Assembly (NCBI GenBank): GCA_035629175.1
Contig: DASPIL010000040.1
Location: 40,255 to 104,254, forward strand
Length of the DNA stretch: 64,000 nucleotides
Reading direction: 5' to 3'
Source: Verrucomicrobiia bacterium
Lineage (GTDB): Bacteria > Verrucomicrobiota > Verrucomicrobiia > Limisphaerales > DASXHY01
Shown here: piece after piece, positions 1-64,000 of the stretch
Position numbering within the stretch: position 1 is the stretch's first letter
Layout: each line of letters opens with the position of its first letter
Made by a program: the position numbers and the translations under genes
The notes under the pieces: generated by a model
What the model was told of the DNA's origin: nothing
The model's database searches: none
What the model saw: only the letters and a program-made list of their open reading frames with translations

Positions 1-28
1 AGGGAACTCCGCGAATTATGGATGCTTC

Positions 29-67
29 TTGACAGGATGGCGATCATGAATTAGCTGTGTCTAACTT
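29..67 (+). promoter_or_regulatory. sigma70 -35 (TTGACA) plus DtxR/MntR-type operator TTAG-N6-CTAA over the -10 region
   Basis: TTGACA at 29-34; TTAGCTGTGTCTAA at 51-64 has the arms and spacing of the DtxR-family core TTAGGTTAGCCTAA; lies upstream of a metal ABC operon that encodes a DtxR domain. Confidence 0.65.
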
Positions 68-72
68 TTCTC

Positions 73-1020
73 ATGAATTCTATACTCAACAGGCAGATTG
101 TGTCGGCTCTAGGGCGGTCCTGCTGGTTTTCCTTTCTGTTGGTGTGCTGCGGCTGCGTTCCCGAATCCGAGTCGACAACGTCGGCAAAGCTGCATGTGGT
201 GGCGACAGTCAGCATGGTTGCCGACCTCGTGACGGAGGTCGCTGGCGATCGCGCGGAAGTCACAAGCCTGATGGGCCCGGGCGTCGATCCTCACCTCTAC
301 AAGGCGACGACTGCAGACCTGAATGCGCTCCGTCGCGCGGAGGTGGTGTTTTATTGCGGGCTGATGCTCGAAGGCAAGTTGCAATCGGTGCTCAGCGAGA
401 TGGGACGTTCCAAGCGCGTATACGCCGTGGCAGAATCCATCCCACCGGCCAGACTCCTGAAGCCGACGGAGTTTGAGGGCCATCCCGACCCGCACGTGTG
501 GTTTGACGTGGAACTGTGGATTCTTTGCGTGAATGCAGTCGTTAAGGGACTAAGCGAGGCCCGACCAGCCGATGCGGCTTATTTTGCAACGCAGGGAGAA
601 AGTTACAAAATCCGGCTGAAGGCGCTGCATGAGTGGGCTATTCAAAAGTCGGCCGAACTGCCGCCTGAAAAGCGCATTCTCGCGACGAGCCATGACGCCT
701 TCAATTATTTTGGCCGCGCCTACGGTTTCAAGGTCGTGGCCCTGCAGGGCATTTCAACAGTGACGGAAGCCAGCCTGGCAGACGTGGTCAAGATGGTGGA
801 ATACATTAAAGCCAACAAAATCAATGCCGTGTTCGTGGAATCCAGCGTTTCCCCAAAAACAATCGAACGTGTCAGTCAGGACGCAGGCGTCACGATTGGA
901 GGCGAATTGTTTTCGGACGCGCTGGGCCAGGCGGGCAAAATGGAGAATGGCTACGATGTGGGGACTTACGAAGGCATGATCCGGCACAATCTGGAAACCA
1001 TTGTGAACGCATTGCGCTGA
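73..1020 (+). CDS. troA: Mn/Zn/Fe ABC transporter substrate-binding lipoprotein (TroA/MntA family)
   Basis: GVDPHLY, DPHVWFD, TSHDAFNYF and ELFSDALG motifs; lipobox-like Cys. Confidence 0.92.
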   Translation: MNSILNRQIVSALGRSCWFSFLLVCCGCVPESESTTSAKLHVVATVSMVADLVTEVAGDRAEVTSLMGPGVDPHLYKATTADLNALRRAEVVFYCGLMLEGKLQSVLSEMGRSKRVYAVAESIPPARLLKPTEFEGHPDPHVWFDVELWILCVNAVVKGLSEARPADAAYFATQGESYKIRLKALHEWAIQKSAELPPEKRILATSHDAFNYFGRAYGFKVVALQGISTVTEASLADVVKMVEYIKANKINAVFVESSVSPKTIERVSQDAGVTIGGELFSDALGQAGKMENGYDVGTYEGMIRHNLETIVNALR

Positions 1021-1037
1021 ACCCGAACATGCATTGT

Positions 1038-1883
1038 ATGAAAAGGCTGTCTATTCTGTCGCTATTGCTGGGGTATGGATTTGTCGTTGCACCTTCCGTC
1101 GGAGAGGAAATAAACCGCAGGCCGATAGAAGGTATCGCGGACAACTCTTTCTTCGTGGAAGAGGCTTACAACCAGGAACCGGGAGTTGTGCAACACATCA
1201 TGACGGCGCTCTATCACACGTCCAAGCGTTCGATCGACGAAGGCGTGTGGGAATTGGGATTCACGCAGGAGTGGCCCGTCTTCAGCCAGGACCATCAATT
1301 CAGTTATACCGTCCCCTACCATTTCTTGAACGGAAGGACGGACCAGCATGGCATTGGAGATGTGCAGCTGGACTACCGTTATCAATTGCTGTTCGACGAA
1401 ACCTCCTTGCTCGCGCTCTCCCCGCGCGCCGGGATCATTCTGCCAACCGGAGACGCAGATCGCGGACTCGGCGAAGACGCAGTTGGTTTTGAGGTTAATG
1501 TCCCCTTCAGCATGGCGCTTGGTGATCGCTGGTACGCGCACCTGAATGTTGGCACCACATTGATTCCTGATGCACAGTCCGCGGATCGTCGGGACCTGTG
1601 GCATTATAATGTCGGCGCAAGCGCGATCTATGCGATCAGTTCCGATCTTCACTTGATGCTGGAATGGGTCGGGGGATGGGAACAATCCGCGCGGACTTCC
1701 GGGCGGCTCGCGCATCGTTACTCGCATGTGATCAGCCCCGGCGTGCGAAAGGCGTTCAACTTTCAGAATGGCGCGCAGTGCGTCGCGGGGTTTGCCATTC
1801 CCTTCGGGCTGAATCGCGCCGCGCCGGATATTGGCGCGTTCGTATACGTCTCGTTCGAACATGCGTTGAAGCGCCCGGAATAA
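1038..1883 (+). CDS. Putative outer-membrane beta-barrel 'transporter' (MetA-pathway/phenol-degradation-like family)
   Basis: Signal peptide; GIGDVQLDYRYQL and LPTGD motifs; alternating aromatic beta-strands; terminal YVSF. Confidence 0.6.
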   Translation: MKRLSILSLLLGYGFVVAPSVGEEINRRPIEGIADNSFFVEEAYNQEPGVVQHIMTALYHTSKRSIDEGVWELGFTQEWPVFSQDHQFSYTVPYHFLNGRTDQHGIGDVQLDYRYQLLFDETSLLALSPRAGIILPTGDADRGLGEDAVGFEVNVPFSMALGDRWYAHLNVGTTLIPDAQSADRRDLWHYNVGASAIYAISSDLHLMLEWVGGWEQSARTSGRLAHRYSHVISPGVRKAFNFQNGAQCVAGFAIPFGLNRAAPDIGAFVYVSFEHALKRPE

Positions 1884-1889
1884 CCGCGC

Positions 1890-2720
1890 ATGAATCCTTT
1901 AAACCTGACTCCATCCCCTCGCGAAACTCCCAAGACCGAAAGCGGGAACGGGGAAATATGCCTCGAAATCCACGATCTCACCGTGTCTTACCACAAGAAG
2001 CCCGTGCTCTGGGGCATCGACCTTGCCGTCCCCAAAGGCAAGCTGGTCGGAATCGTTGGACCGAACGGCGCGGGAAAATCAACGTTGATCAAGGCTGCGA
2101 TGGGAATGATTCCCATCAATAGTGGATGGATCAAAGTCTTCGGGGAACCGTTGAAAAGCAACCTGCGGCGCATCGGCTACGTTCCACAACGGGAATCCGT
2201 GGATTGGGATTTCCCCGTCAGTGTCATGGACGTGGTGATGATGGGACGATATGGCAAGCTTGGGCTGTTGCGCCGTCCCTCGCGCAAGGACCGGGAAGTT
2301 GCCCTGGATTGCCTCGAGAAGGTGAAGATGCTTCCGTATGCGAACCGCCAGATCTCCAACTTGAGCGGCGGGCAGCAACAGCGCGTTTTTCTCGCACGTG
2401 CGCTCGCCCAGGAGAGTGACCTGTATTTCATGGACGAACCGTTCGCGGGGGTCGATGCAGCGACCGAAAGCGCCATCATTGCTCTATTGCATGAACTGCG
2501 CGACCAGGGGAAAACACTGCTCGTCGTGCATCATGACCTGCCTTCAGCACGGGAGTACTTTGACATGCTTCTACTTCTGAACATGCGTGTGGTTGCATTC
2601 GGCGGAACGGAGGAAGTGTTCACTTACGAACTCCTGCAAAAGACCTATGGAGGACGGTTGACGGTGCTGTCGGAAGTGGCGCACGTCCTCGGCAAGCGGG
2701 AGCGCGGAGAACCACGATGA
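1890..2720 (+). CDS. troB: Metal ABC transporter ATP-binding protein
   Basis: Walker A GPNGAGKST, LSGGQQQRV, DEPFAGVD, VHHDL. Confidence 0.95.
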   Translation: MNPLNLTPSPRETPKTESGNGEICLEIHDLTVSYHKKPVLWGIDLAVPKGKLVGIVGPNGAGKSTLIKAAMGMIPINSGWIKVFGEPLKSNLRRIGYVPQRESVDWDFPVSVMDVVMMGRYGKLGLLRRPSRKDREVALDCLEKVKMLPYANRQISNLSGGQQQRVFLARALAQESDLYFMDEPFAGVDAATESAIIALLHELRDQGKTLLVVHHDLPSAREYFDMLLLLNMRVVAFGGTEEVFTYELLQKTYGGRLTVLSEVAHVLGKRERGEPR

Positions 2721-4177
2721 AGCGCGCACCTTTTCTGGCTGCGATCGTGTGGATGGCCAGCGTCCTGAACGCGGCGGCGGCGCGGATCGGAGACATTTCC
2801 GAGACGAACATCGCAGCGCAGGCTCTGCGATTTTTCACGTTCCAGGATCCGAGCGTTCGTTATGCGTTGGCCGGATGCCTCCTTCTAGGGATCACCTGCG
2901 GGCTGCTCGGCAGCTTCATTGTCGTTCGCCGCATGGCGCTGGTGGGCGATGCACTGTCGCATGCCGTGCTGCCTGGCGTGGTCCTCGGTTTCCTTTGGGA
3001 CATGAGCAAGAACCCCATGGCGATCTTCATCGGGGCGACGATTGCCGGATTGCTTGGCACAGCGGTAGTTCACGCTGTAAAGCACACAACGCGACTCAAG
3101 GAAGACTCCGCGCTGGGGCTTGTCCTCGCCACGTTCTTTGCTGTCGGCATCTGTCTGCTCACAATGCTTCAACATCTGCCTGAGGCAAACAAAGGTGGAT
3201 TGGACAAATTTCTCTTTGGCCAGGCGGCTGCGATCGGCGCGGGTGATCTGAAGCTCATGGCGGGCGTCACGGTGCTTTCGATTGCGGCCATCGTGATGTT
3301 CTACAAGGAATTCCTGGTAACGAGTTTTGACGCCGACTTCGCGCGCGGGTGCGGCTTTCCCGTGCACGTGATTCATTACGGGCTGATGGTGCTGGTCGCC
3401 TTCGCAGTCGTGATCGCGCTGCAGGCCGTCGGCGTTGTGCTGGTCTCTGCGATGCTCATCACGCCGGCGGCCGCCGCGTACTTGCTGACCGATCGATTGA
3501 AATCCCTTCTGCTCATTGCGGCCGTGTTCGGGATGTTTGCGGGCGGCGCTGGAGCGTTCTTTTCTTTCCTGGGTCCAGGACTTCCTACCGGACCATTTGT
3601 GGTGCTGGGTGCAACACTGGTCTTTGCGCTCGCATTCCTTTTCGGACCCCGTCACGGAGTCGTAATGCGTTGGCTGAAATACCGTTCGCGGACGCGCCGG
3701 ATACAACGGGAAAACACGCTCAAGTCAATCTACCACGTCCTCGAAAGCCGGCGATTTCAAGGGGATGGAGTTTCACTTCGCGAACTTGCTGAAAGACGGC
3801 GGGAAACCCTCGATCAAGCACAGGCGCTGGCTGCCACATTGCGGAGGCACGGCCTTGCGACGCTTCATGATGACGGCAACATGATCTTCCTGACTCCAGG
3901 TGGCTGGCATGCGGCGAGTTCCATCGTGCGGAACCATCGACTTTGGGAGCTATACCTGAATCATGCCGCGCAAATCCCCGCTGATCACGTTCATGACGAT
4001 GCAGAAAAAATCGAGCACGTCCTTGGGGAGGAAACGGTTCGCGAAATCGAGCGGCGCCTGCAATTTGCGAGTCGTGACCCGCACGGAAGCCCGATTCCCA
4101 CCCTGGCTGATGTCCAGCGAGGCGCCGCGCCTCGAGGCCGGCCTGAGGAATCTGTTGGATATGGAAGCAACATATGA
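2717..4177 (+). CDS. troC: Metal ABC permease fused to a C-terminal DtxR/MntR repressor domain (YtgCR-like)
   Basis: GDALSHAVLPG ABC-3 motif, followed by VRNHRLWELYL, HVHDDAEKIEH and DPHGSPIP DtxR motifs. Confidence 0.9.
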   Translation: MKRAPFLAAIVWMASVLNAAAARIGDISETNIAAQALRFFTFQDPSVRYALAGCLLLGITCGLLGSFIVVRRMALVGDALSHAVLPGVVLGFLWDMSKNPMAIFIGATIAGLLGTAVVHAVKHTTRLKEDSALGLVLATFFAVGICLLTMLQHLPEANKGGLDKFLFGQAAAIGAGDLKLMAGVTVLSIAAIVMFYKEFLVTSFDADFARGCGFPVHVIHYGLMVLVAFAVVIALQAVGVVLVSAMLITPAAAAYLLTDRLKSLLLIAAVFGMFAGGAGAFFSFLGPGLPTGPFVVLGATLVFALAFLFGPRHGVVMRWLKYRSRTRRIQRENTLKSIYHVLESRRFQGDGVSLRELAERRRETLDQAQALAATLRRHGLATLHDDGNMIFLTPGGWHAASSIVRNHRLWELYLNHAAQIPADHVHDDAEKIEHVLGEETVREIERRLQFASRDPHGSPIPTLADVQRGAAPRGRPEESVGYGSNI

Positions 4178-5166
4178 GCTCCTTCATTCCTGCTTTCAAC
4201 GTGCAGCGGGTGCTGATGTCTCCGTGGACCGAACAGTTCGACAGCACCATCTGGATCGTTGCCATGGGCTTTCTGGTGACGACCGCATGCGGACTCGTCG
4301 GATGTTATCTCATTCTGAGGCGTATGGCGCTAGTCGGGGATGCGATCAGCCACAGTATTCTTCCGGGGATCGCCGTTGCGTTTCTCCTTTCGACGAGCCG
4401 GGGGGCGCTGCCGATGTTTCTCGGCGCCCTGGCAGCAGGGGTTGTAACAACCCTGATCATTGAATTGATTCATCGAAAAACGCGGGTCAAACAGGACGCA
4501 GCCATAGGCATCGCGTTTACGAGCCTGTTCGCAATTGGCGTAGTCCTTATCAGCTTGTTCGCTGCGCGGGTGGACCTCGATCAGGAGTGCGTGCTTTACG
4601 GGGAAATTGGATTCGTAACGCTGGCCCCCGATGTTGTTCTGGGAACCTTGCGCCTGGGGCCAGAGCCCGTCGTCCGAATGGCTGCCGTCACGGTCGCCGT
4701 GGTTGTGTTGATCGTGATGTTTTACAAAGAACTCCTGGTCAGTTCCTTCGACCCCGGCCTGGCCCGATCGGTCGGCATTAATTCCACGGTGGTGCATTAC
4801 GGCCTGATGGGAGTGCTGTCGGCTGTGGTAGTGAGCGCCTTTGAATCTGTGGGAGCCATCCTCGTGATCGCCATGCTGATTCTTCCAGGCGCGACGGGAT
4901 CACTGCTGTGCGAACGGCTGCCCAGGGTCATGACGGTGGTCGTGGTGCACGCCGCAACCAGCTCAGTTCTCGGACTGCATCTTGCAACCTGGCTCGATTG
5001 CTCCATTGCAGCGGCGATGGTCGTTATGGGTGGGTTTCTGTTTACGCTGGCGTGGGTTTTCAGCCCAACGCAAGGTCTCTGGCGACTGCTGATCCAGCAG
5101 CGCATTGAGCCGCTGCCCTCAAATTCTGCTGGCGCGGAAGAATCCCGCAGCGCTACAGCAAACTGA
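4174..5166 (+). CDS. troD: Metal ABC transporter permease
   Basis: GDAISHSILPG, DLDQECVLYGE, AFESVGAILV. Confidence 0.92.
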   Translation: MSSFIPAFNVQRVLMSPWTEQFDSTIWIVAMGFLVTTACGLVGCYLILRRMALVGDAISHSILPGIAVAFLLSTSRGALPMFLGALAAGVVTTLIIELIHRKTRVKQDAAIGIAFTSLFAIGVVLISLFAARVDLDQECVLYGEIGFVTLAPDVVLGTLRLGPEPVVRMAAVTVAVVVLIVMFYKELLVSSFDPGLARSVGINSTVVHYGLMGVLSAVVVSAFESVGAILVIAMLILPGATGSLLCERLPRVMTVVVVHAATSSVLGLHLATWLDCSIAAAMVVMGGFLFTLAWVFSPTQGLWRLLIQQRIEPLPSNSAGAEESRSATAN

Positions 5167-6304
5167 CCGCTCGCTCCAGCTCCGCGTCTGTGTTGTAGAA
5201 GTGGGGTGCAAACCGGACGTATTCGTTGCCCTTGCGATCCTTTCGCAAAGCGGACGATACATTTGCCGTGGTCAACGTGTCATGCAGGGCACGCATGTCG
5301 CTCCCGGCTTTGTTGAACGAGACGATCCCGCTCGCGCTCTCGGGCGTGCCATCCGCGTTCAAAACTGAATATCCCCTGCCCACCAATTCAGGAACGAGCA
5401 ACGCGCGTTTGCGCAAAAGTTCAGCGGCGATGTTCTCAACTCCAACTTCCAGCAGCAATTCCATCGCGGCGTTCAACCCAACGATTCCGAGAAGGTTGTG
5501 GGTTCCGAGCTCGAACTTGCGCGCGTCCTTCTGAAATACGATTTCCTCCTGTGCCACGAAATCAGGGCATCGCACATTGTGCCAGCCATGCAAGGCTGGA
5601 TTGACGCGTTCCTGAACTTCGCGACGCACATAAAGCAGTCCCGCAGCGCAAGGTCCCAACATCCATTTGTGGGCGTCCGCGGCAAGCATGTCGACGTATT
5701 CCACCGTCGTGGGAAATGCGCCCACGGTTTGGATGCCGTCGACGCAGAACAGGATCTTGCGATCGCGCAAAAACTTCCCAATCTTCGGAATATCGATCCG
5801 GTAGCCGCTGATAAAATGACAGGAAGCCAGTGCCACAAGACGCGTATTTTCGTCCACCTGACCCATCACATCGATGGCGCGAATCGCTCCCAGGTGGCGG
5901 ATGTTCATCAACCGAACCTCAACCCCCTGGCTCGCCAATGCCATCCACGGGTAAACGTTCGACGGATAGTCATCGAAATAGATCAGCACGTTATCCGTGC
6001 GGCGAAACTTGAGTCCGCTTGCGACGACGCTGAGCGCAAGGGAGGTAGGACCAACGAAAGCGACTTCTTCGCGCTCACAATTGAGAAGGCGTGAGGCCAG
6101 GGAGCGCCCCTTGCCGAGCACCTCGGCCATGGCGAAATGTTCCTGATCACCGGTTCCGGCCTCGGCGGCGTATGCAGAGATCGCGTCCGTCACCCGCTTG
6201 GGCAAGGCGCAGACGCCTGCATGACCGAGAAAAATCTTGTTCCGGGCCACAGGAAATTCTTCCTGCCGCAACCCCTCGTTGGTGAGAATTTCGTTAACAG
6301 TCAT
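5153..6304 (-). CDS. Class V PLP aminotransferase / cysteine desulfurase-like protein
   Basis: VDGIQTVG, DAHKWMLGP (PLP lysine), RFAPHFYNT. Confidence 0.85.
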   Translation of the reverse strand: MTVNEILTNEGLRQEEFPVARNKIFLGHAGVCALPKRVTDAISAYAAEAGTGDQEHFAMAEVLGKGRSLASRLLNCEREEVAFVGPTSLALSVVASGLKFRRTDNVLIYFDDYPSNVYPWMALASQGVEVRLMNIRHLGAIRAIDVMGQVDENTRLVALASCHFISGYRIDIPKIGKFLRDRKILFCVDGIQTVGAFPTTVEYVDMLAADAHKWMLGPCAAGLLYVRREVQERVNPALHGWHNVRCPDFVAQEEIVFQKDARKFELGTHNLLGIVGLNAAMELLLEVGVENIAAELLRKRALLVPELVGRGYSVLNADGTPESASGIVSFNKAGSDMRALHDTLTTANVSSALRKDRKGNEYVRFAPHFYNTDAELERAVSLL

Positions 6305-6305
6305 T

Positions 6306-7322
6306 CTAAAACGCCTCGAACATGGCCCCGAAACGCTCCATGTAAAACGTGATGACGTTATACCCCACCAGCATCACCACGAGCCCATAGATCGTTCCAT
6401 TCATGACCCGGCTGAAATTACTGAGCCGCCGAAAGCCATCCTCTTCGAAGTAGGTCTTGATTCTCCCGAGCATCTCGTCCAACTGGCCGCTTTGCTCGCC
6501 GCTGCTGTAAAGGTTCGCAAATGTCTCAGGAAAATACCGGCTGCTGTTGACGAGTTCAGCCGGCGTGGCGCCCCGTTCCAATTCTGGTTTCCATCGGGCC
6601 ACGCGCCGGCGCAATTCGGGAGAACCGCTCGCCGCCGCCGCCAACTCCCAAGATTGCACAATCGAAATGCCGCCCGTGACCAGCGCTTCCAGCGCAGCGG
6701 AGAGCCGTGCCAGGACCAGGTGGTGTCGCGCGGTGCCGAACATCGGAATCACGCGCAGAAACTTTTCAACGAGGGAGCGCCACACCTCAGCGCGATTGCC
6801 CTGGGCAAGGAAAATGAAAAGAAACACGAGGCCATAGGCTGTGCCGAAGATCAAAAGTTTCTGAACGGCAAACCGAATGAGCGGGCCGTAGTCGTTTGAC
6901 CAAAGTCCCTGCACCGCGGCGACCATCATGTTCAAGGGAAATACCAGGAGAAAGACGTGCAAGGTTGCCAGCGCGATGATCAAGCCGGCGATGGTGTCGC
7001 GAATGATCTTCGCGCGTGCTGCGTAATACGCGGAGAGTTGCCGAAAGCTGGCATCCAAGCGCCCTGATTTTTCTCCCACACCTAGTAACGCAATGTCGAA
7101 ATCGGGCATCCAGCCGTGCACCGCGGTCATACTTTCGCTAAACGTGAGGCCGGATTTCAGGCTTGCAATCAATTGCTCAATTGCGCCTCGGGAGACACGG
7201 GTGGTGGGGTTTGAAACCGCCATCTCCAGCGCGCGGATCAGAGGAATCCCGGCTGAAATCATCGACCCGAGCTGATGATACAACTCCGCGCGAAGGCTGA
7301 GTTGCCTGGGAGTAACAATCAT
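6306..7322 (-). CDS. Type II secretion F / PilC family inner-membrane platform protein
   Basis: Two T2SSF repeats (AGIPL...GEKSGRLD; GEQSGQLDEML) separated by TM helices. Confidence 0.85.
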   Translation of the reverse strand: MIVTPRQLSLRAELYHQLGSMISAGIPLIRALEMAVSNPTTRVSRGAIEQLIASLKSGLTFSESMTAVHGWMPDFDIALLGVGEKSGRLDASFRQLSAYYAARAKIIRDTIAGLIIALATLHVFLLVFPLNMMVAAVQGLWSNDYGPLIRFAVQKLLIFGTAYGLVFLFIFLAQGNRAEVWRSLVEKFLRVIPMFGTARHHLVLARLSAALEALVTGGISIVQSWELAAAASGSPELRRRVARWKPELERGATPAELVNSSRYFPETFANLYSSGEQSGQLDEMLGRIKTYFEEDGFRRLSNFSRVMNGTIYGLVVMLVGYNVITFYMERFGAMFEAF

Positions 7323-7397
7323 GGTCGTCCTCCGAATTCCGTCCAGAGCCGCAACAGTGTTGGCGCCGGGAAGCGAATGAGGGCGACAACAGGAACA

Positions 7398-7730
7398 TCA
7401 GACCGCGACGCGATCGAAACTGGCTTTCAGATCGCGCTTGCTGCGCAATCCGACAATCTGGTCCGCCACCTGTCCCTTGTCGAAGAGCAGCAATGTGGGA
7501 ATGGCGCGAATCCCATATTCCGCGGCGATGCCTTGTTGTTCGTCGATGTTGACCTTGGCAATGCGGACTCGGCCTTCATACTCATCCGCAAGCTCATCCA
7601 GGACGGGAGCAATTGCCTTGCAAGGGCCGCACCACTCAGCCCAGAAATCCACAAGGACAGGCGTGGGAGATTGAAGCACTTCTTTTGCGAAATTCTCTTG
7701 CGTCAGGAGGAGAATGTTGGGCGATGCCAT
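7398..7730 (-). CDS. trxA: Thioredoxin
   Basis: [18 protein letters not shown]. Confidence 0.97.
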
Positions 7731-7772
7731 ATTGATTTTTTCGTCGTAGCTTCCGGCGTAATTCGGTGATGG

Positions 7773-8216
7773 CTACAGTAGGAAAGCAAGATAGGCCGTG
7801 CTGCCTACGGCAATCAGTCCCACAACTGCAGCAGCGATGGCAAGGCCGGAGTCGACCGGGCTGAGGGTGGGTGCGGCGGAAATGGGAGCTGCCATCGGCC
7901 GTTGCGCTGTGGCCGGGCGTGGAGCCGGAGGGGCTGACATCGCAGTGCCGGGCCGGGGTGCTGCAGCAGGCGCGGCAGCAGCGGAGGCGTGCGGAGCGGC
8001 CGCCGGAGTTGCAGCGGGAGCGATTCCAGGCGCAGGCGGAACGCCTGCAGCGCCAGTAGGACCGCCCGGGGGAAGCGTCGGCAGCTTGATGGTCGGAGCA
8101 GCGGTCGGTTTCGGGGGCAAATTGATGCGGACCGTTTCTTTTTTGGGCTGTACCTTTCCGGTTTCCTTTTTCGGAGGAACAGCGCCAGTGGGAATATTCG
8201 GGATGTTCTCGGCCAT
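7773..8216 (-). CDS. Pro/Ala-rich hypothetical protein with C-terminal TM anchor
   Basis: PKKET repeated twice, low-complexity linker, hydrophobic C-terminus; same strand as neighbours. Confidence 0.65.
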   Translation of the reverse strand: MAENIPNIPTGAVPPKKETGKVQPKKETVRINLPPKPTAAPTIKLPTLPPGGPTGAAGVPPAPGIAPAATPAAAPHASAAAAPAAAPRPGTAMSAPPAPRPATAQRPMAAPISAAPTLSPVDSGLAIAAAVVGLIAVGSTAYLAFLL

Positions 8217-8263
8217 AGCTCGCCTCAAGATAAGTTGCGTCACTCGCCTGTCAAACTCTTATT

Positions 8264-8304
8264 GGAAAATGACACGGGCCGAAGAATTACTTCGGCCCGT
8301 GTCA
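8264..8304 (-). terminator. Intrinsic terminator of the RRM gene
   Basis: Perfect 15-bp stem TGACACGGGCCGAAG/CTTCGGCCCGTGTCA followed by TTTT on the minus strand. Confidence 0.8.
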
Positions 8305-8320
8305 GTCTTCTGAATGTTTC

Positions 8321-8641
8321 TTAATTCCGCTCGCGCCGTTCGTAACCGCCTTCGCGCGCGCCACCCCAGCGCTGTTGCTGCGGACGATCTTCTCGCGGCC
8401 GCGCGACATTCACCGTCAAGGCGCGACCTTGAAAATCCTTGTTATGGAATTGTTCGATCGCCTTGTTCGCGTCATCCTGGCTGGCGAATTCAACAAACGC
8501 GAACCCTCGCGATTTGCCGGTCATCTTGTCCAGCATGAGATTGACAGAGGTCACGACGCCAGCCTGGGAGAAATAATCCTGAAGATCATTCTCCATAGTC
8601 TGGTACGAGAGGTTGCCTACGAAGAGCCTGGTTGGGTTCAT
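8321..8641 (-). CDS. RRM-domain RNA-binding protein
   Basis: RNP2 LFVGNL, RNP1 RGFAFVEF, VNVARPRE, Gly/Arg-rich tail. Confidence 0.95.
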   Translation of the reverse strand: MNPTRLFVGNLSYQTMENDLQDYFSQAGVVTSVNLMLDKMTGKSRGFAFVEFASQDDANKAIEQFHNKDFQGRALTVNVARPREDRPQQQRWGGAREGGYERRERN

Positions 8642-8817
8642 AATACGAGTACCTGATCAAAAGACCGCGTGGGAGGACTGCACCGGCAGGATCACTGAAT
8701 GTCGTTTTAGGTTCACTGACAATCTGTCTTCTGACACCAACAGCATTGGCTTTTGATCAGATTGGCGCAATTGTTAGTCAAACGGTTTTTCGCCGTCAAC
8801 AACGATTACGCCGGGTT

Positions 8818-9309
8818 TCACGGACCCGACGCAACTTGTTGCGGTGCAACACCAGCGGCCGCTTCTTTTCGGCGGCGGAGCTCCTCGAACAGCTCTTCAG
8901 CCACAATGAAACCCACGCAATTGGACGCGCCACACCGGCATGGATGATCCTGGTAATCGTCCAGGTCGTACCCGTAATTGAACGTCAACTCCTCGCCCGC
9001 CCGAATATCCCGAATCGCTACAATCCAGATGTGCTTTTCATCCCACTGCGCTTCGCAATTCGGAGAACAGCTGTGGTTGATGAATCGAGCAAGGTTCCAT
9101 TCCACGTTGCCGTCCAGATCGGTCGTTTCATCGATGTCGAAGATGTACGGATTATTTAACTCGCAGCGCCGCTGTGACTCTTCCTTTGAAATGTTTTCGC
9201 CGGTGTATTCAACGATCTCCGTGCCTTCCCGAATGTCAACACGTGCGAAGCCGCCGGTTCCGTGAATCTCCGACGTGCGATAGATCACCAAATCAGTTTG
9301 AATTTCCAT
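8818..9309 (-). CDS. SET-domain protein-lysine methyltransferase with post-SET motif
   Basis: IHGTGGFA, RFINHSCSPN, EELTFNYG, CRCGASNC. Confidence 0.92.
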   Translation of the reverse strand: MEIQTDLVIYRTSEIHGTGGFARVDIREGTEIVEYTGENISKEESQRRCELNNPYIFDIDETTDLDGNVEWNLARFINHSCSPNCEAQWDEKHIWIVAIRDIRAGEELTFNYGYDLDDYQDHPCRCGASNCVGFIVAEELFEELRRRKEAAAGVAPQQVASGP

Positions 9310-9338
9310 CGAATGCCCAACATTCTAACGCGGCCGAC

Positions 9339-9665
9339 ATGCGCTCACAAAGTTTTAAAATTGTGTTCGTGACCGCGCCTAACCGCAAAGTGGCCCGGCA
9401 TCTTGCGCGCAAAGCCCTCGAAGCAAAACTCGTTGCGTGCGCCAACATTGTTCCAGCGGTGGAATCGCTTTACTGGTGGCAGGACAAAATCGAGTGCAGC
9501 CGCGAACTGCTCATCGTCTTCAAAACCATCGCGCCCCGCGTCAATCAACTGGAGAAGATGGTCGTCGCGGAGCATCCGTATGACACGCCGGAGTTTGTTG
9601 TTCTCGATCCATCGGCTGCAAACCGGCGTTACCTCGCCTGGTGGAGAGCCGCCTGCGTAGGTTAA
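9339..9665 (+). CDS. cutA: Divalent-cation tolerance protein CutA
   Basis: LVACANI, SLYWWQDKI, HPYDTPE. Confidence 0.92.
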   Translation: MRSQSFKIVFVTAPNRKVARHLARKALEAKLVACANIVPAVESLYWWQDKIECSRELLIVFKTIAPRVNQLEKMVVAEHPYDTPEFVVLDPSAANRRYLAWWRAACVG

Positions 9666-9724
9666 CACCCGGCCAGTCACCGCCCCATTGCAGTTGCCGT
9701 TTGACGCGCTAGTGTTCGTCTCGA

Positions 9725-10474
9725 GTGAACACGCAGGATCTCATCCCCGTCTTGCTCCTTACGCTGCTCAGCCTGTCGCTGATCGCGGGCGCTGCAACGA
9801 TTTTGTTGATCATGCATTGGCGGCGAAAGCGGCCACTCATGGCGGCAGCTCCGGTGCTGGATCCGGAAACGTTTGACCAACTGACCCGTTGCTCATTCGT
9901 CCATCGTCCTCATGCGTGGGTGGCTGTGCGCAGCCGGAACCTTCCTGCGGTTCAAGCAGCGTTGGGCCTGAGTAATCCCCGCCCATGCACCTGTTTCCAG
10001 GGACTCACGGGCGAGTTGCGCCTGTTCATCACGCCCCCGCTTCACGGCTGGATCCTGATCACCGGGTCCGGGTTGCCGGATCCTGCTGAGGACGTTGATA
10101 TTTCGTTTAGGTTCCTGATGGATTTAAGCCGCAAGCTCGGACACGTTCAGTTTTTCAGCGCCACCCCCGCGTTGAATCATCACTCGTGGGTGCGAGCCGA
10201 AAATGGGCGTGTCATTCGTGCCTATTGCTGGGCTGGCCGAACCCTTTGGAATCAGGGTGTCAAAACCCAGGCGGAAATCGACCTGGGCATGAAGTGCTTT
10301 CAGTATTGCGAATGCCCCTCGGTCGCGTTGTTCAACGCGGTGGATTTCGAGGCATCCAACACTGAGCGAGTCCCCCTGCTCGCCTCGGCATGGAGCATTG
10401 ACCCTGCAGCGATAGATGAACATACGCTGGAAGTGACCTCTGGAATCGCGGGCGAACCCCCGCGGCTGTATTGA
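9725..10474 (+). CDS. Hypothetical membrane-anchored protein
   Basis: N-terminal TM helix, then a globular Trp-containing domain; fills the gap with the neighbours' orientation. Confidence 0.65.
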   Translation: MNTQDLIPVLLLTLLSLSLIAGAATILLIMHWRRKRPLMAAAPVLDPETFDQLTRCSFVHRPHAWVAVRSRNLPAVQAALGLSNPRPCTCFQGLTGELRLFITPPLHGWILITGSGLPDPAEDVDISFRFLMDLSRKLGHVQFFSATPALNHHSWVRAENGRVIRAYCWAGRTLWNQGVKTQAEIDLGMKCFQYCECPSVALFNAVDFEASNTERVPLLASAWSIDPAAIDEHTLEVTSGIAGEPPRLY

Positions 10475-10523
10475 CAGCCGCCGCTTTCTCTGAAATGACT
10501 GGGCCGTCCAACCCAGGACGCCT

Positions 10524-11108
10524 ATGTCACTCGACCTCGAGATCCAAAAGTTTCCTCGGCGCATCGATTTAAAGGAGCAATTCCAGGCAACTCTCCGGCC
10601 CTTGAAGAAGGACGACGAGAAGAAGTTCTATGAATTTTTCCAGTCCGTTCCCGAACAGGAACGCATGTTCATCAAACATCGTGTAAGCGATCCACAGGTG
10701 ATCCGCGCGTGGTGCCAAAACATCGATCTCGGGCGCAAATTCCCCCTCGTCGCGCTCATGGACAACAACTTCGCAGGGGTGGCGACACTGCACCAGCAGC
10801 AGGGAGGATGGAAAAGGCACATCGGCCGCGTCAGCGTGCTTGTGCTTCCACGATACCGCGGGCGGGGCCTCGCGCGCGCGTTGATCAAGGAGATCTCCGA
10901 AACGGCGCGCAGTCTCGGGCTCGAACGGTTGGAAGCGGAATTCATCGGGAGCCAGGAAGCGGCAATTAAAATGTTCGCAATGCTCGGCTTCAGCAATCTC
11001 TGCCGCTTCGACGACTACGTGAAAGACATGCAGGCCATTTCGCACGACTACGTGCTCATGGGACTGAACCTGAAGGTCGACGAGGAATACGCCGGCGTCG
11101 GAGGCTGA
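10524..11108 (+). CDS. GNAT family N-acetyltransferase
   Basis: VLPRYRGRGLA acetyl-CoA motif A; MFAMLGF. Confidence 0.88.
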   Translation: MSLDLEIQKFPRRIDLKEQFQATLRPLKKDDEKKFYEFFQSVPEQERMFIKHRVSDPQVIRAWCQNIDLGRKFPLVALMDNNFAGVATLHQQQGGWKRHIGRVSVLVLPRYRGRGLARALIKEISETARSLGLERLEAEFIGSQEAAIKMFAMLGFSNLCRFDDYVKDMQAISHDYVLMGLNLKVDEEYAGVGG

Positions 11109-11116
11109 GGGTATGC

Positions 11117-11193
11117 ATGATTTACGATTGATGATGAATGATTTGGACGCCACGGATGAGGTCTGCGGCAGCAAATCTTCAATCACAAACCAT
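11117..11193. repeat. Heptamer-repeat inverted element
   Basis: ATGATTT-ACGATTG-ATGATGA-ATGATTT ... AAATCTT-CAATCAC-AAACCAT. Confidence 0.55.
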
Positions 11194-11215
11194 CCAGCTC
11201 TATCATCACTTCCAG

Positions 11216-11479
11216 ATGCCATCGATTTGCCCCAATTGTGGCGCTGACGTTCCCGCGCGCGCCAAGGCATGCCCAGAGTGCGGATCCGATGATCAGACCG
11301 GCTGGTCGAGTGAAGCCGAAACGAGCGGACTGGATCTTCCGGAGGAAAATTTCAACTACGAAAAATTCGTCGAAACCGAGTTCGGCGCACGGAAAAACTC
11401 CCCGTCGGGCCTTCCCTGGTTTTGGTGGATCGCCGCCGTCGCCGTCATCGCAGCGCTGGTCTGGCTGATGCTCGCGTAA
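11216..11479 (+). CDS. Zinc-ribbon protein with C-terminal TM helix
   Basis: CPNCG...CPECG, hydrophobic C-terminus. Confidence 0.8.
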   Translation: MPSICPNCGADVPARAKACPECGSDDQTGWSSEAETSGLDLPEENFNYEKFVETEFGARKNSPSGLPWFWWIAAVAVIAALVWLMLA

Positions 11480-11480
11480 G

Positions 11481-11509
11481 AAAAAAGCCCGTCCAGGAAA
11501 GGACGGGCT
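11481..11509 (-). terminator. Intrinsic terminator at the end of the ribosomal cluster (after rplQ)
   Basis: AGCCCGTCC/GGACGGGCT stem with a T-run on the minus strand. Confidence 0.8.
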
Positions 11510-11530
11510 GATAATGATTTAAAACCTTGT

Positions 11531-11974
11531 TCAGGCCTTGGCTTCGGCTGCTTGACCTTCCTTCACTTCAGCAGGCTTGGTCTCCGCCTTCGTTTCCGTA
11601 GGAGCGCTTTCGCCAGCCGGCATGTCGACCCATTCAAGGATCGCGAGCTGGGCGGCGTCGCCCTGGCGTTGATGCAACTTGACGATTCGGGTGTAGCCGC
11701 CGTTGCGGTTCTTCTGTGCCGGCGCAATCTCGCTGAAAAGGATCTTGGTGGCGTCTTCCTGGTGAAGCCGGGCCACCGCGAGACGGCGGGCGTGAACAGT
11801 GCCTTTCTTGCCGAGCGTGACAAGCTTCTCTGCCACCGACCTGGCCGCTTTGGCCTTCGCCAGCGTGGTCGTAACGCGTTTGTGCTTGATCAGACTGCAA
11901 ACCAGGTTGGCAAGCATTGCATTCCGGTGTTCGCCGGTGCGGCCCAACTTGGCAGTTCGCTTGAGGTGTCGCAT
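11531..11974 (-). CDS. rplQ: 50S ribosomal protein L17
   Basis: MRHLK..KLGRT..HR, TTLAKAK, GGYTRI. Confidence 0.98.
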   Translation of the reverse strand: MRHLKRTAKLGRTGEHRNAMLANLVCSLIKHKRVTTTLAKAKAARSVAEKLVTLGKKGTVHARRLAVARLHQEDATKILFSEIAPAQKNRNGGYTRIVKLHQRQGDAAQLAILEWVDMPAGESAPTETKAETKPAEVKEGQAAEAKA

Positions 11975-11987
11975 ATACTACTTACTG

Positions 11988-13007
11988 TTATCGGGTCACT
12001 AGCCCTGATTCTTCCTTCGGCATGTCCAACAGATCGGCATCGAAGGTCATGCCGAGCCCCAGTCCGAGCGCCTGAAGCTTGTCCTTGATCTCGTTCAAAG
12101 ACTTCTTTCCGAAATTGCGGTACTTCAGCATTTCGGATTCGGTCTTCATCGCCAGCTGCCCAACCGAGGTAATGTTGGCATTGTTCAAGCAATTCGCTGC
12201 GCGGACGCTCAACTCGATTTCGTTCACGCTCATATTGAGGAGCTTCTTCAGCTTGGACTTTTCCTCGTCCTGCTTGTCCACAACTTCCTCGAACTCCACC
12301 GCGCTCTTGTCATAGCCGACAAAAACGTCCAGATGATGCGCGAGAATGGCGGAGGCTTGCGTGAGGGCGTCGTCCGGCGTAATGCGGCCGTCGGTCCACA
12401 CTTCCATCAACAAGCGATCATAATCAGTCCGCTGCCCGACGCGAGCGCTCTCAACCGCGTAACGAACGCGTGTAACCGGGGAGAACAGGGAGTCAATGGC
12501 GATGACTCCGATGGCCTGATTCGGCTTCTTGTTCTCGTCGCCGGGCATAAAGCCACGGCCGATCTTCACTTCCAGTTCCATCTCGAACTTCTTCTTTTTG
12601 TCGAGCGTGCAGATGTGCTGATTCGGGTTAACCAATTCAACGTTCTGGTTAAGCTGGATGTCCGCCGCAGTCACTTCGCCCTCCTTGTTCACGGAAAGCA
12701 GCAGAGTCTGCGGGTCGCGGGTGTGCGCGCGAAAGAGAACCTTCTTCAGGTTCAAAACGATCTCAGTGACATCCTCAACGATGCCATCGACTGTCGCGAA
12801 CTCATGCATCGCGCCGTCGACCTTGATGGAAGTGATCGCAGCACCTTCGAGCGACGACAGCAACACGCGGCGCAGCGAATTGCCGACCGTATGGCCGTAG
12901 CCGGTTTCAAATGGTTCAGCAATGAATTTTGCGTAGGTTTCGGTCGCGGTAGACTCTTCCTTGGTCAACCGCTTGGGCATTTCAAAACGTCCTAGACGTA
13001 CTGGCAT
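11988..13007 (-). CDS. rpoA: RNA polymerase alpha subunit
   Basis: EPFETGYGHTVGNSLRRVLLSS, ELSVRAANCL, NFGKKSL. Confidence 0.99.
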   Translation of the reverse strand: MPVRLGRFEMPKRLTKEESTATETYAKFIAEPFETGYGHTVGNSLRRVLLSSLEGAAITSIKVDGAMHEFATVDGIVEDVTEIVLNLKKVLFRAHTRDPQTLLLSVNKEGEVTAADIQLNQNVELVNPNQHICTLDKKKKFEMELEVKIGRGFMPGDENKKPNQAIGVIAIDSLFSPVTRVRYAVESARVGQRTDYDRLLMEVWTDGRITPDDALTQASAILAHHLDVFVGYDKSAVEFEEVVDKQDEEKSKLKKLLNMSVNEIELSVRAANCLNNANITSVGQLAMKTESEMLKYRNFGKKSLNEIKDKLQALGLGLGMTFDADLLDMPKEESGLVTR

Positions 13008-13165
13008 ATTATCCTTTCAACAATTTTAATCTGATTGCGCCAGAGTATGTTCCCGCTGGCTGGCGCAATCCGTATAATTGTTTCTGGAGCGTTTGAGTAT
13101 GAAGCGCCGGGGCGGCCACGAAAAGGCAGCCCGGCGTTGCAAAACCCGTCACCCCGTTCAGTTAA

Positions 13166-13774
13166 CTAGCGGGAATAAAATTCGACGACAGCCTGTTCGT
13201 TCGCGATCGGGTTGATCTCATCACGAGTCGGAATGCGCATCACGACGCCCTTCAGGTCATCCTTGCTGAGGGACAACCAATCCGGAATGGACCGGCTGGT
13301 GGAGCTTTCCAGGTTCTTCGTCGCAAGCTGGCGCGAAACATTGGTGCTCTTGATGGTGATCACGTCATTCACCTTCAGGGCGTAGGACGGGATGTTGACC
13401 TTGCGGCCGTTGACCTGCACGTGACCGTGGGTCACAAGCTGGCGGGCGGCAGCACGGGTACTCGCGAAACCGAGATGAAACACAACGTTGTCGAGGCGTG
13501 TCTCGAGAATCTGCAGCATGTGCTCACCGGTCACGCCACGGCGGCGCAGCGCTTTCTGGTAAACGCCACGAAACTGACGTTCAAGCAAGCCATAAAAATA
13601 ACGGAGCTTCTGCTTCTCAATCAGCCCCAGACCGTAGTCAGTATGCTTGCGGCGGGACTTCGGGCCATGCATGCCCGGGCCGTAATTGCGGCGTTCGAGA
13701 TACTTGGTCGGGCCGAAGATCGGGATTCCGAAGCGGCGGCTGATTCGAACGCGAGGACCTGTGTAACGAGCCAT
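13166..13774 (-). CDS. rpsD: 30S ribosomal protein S4
   Basis: MARYTGP, EKQKLR, LETRLDN, VVEFYSR. Confidence 0.99.
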   Translation of the reverse strand: MARYTGPRVRISRRFGIPIFGPTKYLERRNYGPGMHGPKSRRKHTDYGLGLIEKQKLRYFYGLLERQFRGVYQKALRRRGVTGEHMLQILETRLDNVVFHLGFASTRAAARQLVTHGHVQVNGRKVNIPSYALKVNDVITIKSTNVSRQLATKNLESSTSRSIPDWLSLSKDDLKGVVMRIPTRDEINPIANEQAVVEFYSR

Positions 13775-13780
13775 AGAAAA

Positions 13781-13808
13781 TTTCGATTAACGATTTACAG
13801 TTTACGAC
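13781..13808. repeat. Degenerate heptamer tandem repeat between rpsK and rpsD
   Basis: TTTCGAT-TAACGAT-TTACAGT-TTACGAC. Confidence 0.5.
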
Positions 13809-14395
13809 TACACGCGGCGCTTCTTGCGCGGGCGGCAGCCATTGTGAGGCACCGGAGTCACGTCTTTGATTGTGGTGATTTCCAGGCCGATCGCCTGCAG
13901 CGCCCGGATTGCCGATTCACGGCCGGAACCCGGACCTTTCACGCGCACTTCGACCTCCTTCATGCCGTGCGACATGGCCTGGCGGGCGGCGTCCTGCGCC
14001 ACCTGCTGGGCGGCGTAAGCGGTGCTTTTCCGCGACCCTTTGAATCCCACCCGGCCGGCACTGGACCATCCGAGCAGGTTTCCATGCATGTCAGTGATGG
14101 TGACCTGGGTGTTGTTGAACGTGGCGAGGATGTTCGCGATGCCAACGGAAATATTCTTGGCGCCCTTGGCCTTGACAATCTTCTTGCCTGCCAGATCGTC
14201 GGCAAGCAATTCGGCGGCCGTGGGAGCCGCGGCTGCGACCGGTGCTTCCGGTGCTGCGGGAGCAGCAGGCGCGGCAGTGGCAGCATCAGCGGCAGGCGCC
14301 TTCTTGGTCACTTTTGTTTCCTCAGCAGCAGCAGCTCCCTCAGATTTGCCCTCTTTCTTGGGAGCGGGTGCTTTCTTCTTCGTTTCTTCAGCCAT
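13808..14395 (-). CDS. rpsK: 30S ribosomal protein S11 with Ala/Lys/Pro-rich N-terminal extension
   Basis: [31 protein letters not shown]. Confidence 0.98.
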
Positions 14396-14403
14396 AACAA
14401 AAA

Positions 14404-14799
14404 TCAGTGAATACCAGTCTTCGCGTTCGGATTACGTTGCACGCCGACAGTCTTCCGTGGTCCTTTGCGCGTGCGGGCATTGGTTTGTGTGCGTTGCCCG
14501 CGGACAGGCAGGCCGCGCATGTGACGAATGCCGCGGTAGCATTTAATTCCCTGCAAACGCTTGAGGTTCATGCCGATCTCGCGGCGCAGATCGCCTTCGA
14601 TGACATACTTCCCTTCCTGAATCGCGTGGACGATTTGCGAAAGCTGGGCTTCCGTCAAATCCTTCGCGCGAACGCTCGGGTCAATCTGCGCCTTCGCGAG
14701 GATATCGACTGCGTTCTTCGCGCCGATGCCGTAAATGTAGCGAAGCGCGATATCGATGCGCTTGTTTGGCGGGACTTCTACACCAATGATGCGTGCCAT
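14404..14799 (-). CDS. rpsM: 30S ribosomal protein S13
   Basis: [31 protein letters not shown]. Confidence 0.99.
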
Positions 14800-14802
14800 A
14801 AA

Positions 14803-14916
14803 TTAACCTTGCCGTTGCTTGTGGCGTTTGTTGCTGCAAATGACGCGAATTACGCCTTTGCGCCGGATCACTTTGCAGTTTTCGCAAAGTTTTTTTACTG
14901 ATGCTCGAACTTTCAT
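14803..14916 (-). CDS. rpmJ: 50S ribosomal protein L36 (Zn-binding form; below the ORF-track size cut-off)
   Basis: Hand translation [37 protein letters not shown]. Confidence 0.97.
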
Positions 14917-15140
14917 TGTAAATCTGTCTTCGTTTCGACGACGATTCGCCCTTCCGACAAGTCGTAGGGCGACATCTGCAACTTCACTGTGTCTCCGGCC
15001 CGCGCCGCGAACGTTCGTTTGGCGGCGCCCAAGGCGTAAGCCGTCAGCTCGTGGCCATTGGCAAGCCTGACCCGGAACAACTGCTTCGGGAGCACCGCGG
15101 TCACGATGCCCTCAACCTGGAAGGCATTTGCTCCGGCCAT
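14913..15140 (-). CDS. infA: Translation initiation factor IF-1-like protein (divergent)
   Basis: VEGIV..VLP..LFRV.L.NGH and GD.V...SPYDL..GRI; canonical position between map and rpmJ. Confidence 0.75.
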
Positions 15141-15880
15141 GTCATGATCTCCGGCTCGCCGTCCGTCACCAGAACGGTATGCTCAAAATGAGCGGACAAT
15201 GAACCATCTTGAGTGACCACTGTCCAGCCATCATTCAAGATTTTTACGCCTGGCAGCCCCGCATTTACCATCGGCTCAATCGCCAGCGTCATTCCAGGCC
15301 GCAGTTCCGGCGAACGCTTCTTCCGCTCGTCAAAATTCGGAATCTGCGGCTCTTCATGCATCGAGCGTCCCACCCCGTGTCCCACAAACTCCCGCACAAT
15401 GCTGAAGCCGTTCTGCTCTACATAAACCTGAATCGCCCGGGATATATCCACCACGCGCTTCCCGGGCACAGCCTGGGCGATCCCTTCGAACAATGACTTC
15501 TGGGTCACGTCCATCAACTTCTGTCCAAGAACCCCGCATCCCCCGACCGCTACCGTCCTTGCCGTGTCCCCGATAAATCCGTTGTAAATGACACCAACGT
15601 CGAGGCTCACAATGTCCCCGAGCTTCAACTGCCGGTCACCTGCCAGACCATGGACTACCTGGTCGTTCACCGAGATGCAGATGTGACACGGATATTTTCG
15701 ATACCCGAGAAACGCACTTTTTGCGCCGTGGCTTCGGATACGCTCTGCGGCAAAATCATCCACTTCCCGGGTTGTCAAACCCGGCCTGATGAAAGCCGCT
15801 ACATCGTTCAGCACTGTACCTGCGATGGTGCATGCAGGCCGCATCGCTTCCAAATCCCGCTCGCTCTTGAGAACAATCAT
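15101..15880 (-). CDS. map: Methionine aminopeptidase type I
   Basis: [34 protein letters not shown]. Confidence 0.98.
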
Positions 15881-15916
15881 TTTCGGAGCTTGACCGCAAA
15901 CCGGCCAGACAGGATC

Positions 15917-17332
15917 TCAGATGCGGCCCTTGACCCGGCCCTTCTTCAGAAAACCATCATAATGGCGCATGAGAAGATGGGACTCCATTTGGCGCATGGT
16001 ATCCAAAACGACGCCGACGGCGATCAGCATGCTGGTGCCTCCAAAAAACTGGGCCACCTGATACGAAATACCCATCTGGGTCGCCAGAATCATCGGGATG
16101 ATTGCGATCACCAGCAGGAAGATGGCGCCTGCCAGCGTGATGCGGCTCATCGCATTATGCAGGTAATCCGAAGTCGCCTGGCCGGGTCGAACACCTGGGA
16201 TGTATCCGCCGTTTTTCTTCAGGTCGTCGGCAATCTGCAATTCATTGAATTGAGTGGCCACCCAGAAGTAGGAGAAGAACAGGATCATCAGCGAATACAG
16301 CAGGAAGTACCAAAAACTGTTGTGATCGAGCGCATTGCCGATCGCGGAAAACATCTCCGAAAAGAATTTGCCACTCGCACTGGTGCTGTCGCGGAGGCTC
16401 TGGCCCAGCGTGTAGAAAATCTTTTGCGGGAACATCAATATAGCCTGCGCAAAGATGATCGGCATTACGCCCGCGTAATTCACCCGCAAAGGCATGAACG
16501 AGGTTCCGCCAGAATACACTTTTCTGCCGACCGCGCGCTGCGCGTATTGGACTGGAATCTTCCGTTGCGCCTGGGTGATGGCGATCACACCCGCGATCAC
16601 GCCTGCAAGCAGAAGCAGCAACGCAATCGCGTGTCCAATGTTGCCTCGCGCCTCAGTGTCGCCAGAAGCAAAGAACAGGTCACGCAAGCCTTGGATCGCT
16701 GACGGAATTTCGGCAAGGATACCGATCGTGATGATCAACGAGATGCCGTTCCCGATACCCCGCTCGGTAATCTGTTCGCCGAGCCACATCAACAACATGG
16801 TTCCGCACGTGAGAATCAAGGTCGTCTGAATGCGATACCACCAGATCCAGCTGTCAGGGAACAACACTATACGCCCAATCTCGGCCGACTGAAACACCGC
16901 CTCAGGATTCTCCCAGCCAATCGCCATTGCCATTCCCTGGCCGACACAAAGCAGCAGGGTCAAATAGCGCCCGTATTGGATCAACTTGGTGCGTCCGCCT
17001 TCCTCGCGCGCCAGCTTGCTCCAAGGGCCGTACACGGCCGTCAGGAGCTGCACGATAATTGTGGCGCTGATATAGGGCATGATCCCGAGCGATCCGACCG
17101 CGCAACGTTGCAACGCGCCACCCGTGAACATGCTGTAGAGGCCGAGAACACCCGCACCACGATCGGCCAACTGCGAGAAGAATTCGGCCAGCCGGGTTCC
17201 GTCCAAACCAGGAATCGTGATGTACGCGACCAACCGGCAGATTGCCAGGATCATCACGGTAAACAGGATCCGCGACTTCAGCTCCGGAATTTTGAAGCAG
17301 TTGCTGAACGTGTTCGCGATATTGGCAATCAT
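15917..17332 (-). CDS. secY: Preprotein translocase SecY
   Basis: LGIMPYISATII, WLGEQITERGIGNG, AGVMPIIFA, IPGVRPG. Confidence 0.99.
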   Translation of the reverse strand: MIANIANTFSNCFKIPELKSRILFTVMILAICRLVAYITIPGLDGTRLAEFFSQLADRGAGVLGLYSMFTGGALQRCAVGSLGIMPYISATIIVQLLTAVYGPWSKLAREEGGRTKLIQYGRYLTLLLCVGQGMAMAIGWENPEAVFQSAEIGRIVLFPDSWIWWYRIQTTLILTCGTMLLMWLGEQITERGIGNGISLIITIGILAEIPSAIQGLRDLFFASGDTEARGNIGHAIALLLLLAGVIAGVIAITQAQRKIPVQYAQRAVGRKVYSGGTSFMPLRVNYAGVMPIIFAQAILMFPQKIFYTLGQSLRDSTSASGKFFSEMFSAIGNALDHNSFWYFLLYSLMILFFSYFWVATQFNELQIADDLKKNGGYIPGVRPGQATSDYLHNAMSRITLAGAIFLLVIAIIPMILATQMGISYQVAQFFGGTSMLIAVGVVLDTMRQMESHLLMRHYDGFLKKGRVKGRI

Positions 17333-17344
17333 GGGCGCCTAAGA

Positions 17345-17812
17345 CTAAGCCTTGGTGGATTCCACTTTGCCAATCACTTCGCAGGTGCCGCCTTTGGCCT
17401 CGATCTTTGCCTTGGCAGCAGCGCTGAACGCATGAGCACTGACGGAGAGCTTCTTCGTCACTTCGCCGTTTCCAAGGATCTTGATCCCGGCGCCGGGGCC
17501 ATTCGCCAGGCCGACGCTCTTCATTGCCGCCTCGTCCACGCGGGCGCCGTCCTCAAACACATTCAACGATTCCAGGTTGACCGGAATATAAGTGGTCGCG
17601 TGCCGCGTATTGTTGAAGCCGCGCTTTGGAATGCGGCGGATGAGCGGCATCTGGCCGCCTTCGAACCCGATACGGATGGAGCTGCCTGAACGGGCCGTCT
17701 GGCCCTTGCCACCACGCCCGGCGGTTTTGCCGCGGCCACTGGATTCACCCTGGCCGAGACGCTTGCGACGATGCTTCGCGCCTGGACGGGGTTTCAAATC
17801 ATGTAAACGCAT
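17345..17812 (-). CDS. rplO: 50S ribosomal protein L15
   Basis: GFEGGQMPLIRRIPKRGF, KILGNG. Confidence 0.99.
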   Translation of the reverse strand: MRLHDLKPRPGAKHRRKRLGQGESSGRGKTAGRGGKGQTARSGSSIRIGFEGGQMPLIRRIPKRGFNNTRHATTYIPVNLESLNVFEDGARVDEAAMKSVGLANGPGAGIKILGNGEVTKKLSVSAHAFSAAAKAKIEAKGGTCEVIGKVESTKA

Positions 17813-17896
17813 AAAATCTTAGATTCTCAATTCGGTCCCACACTCCGCGAGTTGTTCCGAACACGGAACACGCGGCCGCGGAACGCACTTGCCAGG

Positions 17897-18577
17897 TTAA
17901 GACGCAACGGGCACCTGGGGAGCCGCCTTCCGCATTTCAATGCCACGACCCTTGTAAATGTCCTCGGCCTGTCGGAGGCTCAATAACGCATGGAGCGTCG
18001 CTTTCACCACGTTTGCCGCGTTCTTGGATCCGAGCGATTTACTCAGGATGTCCTTTACGCCCGCGGATTCCAGGACTGCCCGCACCGTTTTGCCGGCAAT
18101 GATCCCAGTTCCCGGTGACGCAGGACGAAGGAGAACTTTGGCTCCGCAGTAATGGGAAAACACTTCGTGCGGAATGGTGGCTGCCTTGAGCGACACGGGC
18201 ACCATATGGTTGCGTGCGTCCTCGCCGCCTTTGCGAATGGCGTCAGCCACTTCGCCAGCCTTGCCGAGACCGACGCCGACTTTGCCCTTGCGGTCGCCGA
18301 CCACTACAAGCGCGCTGAAATTGAAGCGGCGGCCGCCTTTGACCACCTTGGCGGAACGGTTAATGAAGACAACCTTCTCCATTAACTCTTCCCCGCCCTG
18401 ACCGCCGGAGTCCTCGGGCGGTTTGCGTCGCCCGCGACCCTGGCCGCGTCCCCCACCCCGCTGATACGGATGCTGGTGACTTTGTTGGGTTTGCTGCGGC
18501 GCTTGCGGTGCCTGTGGCGCCTGCGGTTGCTGCTGCTCGGCGCCCGCGCCTTCTACAATGTTGGTTTCTTCAGCCAC
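17897..18577 (-). CDS. rpsE: 30S ribosomal protein S5 with Gln/Pro/Gly-rich N-terminal extension
   Basis: [38 protein letters not shown] start. Confidence 0.97.
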
Positions 18578-18600
18578 AATATCTTCTCTCGGGTTAAACG

Positions 18601-18966
18601 TTAAAACTGCAGACCCGCTTCGCGTGCGGCATCAGCCAGCGCTTTCACTTTGCCGTGATAACGGGCACCGCTGCGGTCGAACACGACCTTTGTAATTCCC
18701 TTGTCGATCGCTGCCTTGGCTGCAAGTGTGCCGATGGCTTTGGCGCTGCTGACATTTGCACCCATCTTTTCGCGATCCGGGGTCGCCTTCGCGGTCGTTG
18801 CCGCCGCAGCCACAGTAACGCGCTTGATGTCATCAATGAACTGCACGTAAATGTGCTCGTTCGTGAACCGCACGCTCATGCGGGGGCGTTCAGTGGTTCC
18901 GTTCACTTTCTTTCGCACGCGCCAATGACGGAGCTGCGCCAATCTCTGCTTCTTGTCTGTTCTCAT
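18601..18966 (-). CDS. rplR: 50S ribosomal protein L18
   Basis: [31 protein letters not shown]. Confidence 0.98.
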
Positions 18967-19001
18967 CGTGTAGCGCCACGGATTTGCCGTGGCTGTAATG
19001 G

Positions 19002-19538
19002 TTATTGGACGGTCTTGCCTTCCTTGCGTTGGACATGTTCGCCAGCATACCGCACACCCTTGCCCTTGTAGGGTTCAGGCGGGTAAAAGCTGCGAATCTC
19101 CGACGCCACACGGCCGACCACTTGCCGATCCGGCCCTTCGATCGTCACCTTGGTGTTTTCTTCGACCGTCACTTTGATCTGCGCAGGGATTGGATAATTG
19201 ATGGGATGCGAGAAACCGAGGTTCAGATTAACCACGTTTCCCTGCACGGCGGCTTTGAATCCGACGCCCTGGATTTCGAGCTTCTTGACGAATCCTTCAC
19301 TGACGCCCTTGACCATATTGTTGACGAGGGCGCGGCTCAGTCCGTGCAATGCTTTGGCCTGGGCGTCGTCGCCGTTGCGGCTGACCACAATGCTTCCATT
19401 CTCGACTTTCAAGCTGGTGCGGTGGGGCAGATCGAAGGCCAGTTTGCCTTTCGGACCTTCCACGAGAACCTGCTGGCCCTTGACCTCCACCTTGACCTTC
19501 GGAGGAACAGCAATCGGTTGTTTTCCAATTCGCGACAT
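19002..19538 (-). CDS. rplF: 50S ribosomal protein L6
   Basis: MSRIGK, PEPYKGKGVRY. Confidence 0.99.
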   Translation of the reverse strand: MSRIGKQPIAVPPKVKVEVKGQQVLVEGPKGKLAFDLPHRTSLKVENGSIVVSRNGDDAQAKALHGLSRALVNNMVKGVSEGFVKKLEIQGVGFKAAVQGNVVNLNLGFSHPINYPIPAQIKVTVEENTKVTIEGPDRQVVGRVASEIRSFYPPEPYKGKGVRYAGEHVQRKEGKTVQ

Positions 19539-19579
19539 AAAATCAATTCAGTTTTGGCTCTTGCTCAGGCGGGAGCCGC

Positions 19580-19966
19580 TTACCACACGTAACACAGCAA
19601 TTCTCCACCAAGATTTTTCTTCCGGGCCGAGTTGCCAGTCATCACGCCTTCCGGCGTGGATACCACGGCAATGCCGAGGCCATTGCGCACGCGTGGAATC
19701 TCAGTGGCACCTACGTAATGACGAAGACCCGGGCGGCTCACACGGCGAATGCCTTCGATGACGCTCTTCTTGCCCTGGTACTTCAACTTCAGCTTCAGGG
19801 TCTTGAATCCCTTGCCGTCCACGGCGACTTCCGCGACATAGCCTTCCTTTTTCAGGATGTGGGCGATGCTCTCCTTCACTTTGGAGTGCGGAATTTCGAC
19901 CGCCGGCAGCAACGCGCGTTGGGCGTTGCGAATGCGGGTCAACATGTCAGAAATCGGGTCGATCAT
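19580..19966 (-). CDS. rpsH: 30S ribosomal protein S8
   Basis: DPISDMLTRIRNA, SRPGLR, GGELLCYVW. Confidence 0.98.
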   Translation of the reverse strand: MIDPISDMLTRIRNAQRALLPAVEIPHSKVKESIAHILKKEGYVAEVAVDGKGFKTLKLKLKYQGKKSVIEGIRRVSRPGLRHYVGATEIPRVRNGLGIAVVSTPEGVMTGNSARKKNLGGELLCYVW

Positions 19967-20052
19967 AAATTCAGATGGAGTCTTGGGTTCCGGCTTTCGC
20001 GAGCATTCCTTCCTGTCGCTCGCCATCCGGGCCCAGTATTCCGTTCATCTTC

Positions 20053-20322
20053 TCACCAGCTCGCCTTCGTCACTCCCGGAACCAGGCCGTTCAATGCGGC
20101 TTCCCGGAACGTCATGCGCGAGCAACCAAACTTTCGCCAGTAGCCGCGGCGGCGGCCGCTCATCGCGCAGCGGTTCACCACGCGCGTTGGGCTGGCATCG
20201 CGAGGGAGTTTCGCAAGGCCGGCGTAATCACGCTTTGCCTTCAGCTCGGCGCGCAACGCCGCATACTTCTTCACCGTTTCCGACTTGCGCTTGTTGCGCT
20301 CCAACCATGATTTCTTCGCCAT
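20053..20322 (-). CDS. rpsN: 30S ribosomal protein S14 (89-aa, zinc-independent form)
   Basis: [20 protein letters not shown]; lacks the four-Cys motif. Confidence 0.98.
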
Positions 20323-20330
20323 AAAAATTC

Positions 20331-20873
20331 TTATTTTTCAGCCAGCGGCATGCCCATCATCTTCAACAACTCCAAGGCTTCTGCATCCGTCTGCGCCGTG
20401 GTCACGATCGTGATGTCCATCCCCTGCGTGCGCTTGATCTTGTCGAGCTCAATTTCAGGGAAGATCGTCTGGTCCGAGACACCAAACGTATAATTGCCGC
20501 GTCCGTCGAATTTCCGGGGTGAGAGGCCGCGGAAATCACGAATGCGGGGCAGTGCCGCCGCAACCAAACGGTCGAAAAACTCGTACATCGCATCCTTGCG
20601 CAACGTCACCCGGCAACCGATCGGCTGGCCTTCGCGCAGTTTGAAGTTCGCAATGCTGTGCCGCGACTTGCTGATGGCGGGCTTGCGGCCTGTAATCGCA
20701 GCGAGATCCTTGGCCGCGTCATCGATCGCACTCTTTTCCAGGGAGGCGCTGACACCCATGTTCACGACGATTTTTTCAAACCGCGGAATCTGATGGACGT
20801 TGCCGTAGTTGTTCTTCGTTCTCAACGCGGGGACCACCTCGTTGACGTATTTTTCGTAAAGTCTGGCTTTCAT
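20331..20873 (-). CDS. rplE: 50S ribosomal protein L5
   Basis: [28 protein letters not shown]. Confidence 0.99.
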
Positions 20874-20935
20874 TTCGTCTTCGTCACGGTGATTGCCGTA
20901 ACTCTAAATTCTTATGCTGCTTAAATTGTCACCAC

Positions 20936-21214
20936 TCAGGCCTTGGCGGGTGCCGCAGCCGAGCGTTTGCCGGCCCGCGCATCAAAGGCATCAGCCTTCA
21001 TCACGTTCGAGATGTGAACGGTACCCTCCCGTGTCACGATCGAGCCCTGCTGGTTCTGTTGCGTGCGGCGTGTGTGGCGCTTGATCATCTGGACGCCTTC
21101 GACAATGACGCGCTGTTTGGCCGCCTCAATGGAGATGACCTTGCCGCGCTTGCCCTTTTCGGCGCCCGCGATCACGACCACTTCATCACCCTTCTTCACA
21201 TGAAATCGTTGCAT
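20936..21214 (-). CDS. rplX: 50S ribosomal protein L24
   Basis: KKGDEVVVIAG.EKGKRG, HISNV. Confidence 0.97.
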   Translation of the reverse strand: MQRFHVKKGDEVVVIAGAEKGKRGKVISIEAAKQRVIVEGVQMIKRHTRRTQQNQQGSIVTREGTVHISNVMKADAFDARAGKRSAAAPAKA

Positions 21215-21216
21215 AC

Positions 21217-21582
21217 TCAAATTACCTCCGGAGCGAGCGAAATGATCTTCATAAACTTCTTCTCGCGCAATTCCCGGGCAACAGGTCCGAAGATGCGAGT
21301 TCCACGCGGATTCAGTTCCTTGTCGATGATGACGATCGCGTTGCTGTCGAAACGCAGATATGAGCCATCGCTGCGACGGATCGCCTGCCTGGTGCGCACA
21401 ATCACTGCATCGACAACGTCGCCCTTCTTGACGGTGCCATCAGGGGCGGCGTCCTTGATGTGTGCCTTGATCACGTCGCCGACGTGGGCATACGTCTGGT
21501 TTTTGCCCAGGACGCCGATTGCCCAGGCGACTTTTGCGCCGGTATTGTCGGCAACATCCAAATGAGAACGAATCTGCAACAT
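21217..21582 (-). CDS. rplN: 50S ribosomal protein L14
   Basis: [27 protein letters not shown]. Confidence 0.99.
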
Positions 21583-21593
21583 AACGAATTAAA

Positions 21594-21896
21594 TCAGGCG
21601 GCCACCGGTGCAACACCGGAGCTGCGTTCAACCACTTCCACCAGACGCCAGCGTTTCAACTTAGACAGCGGACGCGTCTCCTCAATGCGCACGCGATCGC
21701 CGACCTTTGCCTCGGCCTTTTCATCATGCGCGTAAAATTTCTTATAACCTGTGACCACCTTCTTGAACTTCGGGTGCGGGAAACGGCGTTCCACGCGAAC
21801 CACGATGGTCTTGGTCATCTTGTTAGAAATCACTTCGCCGACGCGTTCCTTGCGATTGCCGCGAGCGAGTTCCAAAGTTTTCGTTTCTTCAGCCAT
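21594..21896 (-). CDS. rpsQ: 30S ribosomal protein S17
   Basis: [23 protein letters not shown]. Confidence 0.98.
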
Positions 21897-21981
21897 GTTA
21901 AAATTGTGGTGATGGAGTGAGGGAGTGCTGTGGCCGCGGCGTATGCTTCCGCGCTCCACGCTTCACTGCTTCACTCGCTTT

Positions 21982-22179
21982 TCATGCCGCTTTGCTCCGC
22001 ATTTGGGAAATACGCGTCTCGATGCGTGCGATGTCGCGGCGCAAGGTGCGCAGGCGGGCCGGCTTCTCGAGCTGAGCGCTGGCCTGCTGCAAACGCAGGT
22101 TAAAAATCTCCTGCCGCAGATCACGGCCCTTGGCCGCCAGCTCCACCAGCGACAGGTCTTGAATTTCAGACATCTTCAT
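21982..22179 (-). CDS. rpmC: 50S ribosomal protein L29
   Basis: EIFNLRLQ, LRRDIARIET; canonical position. Confidence 0.97.
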   Translation of the reverse strand: MKMSEIQDLSLVELAAKGRDLRQEIFNLRLQQASAQLEKPARLRTLRRDIARIETRISQMRSKAA

Positions 22180-22193
22180 AAACTCTTTGCCCC

Positions 22194-22616
22194 TTACGCC
22201 GTCGCCTGATGACGGGCGATAAACTTGGTCTTGATCGGCAGCTTGGTCGCGGCGAGCCGCAAGGACTCACGAGCTACCGCTTCGGTCACTCCGTCCACTT
22301 CGAACAACACGTTCGCAGGACGGATCACGGCCACCCAGCCTTCCAGCGGGGCCTTGCCCTTACCCATTCGCGTTTCCAAAGGCTTCTTCGTGAATGACTT
22401 CTGGGGAAACACCCGGATCCACAGTTTTCCGTGGCGCTTCATGTTGCGGGCAATGGCGACGCGGGCGGCTTCGAGCTGCTTGGAATCCATCCAACAACGT
22501 TCGAGGGCCATCAAACCGTATTCGCCGAAAGCCACCGTGCTGCCCCGATAGGCAAGTCCTGCGCGGTTGCCGCGGTGCATCTTCCGAAACTTAACTCTTG
22601 CTGGCTGTAAAGGCAT
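22194..22616 (-). CDS. rplP: 50S ribosomal protein L16
   Basis: QLEAAR, WIRVFP, TRMGKGK, KLPIKT. Confidence 0.99.
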   Translation of the reverse strand: MPLQPARVKFRKMHRGNRAGLAYRGSTVAFGEYGLMALERCWMDSKQLEAARVAIARNMKRHGKLWIRVFPQKSFTKKPLETRMGKGKAPLEGWVAVIRPANVLFEVDGVTEAVARESLRLAATKLPIKTKFIARHQATA

Positions 22617-22638
22617 ATCGAATCTCTCTTCTACAAAG

Positions 22639-23319
22639 TTACTTCACCGGCAATGCTTCCGGTTGCGGAGCGGACGGCTGTTGTGCGCGGGTTGGCTTGT
22701 TCTCGCCCTTGCAGACCCAGCACTTCACACCCAGCTTTCCATAAACGGTCAGTGCCTCAGCAAAACCGTAATCTATGTTGGCGCGCAGCGTGTGCAGCGG
22801 AACCCGGCCCCAATGATATTGTTCAACGCGGGCGAGCTCGGCCCCGCCAAGCCGGCCGGCGCAGCGAATCTTGATGCCCTCGGCACCGAAGTCCTTGGCC
22901 GTCTGCAGCGCCTTCTTCATCGCGCGACGGAACGAAACGCGGCGTTCAAGCTGCAGGGCGACATTCTCGGCAACCAGCTGCGCGTCGGTTTCAGGCTGCT
23001 TGATCTCAACGATGTCAACGTAGATTTCCTTGCCCGTCATCTTGCTGAGCTCTTCCTTGATTTTGTCGATCTCGGCACCTTTTCGGCCGATGACGACGCC
23101 AGGACGGGCTGTCAGGATCGTGATGCGGCAGCGATTCGCGGCGCGCTCGATCAAAATCTTGGGAACAGAGGCGGTCTCGAGCTTTTTCTTCAACAACTCG
23201 CGGATCTGACGGTCCTCCGTCAGCAGCTTGCCGAACTCTTTCTTTCCGGCATACCACTTGGAGCGCCAGTCCTTGTTGACTGCAATGCGGAGACCGACTG
23301 GATTAGTTTTTTGACCCAT
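22639..23319 (-). CDS. rpsC: 30S ribosomal protein S3
   Basis: [28 protein letters not shown]. Confidence 0.99.
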
Positions 23320-23331
23320 AGCAAATCTGGA

Positions 23332-23664
23332 TTATTCGTCGGTTAAAACGATCTTCACGTGGCAGTTCCGCTTGATGATCGGACCCGCGGATCCGCGGGC
23401 TTTCGGCGTAAAGCGCTTGTAGCTGGTTGCGGTTTGCGCGACGGCTTCCTTGATCACGAGCGCCTCCGGCTTGGCCTGGTTGTTGTTTTCCGCGTTGGCG
23501 ATGGCCGACTTCAATGTCTTGGCCACAAACCGGGCGCCCTTTCGGGGAACCACGGCGAGGACAGCCTGTGCTTGAAGGGCAGGCAATCCCTGAATCTGGC
23601 GCACCACTTCGCGCATCTTCTGCGCGGACATGCGGATGTTTTTCGTAATTGCTTGAACTTGCAT
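23332..23664 (-). CDS. rplV: 50S ribosomal protein L22
   Basis: SAIANAENN, PKARG. Confidence 0.97.
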   Translation of the reverse strand: MQVQAITKNIRMSAQKMREVVRQIQGLPALQAQAVLAVVPRKGARFVAKTLKSAIANAENNNQAKPEALVIKEAVAQTATSYKRFTPKARGSAGPIIKRNCHVKIVLTDE

Positions 23665-23667
23665 AGG

Positions 23668-23949
23668 CTACTTCGCTTCCGCCTTGGCTGTGTGCGCGCC
23701 GTGCTTCTTGAACGTGCGCGTCAGGGAGAATTCACCCAGCCGGTGTCCCACCATGTTTTCCGTTACAAAAACTGGATTGAAAACCTTGCCGTTATGAACG
23801 TTGAAGGTCAGGCCAACGAACTCAGGGGTGATCATCGAACGCCGCGACCAGGTTTTGATCGGCGACTTCGATTTCGTTTCCTTGGCCTTCTGGATCTTGT
23901 CCAGCAGGTGGAAATCTACAAACGGGCCTTTTTTGATGGAGCGTCCCAT
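23668..23949 (-). CDS. rpsS: 30S ribosomal protein S19
   Basis: [23 protein letters not shown]. Confidence 0.99.
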
Positions 23950-23957
23950 ACGGAAAA

Positions 23958-23978
23958 TTACGATTTACGATTTACGAT
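23958..23978. repeat. Perfect heptamer tandem repeat (TTACGAT)x3 between rplB and rpsS
   Basis: ttacgat ttacgat ttacgat read directly. Confidence 0.85.
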
Positions 23979-24004
23979 TGATGTTTCGCCGGTTCGCGTC
24001 AGGC

Positions 24005-24859
24005 CTACTTGTTCTTCATGGGGCGGCCGTCGCGGCGCACCAGAATGAACCGGTTCGAGTATTTCTTCTTCTCCCGCGTGCGATAGCCCTTTGCGATGAG
24101 ACCCCAAGGCGAAGTCAACTGTTGCCAGCCGCCGCCCGATTTCGATTTGCCCGCGCCGCCGCCGTTCGGATGGTCGACTGGATTACGAGCGACACCGCGA
24201 TTGATCGGGCGAATGCCGCGATGGCGCGAGCGGCCCGCCTTGCCCAGGACCACATTCTCGTGCTCGGTATTTCCAACCTGGCCGATCGTGGCGTAGCAGT
24301 TCTCGTGAATTTTGCGAATTTCACCCGAAGGCAAACGCACCTGCGCATAGCCTTCATCGCGCGACATCAGGGTTGCAGCACCACCAGCGGTGCGAACCAT
24401 CTGTCCACCGCGGCCCGGGGTCAATTCAATATTGTGAATGGCGATGCCCACCGGAATCGCCCGCAGCGGAAGTGCATTGCCGATTTCAGGGGGAGCGGAG
24501 GGGCCGCTGGAAAGTTTCGCACCCACCTTCAAACCATTGGGAGCAACGATGTATGCCTTCTCACCGTCCGTATACTGGAGGAGTGCCAGCCGTGCTGTGC
24601 GGCCGGGATCGTATTCGATCGCGGAAACCGTAGCTTCAACACCATGTTTCTGACGCTTAAAATCCACGATGCGGAGTTTCTGCTTATGTCCGCCGCCAAT
24701 GCCACGCGCCGTGGCACGTCCGTAATGATTGCGTCCACCCGTTTTCTTGCGAATCTCAACCAGGCTCTTTTCGGGCTTGGTCTTCGTAATTTCGCTGAAA
24801 TCGGCGAACGTTACGTATCGCGTTGACGGGGTCAACGGTCTAAATGTCTTAACTGGCAT
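24005..24859 (-). CDS. rplB: 50S ribosomal protein L2
   Basis: GGGHK, EYDPGR, GKAGR, NPVDHPNGGG. Confidence 0.99.
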   Translation of the reverse strand: MPVKTFRPLTPSTRYVTFADFSEITKTKPEKSLVEIRKKTGGRNHYGRATARGIGGGHKQKLRIVDFKRQKHGVEATVSAIEYDPGRTARLALLQYTDGEKAYIVAPNGLKVGAKLSSGPSAPPEIGNALPLRAIPVGIAIHNIELTPGRGGQMVRTAGGAATLMSRDEGYAQVRLPSGEIRKIHENCYATIGQVGNTEHENVVLGKAGRSRHRGIRPINRGVARNPVDHPNGGGAGKSKSGGGWQQLTSPWGLIAKGYRTREKKKYSNRFILVRRDGRPMKNK

Positions 24860-24990
24860 AAAATCAAATCAGTTACCAACCAAGTCAGCTACTTGGAGAG
24901 CGGAGCCATCAGTCCTGTCCCGGTTGGGAAATCAGTTATCGGTTCCGCAGGTCACGCTGTCCGTGCCCGGGTCGGGCGAACGGAGCCGGG

Positions 24991-25019
24991 AATATAGGTA
25001 AACACCTCATTCCGTGCAA
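24991..25019 (-). promoter_or_regulatory. Internal sigma70 promoter upstream of rplB
   Basis: Minus strand TTGCAC-N17-TATATT, AT-rich tract upstream (25021-25040), GC-rich discriminator downstream. Confidence 0.75.
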
Positions 25020-25179
25020 TAGATATTTAAAAAAAGTTTGAACCTTTCTCCAACTCGGCAATCTATCGCAAAACCAAACAGGCCGGGCGGTCACAACCCT
25101 CGAAAGTTCCCGCCTTGCCACCCTGGGCTCCTGCTGCATCCACCGCTTCGAGGCAGCATCTACTGGGAACTGCGCCCCG

Positions 25180-25215
25180 AATAAAGAAGCGCGAAGCATT
25201 TCAACTTCGCGCTTC
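25180..25215 (-). terminator. Intrinsic terminator after rplW
   Basis: 11-bp stem GAAGCGCGAAG/CTTCGCGCTTC followed by TTTATT on the minus strand. Confidence 0.7.
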
Positions 25216-25230
25216 CATGAATCAACTCAA

Positions 25231-25512
25231 TCAGGTCAGCGAAATCTTGTCGCCTTCCTTCAGCGTGACGATCGCCTTCTTCCAATTGGAGGACTGGCCT
25301 GCCTGTGCGGTGCGCTGGCGGCGGAATTTGCCGCGAACGTTCAGCGTGTTCACTTTGAGGACTTTGACCTTGAACAATTCCTGGACGGCCGCGCGAATCT
25401 GCGGTTTTGTGGCCCGGCGATCTGCCACAACCGTGTATTGGTTGAAGGAATCACCCTGCCGCGTCCCCTTTTCCGTCAGGCGAACGGTCTTAATTATCTC
25501 GAACGAATTCAT
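25231..25512 (-). CDS. rplW: 50S ribosomal protein L23
   Basis: LTEK, FKVKV.KVNT, WKKAIVTL. Confidence 0.98.
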   Translation of the reverse strand: MNSFEIIKTVRLTEKGTRQGDSFNQYTVVADRRATKPQIRAAVQELFKVKVLKVNTLNVRGKFRRQRTAQAGQSSNWKKAIVTLKEGDKISLT

Positions 25513-25557
25513 AACAGTTTGTTTGCGCTTCTGGCTTTTGGCTTACCGATTCGCCGT

Positions 25558-26184
25558 TCATTCCTTGTTCAAACGCGCGCCGACTTTTTCGAACGCAGAT
25601 TTGGTGAACACCAGCTTGTCGGGCCGCAGAACGTCGTACGTATTCAGCGTGTCGCTGGTCGTTACCGAAACAAACGAGATATTCCGTGACGCGAGTGACA
25701 GGTTCTTGTCCTCGCCGTGCGCAACAACCAGCGTGGTGCCGTCAAGTTGCAGCGCGTTCAACACATTGATGAATTCCTTGGTCTTGGCGGAACCGAGCTT
25801 CAGGTCGTCCACGATCACCACATCTCCCGCCTTCAAGCGCTCACTCAGAGCCTTTCGCAGGGCTAGCTGTTTCGTCTTCGCGTTCACTTTCTTCGAGAAG
25901 TCGCGGGGTTTGGGTCCGAACACCACGCCACCGCCACGCCAAAGCGGAGATGCGAATGAACCGGCGCGCGCGCGGCCGGTGCCCTTCTGACGCCACGGCT
26001 TCTTACCGGTCCCGGCCACTTCACCCATGGTCTTCGTCGATGCCGTTCCGCTGCGCTGCGCCGCCTGATAAGCGACAACCGCGTCGTGAACCGCCTGCGT
26101 GCCACGGCCGTCTTCGATCAGCTGGAAGTTTACCTCCAGCTCGCCCTGGCTTTGTCCTTTGATGTCTTTAACTGTAATCTTCAT
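25558..26184 (-). CDS. rplD: 50S ribosomal protein L4
   Basis: KPWRQKGTGRARAGS, GGGVVFGPKPR. Confidence 0.99.
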   Translation of the reverse strand: MKITVKDIKGQSQGELEVNFQLIEDGRGTQAVHDAVVAYQAAQRSGTASTKTMGEVAGTGKKPWRQKGTGRARAGSFASPLWRGGGVVFGPKPRDFSKKVNAKTKQLALRKALSERLKAGDVVIVDDLKLGSAKTKEFINVLNALQLDGTTLVVAHGEDKNLSLASRNISFVSVTTSDTLNTYDVLRPDKLVFTKSAFEKVGARLNKE

Positions 26185-26197
26185 GGCAACGCCTCAG

Positions 26198-26905
26198 TTA
26201 CTTCTTCTTGTCGGCAGCGGATTTCTTTGTGTCTTTCTTGCCGACGGCTGCCACCGCTGGCTTCCAACCCTTCGGGCGCTTCTTTGATTCGCGAATGATG
26301 ACGTAATCGCCTTCAGCTCCGGGAATCGAGCCTTTGATCAATATCAGGTTCTCAGCTTCGCGGACTTGCACCACCTCGAGATTCTGCGTGGTGCGCTGCA
26401 CCTGGCCCAGGTGACCGGGCATCTTCATGCCCCTCATGACGGTTCCGGGAAACAGGCGCTGGCCGATGGCGCCGGAGCGGCGATGCCACCCTTTTGCGCC
26501 GTGCGTTGAATCACCCCCGCGGAATCCGTGGCGGGCGACAACACCTTCAAAACCGCGGCCCTTGGTGACGCCGATCGCGTCAATGTAATCGCCCGGGGCG
26601 AACAGGTTTGGTCCAAGCACATCGCCCGCTTTAACTTCCTTGGAGAAGTTGCGGAATTCCTTGATGCGCTTCACAGCAACGCCGTTGTGCTTCTTGATGT
26701 GGCCGATAAGCGGCTTGGCAAGGCGTTGTTCCTTCTGGTCATCAAAGCCGAGCTGCACGGCGTTATAGCCGTCCTTGCTCGCCTGTGTTTTGACCTGAAG
26801 CACGCGGTTCGGCCCTGCGAGCACGACGGTGACGGGAATCAACACACCGTTTGCGTCATAAACGCGGGTGTGGCCGAGTTTCTTTCCTAAAAGTCCAATT
26901 GGCAT
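26198..26905 (-). CDS. rplC: 50S ribosomal protein L3
   Basis: GKKLG, DGYNAVQLG, KGRGFEG, MPGHLG. Confidence 0.99.
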   Translation of the reverse strand: MPIGLLGKKLGHTRVYDANGVLIPVTVVLAGPNRVLQVKTQASKDGYNAVQLGFDDQKEQRLAKPLIGHIKKHNGVAVKRIKEFRNFSKEVKAGDVLGPNLFAPGDYIDAIGVTKGRGFEGVVARHGFRGGDSTHGAKGWHRRSGAIGQRLFPGTVMRGMKMPGHLGQVQRTTQNLEVVQVREAENLILIKGSIPGAEGDYVIIRESKKRPKGWKPAVAAVGKKDTKKSAADKKK

Positions 26906-26911
26906 AACAGC

Positions 26912-27220
26912 TCAGATCTTAATGGTGATGTCCACACCGGCCGGCAGGTTGAGCTTCTTCAGCTCGTCCACGGTCTTCGCGGTCGGCTCGATGATATCGA
27001 TGAGCCGTTTATGGGTGCGTTGTTCGAAAGTTTCCTGCGACTTCTTGTCAGAGTGCGGAGAGCGTTGAACTGTGAAGCGTTCGACGCGTGTGGGAAGCGG
27101 GATCGGTCCTGCGACGCGGGCGCCTGTGCGCTTTACCGTGTCCGCGATGTCGCGGGCGGATTGGTCAATGACACGATGGTCAAAGGCCTTAAGGCGAATA
27201 CGAATACGTTGTCCAGCCAT
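26912..27220 (-). CDS. rpsJ: 30S ribosomal protein S10
   Basis: [26 protein letters not shown]. Confidence 0.99.
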
Positions 27221-27278
27221 ACAAAGAACAATTGTCTGTTAATGGTTAAGTCCGCCTCAGGTTCCGAAGCGGGCGTGA

Positions 27279-27306
27279 AATATAGCAATGAGCTTTTTCA
27301 GTGCAA
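27279..27306 (-). promoter_or_regulatory. sigma70 promoter of rpsJ
   Basis: Minus strand TTGCAC-N16-TATATT with TGn extension. Confidence 0.72.
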
Positions 27307-27395
27307 TACGTTTTTCGAAGAATTTTGTGGAACTATCCGAAGCGCATGTTTTCACCTGTCAGCGCCGTTGCTGACGGGCACGCGCGTCCCGGTTC

Positions 27396-27428
27396 AAAGA
27401 AAAAGAGCGAAGCCGCAGCCTCGCTCTT
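27396..27428 (-). terminator. Intrinsic terminator after rplS
   Basis: AAGAGCGA/TCGCTCTT stem with a T-rich tail on the minus strand. Confidence 0.7.
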
Positions 27429-27449
27429 GCGCTTGAATCCAAAAAGAAA

Positions 27450-27830
27450 TCAGGCCTTTGCTGCCGCTGGTTGCGCTTTCGCGGTCTTTTCCTTCACCAG
27501 CGTTGCACCCTTGCCTAGCCGCTTGCGCAGATAAGTAAGCTTCGCGCGGCGCACGGATCCTTGCCGCTCGACATCAATCTTGTCGACGCGCGGCGAATGC
27601 AGCGGAAACACGCGCTCCACTCCTTCGCCATAGCTGATGCGGCGAACAGTGAAAGTCTCGTTAAGGCCGCGACCGCGCTTGCCAATCACCACGCCCGAGA
27701 AAATCTGAATGCGCTCCTTGTCACCTTCCACGACCTTCGTGTGAACGCGAACGGAATCGCCCACTTCAAACTTCGCATCATCCTTGCGAAACTGTTCTGA
27801 TTCGATTTTTTCTTGTAATGCCTGATTCAT
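27450..27830 (-). CDS. rplS: 50S ribosomal protein L19
   Basis: [36 protein letters not shown]. Confidence 0.98.
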
Positions 27831-27862
27831 AAAGTCACTCGTTTCATTTCTGGCCGCTGCAT

Positions 27863-28534
27863 TCAGCTGCCCGTTAAATCCGGTCTGCGCGTCTTTGTAC
27901 GTGTCGCCGCCTGCTCGGCCCGCCACTTCGCGATTTCCGCGTGATTTCCCGATAGGAGCACGTCTGGAACTCTCATGCCGCGGAACTCTGCCGGCCGCGT
28001 CCACTGCGGATACTCCAGCAACCCGTGGCTGAACGATTCGTCTTTTGAACTATCCGCATCGCCCAACGCTCCCGGGAGCAACCGCGTCACCGCATCAATC
28101 ACGACCATCGCCGGCAGTGCTCCATTCGTCAGCACATAATCGCCGATCGATAACTCGTCGTCCGCGAGCTCCTCGCGAATGCGTTCATCAAATCCCTCAT
28201 AATGGCCCGTAACAATCAGCAGATCGTCGAGCAGAGCCATCTCCCGTGCGATTGCCTGCGTGAACGGGCGGCCGGATGGCGACATTAAAATCACCCGCGT
28301 TTCCTGCCGCGCAATCGCTTCCACCGCTTCAAAAATCGGTTCGGGCTTTAACAGCATCCCAGGCCCGCCGCCAAACGGGCGATCGTCCACGGTCTTATGC
28401 CGGTCGTGCGTGAAATCCCGCAACTGGTGAATCGTCAGGTCCAGCAACCCGGCTTCCCGCGCACGCCTGACAATGCTTTCATCAAGCGGCCCGGCGAACA
28501 TCGCCGGAAACAGAGTCAGGACATCAATTTTCAC
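27863..28534 (-). CDS. trmD: tRNA (guanine37-N1)-methyltransferase
   Basis: [31 protein letters not shown]. Confidence 0.98.
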
Positions 28535-28566
28535 AGGGCATCCGCTCGAAGCGCGAGCGGCGAAAC

Positions 28567-28806
28567 CTACGCCCGGTCTTCCACAATTTCCAACGTGCAG
28601 CGCACCCCGTTTTTCGCGCTTCCCGCCAGCAGTAACGAACGGATCGCATTGATCGTCATGCCCTGCCGGCCAATGATTTTGCCAACGTCTTTTGGATCCA
28701 GCCGCAGCTCATAAATCGTAGTGCCCTCCTTCTCCACCGGAGTCACCGTCACCGCGTCCGGGTTCTGCACGAGCCCCCTGACGATGTATTCGAGAAAGGC
28801 TTGCAT
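28567..28806 (-). CDS. khpA: KH-domain RNA-binding protein (KhpA/YlqC)
   Basis: [15 protein letters not shown]; position after rpsP. Confidence 0.92.
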
Positions 28807-28818
28807 TCCCCGGCAGGG

Positions 28819-29067
28819 TTAAGCTGCAGGTTTGCCAGCCTTCTTGATGAAGCTCGCGACGGTGTCGCTCGGCTGCGCGCCCTTGCTGATCCAGTAATTG
28901 GCGCGGTCCATGTTCAAAGTGAAATTGTCACCCTGCTTCAACGGGTGATAAACGCCGATTTCCTCGATGAATTTGCCATCGCGGGGACTCCGGCTGTCGG
29001 CCACGACAATGCGGAACACCGGAGTGTTCTTCGCGCCGATGCGCTTCATGCGAATTTTAACTGACAT
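28819..29067 (-). CDS. rpsP: 30S ribosomal protein S16
   Basis: [30 protein letters not shown]. Confidence 0.98.
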
Positions 29068-29140
29068 AAAATATACTGGTTTTCCGGAACAAACGGCTGC
29101 TGCCGCCAAGCCTATCAGGCATTTCCAAAAAGGAGCGAGG

Positions 29141-29169
29141 AGCCTAGTCCCGGCCACAAGGCATTGCAA
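29141..29169 (-). promoter_or_regulatory. Putative sigma70 promoter of rpsP
   Basis: Minus strand TTGCAA-N17-TAGGCT. Confidence 0.55.
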
Positions 29170-29238
29170 GTCCTCATTTGATTCTCACTTCTATCAAAAT
29201 TCCTTGCATCCCCGAGCCCCGCCGTTTGTTATGCACGG

Positions 29239-30597
29239 GTGTCGCCCCCATTGCAGTCGAACCCACAATTTTCATCGAGCGCCAACCTCGAACTGAATCT
29301 TGGCCTGGATGCTCTACCCCCACGGAAGATCCAGGAACGCTCCGCCCCAGTCGTCACCACCGAAATGCCGGGCCAGAGCCTGGCAGACCAACTCGCGCGC
29401 TTTTGCGAGTTTGGAGAGGCGACGCGCACCCTCGTGACTTCAATTGAAACGGAATCCCGAAAGCATCATGTTCCCACTTTCGTCAACGAGTTCTGGACCG
29501 CGCGCCAGCGACAGGCCAATTCATTGCATGAAATCTCCTATCGTGCCTGCTTCAAACCACAATTGCCGAGATTTTTCATCGCGCGGCTGACTCAGCCTGG
29601 CGACGCGGTCTATGATCCTTTCATGGGCCGCGGCACCACGCCTGTCGAGGCCGCATTGCTGGGGCGAATCCCCTCCGGCAATGATATCAACCCACTCTCG
29701 GTGCTGATGACTGCGCCGCGATTGCGTCCGCCCACTCTTTCCGATATCGCGAAACGGGTCAGCGAAATTGATTTGTCTGATGCGGGTGAAATGCCTGAGG
29801 AACTCCTCGTGTTCTACCATCCAGACACGCTTAGAGGGATCAGCGCTTTGCGAAAATACTTCAAACAGCAACGCGCCAGCGGAGGATTCGATTCGATCGA
29901 CGCTTGGTTGGAGATGGTTTCGCTCAACCGACTGACGGGCCACTCCCCGGGATTCTTTTCCGTTTACACGCTGCCGCCTAACCAGGCCGTTTCAGTAAAA
30001 TCGCAGTTGAAGATCAACGCAAAGCGGAACCAGGTTCCGCCACCGCGGGACGTGACAGCCATCCTACTGAAAAAGTCGAAACAGCTGCTGAGCGATTGCA
30101 CGCCAGAAGTACGTCGGATGCTTTCGTCAGTGGCGGATTCAGCGCGTCTGCTGACTTCGCCAGCCGCCGCCACACGGGATCTCGCCTCCGAATCCATCAC
30201 GCTTGTTGTCACTTCGCCCCCGTTCCTGGATATCGTTCAGTATGCCACCGACAACTGGCTGCGCTGCTGGTTTGCAGATATCGATCCCGATAATGTCTCG
30301 ATTACAACCCCAAAAAAAATCGGCGTTTGGCAGGCAGCGATGACGGACGTTTTTCGGGAGTTGCAACGGGTCTTGAAGCCCGGCGGCCACGTGGCATTTG
30401 AAGTCGGCGAAGTGCACGGCGGCGCAACGCGGCTCGAGGAAGCGGTCCTGCCGTGCGGACTTGCCGCAGGACTGGAACCGTTGCTCATCATGATCAACGA
30501 CCAGCAGTTTACAAAGACTGCGAACTGCTGGGGCGTGGACAATATGTCCAAGGGAACCAACACGAACCGGATCGTGGTATTTAGAAAGCGAAGCTGA
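29239..30597 (+). CDS. Orphan N4/N6 amino-methyltransferase (DNA methylase-like); start may be 29365
   Basis: Motif I YDPFMGRGTT, motif IV VTSPPF, RVLKPGG. Confidence 0.85.
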   Translation: MSPPLQSNPQFSSSANLELNLGLDALPPRKIQERSAPVVTTEMPGQSLADQLARFCEFGEATRTLVTSIETESRKHHVPTFVNEFWTARQRQANSLHEISYRACFKPQLPRFFIARLTQPGDAVYDPFMGRGTTPVEAALLGRIPSGNDINPLSVLMTAPRLRPPTLSDIAKRVSEIDLSDAGEMPEELLVFYHPDTLRGISALRKYFKQQRASGGFDSIDAWLEMVSLNRLTGHSPGFFSVYTLPPNQAVSVKSQLKINAKRNQVPPPRDVTAILLKKSKQLLSDCTPEVRRMLSSVADSARLLTSPAAATRDLASESITLVVTSPPFLDIVQYATDNWLRCWFADIDPDNVSITTPKKIGVWQAAMTDVFRELQRVLKPGGHVAFEVGEVHGGATRLEEAVLPCGLAAGLEPLLIMINDQQFTKTANCWGVDNMSKGTNTNRIVVFRKRS

Positions 30598-30604
30598 CGC
30601 GCGC

Positions 30605-31228
30605 TCACGTTGCCGGAGCACGGATCGCCTCCCCGTTTCTCCCTCGGTTGAGAGAGGGTCGCGGCTCGGATCTGAAGTTGATCTTTACCCCGAAATTCCC
30701 ACGCGGCCGCCACCCAAAGTACGAATCGAATTTCGGGCGGTTGTATGCCACAAATGGCAGCCAGATGAACCGGTGCCTCGCGGCGGAGAAGTGCCAGCCG
30801 CCGTTTGGATTCCGATGGCCCCGGGGGTAACGGCCGCTGCGCTCATGATGTTTGTCCGCGATTCCGATCACGTAGAACGTGAAGTTGTGAAATGGATTTC
30901 GCATCGCCCATTTGAATTCCCTTCCGCCCTCGCCGGGTCGGTACCACGCGGGCGGAGCCGGATCATCGATATTCTTCAACCACCACACCGGATTGAATTT
31001 TTGCCACGTGCAAATGTCGTGCTCACGGCGCGGCTTGATTTCAACGGTATGCCATTGCCCGGCCATCGGGTGTGCGTTGGTGCGGGGCAAATTCGCCGCT
31101 GCGCCTGGCGTGCCTGGAGAATGTCTCACAACAGTCCCGCACCCCGTTGTAAACACAAGGATAGCGAGGAAGACAATGCTGCCGAACACGGCGATCACAC
31201 AACGCGCGAAACCTTTCATGAATGACAT
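30605..31228 (-). CDS. Hypothetical Trp/Arg-rich lipoprotein
   Basis: Hydrophobic signal ending TTGC; aromatic-rich globular region. Confidence 0.6.
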   Translation of the reverse strand: MSFMKGFARCVIAVFGSIVFLAILVFTTGCGTVVRHSPGTPGAAANLPRTNAHPMAGQWHTVEIKPRREHDICTWQKFNPVWWLKNIDDPAPPAWYRPGEGGREFKWAMRNPFHNFTFYVIGIADKHHERSGRYPRGHRNPNGGWHFSAARHRFIWLPFVAYNRPKFDSYFGWRPRGNFGVKINFRSEPRPSLNRGRNGEAIRAPAT

Positions 31229-31388
31229 TCCATTGCGGGTTCAGGCATGCAAGCTTGCACCTATTTGAAACAAGTCCATCGCGAAACTTCCCGAACCACT
31301 CCGGCCGGTTATCAACTGTATGCACATTGCTCTAACGGCCAAAGCATCTGCAGGAACTGCTTGTTCCCTTGAATGATTCTGTTCTTCT

Positions 31389-34300
31389 ATGCGCATGCAT
31401 TCACCGATCCGTCTGGGCGGCTGGCTTTGCTTCTTTCTGCTTCTCGTCTCAACCCTTGACGCTGCTGTTCGGCTGGAACAACTCCGATGCGAACACGCCG
31501 AGAATCCGATCGGCATCGGCATTCGCGAACCCCGCCTTTCATGGAAACTCCGGTCCTCGCGCCGCGGCGAAGTTCAAACAGCTTACGAAATTCGCGCAGC
31601 GGATTCTGTCGATGCCTTGCAGCGGGACGCCGCATTGTTGTGGACCTCCGGCCAAGTTATCTCGGACCAATCTGTCCTCGTTCCGTGGCGCGGCCCCATG
31701 CTCAAATCCCGCGACCGCGTGTTTTGGAAGGTCCGCGTGTGGGACAAGAACAATCGGCCGACCGCCTGGAGCGACGCTGCCTATTTTGAGCTCGGCCTTC
31801 TCGAACCAAAAAGCGAATGGCACGCGCACTGGATCACTTCCGAGATTCCTCGACATGACATTCTCGGGACCCTCATGACCAGCGCTTCGTGGATCAGCGG
31901 AGGATCAACAGCATCCCAATCGGCCTCCGCGCGATTGTCGCTTGTTCTCCCGCAGGGGGCAGTCGTCCGGCGCGCGAGCATTGACGCAGCAGGCGACGGA
32001 CTGCTGACGATCTTCGCGAACGGAAATGCCACACGCCAGGGCAGCAGCAGCCGCACAGCGCCATTGCATGCGGATGTTGGAGAACAGTTGCGTCCCGGAA
32101 CGAACATCATAGGCATTGGGTCAGCCGCGGTCCGCGGCGCAGTTCGACGCAATCTACAGGGACCAGGCCGGAATGCCATCGCGGCGCGGGGGGTTGTTGA
32201 ACTGGAGGACGGCAGCCAGATCGAGTTCAACACGGGCCAAACGCTGGAAGGCATGGGCCAGTCGTGGCGAGCGGCGATCAATCCCCCGACGAACTGGTTC
32301 GCGCCCGGATTTGATGATTCAGAATGGGCGCCGGCAATCGTGCATGGAACGTATGCGGCCAATCCCTCGCAATTCGTTGATCACACGATCGGGCCTGCCC
32401 GCTACTTCCGAAAGGATTTCCAGGCGAATCGCCAGCCCGCGCGAGCACGGCTGTACGCAGCGGCGCTTGGCACCTATGACGTTTCAATCAACGGAAGGCG
32501 TGTTCACGACTCGCTGCTGAATCCCGGTTGGACTGACTACAAGCAACGCGTGATGATGCAGACTTACGATGTAACTCGTTTTATCTCTCGTGGCAGCAAT
32601 GCAATCGGGGCGGTTCTGACCGATGGCTGGTACGCTGGCCGCGTCGGGTGGATGGGCTTGGCCCAATACGGATCGCGTCCGGCCTTTGCCGCGCAACTGG
32701 AACTGACGTACTCCGACGGTTCTACAGAAGTGATCGCAACGGATGCCTCGTGGAAAGCCGGCGCTGGACAAATCGCCGGCTCGGACATGCAGTGGGGCGA
32801 GACGATTGACGCGCGCCTTGCGCAGCCTGGTTGGGATGAGCCGCTGTTCAACGGTCATTCGTGGGCCCGTGCGGAGGTGGAAAAACACGATATCCCATTG
32901 TCCCCTCAAGTCGGTCCGCCTGTTCGGCGCGTGATGGAACTCGCCCCTAGAGAAATCAAGCGGCGAGGCGACAGGTGGATCGTGGATTTCGGGCAGAATC
33001 TCGTCGGGTTTGTTCGCCTTACAACCCACGGCCCCGCCGGCACGACCATCGTGCTACGCCATGGCGAAATGCTCGACGCTGATGGCGGGCTCTACGTCGA
33101 AAATCTGCGCCCTGCACTTTCCACTGACACGTTCATCCTCAATGGCAAGTCAGGGCGCGAAACATTTGAGCCTCGCTTCACGTTTCATGGCTTTCGATAC
33201 GTTGAAATCACCGGCTTTCCTGGCAGGCGCCTATCCTCCGATGCCATTCGCGCCGTCGCCGTGAGTTCCGACACACCTTTCAATGGCCGCTGGGAAAGTT
33301 CCGATCCGAATCTCAACCGGCTTTATCAGAACATCGTCTGGAGCCAGCGCGGCAACTTCCTGAGTGTTCCGACCGATTGTCCGCAACGAGATGAGCGGAT
33401 GGGTTGGACCGGCGACGCGCTGGTGTTCGCTTCGACCGCGGCCCGGAACGCTGATGTGGCTGGATTTTTCAGCAAATGGCTGATTGACGTTGCGGATGCC
33501 CAGGGTTCCCGCGGCGAAATTCCGACGGTGATTCCCCGCGCGAACCAGAACAATTCGTGGGCAGTGTGGGGCGACGCGGGCGTCATCGTCCCATGGGTGA
33601 TGTATCAGTCGTATGGGGACACTGCATTTCTTGCAAACCATTATACCAACATGGTGCGATGGGTTGAATTCAGTCGTGAAAGTTCAAGCGATCTCATCCG
33701 CAGCGGTGGCGTGGGAGACCACCTTGCGCCGCAGCGAACACCCGTCGACGTCGTGGCAACGGCATTCTTCGCGAACTCCGCCTCCATCGCGGCGCGAACG
33801 GCCTCGATCTTGGGAAAACCTGACGACGCCGCTCGATATGAAACCTTGCATCGAGACATCGTTGCCGCATTCAATCGCGCTTTTGTTTCGTCGAACGGAA
33901 TTGTCCGGGGCGATAGCCAGACCGCCTACATTCTCGCGCTGCAATTTAACCTTCTGCCCGAACACCTGCGTGCCGATGCGGCAGCCCGCCTGGCGCGGAA
34001 CATCGAAACCAGCGGCCATTTGACAACGGGCTTTGTGGGGGTCGGCTTGATCTGTCCGGTGCTAACGCAGATTGGCCGGCCCGATCTGGCATGGCGGCTG
34101 GTTCTGAATGATACATATCCGTCATGGCTCTTTTCCGTGAAGAACGGCGCCACGACAATTTGGGAACGCTGGGACGGCTGGACGCCGGAACGCGGGTTTC
34201 AGGATTCGTCGATGAATTCCTTCAATCACTACTCGTTCGGAGCAGTCGGCGAATGGTTGTTCTCCAGCGGGGCTGGGATCCATCGGGACGACAACCAGCC

Positions 34301-34601
34301 CGGTTACCGGCATTTCTTCCTGCGCCCACAATTCACCCCCCGACTTCGGTATATCAAAGCCGCACAGGAGACGCCGTATGGAACCATCTCATCGCACTGG
34401 CGGATCAGAGGGAACCAAATCGACTACGATGTCACAGTCCCGCCGAATTCTTCCGCAACGTTTGAGCTGCCTTTGGAAGCCGGCCGCGTTCGGGAATCCG
34501 GAAAACCTTTGCGATCACAAACAGCGGGCACCCGAGTCCGCCTTGAGGCGGGAAAGTATCGATTCTCCTTTCCCGCAGCGGATCTGATGGGAAGCGAGTG
34601 A
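31389..34601 (+). CDS. Secreted alpha-L-rhamnosidase (GH78)
   Basis: PRLSW, DFGQNLVG, FTFHGFRY, PTDCPQRDERMGWTGD, GATTIWERW, NSFNHY. Confidence 0.95.
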   Translation: MRMHSPIRLGGWLCFFLLLVSTLDAAVRLEQLRCEHAENPIGIGIREPRLSWKLRSSRRGEVQTAYEIRAADSVDALQRDAALLWTSGQVISDQSVLVPWRGPMLKSRDRVFWKVRVWDKNNRPTAWSDAAYFELGLLEPKSEWHAHWITSEIPRHDILGTLMTSASWISGGSTASQSASARLSLVLPQGAVVRRASIDAAGDGLLTIFANGNATRQGSSSRTAPLHADVGEQLRPGTNIIGIGSAAVRGAVRRNLQGPGRNAIAARGVVELEDGSQIEFNTGQTLEGMGQSWRAAINPPTNWFAPGFDDSEWAPAIVHGTYAANPSQFVDHTIGPARYFRKDFQANRQPARARLYAAALGTYDVSINGRRVHDSLLNPGWTDYKQRVMMQTYDVTRFISRGSNAIGAVLTDGWYAGRVGWMGLAQYGSRPAFAAQLELTYSDGSTEVIATDASWKAGAGQIAGSDMQWGETIDARLAQPGWDEPLFNGHSWARAEVEKHDIPLSPQVGPPVRRVMELAPREIKRRGDRWIVDFGQNLVGFVRLTTHGPAGTTIVLRHGEMLDADGGLYVENLRPALSTDTFILNGKSGRETFEPRFTFHGFRYVEITGFPGRRLSSDAIRAVAVSSDTPFNGRWESSDPNLNRLYQNIVWSQRGNFLSVPTDCPQRDERMGWTGDALVFASTAARNADVAGFFSKWLIDVADAQGSRGEIPTVIPRANQNNSWAVWGDAGVIVPWVMYQSYGDTAFLANHYTNMVRWVEFSRESSSDLIRSGGVGDHLAPQRTPVDVVATAFFANSASIAARTASILGKPDDAARYETLHRDIVAAFNRAFVSSNGIVRGDSQTAYILALQFNLLPEHLRADAAARLARNIETSGHLTTGFVGVGLICPVLTQIGRPDLAWRLVLNDTYPSWLFSVKNGATTIWERWDGWTPERGFQDSSMNSFNHYSFGAVGEWLFSSGAGIHRDDNQPGYRHFFLRPQFTPRLRYIKAAQETPYGTISSHWRIRGNQIDYDVTVPPNSSATFELPLEAGRVRESGKPLRSQTAGTRVRLEAGKYRFSFPAADLMGSE

Positions 34602-34615
34602 CATCGCCCGCTCCC

Positions 34616-36112
34616 TCACATCTGGAAGAACTTGCGAAGACGATCAACGAATGTTTCCCGATAGGCGGCATGTGTGGCGTGGAGCACATGGGTCTCGGTC
34701 TGTTTTGCGATGATGCCCTCGTTCTCCATCTGACGCTGGGCTAGCAGTTCGCTCAGCTTGTGCAGGAGCTCGGGATTTGACTTGAGGCTCTTTGCGACCA
34801 CTGCCTTGCTGATTTCCACGACTTCGCAATCCTTCGTTGCGACAACCGTGGCGCTGCGCCTTTCACCTGTCAGTAATGACATTTCCCCAAAGCAATCCCC
34901 TGACGAGAGGGACGCCACTTGAGTCTGAAACTCATTCCGTTCCACCATGACGTTTGCCTGGCCTTCGACGAGGATGAACATCGACTGGCCTTCGTCGCCC
35001 TGTTCAATCAACTTTTCGCCCTGTCCGAAATGCACGATGCGGCCGCGCGGCAGCAATGCATCAAGTTCCTCATCTGACAGGCACTTGAACAGTTGCTGCT
35101 GGCGCAGAATGCCGCGCGCGGCCGTCTGCATTTCCAGCTCGCGCGATCTTGACGGGCGTTCAATCCTTACGGTCCGCACGGGAAGGGCGATCTTTATCCC
35201 GTGCCTCTGCAACCCATACCAAACGTTCGTATGCACTGCATCGCGCACGTCGTTGTACAAGGCGTTATCATTGATCCAGAACTGGATCTCATACTCAGCG
35301 TAATATTCGCGGTAGTCCTTCAGGAACGTTCGTATGCGCGGCTCCGGCAGCACCCCCTTGGCATTCGCAGTGGCGTGGTGAAGCACTTCCTTCACTCGCG
35401 ACGGCGGAGCGCCATAATCGATCGGAACCGAGATGCGGAGTGAATGCAACGAATCCGGGTAGTGATAATTCACGATCGTTTGCCTCACCAGCTCACGGTT
35501 CGGAATGTCGAGATAAACGGCGTCGCGCGTTCGAAGCCGTGTTGCGCGCCAGTTGATTTCCATCACTTGCGCGCGGTGCTCGTTCACCTGCAGCCAGTCA
35601 CCCGCCTTGAACGGCTGCTCAAAATGAATGGCAAAGCCAGCAATGATGTTCCCGAGCAAGTCCTGGAGTGCAAGGCCGAGGATGATCGCGACAATTCCCG
35701 AACCTGCGAGCAAGCCGGGGATCTTCACATCGTAGAGCACCCGCAGGACAACCAGGATTGCGACCATGAAAATCGCGAGGGCGGTGGCGTCGCTCACGAG
35801 CTTCGGCACCCGTGTTTCCCGGCGCTGGCTGAAGCGAACCTCCCACACGTAGCGCTTGACCAGCGCATTGATGAAGAACGGCACCGTCAGGACGACAACC
35901 GCCAGAATTTCGCGCCGCGAAGTCCAATGAACATCCAGCAACGCCGCGGGAATCCAAATCGCAAGCGCGAGACTGAAGACGTGATACATCCACCCCAAGT
36001 CGACGCGATGGACCCGTTTAAGACGGCGGCCCAGCAGGACGAGGAGGCAGTACAGGCCGGGAACGGAAAGCAGCAGCAGGACGTTTTTCGAGACTTCGCT
36101 GAGTTCGGCCAT
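34616..36112 (-). CDS. MscS mechanosensitive channel with C-terminal cNMP-binding domain
   Basis: GLALQDLLGNIIAG, PFKAGDW, INWRAT; FGEMSLLTGERRSATV. Confidence 0.92.
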   Translation of the reverse strand: MAELSEVSKNVLLLLSVPGLYCLLVLLGRRLKRVHRVDLGWMYHVFSLALAIWIPAALLDVHWTSRREILAVVVLTVPFFINALVKRYVWEVRFSQRRETRVPKLVSDATALAIFMVAILVVLRVLYDVKIPGLLAGSGIVAIILGLALQDLLGNIIAGFAIHFEQPFKAGDWLQVNEHRAQVMEINWRATRLRTRDAVYLDIPNRELVRQTIVNYHYPDSLHSLRISVPIDYGAPPSRVKEVLHHATANAKGVLPEPRIRTFLKDYREYYAEYEIQFWINDNALYNDVRDAVHTNVWYGLQRHGIKIALPVRTVRIERPSRSRELEMQTAARGILRQQQLFKCLSDEELDALLPRGRIVHFGQGEKLIEQGDEGQSMFILVEGQANVMVERNEFQTQVASLSSGDCFGEMSLLTGERRSATVVATKDCEVVEISKAVVAKSLKSNPELLHKLSELLAQRQMENEGIIAKQTETHVLHATHAAYRETFVDRLRKFFQM

Positions 36113-36241
36113 TGCGCAGAAGCCTAATGAAGGCCCGCCGCAACCTCAACCTCACGCTTGTGGCAGTTCAGCGACCTTCTTGCATTCAGACCGAACGCCC
36201 GGGCCCGGTTTCCGAAACCGATACCCGGGCGCGCAATCGGG

Positions 36242-37066
36242 TCACGATCCCAGCGTCATTGTTTCATTTCGAACTCGCATTGAACCGGCAGCGACCACTC
36301 CCAACAGGGCGCAACCAGCCACCTCGAATGGCAGTGAATCAGGAACCGTGCTTGGAGCTTGCGCAGCAGCCACGTGCGGAATGAGTGAGAAGTCATCAAT
36401 GGCCAGGCCGTGGTCGCCATTCAAGTCGTCTCGTTCGATCCAGCGCACCCACAGCGTGTCTCCGGATTCCCACGTCAGGCCGGTTAATTCTCCGCCGACA
36501 TTGGGAACCTTGCCGATCGCGTTTCCATCCACCGCAGACGCGGCCCCGCCGAACACGGGCGACATCCAATCGAAGGAGCCGCCCGGAGCCATCCAGGAAC
36601 TGACCGTTTCAAATGTTTGCCCGAAGCCATATTCAAAATTCATGGCTTGCGGCACGAGCGCTCCACCATTCCGCCATTGTTCGCCATTCCAATTGAGCGT
36701 GACGGATGTAAACGTTGAGGGACTCGCATTTTGAAATGACGCCGCAATCCATCCCCAAAAGCTTCCCGAGCCGATCGAACCCAGCGCTCTATCCGAAGTT
36801 TCCCGGGTGCTGAAGCTGTAAAAAGTGCCCGTACTGCTGGTGCCTGGCGTCGAATTGTAGAGTGTGGCTGGCGCGAGCGTTTGTTTGAAGAGATGCCAGC
36901 CAGGGATCGTAGTGTTGTTCACCCAGGTTTGTCCCGGCCCAAACTCCGCCAGAGTGTCGAAGTTCTGTGTGTAGACAACCTCTGCGTCGGTGAGTGGAAC
37001 TCCGTGCAGGTGAATTGCAGTCGATGTGATGTGGATGGTGAGCAGAAGCACGAATGTGCGTTTCAT
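36242..37066 (-). CDS. Secreted protein with a VPDSG/PEP-CTERM-like sorting signal
   Basis: Signal peptide; YTQNFDTL, GEQWR and HGLAIDDF motifs; C-terminal VPDS + hydrophobic helix + RVR. Confidence 0.7.
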   Translation of the reverse strand: MKRTFVLLLTIHITSTAIHLHGVPLTDAEVVYTQNFDTLAEFGPGQTWVNNTTIPGWHLFKQTLAPATLYNSTPGTSSTGTFYSFSTRETSDRALGSIGSGSFWGWIAASFQNASPSTFTSVTLNWNGEQWRNGGALVPQAMNFEYGFGQTFETVSSWMAPGGSFDWMSPVFGGAASAVDGNAIGKVPNVGGELTGLTWESGDTLWVRWIERDDLNGDHGLAIDDFSLIPHVAAAQAPSTVPDSLPFEVAGCALLGVVAAGSMRVRNETMTLGS

Positions 37067-37278
37067 ATATTTCCCTTTGATTCCCTTGTTGTTTGTTTCA
37101 GGCGGCTGTCCCTGCTGCGCTTGCCGCAGCGTTGAGGTAACCCTTGCCCCCGAACCGCACGAACCCAACCAGAAGCGCCGAACGGGGTCAATGAAATATT
37201 ATTCACAATTTCCCGCAACAGCAGCGTCCAGATTTCAGCCGCACAGAATCGCTTGAGCACCTTGCCAACTGGGTTTAT

Positions 37279-38073
37279 GTGATAGCCATGATCAGCCCAA
37301 CCCGGTTCCTTCGTCGCACCTGCGCGCCTGCCATCATCCTTTGTTGCATCTGTGGGATTGCAGAATTGAGAGCGGCGGACGAATCCTTCGGCTCGCGACT
37401 GGAATCGGTGATGAAGATCCGGCGTTCCGAAGTTGTGGACTGGCTAAAGTTCGAGAAAGAAGTTGCCGCGCTGCAGAAGGATTTTCCGTCCGAGGCTGCT
37501 GGCTACGATCCGTCTCTCTCGTTGATTAACCACTACCAGCCTGTCGATCCCGCAAAAGCGCGACAACTTGCGGAAGCGTTGATCCAAAGCCCGGCGCCCG
37601 AAGCATTCCGCGTGCGCGCCCAAGGCGTCCTCAACCGAATGAGCCTTCTAGGAAAACCGGTGCAAATGCGTTTCACGGCATTGGATGGAAGCGAGGTCGA
37701 CCTGGCAAAGCTCACGGGCAAGGTGGTGTTGATCGATTTCTGGGCGACCTGGTGCCGGCCCTGCATCGTGGATCTGCCGAAGGTCAAAGCTGCCTATGAG
37801 AAGTTCCACGCGGCTGGATTCGAGATCATCGGCGTGAGTTGCGACGAAAATCAACAGGCGTTGGACAGATTCTTAAAACGCCAGGAAATCACGTGGCCGC
37901 AATATTTCGATGGCCAGCGCCAGGCCGGCAATCGATTGGCCAGGGAGTTCGGAATCATCGGCGTTCCGCACATGCTTCTATTGGATCGCAACGGACACCT
38001 GCGTTTCGACAACGTGAAAGCCGGCGCCGCGGAATTCCAAATACGCATTCAGGAACTGCTGCGGGAAAAATAA
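37279..38073 (+). CDS. TlpA/ResA-like thiol-disulfide oxidoreductase
   Basis: GKVVLIDFWATWCRPC; signal peptide. Confidence 0.9.
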   Translation: MIAMISPTRFLRRTCAPAIILCCICGIAELRAADESFGSRLESVMKIRRSEVVDWLKFEKEVAALQKDFPSEAAGYDPSLSLINHYQPVDPAKARQLAEALIQSPAPEAFRVRAQGVLNRMSLLGKPVQMRFTALDGSEVDLAKLTGKVVLIDFWATWCRPCIVDLPKVKAAYEKFHAAGFEIIGVSCDENQQALDRFLKRQEITWPQYFDGQRQAGNRLAREFGIIGVPHMLLLDRNGHLRFDNVKAGAAEFQIRIQELLREK

Positions 38074-38148
38074 TACACGTTCAAACATGGATCGCCGCGG
38101 AGTGTCTCGTCATCGACACTCCGCAGCTGTTAATCCAACGATAGGTGA

Positions 38149-41100
38149 TCAGGGCAGTTCGATCAGGAAGAACCGGCGTGGCATCTGAGGCGAGAGCGAA
38201 TTCGTAAACGAGAAGGTGCCGTTCGCCGAGAACGTGTTGGTTGCCATTCTGATCCAGTCCGCGCGCGGGGTTGCCAGGTTTGTCGAAGCCAGCACGTGAT
38301 AGGTTCCCGACGGAACGCCATTCGATCCGTTGAACACGAGGCTGCCTCCCTGCAAAAAGGTGCCGCTGATTTGCGGCAACGCGGAAGAACCAACGGCCAG
38401 CGTGCCCGATACTGCAAGGTTTGACGTCACCCAAACCAAACCTGGGCCAGGTATCGCAGGGGTGATGCTGCTGAAGGAACCCGAGTAGCTCGCAGCATCG
38501 AACAACTTGAAGCTGCTGCCCGACGCGAGCGTTCCCGGAACAATGAGATTGAGGGTTCCTCCGTACGTAATGGTTGTATTGGAACGCAGCACGTCATTTG
38601 TTCCCGATGCTTCGTCCAAATCCATTTCAACCGCTCCCGAAAGCGTGACTGAATTGCTGATCGTCAAAGCGCCGATCCCATCCAATCCTGGTGATACCAT
38701 GGAGCCTGCGTTCGCAACCACATGTCCATTGAGCACGCCGTTCCCGCGGAGAACCTGGCCGTTGGCGACCGTGAAGGTGGAATCCACACGCCCCGTCAAC
38801 GTCAATGTGGCCCCGGCCGCAAGCGTTACGACCGGACTGGTGGTCAGGGCGGCAGTCCCATTCAATCGCAGGGCGCCGCTGTTGACGCGGGTTTCACCTG
38901 TGAAAGTGTTTTCGCCGAACAGGATCATGGGTGAGTTGCCAGCCTTCGTGATGCCGCCGTCACCTGTGATGTTTCCCGAAACCGCAAGGGCAGTTCCACC
39001 GACATTGAAGAGCGCTGTTCCGTGAACTTCCACGGGTCCGTCGAGGGTAGTGTTGGCGCCCGTGCCATTATTAACCGTGTTGTTGATGCCATTGCCGTTC
39101 AGCACGAATTGCTTGTTCCAGACGACAGCGCCATTTGCGAAAGCCAGAGTCGCTCCGTCCATAACAGTCAACGTCTTGGACGAATCTCCCATCGTCGAGG
39201 TCAGGCCGGAAAACTCGAGCGTTCCCTGGAGGACCTCGATATCGCCGAGAGCTGGATCAATCGCGGTTTGGGCGAGGTTGATCTGGCTTGCGCCCGTCTT
39301 CGTGAGCTTGTAAGGGTTTCCCGCCGTACTGAGCGCCGCAGCGCCGCCGCCGTTGTTGATGGCCCAAAGGCCGCTGCCGCCAAACACGGTGTCACCCGCC
39401 AGAATGACCTGCCGCACCGCCTGCGCCTGGGCCGTGCTGTTATTGACCAGCGCGCCCTGGCCATCCGCTCCCGCGCCGGAAACGGTGATCACTTCACCAC
39501 CCAGATTGCGGCCGTTCAAATCGAGAGTGGCTCCATCATGGACCGTTGTTCCTCCAGCTGCGGTTCCAAGCGCGGTGTCGGTTTCGGTGCGCAACACGCC
39601 GCCTTCAATCTCAACAAGTCCCGTGAAATTATTCGCTCCGCCGAGCGACAGCGTGCTGGTGTTCTGTTTGAAAATGGCTGTCGCGCCGCTGATTCTTCCG
39701 GGCCCGCCGATCGTGAAGAAGTTCGCTGCCGAATCATTGGTGATCGCTACCGGTGCAACGCTGAGTCCTTCGGCGATGCTGATCACGGTGTTCACGCCTG
39801 GCGTATCGTCGAAGAGCACCGCGTCGCCCGCAAAGAATGCCGATGCCTGGTTGTTGCCCAGGTTCAACCAGTTAGCCGTGAGCACATCCCACGTGCCGCC
39901 CGCCTGCGAGTTCCACTTCAACACCGTTCCACCATCGCCGGTCACATTCAGGTACACCGATCCGGGATTGGAGTAATCCAGCGCAACGGGGATGTGCGTT
40001 CCCGTGACCACTGGATTAAACGAGCCGGAACGCGTCCCTGTGTAGGTGAACAGCAGGTAACTGGCACCATTGGCGGGCGCGCCATTGAAGTTGACACGAA
40101 TAACGTTGTTGTTGGCAGTGAGGTTGCCGACGACGTCCACGGAGTCGTTAGCCGCAGGGTCAGAGGGATTCGAGGCACTCAGGTCAAAGGTCGCGGTTGC
40201 GCCACTTTGAAGAACCAGGCCGCCATGGGCCTTGAACGATCCTCGAGCGTTGGCGTTTCCAGGAGCAAGTTCACCCGCAACCGTGGTCAATCCGTTTACA
40301 ACGCCGCTGCCGGAAAGAACCGTTCCCGTTGCAGCTGTCACGGACCCGCCACCAGCGGTGGATTGGTCGAGTTGCAGCGTCCCCCCATTCACAACTGTCG
40401 CGCCGCTGTAATCGTTTGCCCCCGAAAGCACGAGCGTGCCGCTGCCATTCTTCGTCAATGTCCCTGTCCCTGTAATGGCACTGCTCAAGGCGAGGTTTCC
40501 ACTGCGGTTGATAATCAGGGAAGAATTGTTCGTTATGCTCAGGGCACTGAGACCGCCATCGACGTCGCCGAGGCCGAGCTGCAACGTGCCGGCAAGAATC
40601 GAAACGACACCGAAATGATCAACGCCCTGGTTCGCGAGCACAAGAGTGCCGGAACCGCGCTTCATCAACGATCCGGCGGCTGCAATATTACCGGGCCCTG
40701 TGAAGGTATAAGTCGTCGAGATATTGCTGACATTGATGCTGCCCGGCGAGAGCGCTTCGGCCAGCACGACATCGGGCTGCAGCCCCAAGTCATTAAACGT
40801 GACAGCCGCTCCCGCGAAGAACGCAGACGCGCTGCCCTGATACAGCCAGTTCGGAGTTGCGGAATCCCATGTTGCATCGGCCGCACCCGTCCACCGCATG
40901 GAGAGGTCCACGACCGGACCAGAGTTCAACTGCAGCGTGACGAGACCGTTGCCAGCGTCCAGCAGTACCCCGCTGTAAGCCGGACTCGCGGCGGGAAGTG
41001 TGCCGAGAACAAAATTGCCACTGACGCCGGATTGATAGGCGATGAGCGTAAACGTGGCGGGATAAGAAGCAATCGGGGGCACGGCGAGAACATTGATCAC

Positions 41101-42495
41101 ATTCTGGCTGCCGCCCGCATTGAAGTTCTGAACTGCGACGGCGGCGCCCCCATTCGAGGCAGGAAGTTCAAGCGTCGCATCGCTCACGCTCATTGTGCGG
41201 ATCGGCGTCGTGAGCGAGCCCGCCGTGTTCGAAACAACCAGTGTGCCGCCGGGGTTCACGTTGATGACACTGTTGCCCCCGCCAGCCACAATCGCATTCG
41301 CCGCCGCCACGCCGCCATTGATGTTCAGGGTCCCGTTGACAGCACCGGTGCCGCCATTGGTACGCGCGAGCCGAAGCGTGTTGTTGACGACGAGCCGTGC
41401 GGCTTGGGGAAAAACGAAATTGTTGTCGACATTCACGACAGCCGTCACCCCTCCATTGGCGCCTGTTGCAATTCCAAAACCGATCTCCATCGTGTTTGCG
41501 TCGACAATGCCGGCGCCGAAAGTGAGCGTTCCAGAACAGGTTCCTGACGACGGCCCGGGGTTGCCGATGGCGATGTTGATCAGATCCGCAGCAATATCGA
41601 TCGTGCCTGCGGAAAAATCAGCGATGCACACGGTATTGTTGCCGCTGTTCGCGGCCCCGTTGTAGCCGAAATCGATGATACTGGAACGGCTCTCACCATC
41701 GGCGTTTCGAATTTTCAGCGAAGGTGCGGTGAAGGCGGCGTTAAAGTTCAGATTTGCATTTCCCTTCTGCCCGCCAAGGCGCATGACGTCGCCATTCAGG
41801 ATCGTCTCCTGGCCAAACGTCAGAACTGATGCCGTGCCGCCGTTCGCGTTGGAGCCTGAGTCCTGCACCATGACCTGAGGCGATCCGCCGGAAAGCGTGA
41901 TGTGATTCGTGCGGGCGAGGATCAGAGTACCGGTCGGGCGATTCACCGCAGCTCCTGCCGTCGCCTGGCCAACCAGGAGCCGGCCGATCGCAGCGTTGAA
42001 GTTGTCCAGGTTCGACAAATCCAGCGTTGCCCGATGCGCGCCAGCCGTGGAGTGACCCTGCCGGACCACGAGGTCGCCGCTGCCGGACAGCGACAAAGTT
42101 CCAGTGCCTTCAATCGTAACGGGTGTCAGCGTTCCAGAGGTGATAGCCGCACTGGTGCTTCCGACATACAACACATCTCCTGCGTTGCCGCGGTTGACAG
42201 AGAGAATTTCGCCTGCGTCGATCGTCGTGGTGTGAGTTTCCTGATTGTCCTGTCCGTAGAGCAGCGAGTTAACCGTCCGTGCTGTGTCAACGACGTTGGG
42301 TGTTCCTGTTCCTATGTTCATCAATCGAACGTCGTCCGGCGGTTCAGGTGCGAGCAGAGTATCCCAATTCGCGTTGGCGGACCAGTTGCCGCCAGCGGCG
42401 TTCCATGTTGTGGTGGCCGCATTAAGCGGAGGAATGGCCAACCACACGACAAGCAGGGCTGCAATAATTCGGAAGGACAGTTGGGAATGTTTCAT
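38149..42495 (-). CDS. Large secreted beta-helical protein with autotransporter-associated (PATR) repeats and no beta-barrel
   Basis: Signal peptide; repeats such as LTKNGSGTLVLSGANDYSGATVVNGGTL; W..W...NW / V.F.D modules; C-terminus Y.V..STNL..W...RRFF. Confidence 0.85.
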   Translation of the reverse strand: MKHSQLSFRIIAALLVVWLAIPPLNAATTTWNAAGGNWSANANWDTLLAPEPPDDVRLMNIGTGTPNVVDTARTVNSLLYGQDNQETHTTTIDAGEILSVNRGNAGDVLYVGSTSAAITSGTLTPVTIEGTGTLSLSGSGDLVVRQGHSTAGAHRATLDLSNLDNFNAAIGRLLVGQATAGAAVNRPTGTLILARTNHITLSGGSPQVMVQDSGSNANGGTASVLTFGQETILNGDVMRLGGQKGNANLNFNAAFTAPSLKIRNADGESRSSIIDFGYNGAANSGNNTVCIADFSAGTIDIAADLINIAIGNPGPSSGTCSGTLTFGAGIVDANTMEIGFGIATGANGGVTAVVNVDNNFVFPQAARLVVNNTLRLARTNGGTGAVNGTLNINGGVAAANAIVAGGGNSVINVNPGGTLVVSNTAGSLTTPIRTMSVSDATLELPASNGGAAVAVQNFNAGGSQNVINVLAVPPIASYPATFTLIAYQSGVSGNFVLGTLPAASPAYSGVLLDAGNGLVTLQLNSGPVVDLSMRWTGAADATWDSATPNWLYQGSASAFFAGAAVTFNDLGLQPDVVLAEALSPGSINVSNISTTYTFTGPGNIAAAGSLMKRGSGTLVLANQGVDHFGVVSILAGTLQLGLGDVDGGLSALSITNNSSLIINRSGNLALSSAITGTGTLTKNGSGTLVLSGANDYSGATVVNGGTLQLDQSTAGGGSVTAATGTVLSGSGVVNGLTTVAGELAPGNANARGSFKAHGGLVLQSGATATFDLSASNPSDPAANDSVDVVGNLTANNNVIRVNFNGAPANGASYLLFTYTGTRSGSFNPVVTGTHIPVALDYSNPGSVYLNVTGDGGTVLKWNSQAGGTWDVLTANWLNLGNNQASAFFAGDAVLFDDTPGVNTVISIAEGLSVAPVAITNDSAANFFTIGGPGRISGATAIFKQNTSTLSLGGANNFTGLVEIEGGVLRTETDTALGTAAGGTTVHDGATLDLNGRNLGGEVITVSGAGADGQGALVNNSTAQAQAVRQVILAGDTVFGGSGLWAINNGGGAAALSTAGNPYKLTKTGASQINLAQTAIDPALGDIEVLQGTLEFSGLTSTMGDSSKTLTVMDGATLAFANGAVVWNKQFVLNGNGINNTVNNGTGANTTLDGPVEVHGTALFNVGGTALAVSGNITGDGGITKAGNSPMILFGENTFTGETRVNSGALRLNGTAALTTSPVVTLAAGATLTLTGRVDSTFTVANGQVLRGNGVLNGHVVANAGSMVSPGLDGIGALTISNSVTLSGAVEMDLDEASGTNDVLRSNTTITYGGTLNLIVPGTLASGSSFKLFDAASYSGSFSSITPAIPGPGLVWVTSNLAVSGTLAVGSSALPQISGTFLQGGSLVFNGSNGVPSGTYHVLASTNLATPRADWIRMATNTFSANGTFSFTNSLSPQMPRRFFLIELP

Positions 42496-42556
42496 ATGTT
42501 GTTCAACCGGGCTGTTGAAGGAGTGTCGCAAGTCTAGTAAAGCTGATTGGCCGACT

Positions 42557-42576
42557 CATCCCTCTTTCGAGGGGTG
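42557..42576 (-). promoter_or_regulatory. Regulon motif copy A (serves the PATR gene)
   Basis: CATCCCTCTTTCGAGGGGTG; TAGACT 20 nt downstream on the minus strand. Confidence 0.7.
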
Positions 42577-42585
42577 CGTTGCGAG

Positions 42586-42605
42586 CATCCCCCATAGGAG
42601 GGATG
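42586..42605 (+). promoter_or_regulatory. Regulon motif copy B (serves the beta-helix enzyme gene)
   Basis: CATCCCCCATAGGAGGGATG; TTTCAT 20 nt downstream. Confidence 0.7.
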
Positions 42606-42634
42606 CCTGTCGAAGCGGGAAGTGATTTCATGTC

Positions 42635-45541
42635 GTGATGCAGAATGAATCCCAGCAACAGCAACGTCCCGACCATCCCAGTCCGATGAGACGAAGCCGC
42701 CAGCTTGCCTGCCGATTCATTTTCATCTTCTGCCTTCTAGTCCACGCGAGCTCAAGCCATGCGTGGCGCAGTGTGTTGTATCCGGCGGATTGGAGCGCTC
42801 CAGATAATGTCCTGCGCTTCGAGACCAACAAGATGATCCAGGATTTCTCCTATGCCGGATTTCGAGCGGGAACTGAACCGTTGCCGGAAATTGGCGGGCC
42901 GATTTTTGACGTCACGGCCGCGCCGTTTCTGGCGGATAAGACCGGAAAAACGAATGTCACCGCCGCGATCCAAACAGCCATTGATGCGGCACAGGCATCC
43001 GGCGGGGGAGTTGTGTGGCTTCCGGCTGGTGTGTATGCAGTCAGCCCGCAGGGCCCGAACACTTACGCGCTGCGCATCAACTCATCCAACATCGTTCTCC
43101 GAGGCGCCGGCACGACGGAAACATTTGTTCTCAACACCGCCACGAACATGCGGGGAAAAAGCATCCTGCTGATCAACGGCCCCTCGGGCGCCGGATTCTA
43201 TGCGACAGGAAATCCGCCCGTGCCCCTCTCACGCGATCTCCTCGGCCCAACCACGATGATTCCAATGGCCAGCACGGCGGGATTCGCGGCAGGACAATGG
43301 ATCACCTTGCGCGCGGATGCGACGGACGATTGGGTGACGGAACACAGTGAAACATCCTGGCTTGGCTATGCGAATAGCCTGCGCGGGATCGCTTACTTTC
43401 GACAGATCATCGCAGTGGACCACAAGAATTCCACACTGACGCTGAACGTGCCGACTCGTTACTATCTGAAGACCCGCGACAACGCGAGAGTGACGCGCCT
43501 TAATTCGGGTCCGATCACAGGGACCGGCCTGGAGAACTTCTCCATCGGTAATGTTCAGCATGCGGGCATCGGGTGGAACGAAAGTGATTACACAATTCCC
43601 GGGACTGCGGGGCACGACGTTCACGACTCGTTTGCGATTCGTTTGGTGCGCGCGCGGGATTCGTGGATTCGAAATGTCTCAACATTCCAGCCCCCCGGCA
43701 ACACAGCCACATGCCACCTGCTTAGCAATGGGATCCTCATCAACGATTGCACACAGGTTACGCTCACGAACTGTCATTTGCAGCGATCGCAATACGGCGG
43801 AGGCGGCGGAAACGGCTACATGTTCCGACTCAGCAATTCGAGCGAGATTCTGCTCCAGGATTGTCGCGCCACGTTCACACGGCACGGATTTGTCCTGTCG
43901 CAAATGGCTGCAACTGGAAACGTATTCAACCGATGCATCGACAAGGATACCGGGCATCAGACCGGCCTCACAGGGTCACAGGCCACGTCGGGCCGCAACA
44001 GCGATCACCACATGCATTTCAGTCATGCCAACCTGATCGATGCCTGCACAGGTGATTCGAGCGTCTGGGAGGCGCGCTATCGCCCCTACGGCAGCGCTCC
44101 ACTGCATAATCTCACGGCAGCACACAGCGTGTTCTGGAACACACGCGGCATCGGAAGTGGCGCAGCCCACGTCGTGCAGTCGGAACAGAGCCGTTACGGC
44201 TATGTGATTGGCACCCAAGGCTCACGCACCGGGGTCTCGCTCGGCACGTTCGGCGGCAGCAAATGTTTTCCAGTGGATCACGTGGAAGGCGCTGGAACAG
44301 GCGAAACTCTCGAGCCTTATTCCTTATATCAGGATCAGGTCGCCCGCCGATTGACCGGGCCCCGCGCGTCCCTTGGCGAACCGCGAATCCTCGGCTTTCC
44401 AACCAACAGCCTGATTCTGCCGCTAACGGTTTCGATGGGGGGAACCAACGTGAACGCTGCGGATTTGGATGTCCATTGGCGTGTGGTGGCCGCGGACGGA
44501 ACTGTTTTATTCTCGAATGTGAATTCCCCCGCGCCGCAAGTTACGTTTTCCGCCCGAGGAACGAATGATCTCGAGGCCACTGTAAGCGCAAACGGATTCA
44601 GCAGTTCCGCGCGAATCCGTGTGATCCTGCTTCCGGCCGAAACCGAACGGTCGGCGTCGTATTCTCCGGAAGCCGACGCTTACGTGCGCGACGGCGCCTT
44701 TGCCGATGACAACTTCGGCTCAGAACCAACACTCCACCTCAAACAGCATTCCACACCGGGATTCAACCGGTGCAGCTTCCTGAACTTTCGAATTCCGCGT
44801 ACGGAATATGACCGCGCTGTCCTGGAACTCGCGGCGCGGACAGCGCCGCCAACTGAAGGACTCAGACTTGCGCTGCATTCAGTGACCAATACATGGCTGG
44901 AGGATTCAATCACGTGGAACAACCAGCCTGTCATAGGCGATGTCCTCGCTGATTGGGCAGCTGCCGAGAACAGCCTGGAACGGATCGATGTGTCGGCATC
45001 TGCGCAGCCTGATCCCGAGGGCTTCCTGGCATTTCGCTTCGGACTTCTGATTTCCTCCGCGCCATCCGACACGGTTTATTCCTTTGCGTCAAGAGAGTCG
45101 GCTGACCTCCCAGGTCCCCGGCTCGAATTGATTTGGACCAATGCGGCATTCTCCTATCTCGATTGGACGAACCACCTGGAAGGCGCAGGCACTCCAGCAG
45201 AGAATCCCGATGCAGATGCGTGGACGAACGCGGCTGAGTATCTGTTTGGCCTCAATCCATTTGTACCTGATCCGCCTTCTGTTTTGGGCCTGGAGGCTAC
45301 AGCGATGGGTCTCGTATTAACGTATCCACAACGGAGGCGCTGGCCGCCCGGGAGCTTTTACGTGATCGAAACAGCTTCCTCACTGCACGCTCCATGGTTG
45401 CCGGCCGAAGGTGTGCAATTCAACCTTCTCGAAGCTCTCGACGATACCGTCCGAGTTGCCGCGATCATACCTCGCGCGGACGAATCGCAGCGTTTCTATC
45501 GCTTCAGCGTAATTCTTCGATTCAACAACAACCAGCTGTGA
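42635..45541 (+). CDS. Secreted beta-helix glycan-active enzyme (pectate-lyase-3-like) with DNRLRE/CBM96-like module; start may be 42638 or 42686
   Basis: DFSYAG, AIQTAIDAA..GGGVVWLPAGVY; ADAYVRDG..NFG..ITWNNQP..ASRE; EYLFGLNP...RFYR tail. Confidence 0.75.
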   Translation: MMQNESQQQQRPDHPSPMRRSRQLACRFIFIFCLLVHASSSHAWRSVLYPADWSAPDNVLRFETNKMIQDFSYAGFRAGTEPLPEIGGPIFDVTAAPFLADKTGKTNVTAAIQTAIDAAQASGGGVVWLPAGVYAVSPQGPNTYALRINSSNIVLRGAGTTETFVLNTATNMRGKSILLINGPSGAGFYATGNPPVPLSRDLLGPTTMIPMASTAGFAAGQWITLRADATDDWVTEHSETSWLGYANSLRGIAYFRQIIAVDHKNSTLTLNVPTRYYLKTRDNARVTRLNSGPITGTGLENFSIGNVQHAGIGWNESDYTIPGTAGHDVHDSFAIRLVRARDSWIRNVSTFQPPGNTATCHLLSNGILINDCTQVTLTNCHLQRSQYGGGGGNGYMFRLSNSSEILLQDCRATFTRHGFVLSQMAATGNVFNRCIDKDTGHQTGLTGSQATSGRNSDHHMHFSHANLIDACTGDSSVWEARYRPYGSAPLHNLTAAHSVFWNTRGIGSGAAHVVQSEQSRYGYVIGTQGSRTGVSLGTFGGSKCFPVDHVEGAGTGETLEPYSLYQDQVARRLTGPRASLGEPRILGFPTNSLILPLTVSMGGTNVNAADLDVHWRVVAADGTVLFSNVNSPAPQVTFSARGTNDLEATVSANGFSSSARIRVILLPAETERSASYSPEADAYVRDGAFADDNFGSEPTLHLKQHSTPGFNRCSFLNFRIPRTEYDRAVLELAARTAPPTEGLRLALHSVTNTWLEDSITWNNQPVIGDVLADWAAAENSLERIDVSASAQPDPEGFLAFRFGLLISSAPSDTVYSFASRESADLPGPRLELIWTNAAFSYLDWTNHLEGAGTPAENPDADAWTNAAEYLFGLNPFVPDPPSVLGLEATAMGLVLTYPQRRRWPPGSFYVIETASSLHAPWLPAEGVQFNLLEALDDTVRVAAIIPRADESQRFYRFSVILRFNNNQL

Positions 45542-45571
45542 ACTCGATCGCTTCGACTGATCGTTGTTAGC

Positions 45572-45591
45572 TCTCCCCCGAAAGAGGGATG
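45572..45591 (+). promoter_or_regulatory. Regulon motif copy C (serves the prepilin-kinase-regulator unit)
   Basis: TCTCCCCCGAAAGAGGGATG; TAAGGT (with TGn) 19 nt downstream. Confidence 0.7.
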
Positions 45592-45631
45592 CCGCCGTTT
45601 CGGCGTTTGCTAAGGTCGTGACATCACTCTT

Positions 45632-46438
45632 ATGAGAATCGCGACCCCGCCGATTATCGTCATCCGATCCAAGTTCCGACACGCCTTGTGGCGGGCGTTC
45701 ACCCTGATTGAACTCCTCGTCGTGATTGCAATCATCGCAATCCTCGCGGCAATGCTGTTGCCGGCGCTGGCGACAGCCAAGGAAAAGGCGAAGCGCACCA
45801 ACTGCATCAGCAACCTGAAGCAGATCGGGCTGGGAATTCAGATGTACGCTGACGAGCATCGCAACCAATTGCCGCGAAGGTTATCCAGCGATCCGGGAAC
45901 AGGTTCAGCTGTGTGGGACCTCACGCATAACATGGCCGATCAGTTGGCGGCTTCCGGGGCGCAGCGGAAAATTGTTTATTGTCCCGGCGGCTTCACGACG
46001 GTTCGCGATGCGGACTTCTGGTGGAACTATTCCAACGGTTCCCGCGTGACGAGTTACCAATGGCTGATCAGCCGCGACGGAACGCAAACTTATGGGACGT
46101 CGTTTGGCCCTCCCCCGTCGAATCCAGCGCTTGGCGCGCGCAAGGGGTTCCTGACGCGGCTTGGAAACGTCTACACCAATTTCTATACGGTTGCCGAAAC
46201 CGAATTGGTGACGGATGTCGTCGTATCGGAAGGCGCGGGCACGCGAAAGGACAAGTTCGTGAGCGTCTTGACAGTCAATCCCACGGAACTGCCACGCGGC
46301 TACAACAGCAGCCACATGGCTGGACGAATGCCCGCGGGAGGCAACATCCTGTTCATGGACCAACACGTCGAATGGCGGCAATTCCGCGACATGAATTCCT
46401 GGTGCCGGTGGACCCAGAACCGGTGGAGTTGGTTCTGA
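45632..46438 (+). CDS. Prepilin-type N-terminal cleavage/methylation protein with H-X9-DG-type C-terminal motif (DUF1559-like)
   Basis: [36 protein letters not shown]...[11 protein letters not shown]. Confidence 0.92.
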
Positions 46439-46496
46439 ATGCGGCTTTGAAGCTTGGCAAGAGCGGTTTGTTGCAACACTGTGACCTCCTCAGTCC

Positions 46497-48749
46497 ATGA
46501 TCCCAGGTGCAACAACTTCCGCGCGAACGAAGCAGCCCCTTTTCCGTTCCGTCATTTCTGTACTCGCGCTCGCCTGGTTTTTCCTCGCCTCTTCATCCAC
46601 AGCCCCTGCCGAAACCCTCACCAACGCCGCCCAGGTTCTGTCGCTCGACGCTGCCGCGGCGGCGCAGAAAATTCCAGTTCGGATCACGGGAGTCGTAACC
46701 GCCGCGGAGCCAACCTGGAATGGCAAATTCTTCGTGCAGGATGAAACCAGCGGCGTGTTTGTCGGCAATCGCATCGTTCCCGCGCCGCAGCCGGGTGACG
46801 TGGTGGAAGTCACCGGCGTGACCCATCCTGGCTCCTATGCGCCCATTGTAACGAGCCCGAAATGGAAGCCTCGCGGCAATGCGCCGCTGCCTGAGGCCCG
46901 CCGCGTTCCCATCGAACGCGTCATGGCTGGCGCTGAAGATGGTCAGCGCGTTGAAATCGAGGGGATCGTCCGATCTGTCATTCCTGGAAAAACCCACCTC
47001 GATGTTTATCTGGCGTCTGGGGGCTACCGTTTGCATGTCTATCCCAAGGCGTCGGCAGCACTCAATTCACAGCCCTTGATTGGCGCGAGAGTCCGGGTGC
47101 GCGGAACCGCCGCAGCCTCTTTCAATGCAACCCTGCGCCACATGCTTTCGGTCGTGCTCTTTATTCCGCAGGAGTCCGATTTCATCGTGGAGGAAGTCGA
47201 AGCTGTTGACCCGTTCGACGAAGATATCCTCCCGCTGAAGAGCGTCGCTCAGTATCGCCGAAACGTTGCTCCCGGCCAAAGGATGCACGTGAAGGGGGTC
47301 GTCACCTTCCAGCGGCCGGGCGAGGATCTCTTCATTGAGGATGGCACCGCGGGATTGCACGTCCGCAGCCGCCAACCGCAGAATTTTGAAATCGGGGATG
47401 TGGTTGAAATCGCGGGCTTCGCCGATTTTGATCACTTCCTGCCTGTCCTGGAGGATGCGGTTTTCCGGCTGACCGGCGATCCGCATGCGCCCGCCGAGCC
47501 GAAGTCGGTGACAATGGCGGAGATCCAGGCCGGCCTGCATCATGCCGATCTCATTCGGCTGACGGCAAAACTGCTGGATCGGAGCACACGCCATGGCAGG
47601 CCGCGCGGAAATGGACGGCATTGGTCGCGCACCGTCCTCATGCTGCAGCACGAGGATCAGGTGTTCACAGCCGAAGCGGAATCGCCAGACAGCGAAAATC
47701 CCCTGATGGGAATTCCACTGGGAAGCGCCGTCGAGGTCACGGGGATTTGCTTCACGGAAAATGGGGAAGACAAGAAGCTGCAATCGCTGCAACTGTTGCT
47801 TCCCAGTCCCGAGAGCTTCCGGATTGTTGAGAAGCCGAACTGGTTGACGCCTCAGCGAATGCTGATTGGGGTGAGTCTGCTCCTCGTTGTCTTGATCGGA
47901 GCCGTCGGATGGTCATTGATGGTATCGAAGCGCAACGCCGTGCTGAGGCAATTGGTTCGCGACAGGGAGTCGGCGCAGGACGCACTCCAGCAGGCTCACG
48001 ACCTGTTGGAGGAGCGCGTAAAGGAACGCACCGCCCAATTGAAGTTCCAGATCACCGCGCGCAAGGAATCCGAACTGCAATATAAAGCCGTGCTGTCGGA
48101 GCGCACGCGGCTCGCGCAGGAATTGCATGACACCTTGGAACAATCCCTGACCGGAATCGCCCTGCAGCTCGATACCACAGCCAAATTGTTTGAACAAAAA
48201 CCGCAGGTGGCAAACCGCCACCTCGAGCTCGCGAGGGATCTCCTCTCCCAAAGCCAGGTGGACATCCGCCGTTCAGTCTGGGATCTGAGATCGCGTGCGC
48301 TGGAAGAATTTGATCTTTCCGGCGCGCTGATTACGAGCGCGCGGCAATTGACTGATGGAACATCGATCCATTTTGAAGTGTGCGCCAAGGGACGCGTTCG
48401 GCCGCTCCCGGAAACGATCGAGGACAACCTGCTTCGAATTGCTCAGGAAGCCATGACCAACATCATCAAGCACGCCCAGGCGTCCAACGCCGAGATCGAA
48501 CTCGATTACGGTCCGCGCACCGTGGGAATGCGGATTCGCGATAACGGGCGCGGTTTCCTGCAAGAAGAATGCGCGGGGCCGGCTGAAGGACATTTTGGAC
48601 TTCTCGGCATTCGCGAACGCGTGAAGCGGCTCGGAGGGGAATTGAACATCGAAAGCGCACCCGGCGCTGGCACGCTGCTGTCCGTCCAAGTTGCCGTCAG
48701 CCCCGATGTGACAGTGGAGGACGCTCTCATCGCCCCGCTCGCCTCATGA
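46497..48749 (+). CDS. Sensor histidine kinase (HisKA_3) with tandem OB-fold-like periplasmic repeats
   Basis: Repeated V.GVVT...F.QD...G..V...GDVVE..G units; TM helix; ERTRLAQELHDTLEQ, EAMTNIIKHA, DNGRGF. Confidence 0.92.
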   Translation: MIPGATTSARTKQPLFRSVISVLALAWFFLASSSTAPAETLTNAAQVLSLDAAAAAQKIPVRITGVVTAAEPTWNGKFFVQDETSGVFVGNRIVPAPQPGDVVEVTGVTHPGSYAPIVTSPKWKPRGNAPLPEARRVPIERVMAGAEDGQRVEIEGIVRSVIPGKTHLDVYLASGGYRLHVYPKASAALNSQPLIGARVRVRGTAAASFNATLRHMLSVVLFIPQESDFIVEEVEAVDPFDEDILPLKSVAQYRRNVAPGQRMHVKGVVTFQRPGEDLFIEDGTAGLHVRSRQPQNFEIGDVVEIAGFADFDHFLPVLEDAVFRLTGDPHAPAEPKSVTMAEIQAGLHHADLIRLTAKLLDRSTRHGRPRGNGRHWSRTVLMLQHEDQVFTAEAESPDSENPLMGIPLGSAVEVTGICFTENGEDKKLQSLQLLLPSPESFRIVEKPNWLTPQRMLIGVSLLLVVLIGAVGWSLMVSKRNAVLRQLVRDRESAQDALQQAHDLLEERVKERTAQLKFQITARKESELQYKAVLSERTRLAQELHDTLEQSLTGIALQLDTTAKLFEQKPQVANRHLELARDLLSQSQVDIRRSVWDLRSRALEEFDLSGALITSARQLTDGTSIHFEVCAKGRVRPLPETIEDNLLRIAQEAMTNIIKHAQASNAEIELDYGPRTVGMRIRDNGRGFLQEECAGPAEGHFGLLGIRERVKRLGGELNIESAPGAGTLLSVQVAVSPDVTVEDALIAPLAS

Positions 48750-49378
48750 ACGATAAGCCCGGAATCAAGGTGCTGGTCGCTGACGACCACTTTGTTGTTC
48801 GCATGGGGCTGATCGCTCTTGTGAATACGGAACCGGATATGCAGGTGGTGGGCGAGGCTGCCGACGGAAAGCAGGCAATCGAAATGTTCAACCGGCTGCG
48901 GCCAGATCTCGTCCTGATGGACCTGCGGATGCCCGTGAAGGACGGCATTGCAGCCACACGTGAAATCCGCGAGAAGTTTCCTGACGCGCGTGTTCTAATG
49001 CTCACCACATTTGACGGAGACACCGACATTCATCGCGCGATCGAGGCTGGTGCGCGCGGTTACGTGTTGAAGAACACAACGGGCGACAAGCTGATTCCGG
49101 CGTTGCGGGCTGTGGCATCCGGGCAGAAATGGATTCCACGCGAGATTGCCACGCGCCTGGCTTCACGGAACCTCTTCGAGGAACTTACCCCGAGGGAAGT
49201 GCAGGTCCTCCAGCAAATGGCGAAAGGCCTGGCCAACAAGGAAATCGGCGAGGTGCTGCGGATCAGCGAACATACGGTCAAAGATCACCTGAAGAATATC
49301 CTCGGAAAAATGCGCGTTGCAGATCGCACCGAAGCGGTCACGGCCGCGTTGCAACGCGGGATCATCCAGCTTGGATAA
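48746..49378 (+). CDS. NarL/LuxR family response regulator
   Basis: ADDH, MDLRMP, LTPRE, NKEIG..L.ISE.TVK.H. Confidence 0.96.
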   Translation: MNDKPGIKVLVADDHFVVRMGLIALVNTEPDMQVVGEAADGKQAIEMFNRLRPDLVLMDLRMPVKDGIAATREIREKFPDARVLMLTTFDGDTDIHRAIEAGARGYVLKNTTGDKLIPALRAVASGQKWIPREIATRLASRNLFEELTPREVQVLQQMAKGLANKEIGEVLRISEHTVKDHLKNILGKMRVADRTEAVTAALQRGIIQLG

Positions 49379-49398
49379 CGTCCCATTTCGGCGTCACT

Positions 49399-51069
49399 TC
49401 ACCGCACATCAATCCAATCGAAATCGAGCAGTCCCCGCTTCACTTCCAACTTCAGAGATTGCAAGCCACTATCAAACGGTGCCTTGCCCAGGTTGAGCTC
49501 TGTCCAATCCTTCGACTCAAATCGAAGCGGGTACGAGCGGCCATCCCGGACAAGCGTTGCTACCCCCGCTCCGAAAGGAGCGCGGGCTCGCACGATCAAG
49601 TCGAAGGTTCCTTTGTTCCGGTTGTGAATCGAATACGAAGTCCATTCCGTTTCTGACAAAGTGACGTAAACATCGGAACTCCTTTGTTCGGGTTTGGCCG
49701 CAGTGACTTTCACCGATTGATCGGGTCGATAGTGGGCAGATTTTGTCGAGCGATCGCGGACATGGTAAGACACGCCGGCGCCGCCGAATCCGAAGTTCTC
49801 AGCTTCAATTCGCGCGGGGGTCTGGCGCAGGATGGAGTTCACCACGCCCGGAAAGAAATCACAGTTTTCAATTCGCAGGTTCAAGATCAGTTCGTCCAGT
49901 GCCGCTTGGGCAACTTCACGGGAAGGACGTTTCCCGCCCTGAGAATATGCGACAAGCTCCGACCAATGCTGCGGCCGGCGAATCGAGAACGGCGCATTGG
50001 CTGAATCCACTTTTTTCCACGGCCAGAACGACCAGCCAATGTTGTTGGCTTCAAAATACGCCGTGGTCGCCCAATAAATCCCGCCATCGCGTTCGCCCGT
50101 TTCCCCCACCCAGACGGGCGCGTTCAGACGTTCGCGATGTCGCACATACCGATCAATGTTCTTCACAACCGCGGGCGTGTCCCAACAGTAATAATGACAT
50201 TGATACACGAGGTTATCATCGAAGGGCTTCGTGAAGATCGACCAGTCATTGGCCCAATCAACGCCTTCGAGAATGATCATGTGCCGCGAATCAACCTCGC
50301 GAATGGCGCGCGTGATCCGCTGATACAACGGCTCGACCAGGTGTTTGTATTTGGCAGCCGCGCCCGTGCGTTCGGGTAAGGGTTCGTTCAGCAGGTCATA
50401 ACCGGCGACAGCAGGTTCATTTTTGTATCGGTTCGCAATGGAAACCCACAGATCCACCAGGCGATCCTGATAGTGAGTATCCATGAACAGCCTCGGCTGA
50501 TCATCCAGGCTGTCGTCGATATTCTGTCCCGTCTGGCCACCCGGGGCACCATGCATGTCGATGATCACATACAATTGGTGTTTCCGGCACCATGCAACCA
50601 AGTCGTCGAGCAATCGATAACCCTCTTCCACGCGAACTGGCGGGCCGGTTTCAGTGAGGAACAATCGGGCATTCAAGGCGGGCCGGACGGAATTAAATCC
50701 GAGATCGGCAATTCGTCGGATGTCGGCTTCCGTGATGTAGTTGCGGCGAAAAGCCTCCCAGAAATGCTGGGACGGCTCGTCGCCGATCATGTCAGCAACC
50801 ATTTTCTCGATGCGTCGCGGCCGATCGCCGTCCCTGCCAAATTTCCACATATATCCTTCAGGCAGCATCCAGTTCCCGAGACCCACGCCCCGAAGCAGAA
50901 TCGTCTCGCCCCGTTCGTTGATGATGTCGTGCCCGTGCGTCCGCAGAAATGTGAGTTGCGCCGCAATTCCGTCCCCCAGGGACGCCTGAATCAGCAGCAC
51001 GACCGCTAAAAAGAGCGGAGCACTTGTGGACGGCAGTTTATGGCGCCGAAAGGAAATTATAAGTTTCAC
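49399..51069 (-). CDS. GH5 family glycoside hydrolase with C-terminal CBM6/35-like module; start uncertain (GTG 51069 preferred)
   Basis: GLGNWMLPEGYM, GFNSVR, DMHGAPGGQ, YDLLNEP, WVGETG, WSFWPWKK; IEAENF. Confidence 0.88.
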   Translation of the reverse strand: MKLIISFRRHKLPSTSAPLFLAVVLLIQASLGDGIAAQLTFLRTHGHDIINERGETILLRGVGLGNWMLPEGYMWKFGRDGDRPRRIEKMVADMIGDEPSQHFWEAFRRNYITEADIRRIADLGFNSVRPALNARLFLTETGPPVRVEEGYRLLDDLVAWCRKHQLYVIIDMHGAPGGQTGQNIDDSLDDQPRLFMDTHYQDRLVDLWVSIANRYKNEPAVAGYDLLNEPLPERTGAAAKYKHLVEPLYQRITRAIREVDSRHMIILEGVDWANDWSIFTKPFDDNLVYQCHYYCWDTPAVVKNIDRYVRHRERLNAPVWVGETGERDGGIYWATTAYFEANNIGWSFWPWKKVDSANAPFSIRRPQHWSELVAYSQGGKRPSREVAQAALDELILNLRIENCDFFPGVVNSILRQTPARIEAENFGFGGAGVSYHVRDRSTKSAHYRPDQSVKVTAAKPEQRSSDVYVTLSETEWTSYSIHNRNKGTFDLIVRARAPFGAGVATLVRDGRSYPLRFESKDWTELNLGKAPFDSGLQSLKLEVKRGLLDFDWIDVR

Positions 51070-51101
51070 TAGGAAAGCATGCGCCCGCGCCAAAGGTTCT
51101 G

Positions 51102-51121
51102 CATCCCTCGTTCGAGGGGAT
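51102..51121 (-). promoter_or_regulatory. Regulon motif copy D (serves the GH5 gene)
   Basis: CATCCCTCGTTCGAGGGGAT, 17/20 identical to copy A; CATGCT 20 nt downstream on the minus strand. Confidence 0.7.
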
Positions 51122-51125
51122 CTTT

Positions 51126-51812
51126 TCACGTTGCCCCATCGGCTTCGATCCATCGGACTGCGTAACGGACGAGGTCGGTCGCAGTCTTCAACTGCAGCTT
51201 CTCCTTGATATTGGCGCGGTGCACTTCAACGGTCTTCACACTGAGATGCAAGTGATCTGCAATTTCGCGCGTTCCTTTTCCTTCGCCAATCATCTGGAAC
51301 ACTTCAAACTCGCGATCAGAAAGCCGCCCCACCCCCGAACCGCCGCCTCCATCCCGACGCCCGGAAAAGATCTCGAGGATTTTTGCCGACATCTTTTCGC
51401 TGACGTAAATCTTGCCCTCCAGCACCTGACGGATGGCTTCCATGAGTTTTTTCCCCCCTTCCTGCTTCATCACGTAGCCCCGTCCGCCGGCACGAAGGAC
51501 GCGCTCCGCATAAAGGGCTTCATCATGCATGGACACCACCAGGATCAGGATCGCAGGATGCATCGCGCGAAGGTCCTTGATGAGCTCGAGCCCGTTTTTG
51601 TCGGGAAGAGAAATGTCGGCAATGAGCAGATCGGGGGTCTGCATTCCCACCTGGCTAAGCGCCTGGGCCGCGTTGTCAGCCTCGGCGGCCACAATGAGGT
51701 CGGGTTCGTTATTGATCAACTGCGCGAGCCCCTGGCGCATCATGGGATGATCATCCACGATGACGATTCGCTTCCTAACCTTTTGCGTTTTCCTGGGAGC
51801 CACTCTGCTCAT
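51126..51812 (-). CDS. NarL/LuxR family response regulator
   Basis: VDDHP, DISLP, SMHDE, LSDREFEV, SVKTVEVHR. Confidence 0.95.
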   Translation of the reverse strand: MSRVAPRKTQKVRKRIVIVDDHPMMRQGLAQLINNEPDLIVAAEADNAAQALSQVGMQTPDLLIADISLPDKNGLELIKDLRAMHPAILILVVSMHDEALYAERVLRAGGRGYVMKQEGGKKLMEAIRQVLEGKIYVSEKMSAKILEIFSGRRDGGGGSGVGRLSDREFEVFQMIGEGKGTREIADHLHLSVKTVEVHRANIKEKLQLKTATDLVRYAVRWIEADGAT

Positions 51813-53223
51813 GTTGCGTTGAGGCGCTGGCGAGAGCAATCGTGCATGTCACGCGCACTCCGCCCTCGGATCTGTTTTCCACGGTCAAATTCCCACCAAT
51901 CATAGAGGCCCGGGACTGCATGATGCGAAGACCCATGCCGTTTCCCGCGGGCGCCGCTGGCAACCCGCGTCCATTATCGGTGACCATCATCAAAAGTTTT
52001 CCGGGATGCGACTCCAGCAGGATGCACAAACGCGACGCCTTCCCGTGCCGAATCGCGTTCGATACGGCCTCCTGCGCGATGCGGAAAATGTGCGTAGCCA
52101 TCGCGTGGTCATTAACAAGAACAGGAACGCCGCACTCGAAACGGCATTCCACCCCAAAAATCTTTTCAGTGTTCGACGCCAGTTCCTGCAGGCCGGACAT
52201 CAGGCCTTCCGACTCAAGCACGATCGGCGACAATCCTCTCGCCATAAGCCGCGCATGACTGATGGCGTCCCGCACGTAGCCCGCGATTTCGCCCAATCGG
52301 GTGGCGATGCTTTTTGACCTGGCAGCGGCTTTCTGTTCCAGCACCTCGCACATCAACTCGACTCCTGCAAGCTGCTGGCACAAGCCATCATGGAGATCCT
52401 GCCCGATGCGCCGCTGCACACGGTCATTGATCTCCAGGATTTCCTTTTCGAGGCGTTTGCGTTCTGTGATGTCACGAAGGATGACAAGCCAGTGCGTGAT
52501 CCGGCCCGATCGATCTCTGACAGGACTGATGCGCCGCTCAACCCAGCGCTCGCCTTGAGCACTGTCGTATGCCGAGATTTCCTCATCGAAACTGCGGTCG
52601 GGGGGGATCCCATGGATCAGGCGCTGGTGAACTGCGCTTAATCCTTTCAAACGGTTGAGCGGGCGTCCGACCACCTCGTCCGGGCTGTAGCCGGTCAATT
52701 TGGCGAAGGCGGGGTTGACGAACAGCACCTGCAGGTCTGGAAGTTCGGCGCTGGCGATGAGGACGGCGCTGAACCCTTGAATGACTACGCTTTGAACGAG
52801 GTTCACCCGTTCCTCGGCCGCTGCAAGCCGCCGTTCGGTCTCGAGTTGCTCGACCACATTCCCCACGACCTCGGGAACAAAATCGAGGAACCGGACATCC
52901 TTCACGAGGTAGTCTCGCGCGCCCCGTTTCATCATTTCCACCGCCACGCGCTCATCCCCCTGCCCCGTGATGATGACAAACGGCAAGGAACGCTCCAGGG
53001 TTTCGAGGCGTTGGATCAATTCCTTGCCCTCCATGTCCTGAAGCTTGAGGTCGAGCACGAGCAGATCCGCCCGCTGGCTGGACAGCCAGGCCAGAGCCTC
53101 TTCGCCCGAGGCAGCGGTGGCGGTCTGAAATCCTCCGCGCTCCAGCGCTTTTTGGATCAGGCGCAACAGACCCCGATCATCATCCACGATGAGAATCAAA
53201 TGCTGGCGCGTCGCGTCTTGCAT
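51775..53223 (-). CDS. Hybrid REC-PAS-HisKA_3 histidine kinase
   Basis: ILIVDDD...DLKL...DYLVK; VNPAF PAS; RIGQDLHDGLCQ, EAVSNAIRH, DNGRG. Confidence 0.92.
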   Translation of the reverse strand: MQDATRQHLILIVDDDRGLLRLIQKALERGGFQTATAASGEEALAWLSSQRADLLVLDLKLQDMEGKELIQRLETLERSLPFVIITGQGDERVAVEMMKRGARDYLVKDVRFLDFVPEVVGNVVEQLETERRLAAAEERVNLVQSVVIQGFSAVLIASAELPDLQVLFVNPAFAKLTGYSPDEVVGRPLNRLKGLSAVHQRLIHGIPPDRSFDEEISAYDSAQGERWVERRISPVRDRSGRITHWLVILRDITERKRLEKEILEINDRVQRRIGQDLHDGLCQQLAGVELMCEVLEQKAAARSKSIATRLGEIAGYVRDAISHARLMARGLSPIVLESEGLMSGLQELASNTEKIFGVECRFECGVPVLVNDHAMATHIFRIAQEAVSNAIRHGKASRLCILLESHPGKLLMMVTDNGRGLPAAPAGNGMGLRIMQSRASMIGGNLTVENRSEGGVRVTCTIALASASTQHEQSGSQENAKG

Positions 53224-53236
53224 AACCGGTAAACGG

Positions 53237-53689
53237 TTATTTGCCGCTGCCCACTTCCGGCACCTGCACGAGCGAGATGTAAAGACCAAGACTTTTGATC
53301 GCCTCGGCAAATTTGTCGTAGTCCACGGGTTTGACGATATAGCTGCTGCAGCCGATGTCATGGCAGCGTTCCACCTCCCGCGGGTCGTCCGTGGTGGTCA
53401 GCATGATAACCGGAATGCGGCGCAATTCCGGATCGCCTTTAACCTGGCGCAGCACCTCAACGCCATCCACCTGAGGCATGCGAATATCGAGGAGAATCAA
53501 GTACGGCGCCTCGGGAAGGCGGTGGGGGCCAGCGCCGCGGTGAAAAAGAAAATCGAGCAATGCCTGGCCGTTGTCGAACCGTTGAAAACTGTTGTGCAAT
53601 CCTGCCCGGGCCAGGTTTTTTTCAATCAATCGGGCGTGGCCCGCGTCATCCTCAGCAATCAAGATCATCATTTCCCGAGCAAGCGTCAT
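53237..53689 (-). CDS. Single-domain response regulator (Rcp1-like)
   Basis: IAEDD, LLDIRMP, IPVIMLTT, YIVKPV. Confidence 0.93.
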   Translation of the reverse strand: MTLAREMMILIAEDDAGHARLIEKNLARAGLHNSFQRFDNGQALLDFLFHRGAGPHRLPEAPYLILLDIRMPQVDGVEVLRQVKGDPELRRIPVIMLTTTDDPREVERCHDIGCSSYIVKPVDYDKFAEAIKSLGLYISLVQVPEVGSGK

Positions 53690-53705
53690 AGGTGGATGGC
53701 TCTCG

Positions 53706-55367
53706 TTACTGTGCCTGCGCTGCTCTCGGCAGGGAAACAAAAAATGTGGAACCCTTTCCTGCAGCTGACTCAATCCAAATGCGGCCGCCGTGGCGCTCCA
53801 TGATCCGCTGGGTGATCGTCAATCCCAGTCCGTCGCCTTCACTGTGGTTTGGATTCAGGCGATGAAAGATTTCAAACACCTTCGCCTGATGTTCCTGGGC
53901 GATGCCGATGCCATTATCGCTGACACTGTATACCGTTGCGTCCGCGTTTGCGGTGCCGCTCACCACAATCCTGCAGGGACGGTCGGGGCTTCGGTACTTG
54001 ATGGCGTTCTCCAGCAGATTCGCAAACACCTGGCTGATCAGGGTCGCGTCTCCCTCGGACGGCGGGAGGGGCTCCACGTTCAGGTTTACCGCATCACGTT
54101 TTACTTGGAATTCCATCGCATTGATAATTCCTGTGAGCAGCTCATTCATGTCGATCGCTTCGACCTTCAGGGCAACCCTTCCGAGGCGGGAGTAACGGAG
54201 GAATCCCGAAAGCAGGCTGTCGATCTTCGTTACGCCGGCCTGGATATATTCGAGCGCCTCGGGAATGTCATCACGCAGCAAGCGCTGCGCTTCCGCACGG
54301 TCGGCGTCTGAGGGGGCCTCGGTCGAGAGGCGCATCCGCAGGCCTTCACACGCATGCGACAATTCGCGGCTGAAGCCCTGAATGTTCACCAACGGCGATC
54401 GAAGATCGTGCGACGCGATATACACGATGGTTTCCAATTCACGGTTCTTCTCCGCCAATGTCTGGGCGAGTGATGCGAGGCGGGCTTCGGCGCGCTTTCG
54501 ATCCGTGATGTTCCGCGCGACCTTCGACGCCCCGATGATCTTGCCGTCGGGGGAGCGGATCGGAGAAATCGTGACTGAAACATTGATGAGAACACCATCT
54601 TTGCGGCGGCGTATAGTTTCAAATCTCTCAATGGGCAGACCTTGCCTGATCGTCGTCAGGATGGCCTGTTCCTCACCGAGCCGATCCTCGGGAATGATCA
54701 TGGAGATCGGCTGTCCGAGAGCTTCCTCGCGGGCGTATCCAAACAGCGCCTCTGCACCGCGGTTCCAACTGTTGATAATCCCATCCAGGCTCTTGCCGAC
54801 AATCGCATCTTCAGTCGATTCCACGATCGCGGCGTAGTAAGAGAGTCGCTTCTCTGCTTCCTTCCGTTCGGTAATGTCGCGTACGAAACCCGTGAATAAA
54901 CGCCGTTTCGCAAGCCGCACTTCGCTCACGGAAAGTTCCATCGGAAACTGGCTGCCGTCCTTCCGCAGCCCAACCACTTCACGACCAATGCCAATGATCC
55001 TGGCATGACCTGTCTGGATATAGCGTTCCAGGTAGCCATCGTGCGCTTCGCGATAGGGTGACGGCATCAACATGCTGACATTGCGGCCCATGACTTCGGG
55101 CGCGTCATATCCGAAAAGTTTCTCTGCGGCACGGTTCATCGATTCGACGGTACCGCGCTCGTCTATGGTGATGATTCCCTCAACGGCTGTGTCGAGGATT
55201 GCGCGCAGTCGTTCCTCACTGTCGAAAAGTTCGGTGCCCGCGAGCCGTTGCCGGACGTCGCTCGGCGGGATGGCGCTCTCCCGGCTTTCCAGCGACTTCA
55301 AACGTTCAATCAGTTCGATCCGGGAAAGCTTCGAATAATCCGATGGCGGCATTGGCGGGTGCGTCAT
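53706..55367 (-). CDS. Cytoplasmic PAS-PAS histidine kinase with a FixL-type heme PAS domain
   Basis: LMPSPYREAHDGYL..Y...IIGIGREV.G.RKDG..FP; SHDLRSPL; NLLENAIKY; GLGL. Confidence 0.9.
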   Translation of the reverse strand: MTHPPMPPSDYSKLSRIELIERLKSLESRESAIPPSDVRQRLAGTELFDSEERLRAILDTAVEGIITIDERGTVESMNRAAEKLFGYDAPEVMGRNVSMLMPSPYREAHDGYLERYIQTGHARIIGIGREVVGLRKDGSQFPMELSVSEVRLAKRRLFTGFVRDITERKEAEKRLSYYAAIVESTEDAIVGKSLDGIINSWNRGAEALFGYAREEALGQPISMIIPEDRLGEEQAILTTIRQGLPIERFETIRRRKDGVLINVSVTISPIRSPDGKIIGASKVARNITDRKRAEARLASLAQTLAEKNRELETIVYIASHDLRSPLVNIQGFSRELSHACEGLRMRLSTEAPSDADRAEAQRLLRDDIPEALEYIQAGVTKIDSLLSGFLRYSRLGRVALKVEAIDMNELLTGIINAMEFQVKRDAVNLNVEPLPPSEGDATLISQVFANLLENAIKYRSPDRPCRIVVSGTANADATVYSVSDNGIGIAQEHQAKVFEIFHRLNPNHSEGDGLGLTITQRIMERHGGRIWIESAAGKGSTFFVSLPRAAQAQ

Positions 55368-55396
55368 ATGGGCGTGGTGACGATAAGCATCCAGTG

Positions 55397-55436
55397 GAAA
55401 AAAGAAAGAGCCACGAACGCTTCCGCTCGTGGCTTT
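55397..55436 (-). terminator. Intrinsic terminator after the 62-aa ORF
   Basis: AGCCACGA/TCGTGGCT stem followed by CTTTCTTTTTT on the minus strand. Confidence 0.7.
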
Positions 55437-55479
55437 AGGAGGGATGTGGGGGACGGGCGCCTTCCGCGCGCCCAAATTG

Positions 55480-55668
55480 TTATTGAAACGGCTCCTGGTA
55501 GGGTACCCGATGGACCTGTCCGCGCAGGATCTGCCCTGAAGGAAATGCGCGCCAAACATTGGTTTGATCGCGATACGCAAGGAAACGCTCGCCGCCACAC
55601 TGGACGTAAACCGGAACGGCGAGGGGCAAATTGGGGTCGGGTTTCATCTGCTTGCTGGTCTTGTTCAT
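55480..55668 (-). CDS. Small hypothetical protein (62 aa)
   Basis: Starts 24 nt after the PocR-AraC stop and ends just before a terminator; beta-like core VYVQC...FLAYRD...WR. Confidence 0.55.
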   Translation of the reverse strand: MNKTSKQMKPDPNLPLAVPVYVQCGGERFLAYRDQTNVWRAFPSGQILRGQVHRVPYQEPFQ

Positions 55669-55692
55669 AGGGATGCAACTGCCCTGCCTGAG

Positions 55693-56745
55693 TCACTTGC
55701 CCAGCAGGTGCGCGCGATACTCCGTGGGCGATTGGCCGAGGATTTTCTTGAACACGCGATTAAAGTGCGTCAGCGATTGGAACCCGACTTCGAACGCGAT
55801 CTCACTCACACGCAGGTTTGGGTTCAGCAGCAGGTTCTTCGCTTTTTCGATGCGCACGCGGGAAAGGTAATCGGTGAAATTAATCCCAGTCACCTTCTTG
55901 AACATTTTGCAGAAATAGAACGTGCTGGTGTTCACCGCGCGGGCGACCTGGCCAAGCGAAAGTTCCTCGGTTTGGTGCTCGTGAATGAATTCCTTGGCGC
56001 GCGTAATTACGGGCGGTTCGGCATTTTCGTGCTGAACAACGACCTGGTTGCTGAGCATCGACAGATGCTGCGCGAAGATGGACAGGAGCTTGACGACGGA
56101 ATCGTGCTGCCGGGCCGGAACAACCTTCGTTTCGAAATAACTTTTGCGCAGGGTCTGGAGATCCGCCTCGACACCCCAGCTGGCGACCAGCTTGGCGGCG
56201 CGGGCGAATTGCGCGGGCGTGGGCTTCTTGCGGAACAGCTGCCCTGTCTGAAGGAATCCGATCACTTTGTCGCCCAGGCGGACCGGGACGGCGGTGTCGC
56301 ACATGCCGACAGCGCATGCGATGGTTTGAGGCTCCATTGTCGACCGTTGTGAAAGAGCTTCCTGCACCTGCAGACATGCCCCGCAGGCGCGACTTTTCTG
56401 GGCCAGAATCTGGCAGAATGGATTCTCATTCCGTTTGCCGTGATGCGGCAGCTGCCAGGATTCCACCGGGCGCAGGGCGACTGGAAGGCCCGTGGCATCG
56501 CTGAATGCGCGCTCGTACTCCTGGTAGATTCTTGAATTCGCCAGCGCCTCAACCAGGGCGCGATTGCCGTTGCCAGTGCCATTGCCGGGAGCGGCATACG
56601 GGCTCTTTGACTTGAAGGCGGCTTCCCGACGAAGACCGCTCTCTACTGGCCTGAGTTCCGGACGAAGGCCAAGCACCGAGTCCTTCCGGACCTCAGCAGG
56701 TTCTGCCTGACCGAGCGTTTCTTGTCGTACAATTGTTGTTTGCAT
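55693..56745 (-). CDS. AraC family regulator with PocR ligand-binding domain
   Basis: FSDATGLP, NPFC...C..C, C.VG..D.AVPV, GQ; AraC HTH YFCKMFKK..G, VGFQSLTHFNRVFKK. Confidence 0.93.
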   Translation of the reverse strand: MQTTIVRQETLGQAEPAEVRKDSVLGLRPELRPVESGLRREAAFKSKSPYAAPGNGTGNGNRALVEALANSRIYQEYERAFSDATGLPVALRPVESWQLPHHGKRNENPFCQILAQKSRACGACLQVQEALSQRSTMEPQTIACAVGMCDTAVPVRLGDKVIGFLQTGQLFRKKPTPAQFARAAKLVASWGVEADLQTLRKSYFETKVVPARQHDSVVKLLSIFAQHLSMLSNQVVVQHENAEPPVITRAKEFIHEHQTEELSLGQVARAVNTSTFYFCKMFKKVTGINFTDYLSRVRIEKAKNLLLNPNLRVSEIAFEVGFQSLTHFNRVFKKILGQSPTEYRAHLLGK

Positions 56746-56983
56746 GACAGCAAATTAGGGATACCACGCAAAAACAACAATTGGGACGCCCCCTGTTTGC
56801 ACATTGGCACAAAGGCTTAACGAGACTAGGAGTTTCCCCTACTCACCCTCGGGACCCAAGCCAAAATAGCAGGCAGCTGCTTGTGCCGATCTGTGATTCA
56901 ACAGAAGGAAAACCGCGCCGGCCGGCGCGGAATGTTCCACGTCGGCCCATCACATCCTGACCGTATCTTGTGGTCTAACCCGG

Positions 56984-58468
56984 TTAAGAACGCGGGGGCA
57001 TCGGCAAAGGCTGGCGATGCGAAGGCATTGGCGCGTAGTCAGGCAGGGCGATGTCACCGGCGAGGCCGGAGATTTCCACTGGTTTGCCGCTGCGGATCGA
57101 GCGGTTTGCCGCGACACCTGTCAGGATCGAATAGGCCCCCGCCCGATGATCGGCTGCGCGGAGGTATTTGTCCGCGGGCTTTTGCGGGAGGAACAGATCG
57201 TCAAGCATCACGCGGTCTCCGCCGCCATGACCGCCTTCGCCGGAAGGCCAAAGCTCGACCTCTCTCGCCGGCGCCCGGAGGGGGAACAGCCGGATATAAG
57301 TTCCCTCCTTGGCAACGGCGCCCGGTGTTGAGCCATCGCCGAAGACATAAACCTTTTCCTGGATCCCGTGCTCGAGCCGGCCCTTGGTTCCATTGAAGGC
57401 GATGCGGTAGCCTTCCCAACCGTTGAAGGCGTTGAGGGAATAGCTGAGCGTTGCGCCCGTGTTGTAACGCACAACGACATTCATTGTGTCTTCAATGTCT
57501 ATGTCCGGCCGCCACACGCATTGGTCGCGGTGATATCCGTCATACTTCTCATTCTCCAGATAGAGCTCGCGGAAATTGCGGTTGGCGCGGAGATCGAGGT
57601 AAAAGGTGCATTTGTCCTTCTCGGGACAGGTCAGACAGCGTTCATGATGACTCTGGAGACCCATTCGCTTTGCCATCTGCGGCGTGTAGAAGTCCCTTTT
57701 GCCGTTCGCAAACACCGTCGTCGGCACAGCTGACAACCACCAGTTCACCAAGTCAAAGTGATGCGTTGCCTTGTGCACCATCAAGCCGCCGGAATTCTCC
57801 TTTCGGCTGTGCCAGCGACGGAAGTAATCCGCGCCGTGCACCGTGTCCAGAAGCCAATGGAAATCGACCGAAAGGATATCGCCGATGATTCCGCTCATCA
57901 GCAGATCCTTCACCTGGGTGCGATGGGGGGAATAGCGGTAGTTGAAAGTCACGGTGCATTTGCGCCCGGTCTTGCGCTGCGCCTTGAGGATCGCGCGGCA
58001 CTTCGACTCGTCAGTCGTCATCGGCTTCTCGGTCATGGCATCACACCCGAGTTCCATCGCGCGAATGACATATTCATCGTGCGCGGAATCCTTGGTGGTG
58101 ACGATCACGACATCGGGTTTCGTCTCACGAATCATGCGGTCGAAATCCTTTGCTTCAAAGATCGGGACTTCCACGTTCGCAGCCGCTCGCGACCGCGCCT
58201 GCGCAAGCTGCAAGCGGCCAAGGTTCACATCACAGTAACCCACCATCTCACAGTGCTCCGCATACGTGCGCAGCACCGCGTCGCGGTACATCCCCGAGCG
58301 GCCGCCGACCCCGACCAGCGCATAACGCTTCCGGCGTGGCGAAGAAGTGATCGTGGGATTCGACTGCGCGAGCGCCGACGCGCCAAGCAGAACGCCGCCG
58401 CCCGCGATGGAGGTCGTGGCGATGAATTGCCGTCGATTGATGCCGTTGGAATTGGAGCCGGATGTCAT
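56984..58468 (-). CDS. Tat-exported Gfo/Idh/MocA oxidoreductase (YteT-like)
   Basis: NRRQFI Tat motif, VGVGGR, EKPM, DYFRRWH, HKATHHFD, GHGGGD. Confidence 0.9.
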   Translation of the reverse strand: MTSGSNSNGINRRQFIATTSIAGGGVLLGASALAQSNPTITSSPRRKRYALVGVGGRSGMYRDAVLRTYAEHCEMVGYCDVNLGRLQLAQARSRAAANVEVPIFEAKDFDRMIRETKPDVVIVTTKDSAHDEYVIRAMELGCDAMTEKPMTTDESKCRAILKAQRKTGRKCTVTFNYRYSPHRTQVKDLLMSGIIGDILSVDFHWLLDTVHGADYFRRWHSRKENSGGLMVHKATHHFDLVNWWLSAVPTTVFANGKRDFYTPQMAKRMGLQSHHERCLTCPEKDKCTFYLDLRANRNFRELYLENEKYDGYHRDQCVWRPDIDIEDTMNVVVRYNTGATLSYSLNAFNGWEGYRIAFNGTKGRLEHGIQEKVYVFGDGSTPGAVAKEGTYIRLFPLRAPAREVELWPSGEGGHGGGDRVMLDDLFLPQKPADKYLRAADHRAGAYSILTGVAANRSIRSGKPVEISGLAGDIALPDYAPMPSHRQPLPMPPRS

Positions 58469-58627
58469 ATCAGTATGGTTGATGCGGAACTGTAACCGGC
58501 AAGACGCGTTCATGGTCAATCTGGTTTCGTGCCACGGGGCTGCATTTATGGATGAAAAAAGGGAAGCGCGCCCGGCGCAAATTTCCGGTGCATCTGCCGC
58601 CGCCGCTGCTTAAGCTTTCGCCGTCCT

Positions 58628-60112
58628 ATGGAATACGAAGCCGTCATCGGCCTGGAAACTCACGTTCAACTGAAGACCAGGTCCAAGATGTGGTGCGGAT
58701 GCCCCAACGCATACGGGGCTGCACCCAATACGAATGTCTGTCCTGTGTGCCTCGGCCTCCCTGGAGTACTGCCCGTGCCGAACGACGAAGCGCTCCGCCT
58801 GACGGTGCTGACCGGGTACCTGCTCCACTGCCAGATTCCGCGCTTCGCCAAGTTTGATCGGAAGAGCTACTTCTATCCCGACATGCCCAAGAACTACCAG
58901 ATCACGCAGTACGACCGCCCTTCGACGAGCGGCGGACATGTGGATTTTGAATTTGCGGGCGGAGTTGCGCGCGTGCACATCACCCGCGCTCACCTCGAGG
59001 AAGACGTCGGAAAGAGCACGCACTACGAGCGCAACAGCGGGGTCGATTTCAATCGCGCTGGCGTGCCCCTGATGGAGATTGTCTCGGAACCGGATCTTAC
59101 GAGCGCCGACATGGCCTATGCGTACCTGAATGCACTCAAGGAGATCCTCGTCCAAGGTGGCATCAGCGATTGCGACATGGAAAAGGGAATGGTGCGCTGC
59201 GACGTCAATGTCAGCGTCAGGCCCAAAGGTTCCAAAGAACTCGGCGCGAAAATCGAAATCAAGAACATGAACAGCTTCTCGGGAGTCCGGCGAGCGCTTG
59301 AGCACGAGATTCCGCGGCAGATCGAAGCCGTGCAGCGTGGTGAAAAGCTGATTCAATCCACCCGCCGCTGGGATGACGTCACGGGCGTGACTGAGCAGAT
59401 GCGCACCAAGGAAGACGCACATGATTACCGCTACTTTCCCGATCCGGATCTGATGCCGTTGGAGCCATCAGAGTCATGGCTCGAGGAGGTATCGCGTCGC
59501 GTCATTGAGCTGCCGCTCGCGCGGAAACAGAGATTGATGAGCACCTACGGCCTGCCCGCCACCGACGCGGAGGTCTTCAAGAGCAACGTGGCATTGGGTG
59601 ACTTTTTTGAAGGCATCGCGAAATCGGCAAAGAATCCGAAACTCGCCGCGAACTGGATCATTAACAATCTCCAGGCGAAACTCGGCGAGCTCAACCAGAA
59701 GGAACTCGCGGAACAATCCGCAATGGGAGTGGAATGTGCAGATGTCCGCTTCTCCGGTTTGGATTCGCTTAAATTTCAGCCGCAGGCATTGCTCGCGCTG
59801 ATCGGAATGGTGGAAACCAAGGCCATCAGCAATTCAGCGGCCCAGCAGGTGTTTGCCGAAATGTTTGCTTCGGGGAAAGCTCCGGAAGTCATTGTTCAGG
59901 AACAGGGACTCGCCCAGGTCAGTGATACCGCCGCAATTGAGGAACTGTGCGATAGCGCCATTGCGGCGAATCCCGGTCCCGCTGCAGATTTCAAAGCAGG
60001 CAAGGCCGCCGCACTCAACTTCCTGAAGGGCCAGGTGATGAAGCTCTCGAAGGGAAAGGCGAACCCATCCGTGGTCGGCGAAATCCTCGAACGCAAATTG
60101 AAAGAGGCGTAG
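58628..60112 (+). CDS. gatB: Asp/Glu-tRNA amidotransferase subunit B
   Basis: VIGLETHVQL, FDRK.YFYPD.PK.YQITQ, HLEEDVGK, YRYFPDPDL. Confidence 0.99.
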   Translation: MEYEAVIGLETHVQLKTRSKMWCGCPNAYGAAPNTNVCPVCLGLPGVLPVPNDEALRLTVLTGYLLHCQIPRFAKFDRKSYFYPDMPKNYQITQYDRPSTSGGHVDFEFAGGVARVHITRAHLEEDVGKSTHYERNSGVDFNRAGVPLMEIVSEPDLTSADMAYAYLNALKEILVQGGISDCDMEKGMVRCDVNVSVRPKGSKELGAKIEIKNMNSFSGVRRALEHEIPRQIEAVQRGEKLIQSTRRWDDVTGVTEQMRTKEDAHDYRYFPDPDLMPLEPSESWLEEVSRRVIELPLARKQRLMSTYGLPATDAEVFKSNVALGDFFEGIAKSAKNPKLAANWIINNLQAKLGELNQKELAEQSAMGVECADVRFSGLDSLKFQPQALLALIGMVETKAISNSAAQQVFAEMFASGKAPEVIVQEQGLAQVSDTAAIEELCDSAIAANPGPAADFKAGKAAALNFLKGQVMKLSKGKANPSVVGEILERKLKEA

Positions 60113-60122
60113 CCGGTGTTGT

Positions 60123-62141
60123 ATGTCGCATCAGCAAAGACTCAAAATCCTGCTCATCGAGCATGATCCAGGATTTACCCGCGCCATCACCGAGATGCTG
60201 CAGCAGGCGCGCGACATTTCAGCTGAGCTCTCCTCGGCGCCCAATCTGCATGCCGGTTTTTCGGTCCTGAACCGCAACCAGTTCGATGTAATTGTCCTCG
60301 ATGTCGCCGTTCCCGATGGTGCCGGTCTGGCGAATATTTCACTTCTGAAAGCCCAGGCACCGAGGCTGCCGATCATCGCCGCGGGAAATGCCGACAGCGA
60401 AACCGTTGCAGTGGAAGCCGTTCAAGCGGGCGCCCAGGATTACCTCGTGAAAGATCAGCTCACATGTGGTTGGTTGGAAAGATCCATTCGATACGCAATC
60501 GAACGGCATCGCATGGATCTCAGCCTGCTGGCGGCGGAGCAGAAATACCATGGAATTTTCGATCATCTCGTTGAGGGAATTTTCCAGACCACGCCGGAAG
60601 GCCGCTACCTCCTCGCCAACGCGGCCCTTGCCAGGATTTATGGCTATTCCAGCCCGGACGAACTGGCTGAATCCCTGACGAACATCGCCGAAACTCTCTA
60701 TGTTCAGGAAGGGCGTCGTGACGAGTTTGTCCGCCTGATGCAGGAGCACGACACTCTGTCGGGCTTCGAATCACAGATTTATCGCAAGGACGGGAGCATC
60801 ATCTGGATTTCGGAGAATTGCCGGGCCATTCGCGATCCTTCGGGAAAGATCCTTTATTTTGAGGGAACGGTTGAGGACATCACCCAGAGGCGGCAGGCCG
60901 AGGAAGATCTCCGCCGCTCCGAATCCGTATATCATTCGCTCGTCGAGACGATGCCCCAGAATGTTTTTCGCAAGGATCTCCAGGGACGTTTCACCTTCGC
61001 GAACCAGCAGTACTGCCGTCACTACAACTGCCGGCTTGAGGACATCATCGGCAAAACCGATTTCGATTTTTTCCCGCCTGAGATGGCTGAAAAGTATCGG
61101 CGTGACGACTGGCGTGTGATGGAGACTGGCCAGACCTGCGAAATCATCGAGGAGCACCACCCGATCGGACAGAAGAAGCAAATCACGCAGGTCGTGAAGA
61201 CACCTTTGTACGGGCCAGATGGGAAAATCATCGGCTTGCAGGGAATCTTCTGGGACATCACGGAGCAGCGGATGGCGGAGGAGCGAATTCGCAAATCCAA
61301 CGAACTGCTCGCCCGCAGTCGAAAAGCGTTGCGCGAGAAGAACCGGCAACTGGAAGAGGACCTCACGATGGCCCGGGAAATCCAGTTGACGATGCTGCCC
61401 CAACAATATCCTGTCTTCCCGCGCAGCGCGTCGGCCGCCGACAGCGCCCTGCAATTTTCTCATCGCTACCTACCGACAGGTGCCGTGGGCGGAGATTTCT
61501 TCTCGATCTCATCGCTCTCGAGCCACGAGGCGATGGTCTTCATCTGCGACGTGGCGGGGCACGGTGTCCGGTCTGCGCTCGTCACGGCGATGATTCGCGC
61601 CCTCGTGGAGGAATTGAAACCGCTTGGGGCCGATCCGGGCGAGTTCATGACGAAGCTCAACAGCGATTTGTATTCGATTCTCAAGCATGCTGGCACGCCC
61701 TTGCTCACTACTGCGTTTTATCTCGTCGCCGATTACCGCGCCGGGCGCATGCGTTACACCAACGCGGGACATCCCAAGCCGCTGCACCTTCGGCGCCGCG
61801 AGAACCGGGTCGAGACGCTCGTGAATGTGGGAGGCAAGAGTCAGCCGGCACTCGGCCTCTTTCAACAGGCGAGCTATCAAACGTCGGAAGTTGGGCTCGC
61901 CCCCGACGATCTCATTTTGCTGTTCACCGACGGCTTGTATGAGGTTCACGGTTCTGATCAGGAACTCTACAGCCAGGGGCAGCTGACGGAGGAAATCCAG
62001 CGGCACATCAAGCTGCCGGCCTCGGTCCTGTTTGACCGATTGATCAAACACGTCGAGAAGTTCTCGGCAGACGGACGTTTTGCCGACGATGTTTGCCTGG
62101 TGGGAATTGAAGTGGTGCGCGTTGGAGAGGCGGAAGGCTGA
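60123..62141 (+). CDS. REC-PAS-PAS-SpoIIE (PP2C) phosphatase
   Basis: REC domain; two PAS domains; VGGDF, DVAGHG, NAGHP, LFTDGL, DD. Confidence 0.93.
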   Translation: MSHQQRLKILLIEHDPGFTRAITEMLQQARDISAELSSAPNLHAGFSVLNRNQFDVIVLDVAVPDGAGLANISLLKAQAPRLPIIAAGNADSETVAVEAVQAGAQDYLVKDQLTCGWLERSIRYAIERHRMDLSLLAAEQKYHGIFDHLVEGIFQTTPEGRYLLANAALARIYGYSSPDELAESLTNIAETLYVQEGRRDEFVRLMQEHDTLSGFESQIYRKDGSIIWISENCRAIRDPSGKILYFEGTVEDITQRRQAEEDLRRSESVYHSLVETMPQNVFRKDLQGRFTFANQQYCRHYNCRLEDIIGKTDFDFFPPEMAEKYRRDDWRVMETGQTCEIIEEHHPIGQKKQITQVVKTPLYGPDGKIIGLQGIFWDITEQRMAEERIRKSNELLARSRKALREKNRQLEEDLTMAREIQLTMLPQQYPVFPRSASAADSALQFSHRYLPTGAVGGDFFSISSLSSHEAMVFICDVAGHGVRSALVTAMIRALVEELKPLGADPGEFMTKLNSDLYSILKHAGTPLLTTAFYLVADYRAGRMRYTNAGHPKPLHLRRRENRVETLVNVGGKSQPALGLFQQASYQTSEVGLAPDDLILLFTDGLYEVHGSDQELYSQGQLTEEIQRHIKLPASVLFDRLIKHVEKFSADGRFADDVCLVGIEVVRVGEAEG

Positions 62142-62225
62142 GGGAATGCCGCCCCGCCCCCTCGTAAAAGTTGAAAGGACTCCTTTACTGTCCTTTATTG
62201 TGGGCTAGGATCACTTCGGAATCGT

Positions 62226-62360
62226 AAGGACGGTTCCGCGAATGGACCTGAAGCGACACGTTGAAAAGTGTCTACCAGCCGGGTGCTTACGGCAAACCGG
62301 CTCTCCTCCAAGACGTCCTTCTGCCCCGCCCTTTGTCGCCGAGTCTCTTCAGGCGCATTC
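62226..62360 (+). ncRNA. Candidate structured cis-regulatory leader RNA
   Basis: Several complementary segments giving two alternative folds; putative promoter TTTACT-N16-TAGGAT at 62184-62211. Confidence 0.4.
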
Positions 62361-62395
62361 ATCCACTCACCTCAACAACGAAAGGCACACATCCC

Positions 62396-62695
62396 ATGGA
62401 CCTGCATCATCCCATCCTCCGTGAATTTCCTGAATATCGCGACGCGGTTCGCCGATTGAAAAGTTCGAATGAACATTTCCGGCATATTTATGACGAGTAC
62501 CATCGGCTGGATGACGCCATTTATCGCATTGAAGAAGACATTGATTTTGCGACGGACCAGGAAATAGAAGAAATGAAAATGCGCCGGGCAAAGCTCAAGG
62601 ATTACATCTATCACTTGATCCGCCACGCGCCGATCGTCGGACTGCCAATAAACACGACCGCAGCTTCCGCGCAGTTTTCACCACGAGCGACATGA
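62396..62695 (+). CDS. DUF465/YdcH family small coiled-coil protein
   Basis: EFPEY...I/V..LK..N.HF....EY..LD..I...E...K..R..LKD. Confidence 0.85.
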   Translation: MDLHHPILREFPEYRDAVRRLKSSNEHFRHIYDEYHRLDDAIYRIEEDIDFATDQEIEEMKMRRAKLKDYIYHLIRHAPIVGLPINTTAASAQFSPRAT

Positions 62696-62714
62696 GCTGA
62701 CGCCCGCGCGCGAG

Positions 62715-62748
62715 AAAAAGGCCGTCGGGGAAAACCCCAACGGCCTTT
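62715..62748. terminator. Bidirectional terminator between convergent genes
   Basis: AAAGGCCGTCGGGG AAAA CCCCAACGGCCTTT with A/T flanks. Confidence 0.8.
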
Positions 62749-62769
62749 ACCCACCACCACGAAAAGCTC

Positions 62770-63327
62770 TTAAAGCTTCAAGGACCGCCGCAGGGATGCC
62801 ACTCCGGCGAGTCCTGCGCTGAGCAACAACAATGTCGCGCCGCCATCAGGGACGGAGTTTCCGCCGGTTCCGAAGATGCCGATGTGAGTGATGGAACCCC
62901 CACGGCCGCCCCAAAAGCTGTCGAGCTCAAGGCTTTCAACTCCATTCCAGCCGGTGATGTTGAACAGGTACCAGGCGGGTTCGCCGAGATCTCCATCCTT
63001 CACATACAGGTACAAGCTGTCATATCCGCTGATTGAGCTTTGGCCGCCGATAAGGCTCACAATGGCTCCTGTGGGATTGAGCTCGGGTATGAACTGCGTC
63101 TGGTATGAATCCTTGAACCAGCCGTCGGCGCTTCCTCCAAGAGGTTGCACGTAGAGATCGACACCCCCGGGTCCGATAATGCTGGCAAAGTCACCCGCGG
63201 TAAGGGGCGTGGTTTCACTGCCGTTGAATTGCTGCAGCGCGCCAGCCGGGGTGACGGTCAAGGCCTGCACATTCAAACTGATCGCCAACCCCATCGCAGC
63301 GACGCTGAAAATCCGTTTTAGTTCCAT
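62770..63327 (-). CDS. VPDSG-CTERM (PEP-CTERM-like) exosorted protein
   Basis: Signal peptide; YVKDG..P.WYLF; C-terminal VPDGGATLLLL..GL...LRR. Confidence 0.9.
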   Translation of the reverse strand: MELKRIFSVAAMGLAISLNVQALTVTPAGALQQFNGSETTPLTAGDFASIIGPGGVDLYVQPLGGSADGWFKDSYQTQFIPELNPTGAIVSLIGGQSSISGYDSLYLYVKDGDLGEPAWYLFNITGWNGVESLELDSFWGGRGGSITHIGIFGTGGNSVPDGGATLLLLSAGLAGVASLRRSLKL

Positions 63328-63383
63328 AGTTTTCGTTCCACTTTCCTCGTGCGGTTTGCACGATGATTCCACGGTCCTTCCTC

Positions 63384-63399
63384 GCAGCAGGTGTGCCAA
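63384..63399 (-). promoter_or_regulatory. sigma54 -24/-12 promoter
   Basis: Minus strand TTGGCAC-ACCTG-CTGC, about 57 nt upstream of the ATG. Confidence 0.75.
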
Positions 63400-63570
63400 T
63401 CGGGAAATAAAGAAGGAGCTGCTGGGTTGCCATACGACGTATGTTGTTGATTGGGAACAACAAGCGAAGCCAAAGCAGAACCCAACGGGTGCGAGACGCA
63501 CCAGGGGCGTTTCCCGTGTTTGTGAGCTAACCCGACGTTTTCCGTTCAGAAAAAAACGCAACTCCCGCAT

Positions 63571-63640
63571 TATCAGACACTTACAAGTTCAGCCTGAATT
63601 CTGGGGTTTTTTACACTTTTTGCGACGTAAGTTGTTGATA
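63571..63640. promoter_or_regulatory. Two IHF consensus sites flanking a putative enhancer region
   Basis: TATCAGACACTTA (63571-63583, +) and TATCAACAACTTA (63628-63640, -) match WATCAR-N4-TTR. Confidence 0.6.
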
Positions 63641-63767
63641 CTCAGGGCTTTTACTGTGTTTTTGCCTCTGTATTTCTACGCCGCAAAACCCGGAGATTAC
63701 GGAGATCGTGCGTGAACGCGGTCAAACCGAGGCATCGCAGACGCCGGACGGATGCGTCGGCATTCGG

Positions 63768-64000
63768 TCAGGACTCCTTTTCCTCGACCTTTTCTTCCGA
63801 ATTGCCGCGATCAATTCCCAACTTTTCCAGCAACTCGTAGAGCGTGGGCCGGCTGATTCCCAATTCCTCAGCAGCGCGACTGATTTTGCCGCCGCTACGT
63901 TGCATCGCGGCGAGGACGACCTCGCGCTCGGCATTTTCACGTGCTTGCTTCAGGGTCAAACCGGTGGTCGGCGCTGCATCATCGATCAGTTCCAGGTCTG
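63768..64000 (-). CDS. C-terminal Fis-type HTH of a sigma54 enhancer-binding regulator (PrsR-like); 5' end lies outside the window
   Basis: TLKQARE.AER...ISRAAEELGISRPTLYELLEKLGI; next to a PEP-CTERM-type gene. Confidence 0.8.
   Translation of the reverse strand, partial: DLELIDDAAPTTGLTLKQARENAEREVVLAAMQRSGGKISRAAEELGISRPTLYELLEKLGIDRGNSEEKVEEKES

Follow-up and report, generated by a model that had tools for sequence, protein, structure and literature searches.

Verrucomicrobiota, which lack SusC/D, are major degraders of polysaccharides, and few of their gene families without a known function are as large as that of the DUF1559/H-X9-DG pilins. The SusC/SusD PULs of Bacteroidota cluster exported glycanases under one membrane sensor-regulator. 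LuxR lux-boxes and the class II activator sites of the NarL family are 20-bp palindromes centered near -42.5. In Planctopirus, the accessible text of one study gives 68 DUF1559-type paralogues, with function unknown (PMC10632474), and partly accessible sources propose pilus-type proteins for glycan attachment or uptake in PVC bacteria, namely MUL2 of Akkermansia and the planctomycete "fishing rod" (PMC13174399, PMC12078418, bioRxiv 10.64898/2025.12.30.696933). The available parts of two papers on DUF1559 (PMC4807772, PMC10632474) held no link to glycan loci, and those of PMC11685898, PMC11131199, PMC10880615, and PMC3663571 no mention of pilins of this type in CAZyme loci; kinases and regulators near GHs are reported in the accessible portion of PMC10880615.

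Here we analyzed a six-gene locus in a 64-kb window (the whole stretch of DNA under study) from the genome of a soil bacterium (5.4 Mb, Verrucomicrobiota-type, 96% complete). The first-pass annotation had called it a candidate undescribed system. New are the operator, the clade of OB-like kinases and the link of the pilins to a C-terminal domain (CTD). Neither the cassette nor the CTD nor the family of the kinase was described in any paper found by a literature search of open-access articles. Uptake of glycans by pili in PVC bacteria, however, had already been proposed in the literature, and the cassette design recurs within the genome rather than being unique.

Locus layout and encoded proteins

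The six open reading frames of the annotation, coding for a PATR protein, a beta-helix protein, a prepilin, a HisKA_3 kinase, a NarL/LuxR regulator, and a GH5 enzyme, were recovered where it had placed them (Table 1). The gene layout likewise yields its four transcription units, PATR (-), beta-helix (+), pilin-kinase-regulator (+), and GH5 (-), with one common motif and one copy of it at each unit start. As had also been claimed, no TonB-dependent or ABC transporter was detected by profile search among the six genes or the scanned neighbors. Rfam gave no match in the window and tRNA alone in 20 pilin loci; the RNA evidence consists of nine short contigs from one soil metatranscriptome.

Table 1. 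Genes and operator copies of the locus, with positions in the window
Feature	Position	Strand	Evidence or details
PATR protein, exported, 1448 aa, beta-strand repeats, ends in CTD of ~75 aa	38149..42495	-	Pfam and shared-CTD search
Operator copy 1, serves PATR gene	42557..42576	-	28.7 bits, genome rank 1; -10-like hexamer 20 nt further
Operator copy 2, serves beta-helix gene	42586..42605	+	26.1 bits, rank 2; no YAnnnT hexamer at 19-21 nt
Beta-helix protein, exported, right-handed, CBM96/DNRLRE module and weak CTD	42635..45541	+	Pfam and predicted structure
Operator copy 3, serves pilin-kinase-regulator	45572..45591	+	20.3 bits, rank 3; -10-like hexamer 19 nt further
DUF1559-type prepilin, variant H-X14-DQH motif	45632..46438	+	Pfam, predicted fold
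Sensor kinase: signal peptide, ectodomain of ~410 aa, one transmembrane helix, HisKA_3 and HATPase	46497..48749	+	Pfam
NarL/LuxR response regulator, 4-bp overlap with kinase gene	48746..49378	+	Pfam
GH5, exported, CBM6-like C-terminal module	49399..51069	-	Pfam and PDB sequence match
Operator copy 4, serves GH5	51102..51121	-	20.1 bits, rank 4; -10-like hexamer 20 nt further

In the PATR protein, Pfam finds PATR repeats alone. Its N-terminal half matched no named family, an autotransporter beta-barrel (type Va) was not found, and its C-terminal end is the CTD, which is common to 148 proteins of the genome and is matched by no Pfam or NCBIfam model. The CTD match of the beta-helix protein is weak (E 8e-5). 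By fold, the structural model of this protein (pLDDT 58) matches a capsule lyase and the tailspike depolymerases of phages (E 2e-11, 8-15% identity), its homologues fall into 453 clusters at E<=1e-30, and searches against curated PL/GH families returned short N-terminal matches alone, far below the cut-off. Judging from the model, the protein is likely to be a polysaccharide depolymerase of an unnamed family.

Both catalytic Glu residues are present in the GH5 enzyme, its tail is CBM6-like (E 3.6e-12 to 2y8k), and it has no CTD. The same GH5-linker-CBM6 architecture is given for CbGH5, of GH5 subfamily 46, in the accessible text of PMC5812240; the spacing of the catalytic Glu residues is 97 in CbGH5 and 105 in our enzyme. 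The frame is open to 51153, and translation likely starts at the GTG at 51069, which sits 6 nt past a -10-like hexamer.

The kinase has 12 paralogues in the genome. Its ectodomain found no match among PDB sequences, and Pfam gave the tRNA_anti-codon OB model at E 1.5e-4, below the cut-off. Similar sub-threshold matches recur in the family, with tRNA_anti-codon in 6/13 members and DUF5666 in 9/13, in addition to DUF5689, RMI2, MCM_OB, and BOF; Atlas feature matches reached 0.77-0.81. These weak matches suggest that the ectodomain may be composed of OB-fold repeats.

A palindromic operator shared by the four units

The shared motif is a 20-bp palindrome with four exact matches in the whole genome, one per unit start. 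The same four copies are the top four PWM sites in the 5.4-Mb genome; no further regulon members were found there, the next PWM sites (<=17.9 bits) lying before unrelated genes. When one mismatch was allowed, the window contained five matches vs 0.03 expected, the fifth being the reverse reading of one palindrome. Because the pattern was derived from these very sites, it was re-tested by a blind palindrome-family search of 33 NarL loci, in which a family of four was found at this locus only. A YAnnnT hexamer follows the operator at 19-21 nt in 25/32 site-gene pairs vs 7.7% elsewhere, and this spacing fits the placement of an activator site; the promoters have no -35 consensus.

In relatives, the operator stands at unit starts of loci with orthologues of the kinase/regulator or GH5 (G291 with five copies, G055, G320, G113, G002, G006, G011, and likewise L022 and L024-L027). 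The PWM training sites were first chosen with a consensus from this genome, a point against the preferred reading. The operator is also found in 14/25 metagenome kinase loci left out of training, and 10 of the 11 operator-less loci are on contigs <4.2 kb. By contrast, 21 loci with a beta-helix or pilin orthologue but without the regulator or GH5 had no operator except for one intragenic 15.8-bit site. An order-wide search with a loose pattern was too unspecific (232/301 genomes matched). The operator co-occurs with this kinase/NarL pair across loci, the recognition helix of the NarL regulator is kept in the five orthologues inspected, and in G055, where the GH5 gene is inverted, the operator moves along. 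The palindrome is thus likely the binding site of the neighboring sensor-regulator pair, with the NarL protein as the probable binder; as far as sequence allows, the conserved operator at every unit start also supports the co-regulation foreseen by the annotation.

That the motif is a terminator or a dispersed repeat was ruled out, as it is confined to unit starts, its loop letters vary, its spacing to the hexamer is fixed, and one copy serves divergent genes in relatives. A simple terminator scan listed one operator copy, on the opposite strand, among 16 matches (14.2 expected by chance). Next to the locus lies another NarL gene (51126-51839), whose presence was counted against the preferred reading. 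Its ownership of the motif is disfavored, since its recognition helix is different and the gene was not seen in orthologous loci.

The whole locus is repeated in G055, G291, and L199. The co-regulated genes of relatives encode GH5, GH3, GH30, a GH2-lyase fusion, GH88/105, and a CBM6 protein; GH5 and CBM6 together with GH3/GH30 recall the beta-glucan PUL variants described in the available part of PMC6794258. The beta-helix gene lies with other regulators, and with no operator, in 6/9 other genomes.

The pilin, its paralogues and their neighbors

The annotation had described a prepilin with an H-X9-DG motif. It is indeed an N-methyl, DUF1559 prepilin (PF07963, 27.4 bits, cut-off 21.2; PF07596, 33.1 bits, cut-off 23.3), but the motif is H-X14-DQH: H, G, D, and H are conserved, 14 residues separate H from D, and Q replaces G in the following QH. 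TIGR04294 does not match the protein and missed a paralogue with the exact motif as well. Cleavage is predicted before Phe at 45698, with Glu at +5 and, at -1, Ala instead of Gly, which was counted against the preferred reading. According to the predicted model (helix 3-53, pLDDT 82), a long N-terminal helix is packed on a C-terminal beta-sheet. Each of the top 20 structural matches was a pseudopilin or a type IV pilin (Z 3.0-5.9), the best being 6xxd (Z 5.9, rmsd 3.6, 116 aligned), with Z 4.4-4.8 for headless ComP, PilV, and PilE; the Z values are modest, and Foldseek gave E>=0.11. The modeled fold is that of type IV pilins, into which a large segment is inserted. The genome carries four secretins over the cut-off, 11 T2SSE-family ATPases, six PilC/GspF genes, and a GspG/GspK cluster.

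The pilin is one of 58 paralogues in the genome. The genome-wide association of such pilins with CAZymes, on which the annotation depended, holds at the gene level: GH/PL genes make up 23/210 neighbors vs 4/200 controls (p=1.6e-4), and LamG (11 vs 0) and sugar-type regulators (14 vs 0) also accumulate near pilins in this hand tally of neighbor classes. Counted per locus, however, the difference falls short of significance (18/49 vs 3/20 for the larger control blocks, p=0.064), and many of the pilins lack a CAZyme beside them. No SusD (PF07980) was detected in the 96% complete genome, and none of its 10 TonB-dependent receptors lies within 2 genes of a pilin.

The only B12 riboswitch of the genome leads a two-gene operon of a CTD protein and a sister pilin, and a B12 riboswitch precedes 65/79 orthologues of this pilin at a distance of 1.2-4.6 kb. 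Such conservation behind the riboswitch favors capture or uptake over enzyme secretion, and the sequence data thereby lend independent support to the idea that the pilin, rather than a TonB-dependent receptor, captures substrate. In three genomes, all represented in the 30 best riboswitch loci, the switch leads a TonB-type receptor, and no match to the B12 pilin was found there. One TPP-like riboswitch match was below the cut-off and had no established link with a pilin.

Proposed role and comparison with known systems

Our preferred reading, to which we give an even chance, is that the locus is a self-contained glycan-utilization regulon whose pilin joins a shared type IV pilus/type II secretion machine and captures substrate instead of a TonB-dependent receptor. 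The kinase would sense a glycan fragment, and the NarL regulator, bound to the shared palindrome at about -42.5, would activate all four units, among them the operon that encodes it. The CTD may direct the export of the PATR protein and of the beta-helix enzyme, GH5 would trim beta-glucosides, and the pilin would act as a minor subunit with machinery encoded elsewhere, binding the glycan directly or via an exported partner. Least certain is the substrate, which could be a glycan that contains beta-glucose, possibly an exopolysaccharide of microbial origin with uronate in it. The passage of a polymer across the secretin is left unexplained by capture through the pilin. Of the substrate-specific stand-in for SusC/D that the annotation had seen in the pilin, the capture part is backed by the B12 pilin, whereas support for specificity is only loose: at least three clades of pilin are found among the loci that have this regulator and operator, and orthologues of this pilin occur in this locus type in 5/19 genomes examined.

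The neighborhood of the CTD proteins argues for another role, which we consider rather unlikely, namely that of a cargo-specific secretion or docking adaptor: the pilin would recognize the CTD, the type II machine would export or display CTD proteins, and the glycan would be degraded outside and imported by ordinary transporters. A CTD protein adjoins 21/58 pilins vs 6.4% of other genes (p=5e-11) and lies within two genes of 30/58; among other prepilins the figure is 1/15, and that one is itself of this pilin type. The CTD protein stands ahead of the pilin in 19/20 B12 operons examined, pilins of one clade come after a large CTD/PATR protein in five loci belonging to the family of this regulon, and two proteins of our locus end in the CTD. 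Yet only 35/148 CTD proteins have a pilin within two genes, 21/58 pilins have no CTD protein within five, a PEP-CTERM protein replaces the CTD protein in one B12 operon, and GH5, the gene most often staying with this pilin (G055, G002, G006, G011), lacks the CTD.

It is improbable, in our estimate, that the pilin never enters a filament and serves as an inner-membrane, periplasm-facing binding protein that passes its ligand on, either to the kinase or to a transporter of the inner membrane. Its N-methylation helix is intact with Glu+5, its predicted fold is that of a pilin, and sister pilins sit with cytoplasmic LacI/AraC regulators and a riboswitch, where there is no kinase partner. The large head insertion would suit such a protein, the pilin gene lies immediately before the kinase gene or faces it in G000, G055, G113, L195-L197, and L199, 5/12 paralogous kinases have a pilin within three genes, and DUF1559 is called solute-binding by annotation in the available text of PMC4807772. 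More improbable still is the view of the pilin as an exchangeable adhesin or passenger of variable islands that encode exported proteins, with no substrate-specific meaning to its place in the regulon. Pilins are swapped among loci, with other clades used in G291, L022, L200, L208, and L212 and in some cases no pilin beside the kinase unit (L024-L027); close orthologues (57-63% identity) lie in unrelated loci of G045 and G009, and the per-locus CAZyme statistics are weak. A passenger, however, would hardly have its own operator copy, as the pilin does in this locus and in L199, and as two pilins of G291 do, each with a separate copy, or keep its riboswitch as the B12 pilin does.

Extended beyond this locus, capture by pilins may represent an order-wide, TonB-independent mode of nutrient acquisition, a proposal that we make tentatively and hold to be doubtful. 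Dozens of locus-dedicated minor pilins, each with its own sensor or riboswitch, would sit in a shared retractile pilus and, with CTD-docked exported partners, bind one particular glycan or vitamin and draw it into the periplasm via the secretin; our locus would be a complete, operator-defined example. It forms a closed unit of a predicted operator and regulator, two enzymes, and one pilin, and relatives can be screened for the regulon by means of the operator. Substrate capture by the pilin, if real, would account for how glycans are taken up into the periplasm without TonB receptors; docking of CTD proteins, if that is its role, would make the CTD a new sorting signal, carried by about 150 proteins in this genome.

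Like the Bacteroidota PULs, the locus places clustered exported glycanases under a membrane sensor, but it has a prepilin and neither SusC nor SusD, its sensor is a classical kinase with an OB-like ectodomain and a separate NarL regulator, and its exported proteins end in an unnamed CTD. With the DUF1559 (PF07596)/H-X9-DG (TIGR04294) family of PVC bacteria it shares the N-methyl helix, the DUF1559 domain and the large set of paralogues, whereas the pilin differs in its motif and in being tied to a defined operator, regulator, and enzymes. The operator resembles lux-boxes and NarL class II sites as an inverted repeat of 20 bp that precedes a -10-like hexamer by 19-21 nt, with no -35 consensus, but its sequence is different and the signal is predicted to come from a membrane kinase. 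MUL2, set apart here by its description, is one conserved assembly locus with PilM-like and archaeal-pilin-like genes, whereas the genome studied here has many locus-dedicated pilins, each with a different regulator.

Genes and probable operator of the locus

We consider with high confidence that the locus is real and co-regulated. ORF and domain scans of the window recovered all six genes as the first-pass annotation had described them; the 4009 genes of the genome (5.41 Mb, 96% complete) come from our own dicodon ORF caller, which leaves starts and short genes approximate. Soil metagenomes contain the window DNA, two of those runs being its possible source. The PATR protein combines a signal peptide with strand repeats, and no barrel was found in its domain scan. 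The beta-helix protein carries a CBM96/DNRLRE module, and a model of its catalytic part (pLDDT 58) has phage tailspike depolymerases and a capsule lyase among its structural matches (E 2e-11, identity 8–15%). With 453 clusters at E ≤ 1e-30 this is a large family; it lacks a curated name, and the handful of source names encountered is generic. In the GH5 both catalytic glutamates are retained and the C-terminus is a CBM6-like module; its apparent GTG start lies 6 nt past a −10-like hexamer, as do those of its orthologues in L012, L014, and L022 (four genomes in all), which suggests a leaderless mRNA. The kinase has 12 paralogues in the genome. Its ectodomain (~410 aa) weakly matches several OB-type profiles, and domains resembling it occur on kinases and on GGDEF proteins, in Verrucomicrobiota and Acidobacteriota.

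Coordinates of the locus and of features discussed with it
Feature	Record	Positions
Six-gene locus	window (G000:C40:40255-104254)	38149..51121
C-terminal domain of PATR protein	window	38152-38400
Pilin	window	45632..46438
GH5 start (GTG)	window	51069
GH78 alpha-L-rhamnosidase, 3.5 kb off the locus, without operator copy	window	31389-34601
Separate cytoplasmic PAS-kinase, receiver, NarL, PocR-AraC signalling cluster abutting GH5	window	51126-56745
Second OB-kinase/NarL locus with its own three-copy 20-bp palindrome of different sequence	G000:C44	13866-19144
B12 operon	L140 (G000:C84)	3462-5736 (13461-15735)
Tandem kinase/regulator pairs	L054 (G113)	1-13493
GH2/alginate-lyase-fold fusion	L012	5151-8870
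GH2/alginate-lyase-fold fusion	L014	4708-8328
GH2/alginate-lyase-fold fusion	L026	15610-19332

The four units had been said to share an upstream motif, and this was borne out: the initial pattern of the 20-bp palindrome (consensus CATCCCTC-N4-GAGGGATG) had four exact matches genome-wide, each at a different unit start. A weight matrix trained on 20 sites from other genomes placed these copies at the top of the genome (28.7, 26.1, 20.3, and 20.1 bits; next 17.9), a ranking not fully independent because the training sites were chosen with the consensus from this genome. When palindrome families were sought blindly at 33 NarL loci, four members turned up at this locus only and three at one other, vs. 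at least three members at 1 of 150 random control loci. Of 25 metagenome kinase loci, some of them redundant, 14 had a site above 18 bits, and contigs under 4.2 kb account for 10 of the other 11; at 21 loci with a beta-helix or pilin orthologue and without the regulator/GH5, no site was found except one intragenic 15.8-bit match. A YAnnnT hexamer follows the site by 19–21 nt in 25 of 32 site–gene pairs (other offsets average 7.7%, at most 28%); the operator copy serving the beta-helix gene in the window lacks it at that distance. This fixed spacing places the operator center near −42.5, the position of LuxR-type activator sites. Orthologues retain the recognition helix of the regulator; the adjacent NarL gene has a different one. 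The palindrome is thus likely the operator of the locus kinase/NarL pair, as judged from sequence. Loose versions occur 20–70 times in three genomes (G323, G309, and G053), possibly as a repeat or a large regulon.

Conservation and putative substrate

A search of 401 genomes of the order located the beta-helix domain in 10. G291 has the entire locus, with five operators, an extra GH2-lyase fusion, and two different pilins; G055 has the beta-helix gene, an orthologous pilin (64%), the kinase, the regulator, and GH5, the last inverted together with its operator, and metagenome locus L199 repeats this arrangement. In G320 the operator is present and the contig is cut, and the remaining six genomes with the beta-helix gene showed other neighbors and no operator. 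The pilin head matched in 24 of 401 genomes; among 19 contexts examined, the operator stands with GH5 or with the kinase pair in five (G055, G113, G002, G006, and G011), a combination missing from the other 14, which include pectate-lyase loci, an alginate-lyase/GH88/sulfatase operon, and CAZyme-free loci. In a tree of 88 heads (FastTree, midpoint root), pilins of operator-bearing loci fall in at least three clades. On this evidence the stable core consists of kinase, regulator, operator, and a beta-glycosidase (GH5 or GH3), usually joined by a pilin of one kind or another, and the genes for the beta-helix and PATR proteins are accessory.

In G113, two or more kinase/regulator pairs of the locus clade lie in tandem, each accompanied by an operator copy and no two by the same pilin. 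The GH2/alginate-lyase-fold fusion recurs among relatives of the locus and lies under the operator in G291, G055, and G320. Two records with close orthologues, L022 and L023, are titled archaeon and Bifidobacterium; their gene content is like that of our genome and the titles look wrong.

The enzymes under or beside the operator in relatives (GH5, GH3, GH30, the GH2-lyase fusion, GH88/105, and a CBM6 protein) suggest as the putative substrate a beta-glucose-containing glycan that may also include uronates.

Pilin neighborhoods and the role of the pilin

The pilin model (pLDDT 82, helix at 3–53) has type IV pilins or pseudopilins, headless ones included, as its best 20 structural matches throughout (Z 3.0–5.9), and a Foldseek search with it gave no significant match. 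The C-terminal motif reads H-X14-DQH, not the H-X9-DG assigned earlier. The pilin is a member of the DUF1559 family, which PMC10632474 and PMC4807772 portray as large and without a known function.

The genome encodes 73 prepilins, 58 of the locus type as classed by regular expression. Among their 211 neighbors (≤2 positions), 159 were scanned in Pfam (E ≤ 1e-12), 35 under 220 aa and 16 known ones (regulators, two locus genes) were scored negative, and one was dropped; 20 random ten-gene blocks served as controls (131/200 genes scanned). The proposed pilin–CAZyme association held by gene, with strict GH/PL families (hand tally) at 23/210 vs. 4/200 (p = 1.6e-4; scanned genes only, 23/159 vs. 4/131, p = 5.5e-4), but less clearly per block (18/49 vs. 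3/20, p = 0.064), and the p-values overstate because neighboring genes are not independent. LamG domains (11 vs. 0), PATR (7 vs. 0), and sugar-type regulators (14 vs. 0) occurred among pilin neighbors and in none of the control genes, and 12/58 pilins have a NarL regulator no more than two genes away, vs. 2.6% for other genes. We regard a passenger role of the pilin as improbable.

A terminal domain of ~75 aa (CTD; locally built profile), matched by no Pfam or NCBIfam model, occurs on 148 proteins of the genome, including the PATR protein. A CTD protein adjoins 21/58 pilins vs. 6.4% of other genes, yet just 35 of the 148 lie two genes or less from a pilin. On exported proteins the CTD is a candidate sorting signal. 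The genome encodes several pilus/secretion machines. A secretion or docking adaptor is a less likely role for the pilin. The single cobalamin riboswitch of the genome heads two genes, for a 329-aa CTD protein and an exact H-X9-DG pilin. Among 121 sampled genomes, 113 have the riboswitch and 78 this pilin; 65 of 79 pilin matches sit 1.2–4.6 kb downstream of a riboswitch on the same strand, and the CTD protein precedes the pilin in 19/20 operons fetched. The best 30 switches, in our own reading, lead ribonucleotide reductase genes (11; L145-L155, L173), TonB-type receptors (3), or exported PEP-CTERM/CTD proteins (16, ten with a B12-operon match within 1.5 kb); the three genomes with a receptor-leading switch gave no match to the B12 pilin. 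Since a vitamin needs capture and not hydrolysis, the operon favors a capture module over enzyme export, the ligand binder being the pilin or its CTD partner. We prefer a capture module for the locus pilin as well, with about even confidence; a membrane binding protein appears unlikely. Genomes across the order keep the CTD–pilin pair of the B12 operon, in which the CTD is almost always Pro-terminated, mostly Arg-Pro.

Comparison with known systems

The locus had been called SusC/D-less, and indeed no SusD was found in this 96% complete genome; the nearest of its ten TonB-dependent receptors is three genes from a pilin. The locus functions like a SusC/D-type polysaccharide utilisation locus (PUL), but falls outside the SusC/D definition. 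In predicted beta-glucan PULs, GH5_46-CBM6 is reported together with GH30 or GH3 (PMC6794258), a possible likeness, our GH5 being placed at family level. Pilus-mediated glycan uptake has been proposed for PVC bacteria (PMC12078418, PMC13174399). A literature search, with subscription papers and supplements outside its scope, returned nothing on the cassette, the CTD, or the kinase clade. To these proposals the locus adds a defined operator and regulon, an OB-like kinase clade, and a statistical pilin–CTD link.

Follow-up and report, generated by a model that had tools for sequence, protein, structure and literature searches.

What do the four copies of a 20-bp palindrome in a 64,000-nucleotide stretch of a Verrucomicrobiia genome (hereafter the window) do, and which protein reads them? 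An earlier note on this DNA had proposed that the copies, each followed by a -10-like hexamer, are the activator sites of a NarL-family regulator encoded nearby. The four 20-mers match the sequence letter for letter at the following places, and the hexamers TAGACT, TTTCAT, TAAGGT and CATGCT were found as claimed, 20, 20, 19 and 20 nt from boxes A to D.

42557..42576, - strand: box A, 5' of the PATR-repeat protein gene; best copy, genome rank 1, score 32.7
42586..42605, + strand: box B, 5' of the beta-helix lyase-like gene; weakest copy, rank 4, score 19.8
45572..45591, + strand: box C, 5' of the prepilin-like gene and the kinase-regulator pair; rank 2, score 29.8
51102..51121, - strand: box D, 5' of the GH5 gene; rank 3, score 25.4
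42531..42536, - strand: promoter A, -10 hexamer TAGACT, predicted +1 near 42524
42623..42631, + strand: promoter B, putative extended -10-like element TG-n-TTTCAT, predicted +1 at 42638
45611..45616, + strand: promoter C, -10 hexamer TAAGGT, predicted +1 near 45623
51076..51081, - strand: promoter D, -10-like hexamer CATGCT, predicted +1 at 51069

The dyad has an 8-4-8 layout with an inner 7-2-7, and among spacers of 0-8 nt matches with 0-1 mismatch occur only at spacer 4. Its promoter-proximal half GAGGGATG, previously called invariant, is the usual form (50/63 sites) without being invariant, and by itself it is common, with 105 copies in the genome. Searching for CCC-N6-GAGGGATG with one mismatch gave 7 matches in the window against 1.59 expected, a number that none of 100 shuffles reached; six of the seven are the four sites, with A and B counted on both strands. 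A matrix derived from 39 sites in other genomes places A, C, D and B at ranks 1-4 of the 5.4-Mb genome with the scores listed above, the next-best score being 18.7, and with leave-one-out matrices A and B were reached by 2 of 5.4 million positions, C by 9 and D by 10. The background is about one box match per Mb (10 in 5.41 Mb, 5 of them from the home locus), and among the 37 genome matches scoring at least 9 a -10-like hexamer follows at 19-21 nt only for the four boxes and one weak match (9.3). Within this genome the box is confined to the locus, the genome scan (assembly 96% complete, 108 contigs) having found no further regulon members away from it. Two look-alikes (G000:C103:16253 and C107:44693) are the ends of a dispersed repeat family, and C66:570 and the remaining matches were rejected as members for having no -10. 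When the surroundings of the genome's 11 paralogous kinases were searched de novo for dyad pairs, the four boxes of the home locus were recovered and nothing convincing emerged elsewhere save one candidate pair on C96.

The box stands at a fixed distance from the -10. TAnnnT lies 19-21 nt downstream at 50 of 80 sites, on the other side at 9, and in other 3-nt windows at no more than 4; 23 new held-out sites gave 19 and 0 for the two sides. The 63 one-sided sites have it at 19, 20 and 21 nt in 11, 36 and 16 cases. Four of 95 boxes have TAnnnT on both sides, with some single sites serving both directions, and 28 of 95 on neither. Counted from the -10 hexamer, this spacing puts the box centre near -42.5 (range -41.5 to -43.5). 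This lies within the -41.5 to -44.5 expected of a NarL-family operator at an activated sigma-70-type promoter, and it refines the site near -41 of the earlier note towards that of NarL at yeaR (-43.5) and away from a canonical -41.5 site. The box is also directional. Its direction is that of the gene in 24 of 27 tandem layouts and disagrees in 3, and 4 of 80 boxes lie between genes called convergent; when the -10 alone decides the direction, AA stands at the centre of 55 of 63 sites and TT at that of 5, and the proximal half is the better one in 52 and the distal in 4.

Copies B and D depart from this pattern in part, as neither hexamer is TAnnnT, and box B is almost symmetric (19.8 against 18.9 reversed) with a centre that is not A-rich. 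Its orthologues in two other loci (L032, L058) have identical left and right halves at the equivalent place, followed at the same offset (19-20 nt) by TG-n-TTTAAT and TG-n-TTCAAT, and CAnnnT variants comparable with the CATGCT of D stand at 20 nt before other GH5 genes. A low-depth contig from an RNA library, which has neither strand nor start and may be DNA, covers 42264-42578, which includes the predicted start of promoter A. In one metatranscriptome run 0.08 of the words were present, and its 13 contigs, 9 of them at 99% or more, have a depth of about 2-5 and show neither strand, start nor level.

The candidate reader of the box is encoded together with a kinase.

46497..48749, + strand: sensor histidine kinase (HisKA_3; PF07730, PF02518), membrane segment near 453-477
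48746..49378, + strand: NarL/FixJ-family response regulator, predicted box binder (PF00072, 96.3 bits; PF00196, 73.3 bits)

The regulator is a NarL/FixJ (LuxR-type) protein with a receiver domain, a GerE HTH and a HisKA_3 kinase in the same operon, the kinase gene overlapping its start by 4 bp. Residues D13, D14, D59 and K109 align with the acidic pocket, phospho-Asp and Lys of NarL and VraR, and alignment to NarL (1a04) gives a recognition helix of K179-D180-H181-L182-K183. A nitrate response of the NarX/NarL type proper was rejected, since all NCBIfam scores fall far below cut-off (regulator against NarL 161.7, cut-off 250; kinase against NarX 81.8, cut-off 578). The genome encodes about 35 further NarL-like regulators.

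The palindrome accompanies this same two-component regulator in dozens of related soil and water bacteria. It is present in 34 of 45 loci of the regulator clade and in 30 of the 31 that are at least 15 kb long, counts that are not independent because the loci are kin, and for which the box matrix was built from many of the very loci counted; a kinase homologue is present in 39 of the 45. Of 9 related genomes that have a regulator orthologue, 8 contain the exact pattern and the ninth has relaxed copies; none of the 32 without an orthologue contains it, and it is absent from the same-genus genomes that lack the orthologue (G001, G005, G007, G010). Copies in three genomes lay outside the matrix training set. 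In a sample of 300 other genomes of the phylum the exact pattern was near the orthologue in 6 of 11 and occurred in 2 of the 289 without one, and all 7 fetched orthologue loci with no exact match nearby have a box scoring 16.6-24.8. Exact copies number 1-6 per genome, some far from the regulator. Paralogues give a different picture: this box was found at 46 of 64 clade loci but at none of the 6 loci of the sister clade and none of the 11 loci of other paralogues, whereas 5 of 6 sister-clade loci have a different box that occurs at 0 of the 64. The box is linked to one regulator clade, to the exclusion of paralogues.

Beyond the phylum, regulators of another architecture have the same helix in 3 of 81 Geobacterales genomes, with the box upstream in 3/3 and the exact pattern in 0 of the 78 genomes without such a regulator. 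Receiver-less regulators of other phyla with this helix have the box before their own gene, and four further loci of other phyla with it (L076, L084, L086, L087) have no box. A quick-method tree of HTH domains (136 domains, 69 columns) sets the regulator clade (61 rows, support 96) apart from the sister clade (9 rows, support 97), and its open backbone allows both common descent and convergence for the Geobacterales and Nitrospirota regulators. That D180 alone specifies the half-site C was not supported, as G variants (L031, L092-L095) keep the same or a slightly changed box. Since it keeps a fixed distance and travels with this regulator, the palindrome is very likely the regulator's docking site, as the earlier note had predicted for 48746..49378: the box co-occurs with orthologues of this regulator and neither with its paralogues nor with the neighbouring gene 51126-51839. 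We consider it highly probable that the four palindromes are the sites at which the phosphorylated regulator, as a dimer near -42.5, would activate four weak sigma-70-type promoters.

Other readings of the same element have to be weighed against this one. The box might be bound by a different factor and merely accompany glycan genes; 5 nt separate copy D from the end of the LuxR-type regulator gene 51126-51839, and an unlinked protein could be drawn from the 35 or so other NarL-like regulators. However, no fetched locus has a homologue of 51126-51839 at 40% identity or more, and the box follows the regulator clade though target genes vary widely between loci. Together with its absence from the same-genus genomes without the orthologue and its place before the genes of receiver-less regulators with the same helix, this makes a different binder very unlikely indeed. 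The regulator itself could instead act as a repressor whose overlap with the -35 blocks polymerase until a signal arrives, and the last box bases do overlap the expected -35 position. This, too, is very unlikely, as prediction found no sigma-70-like promoter at any of the four sites and no consensus -35, so that the promoters would be weak unaided, and a spacing that varies by no more than 1 nt, together with a one-way centre, meets the needs of an activator rather than those of a steric block. Moreover, phosphorylation turns on binding in the NarL family (PMC10853779), which fits induction of catabolic genes.

The remaining alternatives dispense with a bound regulator. In its commonest form the box can make a stem capped by GAAA, a terminator-like site is listed at one copy (51104-51119, +), and T-rich runs follow the copies of Geobacter and Nitrospirae, all of which would suit a hairpin in the RNA (a GNRA-capped stem, a terminator or an attenuator) or a REP-like repeat. 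But GNRA loops occur in only 39 of 80 copies, C-A mismatches fall on pair 3:18 in 38 of 80 and on pair 7:14 in 24 of 80, a single case at the latter being compensated, Rfam gave no match at E up to 1, and an element upstream of the -10 lies outside the predicted mRNA. Nor is the box scattered without orientation or spacing bias, the pattern that the earlier note had named as speaking for a REP: the genome holds only four good copies, biased in both spacing and direction. With covariation lacking, the loop not fixed and copies few, these readings were rejected as extremely unlikely. The downstream half might also be the -35 element of an alternative sigma factor, with the palindrome incidental; the promoter-side half is far better kept than the distal half, and several -10 hexamers deviate from TAnnnT (CAnnnT, TTnnAT). 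Against this stand four far-half positions that are invariant in 63/63 sites or nearly so, a TAnnnT -10 typical of primary sigma, single boxes that work in both directions, and linkage to the regulator rather than to any sigma gene, so that the chance of this reading is close to negligible.

With the regulator as activator, the boxes would assign it four targets, neighbouring genes for secreted proteins and sugar enzymes.

38149..42495, - strand: target A, 1448-aa secreted protein with PATR (autotransporter-associated beta-strand) repeats (PF12951, TIGR02601)
42638..45541, + strand: target B, beta-helix polysaccharide-lyase-like protein with a CBM96/DNRLRE module (PF12708, PF24517); start at 42638 (or 42686)
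45632..46438, + strand: target C, prepilin-type N-methyl/DUF1559-like protein (PF07963 above cut-off, PF07596)
49399..51069, - strand: target D, GH5 glycoside hydrolase with a CBM6-like C-terminus (PF00150; PDB matches to GH5 glucanases and CBM6)

Homologues of target A in three other loci (L058, L114, L126) have the box, as do 8 of the nine closest GH5 homologues from other loci (55-62% identity), the ninth being cut by a contig end. A 1282-aa target in L051 gave no PDB sequence match. The earlier suggestion that mRNAs B and D are leaderless, taken here as translation starting right at +1, at a distance of 12-13 nt from the first -10 base, is likely correct for these two, judging from conserved offsets. 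An in-frame ATG/GTG lies 32-33 nt past the box in B and both of its box-bearing orthologues (2/2) and in D and 3 of 8 box-bearing GH5 homologues, the GTG at 51069 giving D a full signal-peptide-like N-terminus; the other 5 homologues have candidate starts about 35-38 nt past the box. As a general rule leaderless transcription was not supported, most targets having leaders. Positive autoregulation through box C fared similarly. It is plausible here, where the gap is 58 bp with no terminator-like site listed, and the layout recurs in L032, but it does not extend to the family: where a box stands immediately upstream of the kinase gene (21 loci), it is oriented away from that gene in 21/21, and TAnnnT faces the gene in 5.

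The regulator would switch on the use of a glycan, probably beta-glucan. Modelled with a 68-row alignment, the extracytoplasmic sensor region predicted for the kinase would form four tandem OB-like beta-barrels (pLDDT 90.2; the single-sequence fold was unusable at 34.7), its fold matches are tandem OB-fold proteins at TM-scores of at most 0.29 by query, and the sensor profile gave no sequence match against the PDB. The signal is probably a beta-glucan fragment because the orthologous loci are rich in GH30, GH16, GH5 and GH3, which lie within 37 of 49 clade loci and 0 of 15 paralogue loci. The case for beta-glucan is weaker here than in relatives, since no GH30 match was found in this genome and, on other contigs, none of the GH16-, GH3-, GH2- and SSF-like genes that were checked lies within 4 kb of a box. 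The lyase-like and CBM96 parts of target B point to uronate glycans.

These observations suggest the following course of events. The tandem OB-fold sensor would bind an extracellular glycan signal, and the partner kinase would then phosphorylate the regulator, whose dimer would sit near -42.5 and activate the four weak promoters. Each half of the dimer may read one half-site through K179, D180 and K183, the positions of NarL K188, V189 and K192. The box would owe its direction to additional roles of its promoter-side half and central A-run, the run at -43 to -41 serving as a minor-groove seat for alpha-CTD between the monomers, as in the NarL-yeaR structure, and the final box bases occupying the expected start of a -35 hexamer. 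Transcription from promoter C likely continues past the prepilin-like gene into the kinase and regulator genes, which would make for positive feedback. The sister-clade box has no oriented AA centre, so an alpha-CTD seat is not a rule of the family. More tentatively, and as something possible rather than probable, the box may be a composite, self-directing element (dyad, alpha-CTD seat and -35 edge) and one entry in a helix-to-box code of a large Verrucomicrobiota family of four-OB-fold kinases. If so, this family would play in the phylum the part that hybrid two-component regulators play in Bacteroidota, the clade would mark beta-glucan use, and boxes would make the glycan regulons of uncultured soil Verrucomicrobiota readable from sequence.

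Verrucomicrobiota degrade polysaccharides, are abundant and have few members in culture. With a 26-bit box that belongs to a single regulator clade, the whole regulon can be read off any genome; the box also singles out co-regulated proteins without annotation, among them a 1270-aa LamG-containing protein and the products of prepilin-like genes, and it suggests which class of ligand to try on a sensor domain that has no close solved structure. Its one-way centre makes it a natural case for testing whether the alpha-CTD arrangement known from a single instance (NarL-yeaR) is used more widely. The type of switch is textbook knowledge but was not found in print for the phylum: a literature search, with most subscription papers and supplements outside its reach, turned up nothing on the core box letters, on a Verrucomicrobia regulon or LuxR, or on leaderless mRNAs and TSSs, and no paper on regulators of Verrucomicrobiota glycan genes.

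Several known systems resemble this one. The lux box of LuxR and the tra box of TraR are inverted repeats of about 20 bp near -42.5 that overlap the -35 and bind a dimer with a LuxR-type HTH. Their class II sites are alike, but LuxR and TraR bind acyl-homoserine lactones, whereas the regulator here has a receiver domain and a partner kinase. Its best PDB sequence matches are VraR (E 4e-48) and other solved NarL/FixJ regulators; VraR/LiaR, DesR and DevR (DosR), which control different regulons, share its architecture and differ in their helix residues. Compared with NarL, it retains K174, which is common in the family, and the recognition-helix residues K188, H190 and K192, while V189 is replaced by D and R178, an alpha-CTD contact, by E169. 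The NarL heptamer half-site starts T-A-C; here it starts T-C-C, and the inner 16 bp of the box have the 7-2-7 spacing of the NarL site at yeaR. NarL is bound there at -43.5 through K188, V189 and K192, and alpha-CTD sits between the monomers, where it binds the minor groove at template A-44, T-43 and T-42 (PMC10853779). That site has A at -43 to -41 of the top strand where alpha-CTD binds, as the box does here, and the proximal UP subsite is 5'-AAAAAARNR-3' (PMC4132738). NarX/NarL-yeaR also shares the HisKA_3 kinase, the REC-GerE regulator and the single inverted repeat just 5' of the -35, and the present system differs in its predicted four-OB-fold sensor and its glycan-gene targets. A parallel for the latter is in Bacteroidota, whose laminarin loci contain GH3, GH5_46, GH16 and GH30 (bioRxiv 10.64898/2026.01.10.698779), families also found around this regulator. 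The hybrid two-component systems and BguR likewise couple a membrane-spanning sensor to a local activator of beta-glucan loci; BguR is one-component and both use beta-propeller sensors, whereas the present system divides kinase and regulator between two proteins and has a sensor predicted to consist of tandem OB folds.

The four 20-mers and the four -10-like hexamers that an earlier note had claimed for this stretch are present in the sequence exactly as it described them. The 20-mers are copies of an imperfect 8-4-8 inverted repeat, here called boxes A to D, and they lie among the following features:

42557..42576 (-): box A, precedes the gene of a PATR-repeat secreted protein
42586..42605 (+): box B, precedes the gene of a beta-helix lyase-like protein with CBM96
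45572..45591 (+): box C, precedes a prepilin-like gene, then the HisKA_3 kinase, then the NarL-type regulator
46497..48749 (+): HisKA_3 kinase
46596-47852 (+): sensor region of the kinase, extracytoplasmic, four tandem OB-like barrels predicted, 11 paralogous kinases on other contigs of the genome
48746..49378 (+): NarL/FixJ-family response regulator, predicted binder of the box
51102..51121 (-): box D, precedes a GH5 gene with a CBM6-like tail

A relaxed box pattern gave 7 matches in the window against 1.59 expected, and at least 7 were reached in 0 of 100 shuffles. Throughout the genome (G000; 5.41 Mb, 108 contigs), matches with at most one mismatch have a spacer of 4 only, and a matrix trained on 39 sites, all from other genomes, puts A, C, D, and B in first to fourth place. 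Among the 37 genome matches scoring at least 9, only boxes A to D and one match at 9.3 have a suitably spaced -10-like hexamer. The motif is therefore real and local and no dispersed repeat; instead of the wide, REP-like occurrence that the earlier note had set against its own proposal, the genome holds these four top-ranked copies. The 8-mer GAGGGATG by itself is nothing special (105 copies in the genome). A separate repeat family, with dispersed copies of about 170-285 bp that are 68-95% alike, occurs at C103 about 16030-16300, C107:44669-44933, and dozens of further places, and two of its copies end in a box-like hairpin. A structured-RNA reading of the box was rejected: the centre is GNRA in only 39/80, C-A mismatches are frequent and uncompensated (38/80 and 24/80), Rfam gave no match, and the element sits upstream of the -10.

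The box travels with orthologues of the regulator, most of whose closest titled loci are Verrucomicrobiia, Limisphaerales, or Opitutaceae, and this places the window in Verrucomicrobiota. The counts come from kin and are not independent, so they show linkage and carry no p-value: a box scoring at least 16 is found in 34 of 45 loci with an orthologous regulator and in 30 of the 31 loci of at least 15 kb, the 11 without a box being mostly short. An exact 18-letter pattern, drawn partly from four of the related genomes (G002, G008, G011, and distal copies were new to it), occurs in 8/41 related genomes, all among the nine with an orthologue, and in 0/32 of those without one; the ninth holds relaxed copies. 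Among 300 sampled genomes of the phylum, an orthologue is present in 11; in 6 of these the exact pattern lies no farther than 17 kb from it, as against 2/289 genomes without an orthologue, each with a single match and no -10. All seven fetched orthologue loci lacking a nearby exact match contain a box scoring 16.6-24.8, where the chance background for such scores is about one match per Mb. None of the loci holds a homologue, at 40% identity or above, of the second regulator next to box D. The signalling cluster to which D is adjacent (51126-56745, -; a LuxR-type regulator, a receiver-PAS-HisKA_3 kinase, a PAS kinase, and a PocR-AraC regulator) shows no linkage to the box in other genomes. Several loci (L031, L032, L038, L039, L042, L048, L059, and L062) are titled Bathyarchaeota, Bifidobacterium, Proteobacteria, or Acidobacteriota; in the tree, which did not include L059, their regulators sit within the Verrucomicrobiota clade. 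The labels look unreliable and are read here as errors, since the genes themselves are the same. In L059 the orthologous regulator matches in two pieces within the helix-turn-helix (10522-10527), pointing to a possible frameshift, and this 12.6-kb locus yielded no box.

Related regulators appear to have boxes of their own. Under a strict pattern, the present motif (box 1) occurs in 46/64 regulator-clade loci versus 0/6 sister-clade and 0/11 other paralogue loci. A sister-clade box, T-Y-A-C-Y-C-N4-G-R-G-T-R-A, derived from those same loci with L027 as the one outside check, occurs in 5/6 sister-clade loci (10 copies) and 0/64 clade loci; in 7/10 copies TAnnnT lies at a distance of 21-22 nt. Neither L104 nor the sister-clade member of G000 itself has one nearby. 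Box 1 also precedes the genes of receiver-less LuxR proteins that share the helix K-D-H-L-K-N in Geobacterales and Nitrospirota, scoring at least 19 in 5/9 loci, and 4/5 such genomes hold a single copy of the pattern. Of 81 Geobacterales genomes, three have the receiver-less protein and all three have the box; the remaining 78 all lack the exact pattern. Four loci of other phyla sharing the helix have no box, and the tree does not separate descent from convergence for the Geobacterales and Nitrospirota proteins. These boxes lie at:

L099:9584; L100:9605, 13954; L103:10312; L105:4903; L106:4355, 10333; L027:2152: sister-clade-type box, fixed -10 spacing
L080:9554, L081:1788, L083:5029, L085:8275, L088:9053, L164: box before receiver-less LuxR genes, Geobacterales/Nitrospirota

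L080 and L081 have a subtilase gene on the other side of the box. Candidate paralogue boxes were also seen in L097 (13302), where -10-like hexamers flank a perfect 20-bp dyad on either side, and in L109 (14762, 14805, 18388), which has three look-alike dyads. Two more look-alike dyads, with -10-like hexamers, lie near another kinase-regulator pair (G000:C96:200309 and 205529) and are possibly its box.

The promoter geometry is narrow. TAnnnT starts 19-21 nt past the box at 50/80 sites, compared with 9/80 on the opposite side, and none of the other 3-nt windows tested exceeded 4; accepting CAnnnT and TTnnAT raises this to 66 versus 15 (background 2-11), and 23 held-out new sites gave 19 versus 0 for TAnnnT. 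Counting the first -10 base as -12, this spacing puts the predicted box centre at -42.5, give or take 1. As a guard against circularity, direction was rescanned with a symmetric matrix blind to the centre and read from the -10 alone. Of 95 sites, 63 were flanked by a single -10, 4 by one on either side, and 28 by none; the centre of those 63 was AA in 55 cases and TT in 5, and their promoter-side half was better than the other half in 52 cases and worse in 4. The description of the boxes as oriented therefore holds as a strong tendency, not as an absolute rule.

Two further proposals, positive autoregulation through C and leaderless mRNAs from B and D, survive in narrower form. After C come the prepilin-like gene, a 58-bp gap in which no terminator-like site is listed, and then the kinase and regulator; L032 has the identical layout, and in L045 and L062 the box heads a same-strand run ending in the kinase. 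At the 21 loci where a box directly precedes the kinase gene, however, it points away from the kinase in 21/21, with TAnnnT toward the divergent target in 14 and toward the kinase in 5. Positive feedback through C is thus plausible for this genome and a minority of its relatives but not as a general rule. As for leader length, ATG 42638 lies 32 nt past B (42686 is a second possible start), and both B orthologues, in L032 and L058, carry a TG-extended hexamer at an unchanged offset; each also has, in frame and 32 nt past the box, a GTG from which a signal-peptide-like N-terminus begins. Downstream of D, no start other than GTG 51069 retains the entire signal-like stretch. GH5 genes in L031, L032, and L034 have GTG 32-33 nt past the box, and the candidate starts of five others lie a few nucleotides farther downstream. 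Across 61 promoters, with direction taken from the matrix, the start is 11-13 nt from the -10 in only 4; therefore, leaderless mRNAs fit the predicted starts of B and D but not the regulon as a whole. Transcription reading through from the upstream operon could also reach D.

The N-terminal region of the kinase is predicted, at high confidence (pLDDT 90.2), to form four repeated beta-barrels. Its top fold matches are all tandem OB-fold proteins, with TM-scores of at most 0.29 over the whole region, and it matches no Pfam family. Similar Atlas models are Verrucomicrobiota and Acidobacteriota kinases and diguanylate cyclases without names, among which the sensor is widespread. GH30, GH16, GH5, or GH3 genes occur in 37/49 clade loci versus 0/15 paralogue loci, with queries taken from the clade loci. 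These families are given for laminarin loci in a preprint (bioRxiv 10.64898/2026.01.10.698779). Our best guess for the sensed signal, and a reasonably probable one, is a beta-glucan. G000 has no GH30 match and has the lyase-like target in its place. A 1270-aa protein with LamG as its sole recognised domain is a very frequent box target or neighbor (L051:3676-7524 and 13 other clade loci) and has no PDB sequence match.

A search of mostly open-access literature returned no paper that describes this box or regulons of this kind in the phylum. Most deserving of experiments are the centre that would encode direction, the putative paralogue code, and the sensor without a name. With usual coordinates for the proximal UP subsite, the top strand of the box, A-A-A-G-A-G from -43 to -38, fits the end of that subsite. 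The subsite is given as AAAAAARNR in PMC4132738. The last three box bases occupy the place where a -35 hexamer would begin with a 17-bp spacer. In the NarL-yeaR cryo-EM structure, the dimer sits at -43.5, K188, V189, and K192 read the DNA, and the alpha-CTD lies between the two monomers, in the minor groove at template A-44, T-43, and T-42 (PMC10853779). By analogy, the dyad could gain its direction from an alpha-CTD seated between the monomers at the A-run; the lack of an oriented AA in the sister-clade box and the TT centre in 5/63 sites count against this seat. The regulator keeps K174, K188, H190, and K192 of NarL as K165, K179, H181, and K183; in place of V189 and R178 it has D and E, respectively. 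The system is not NarL itself. Architecture, dyad, position, and linkage all agree with a NarL-family activator site, and this prediction, that the box is a real, further example of a known site type, is well supported.
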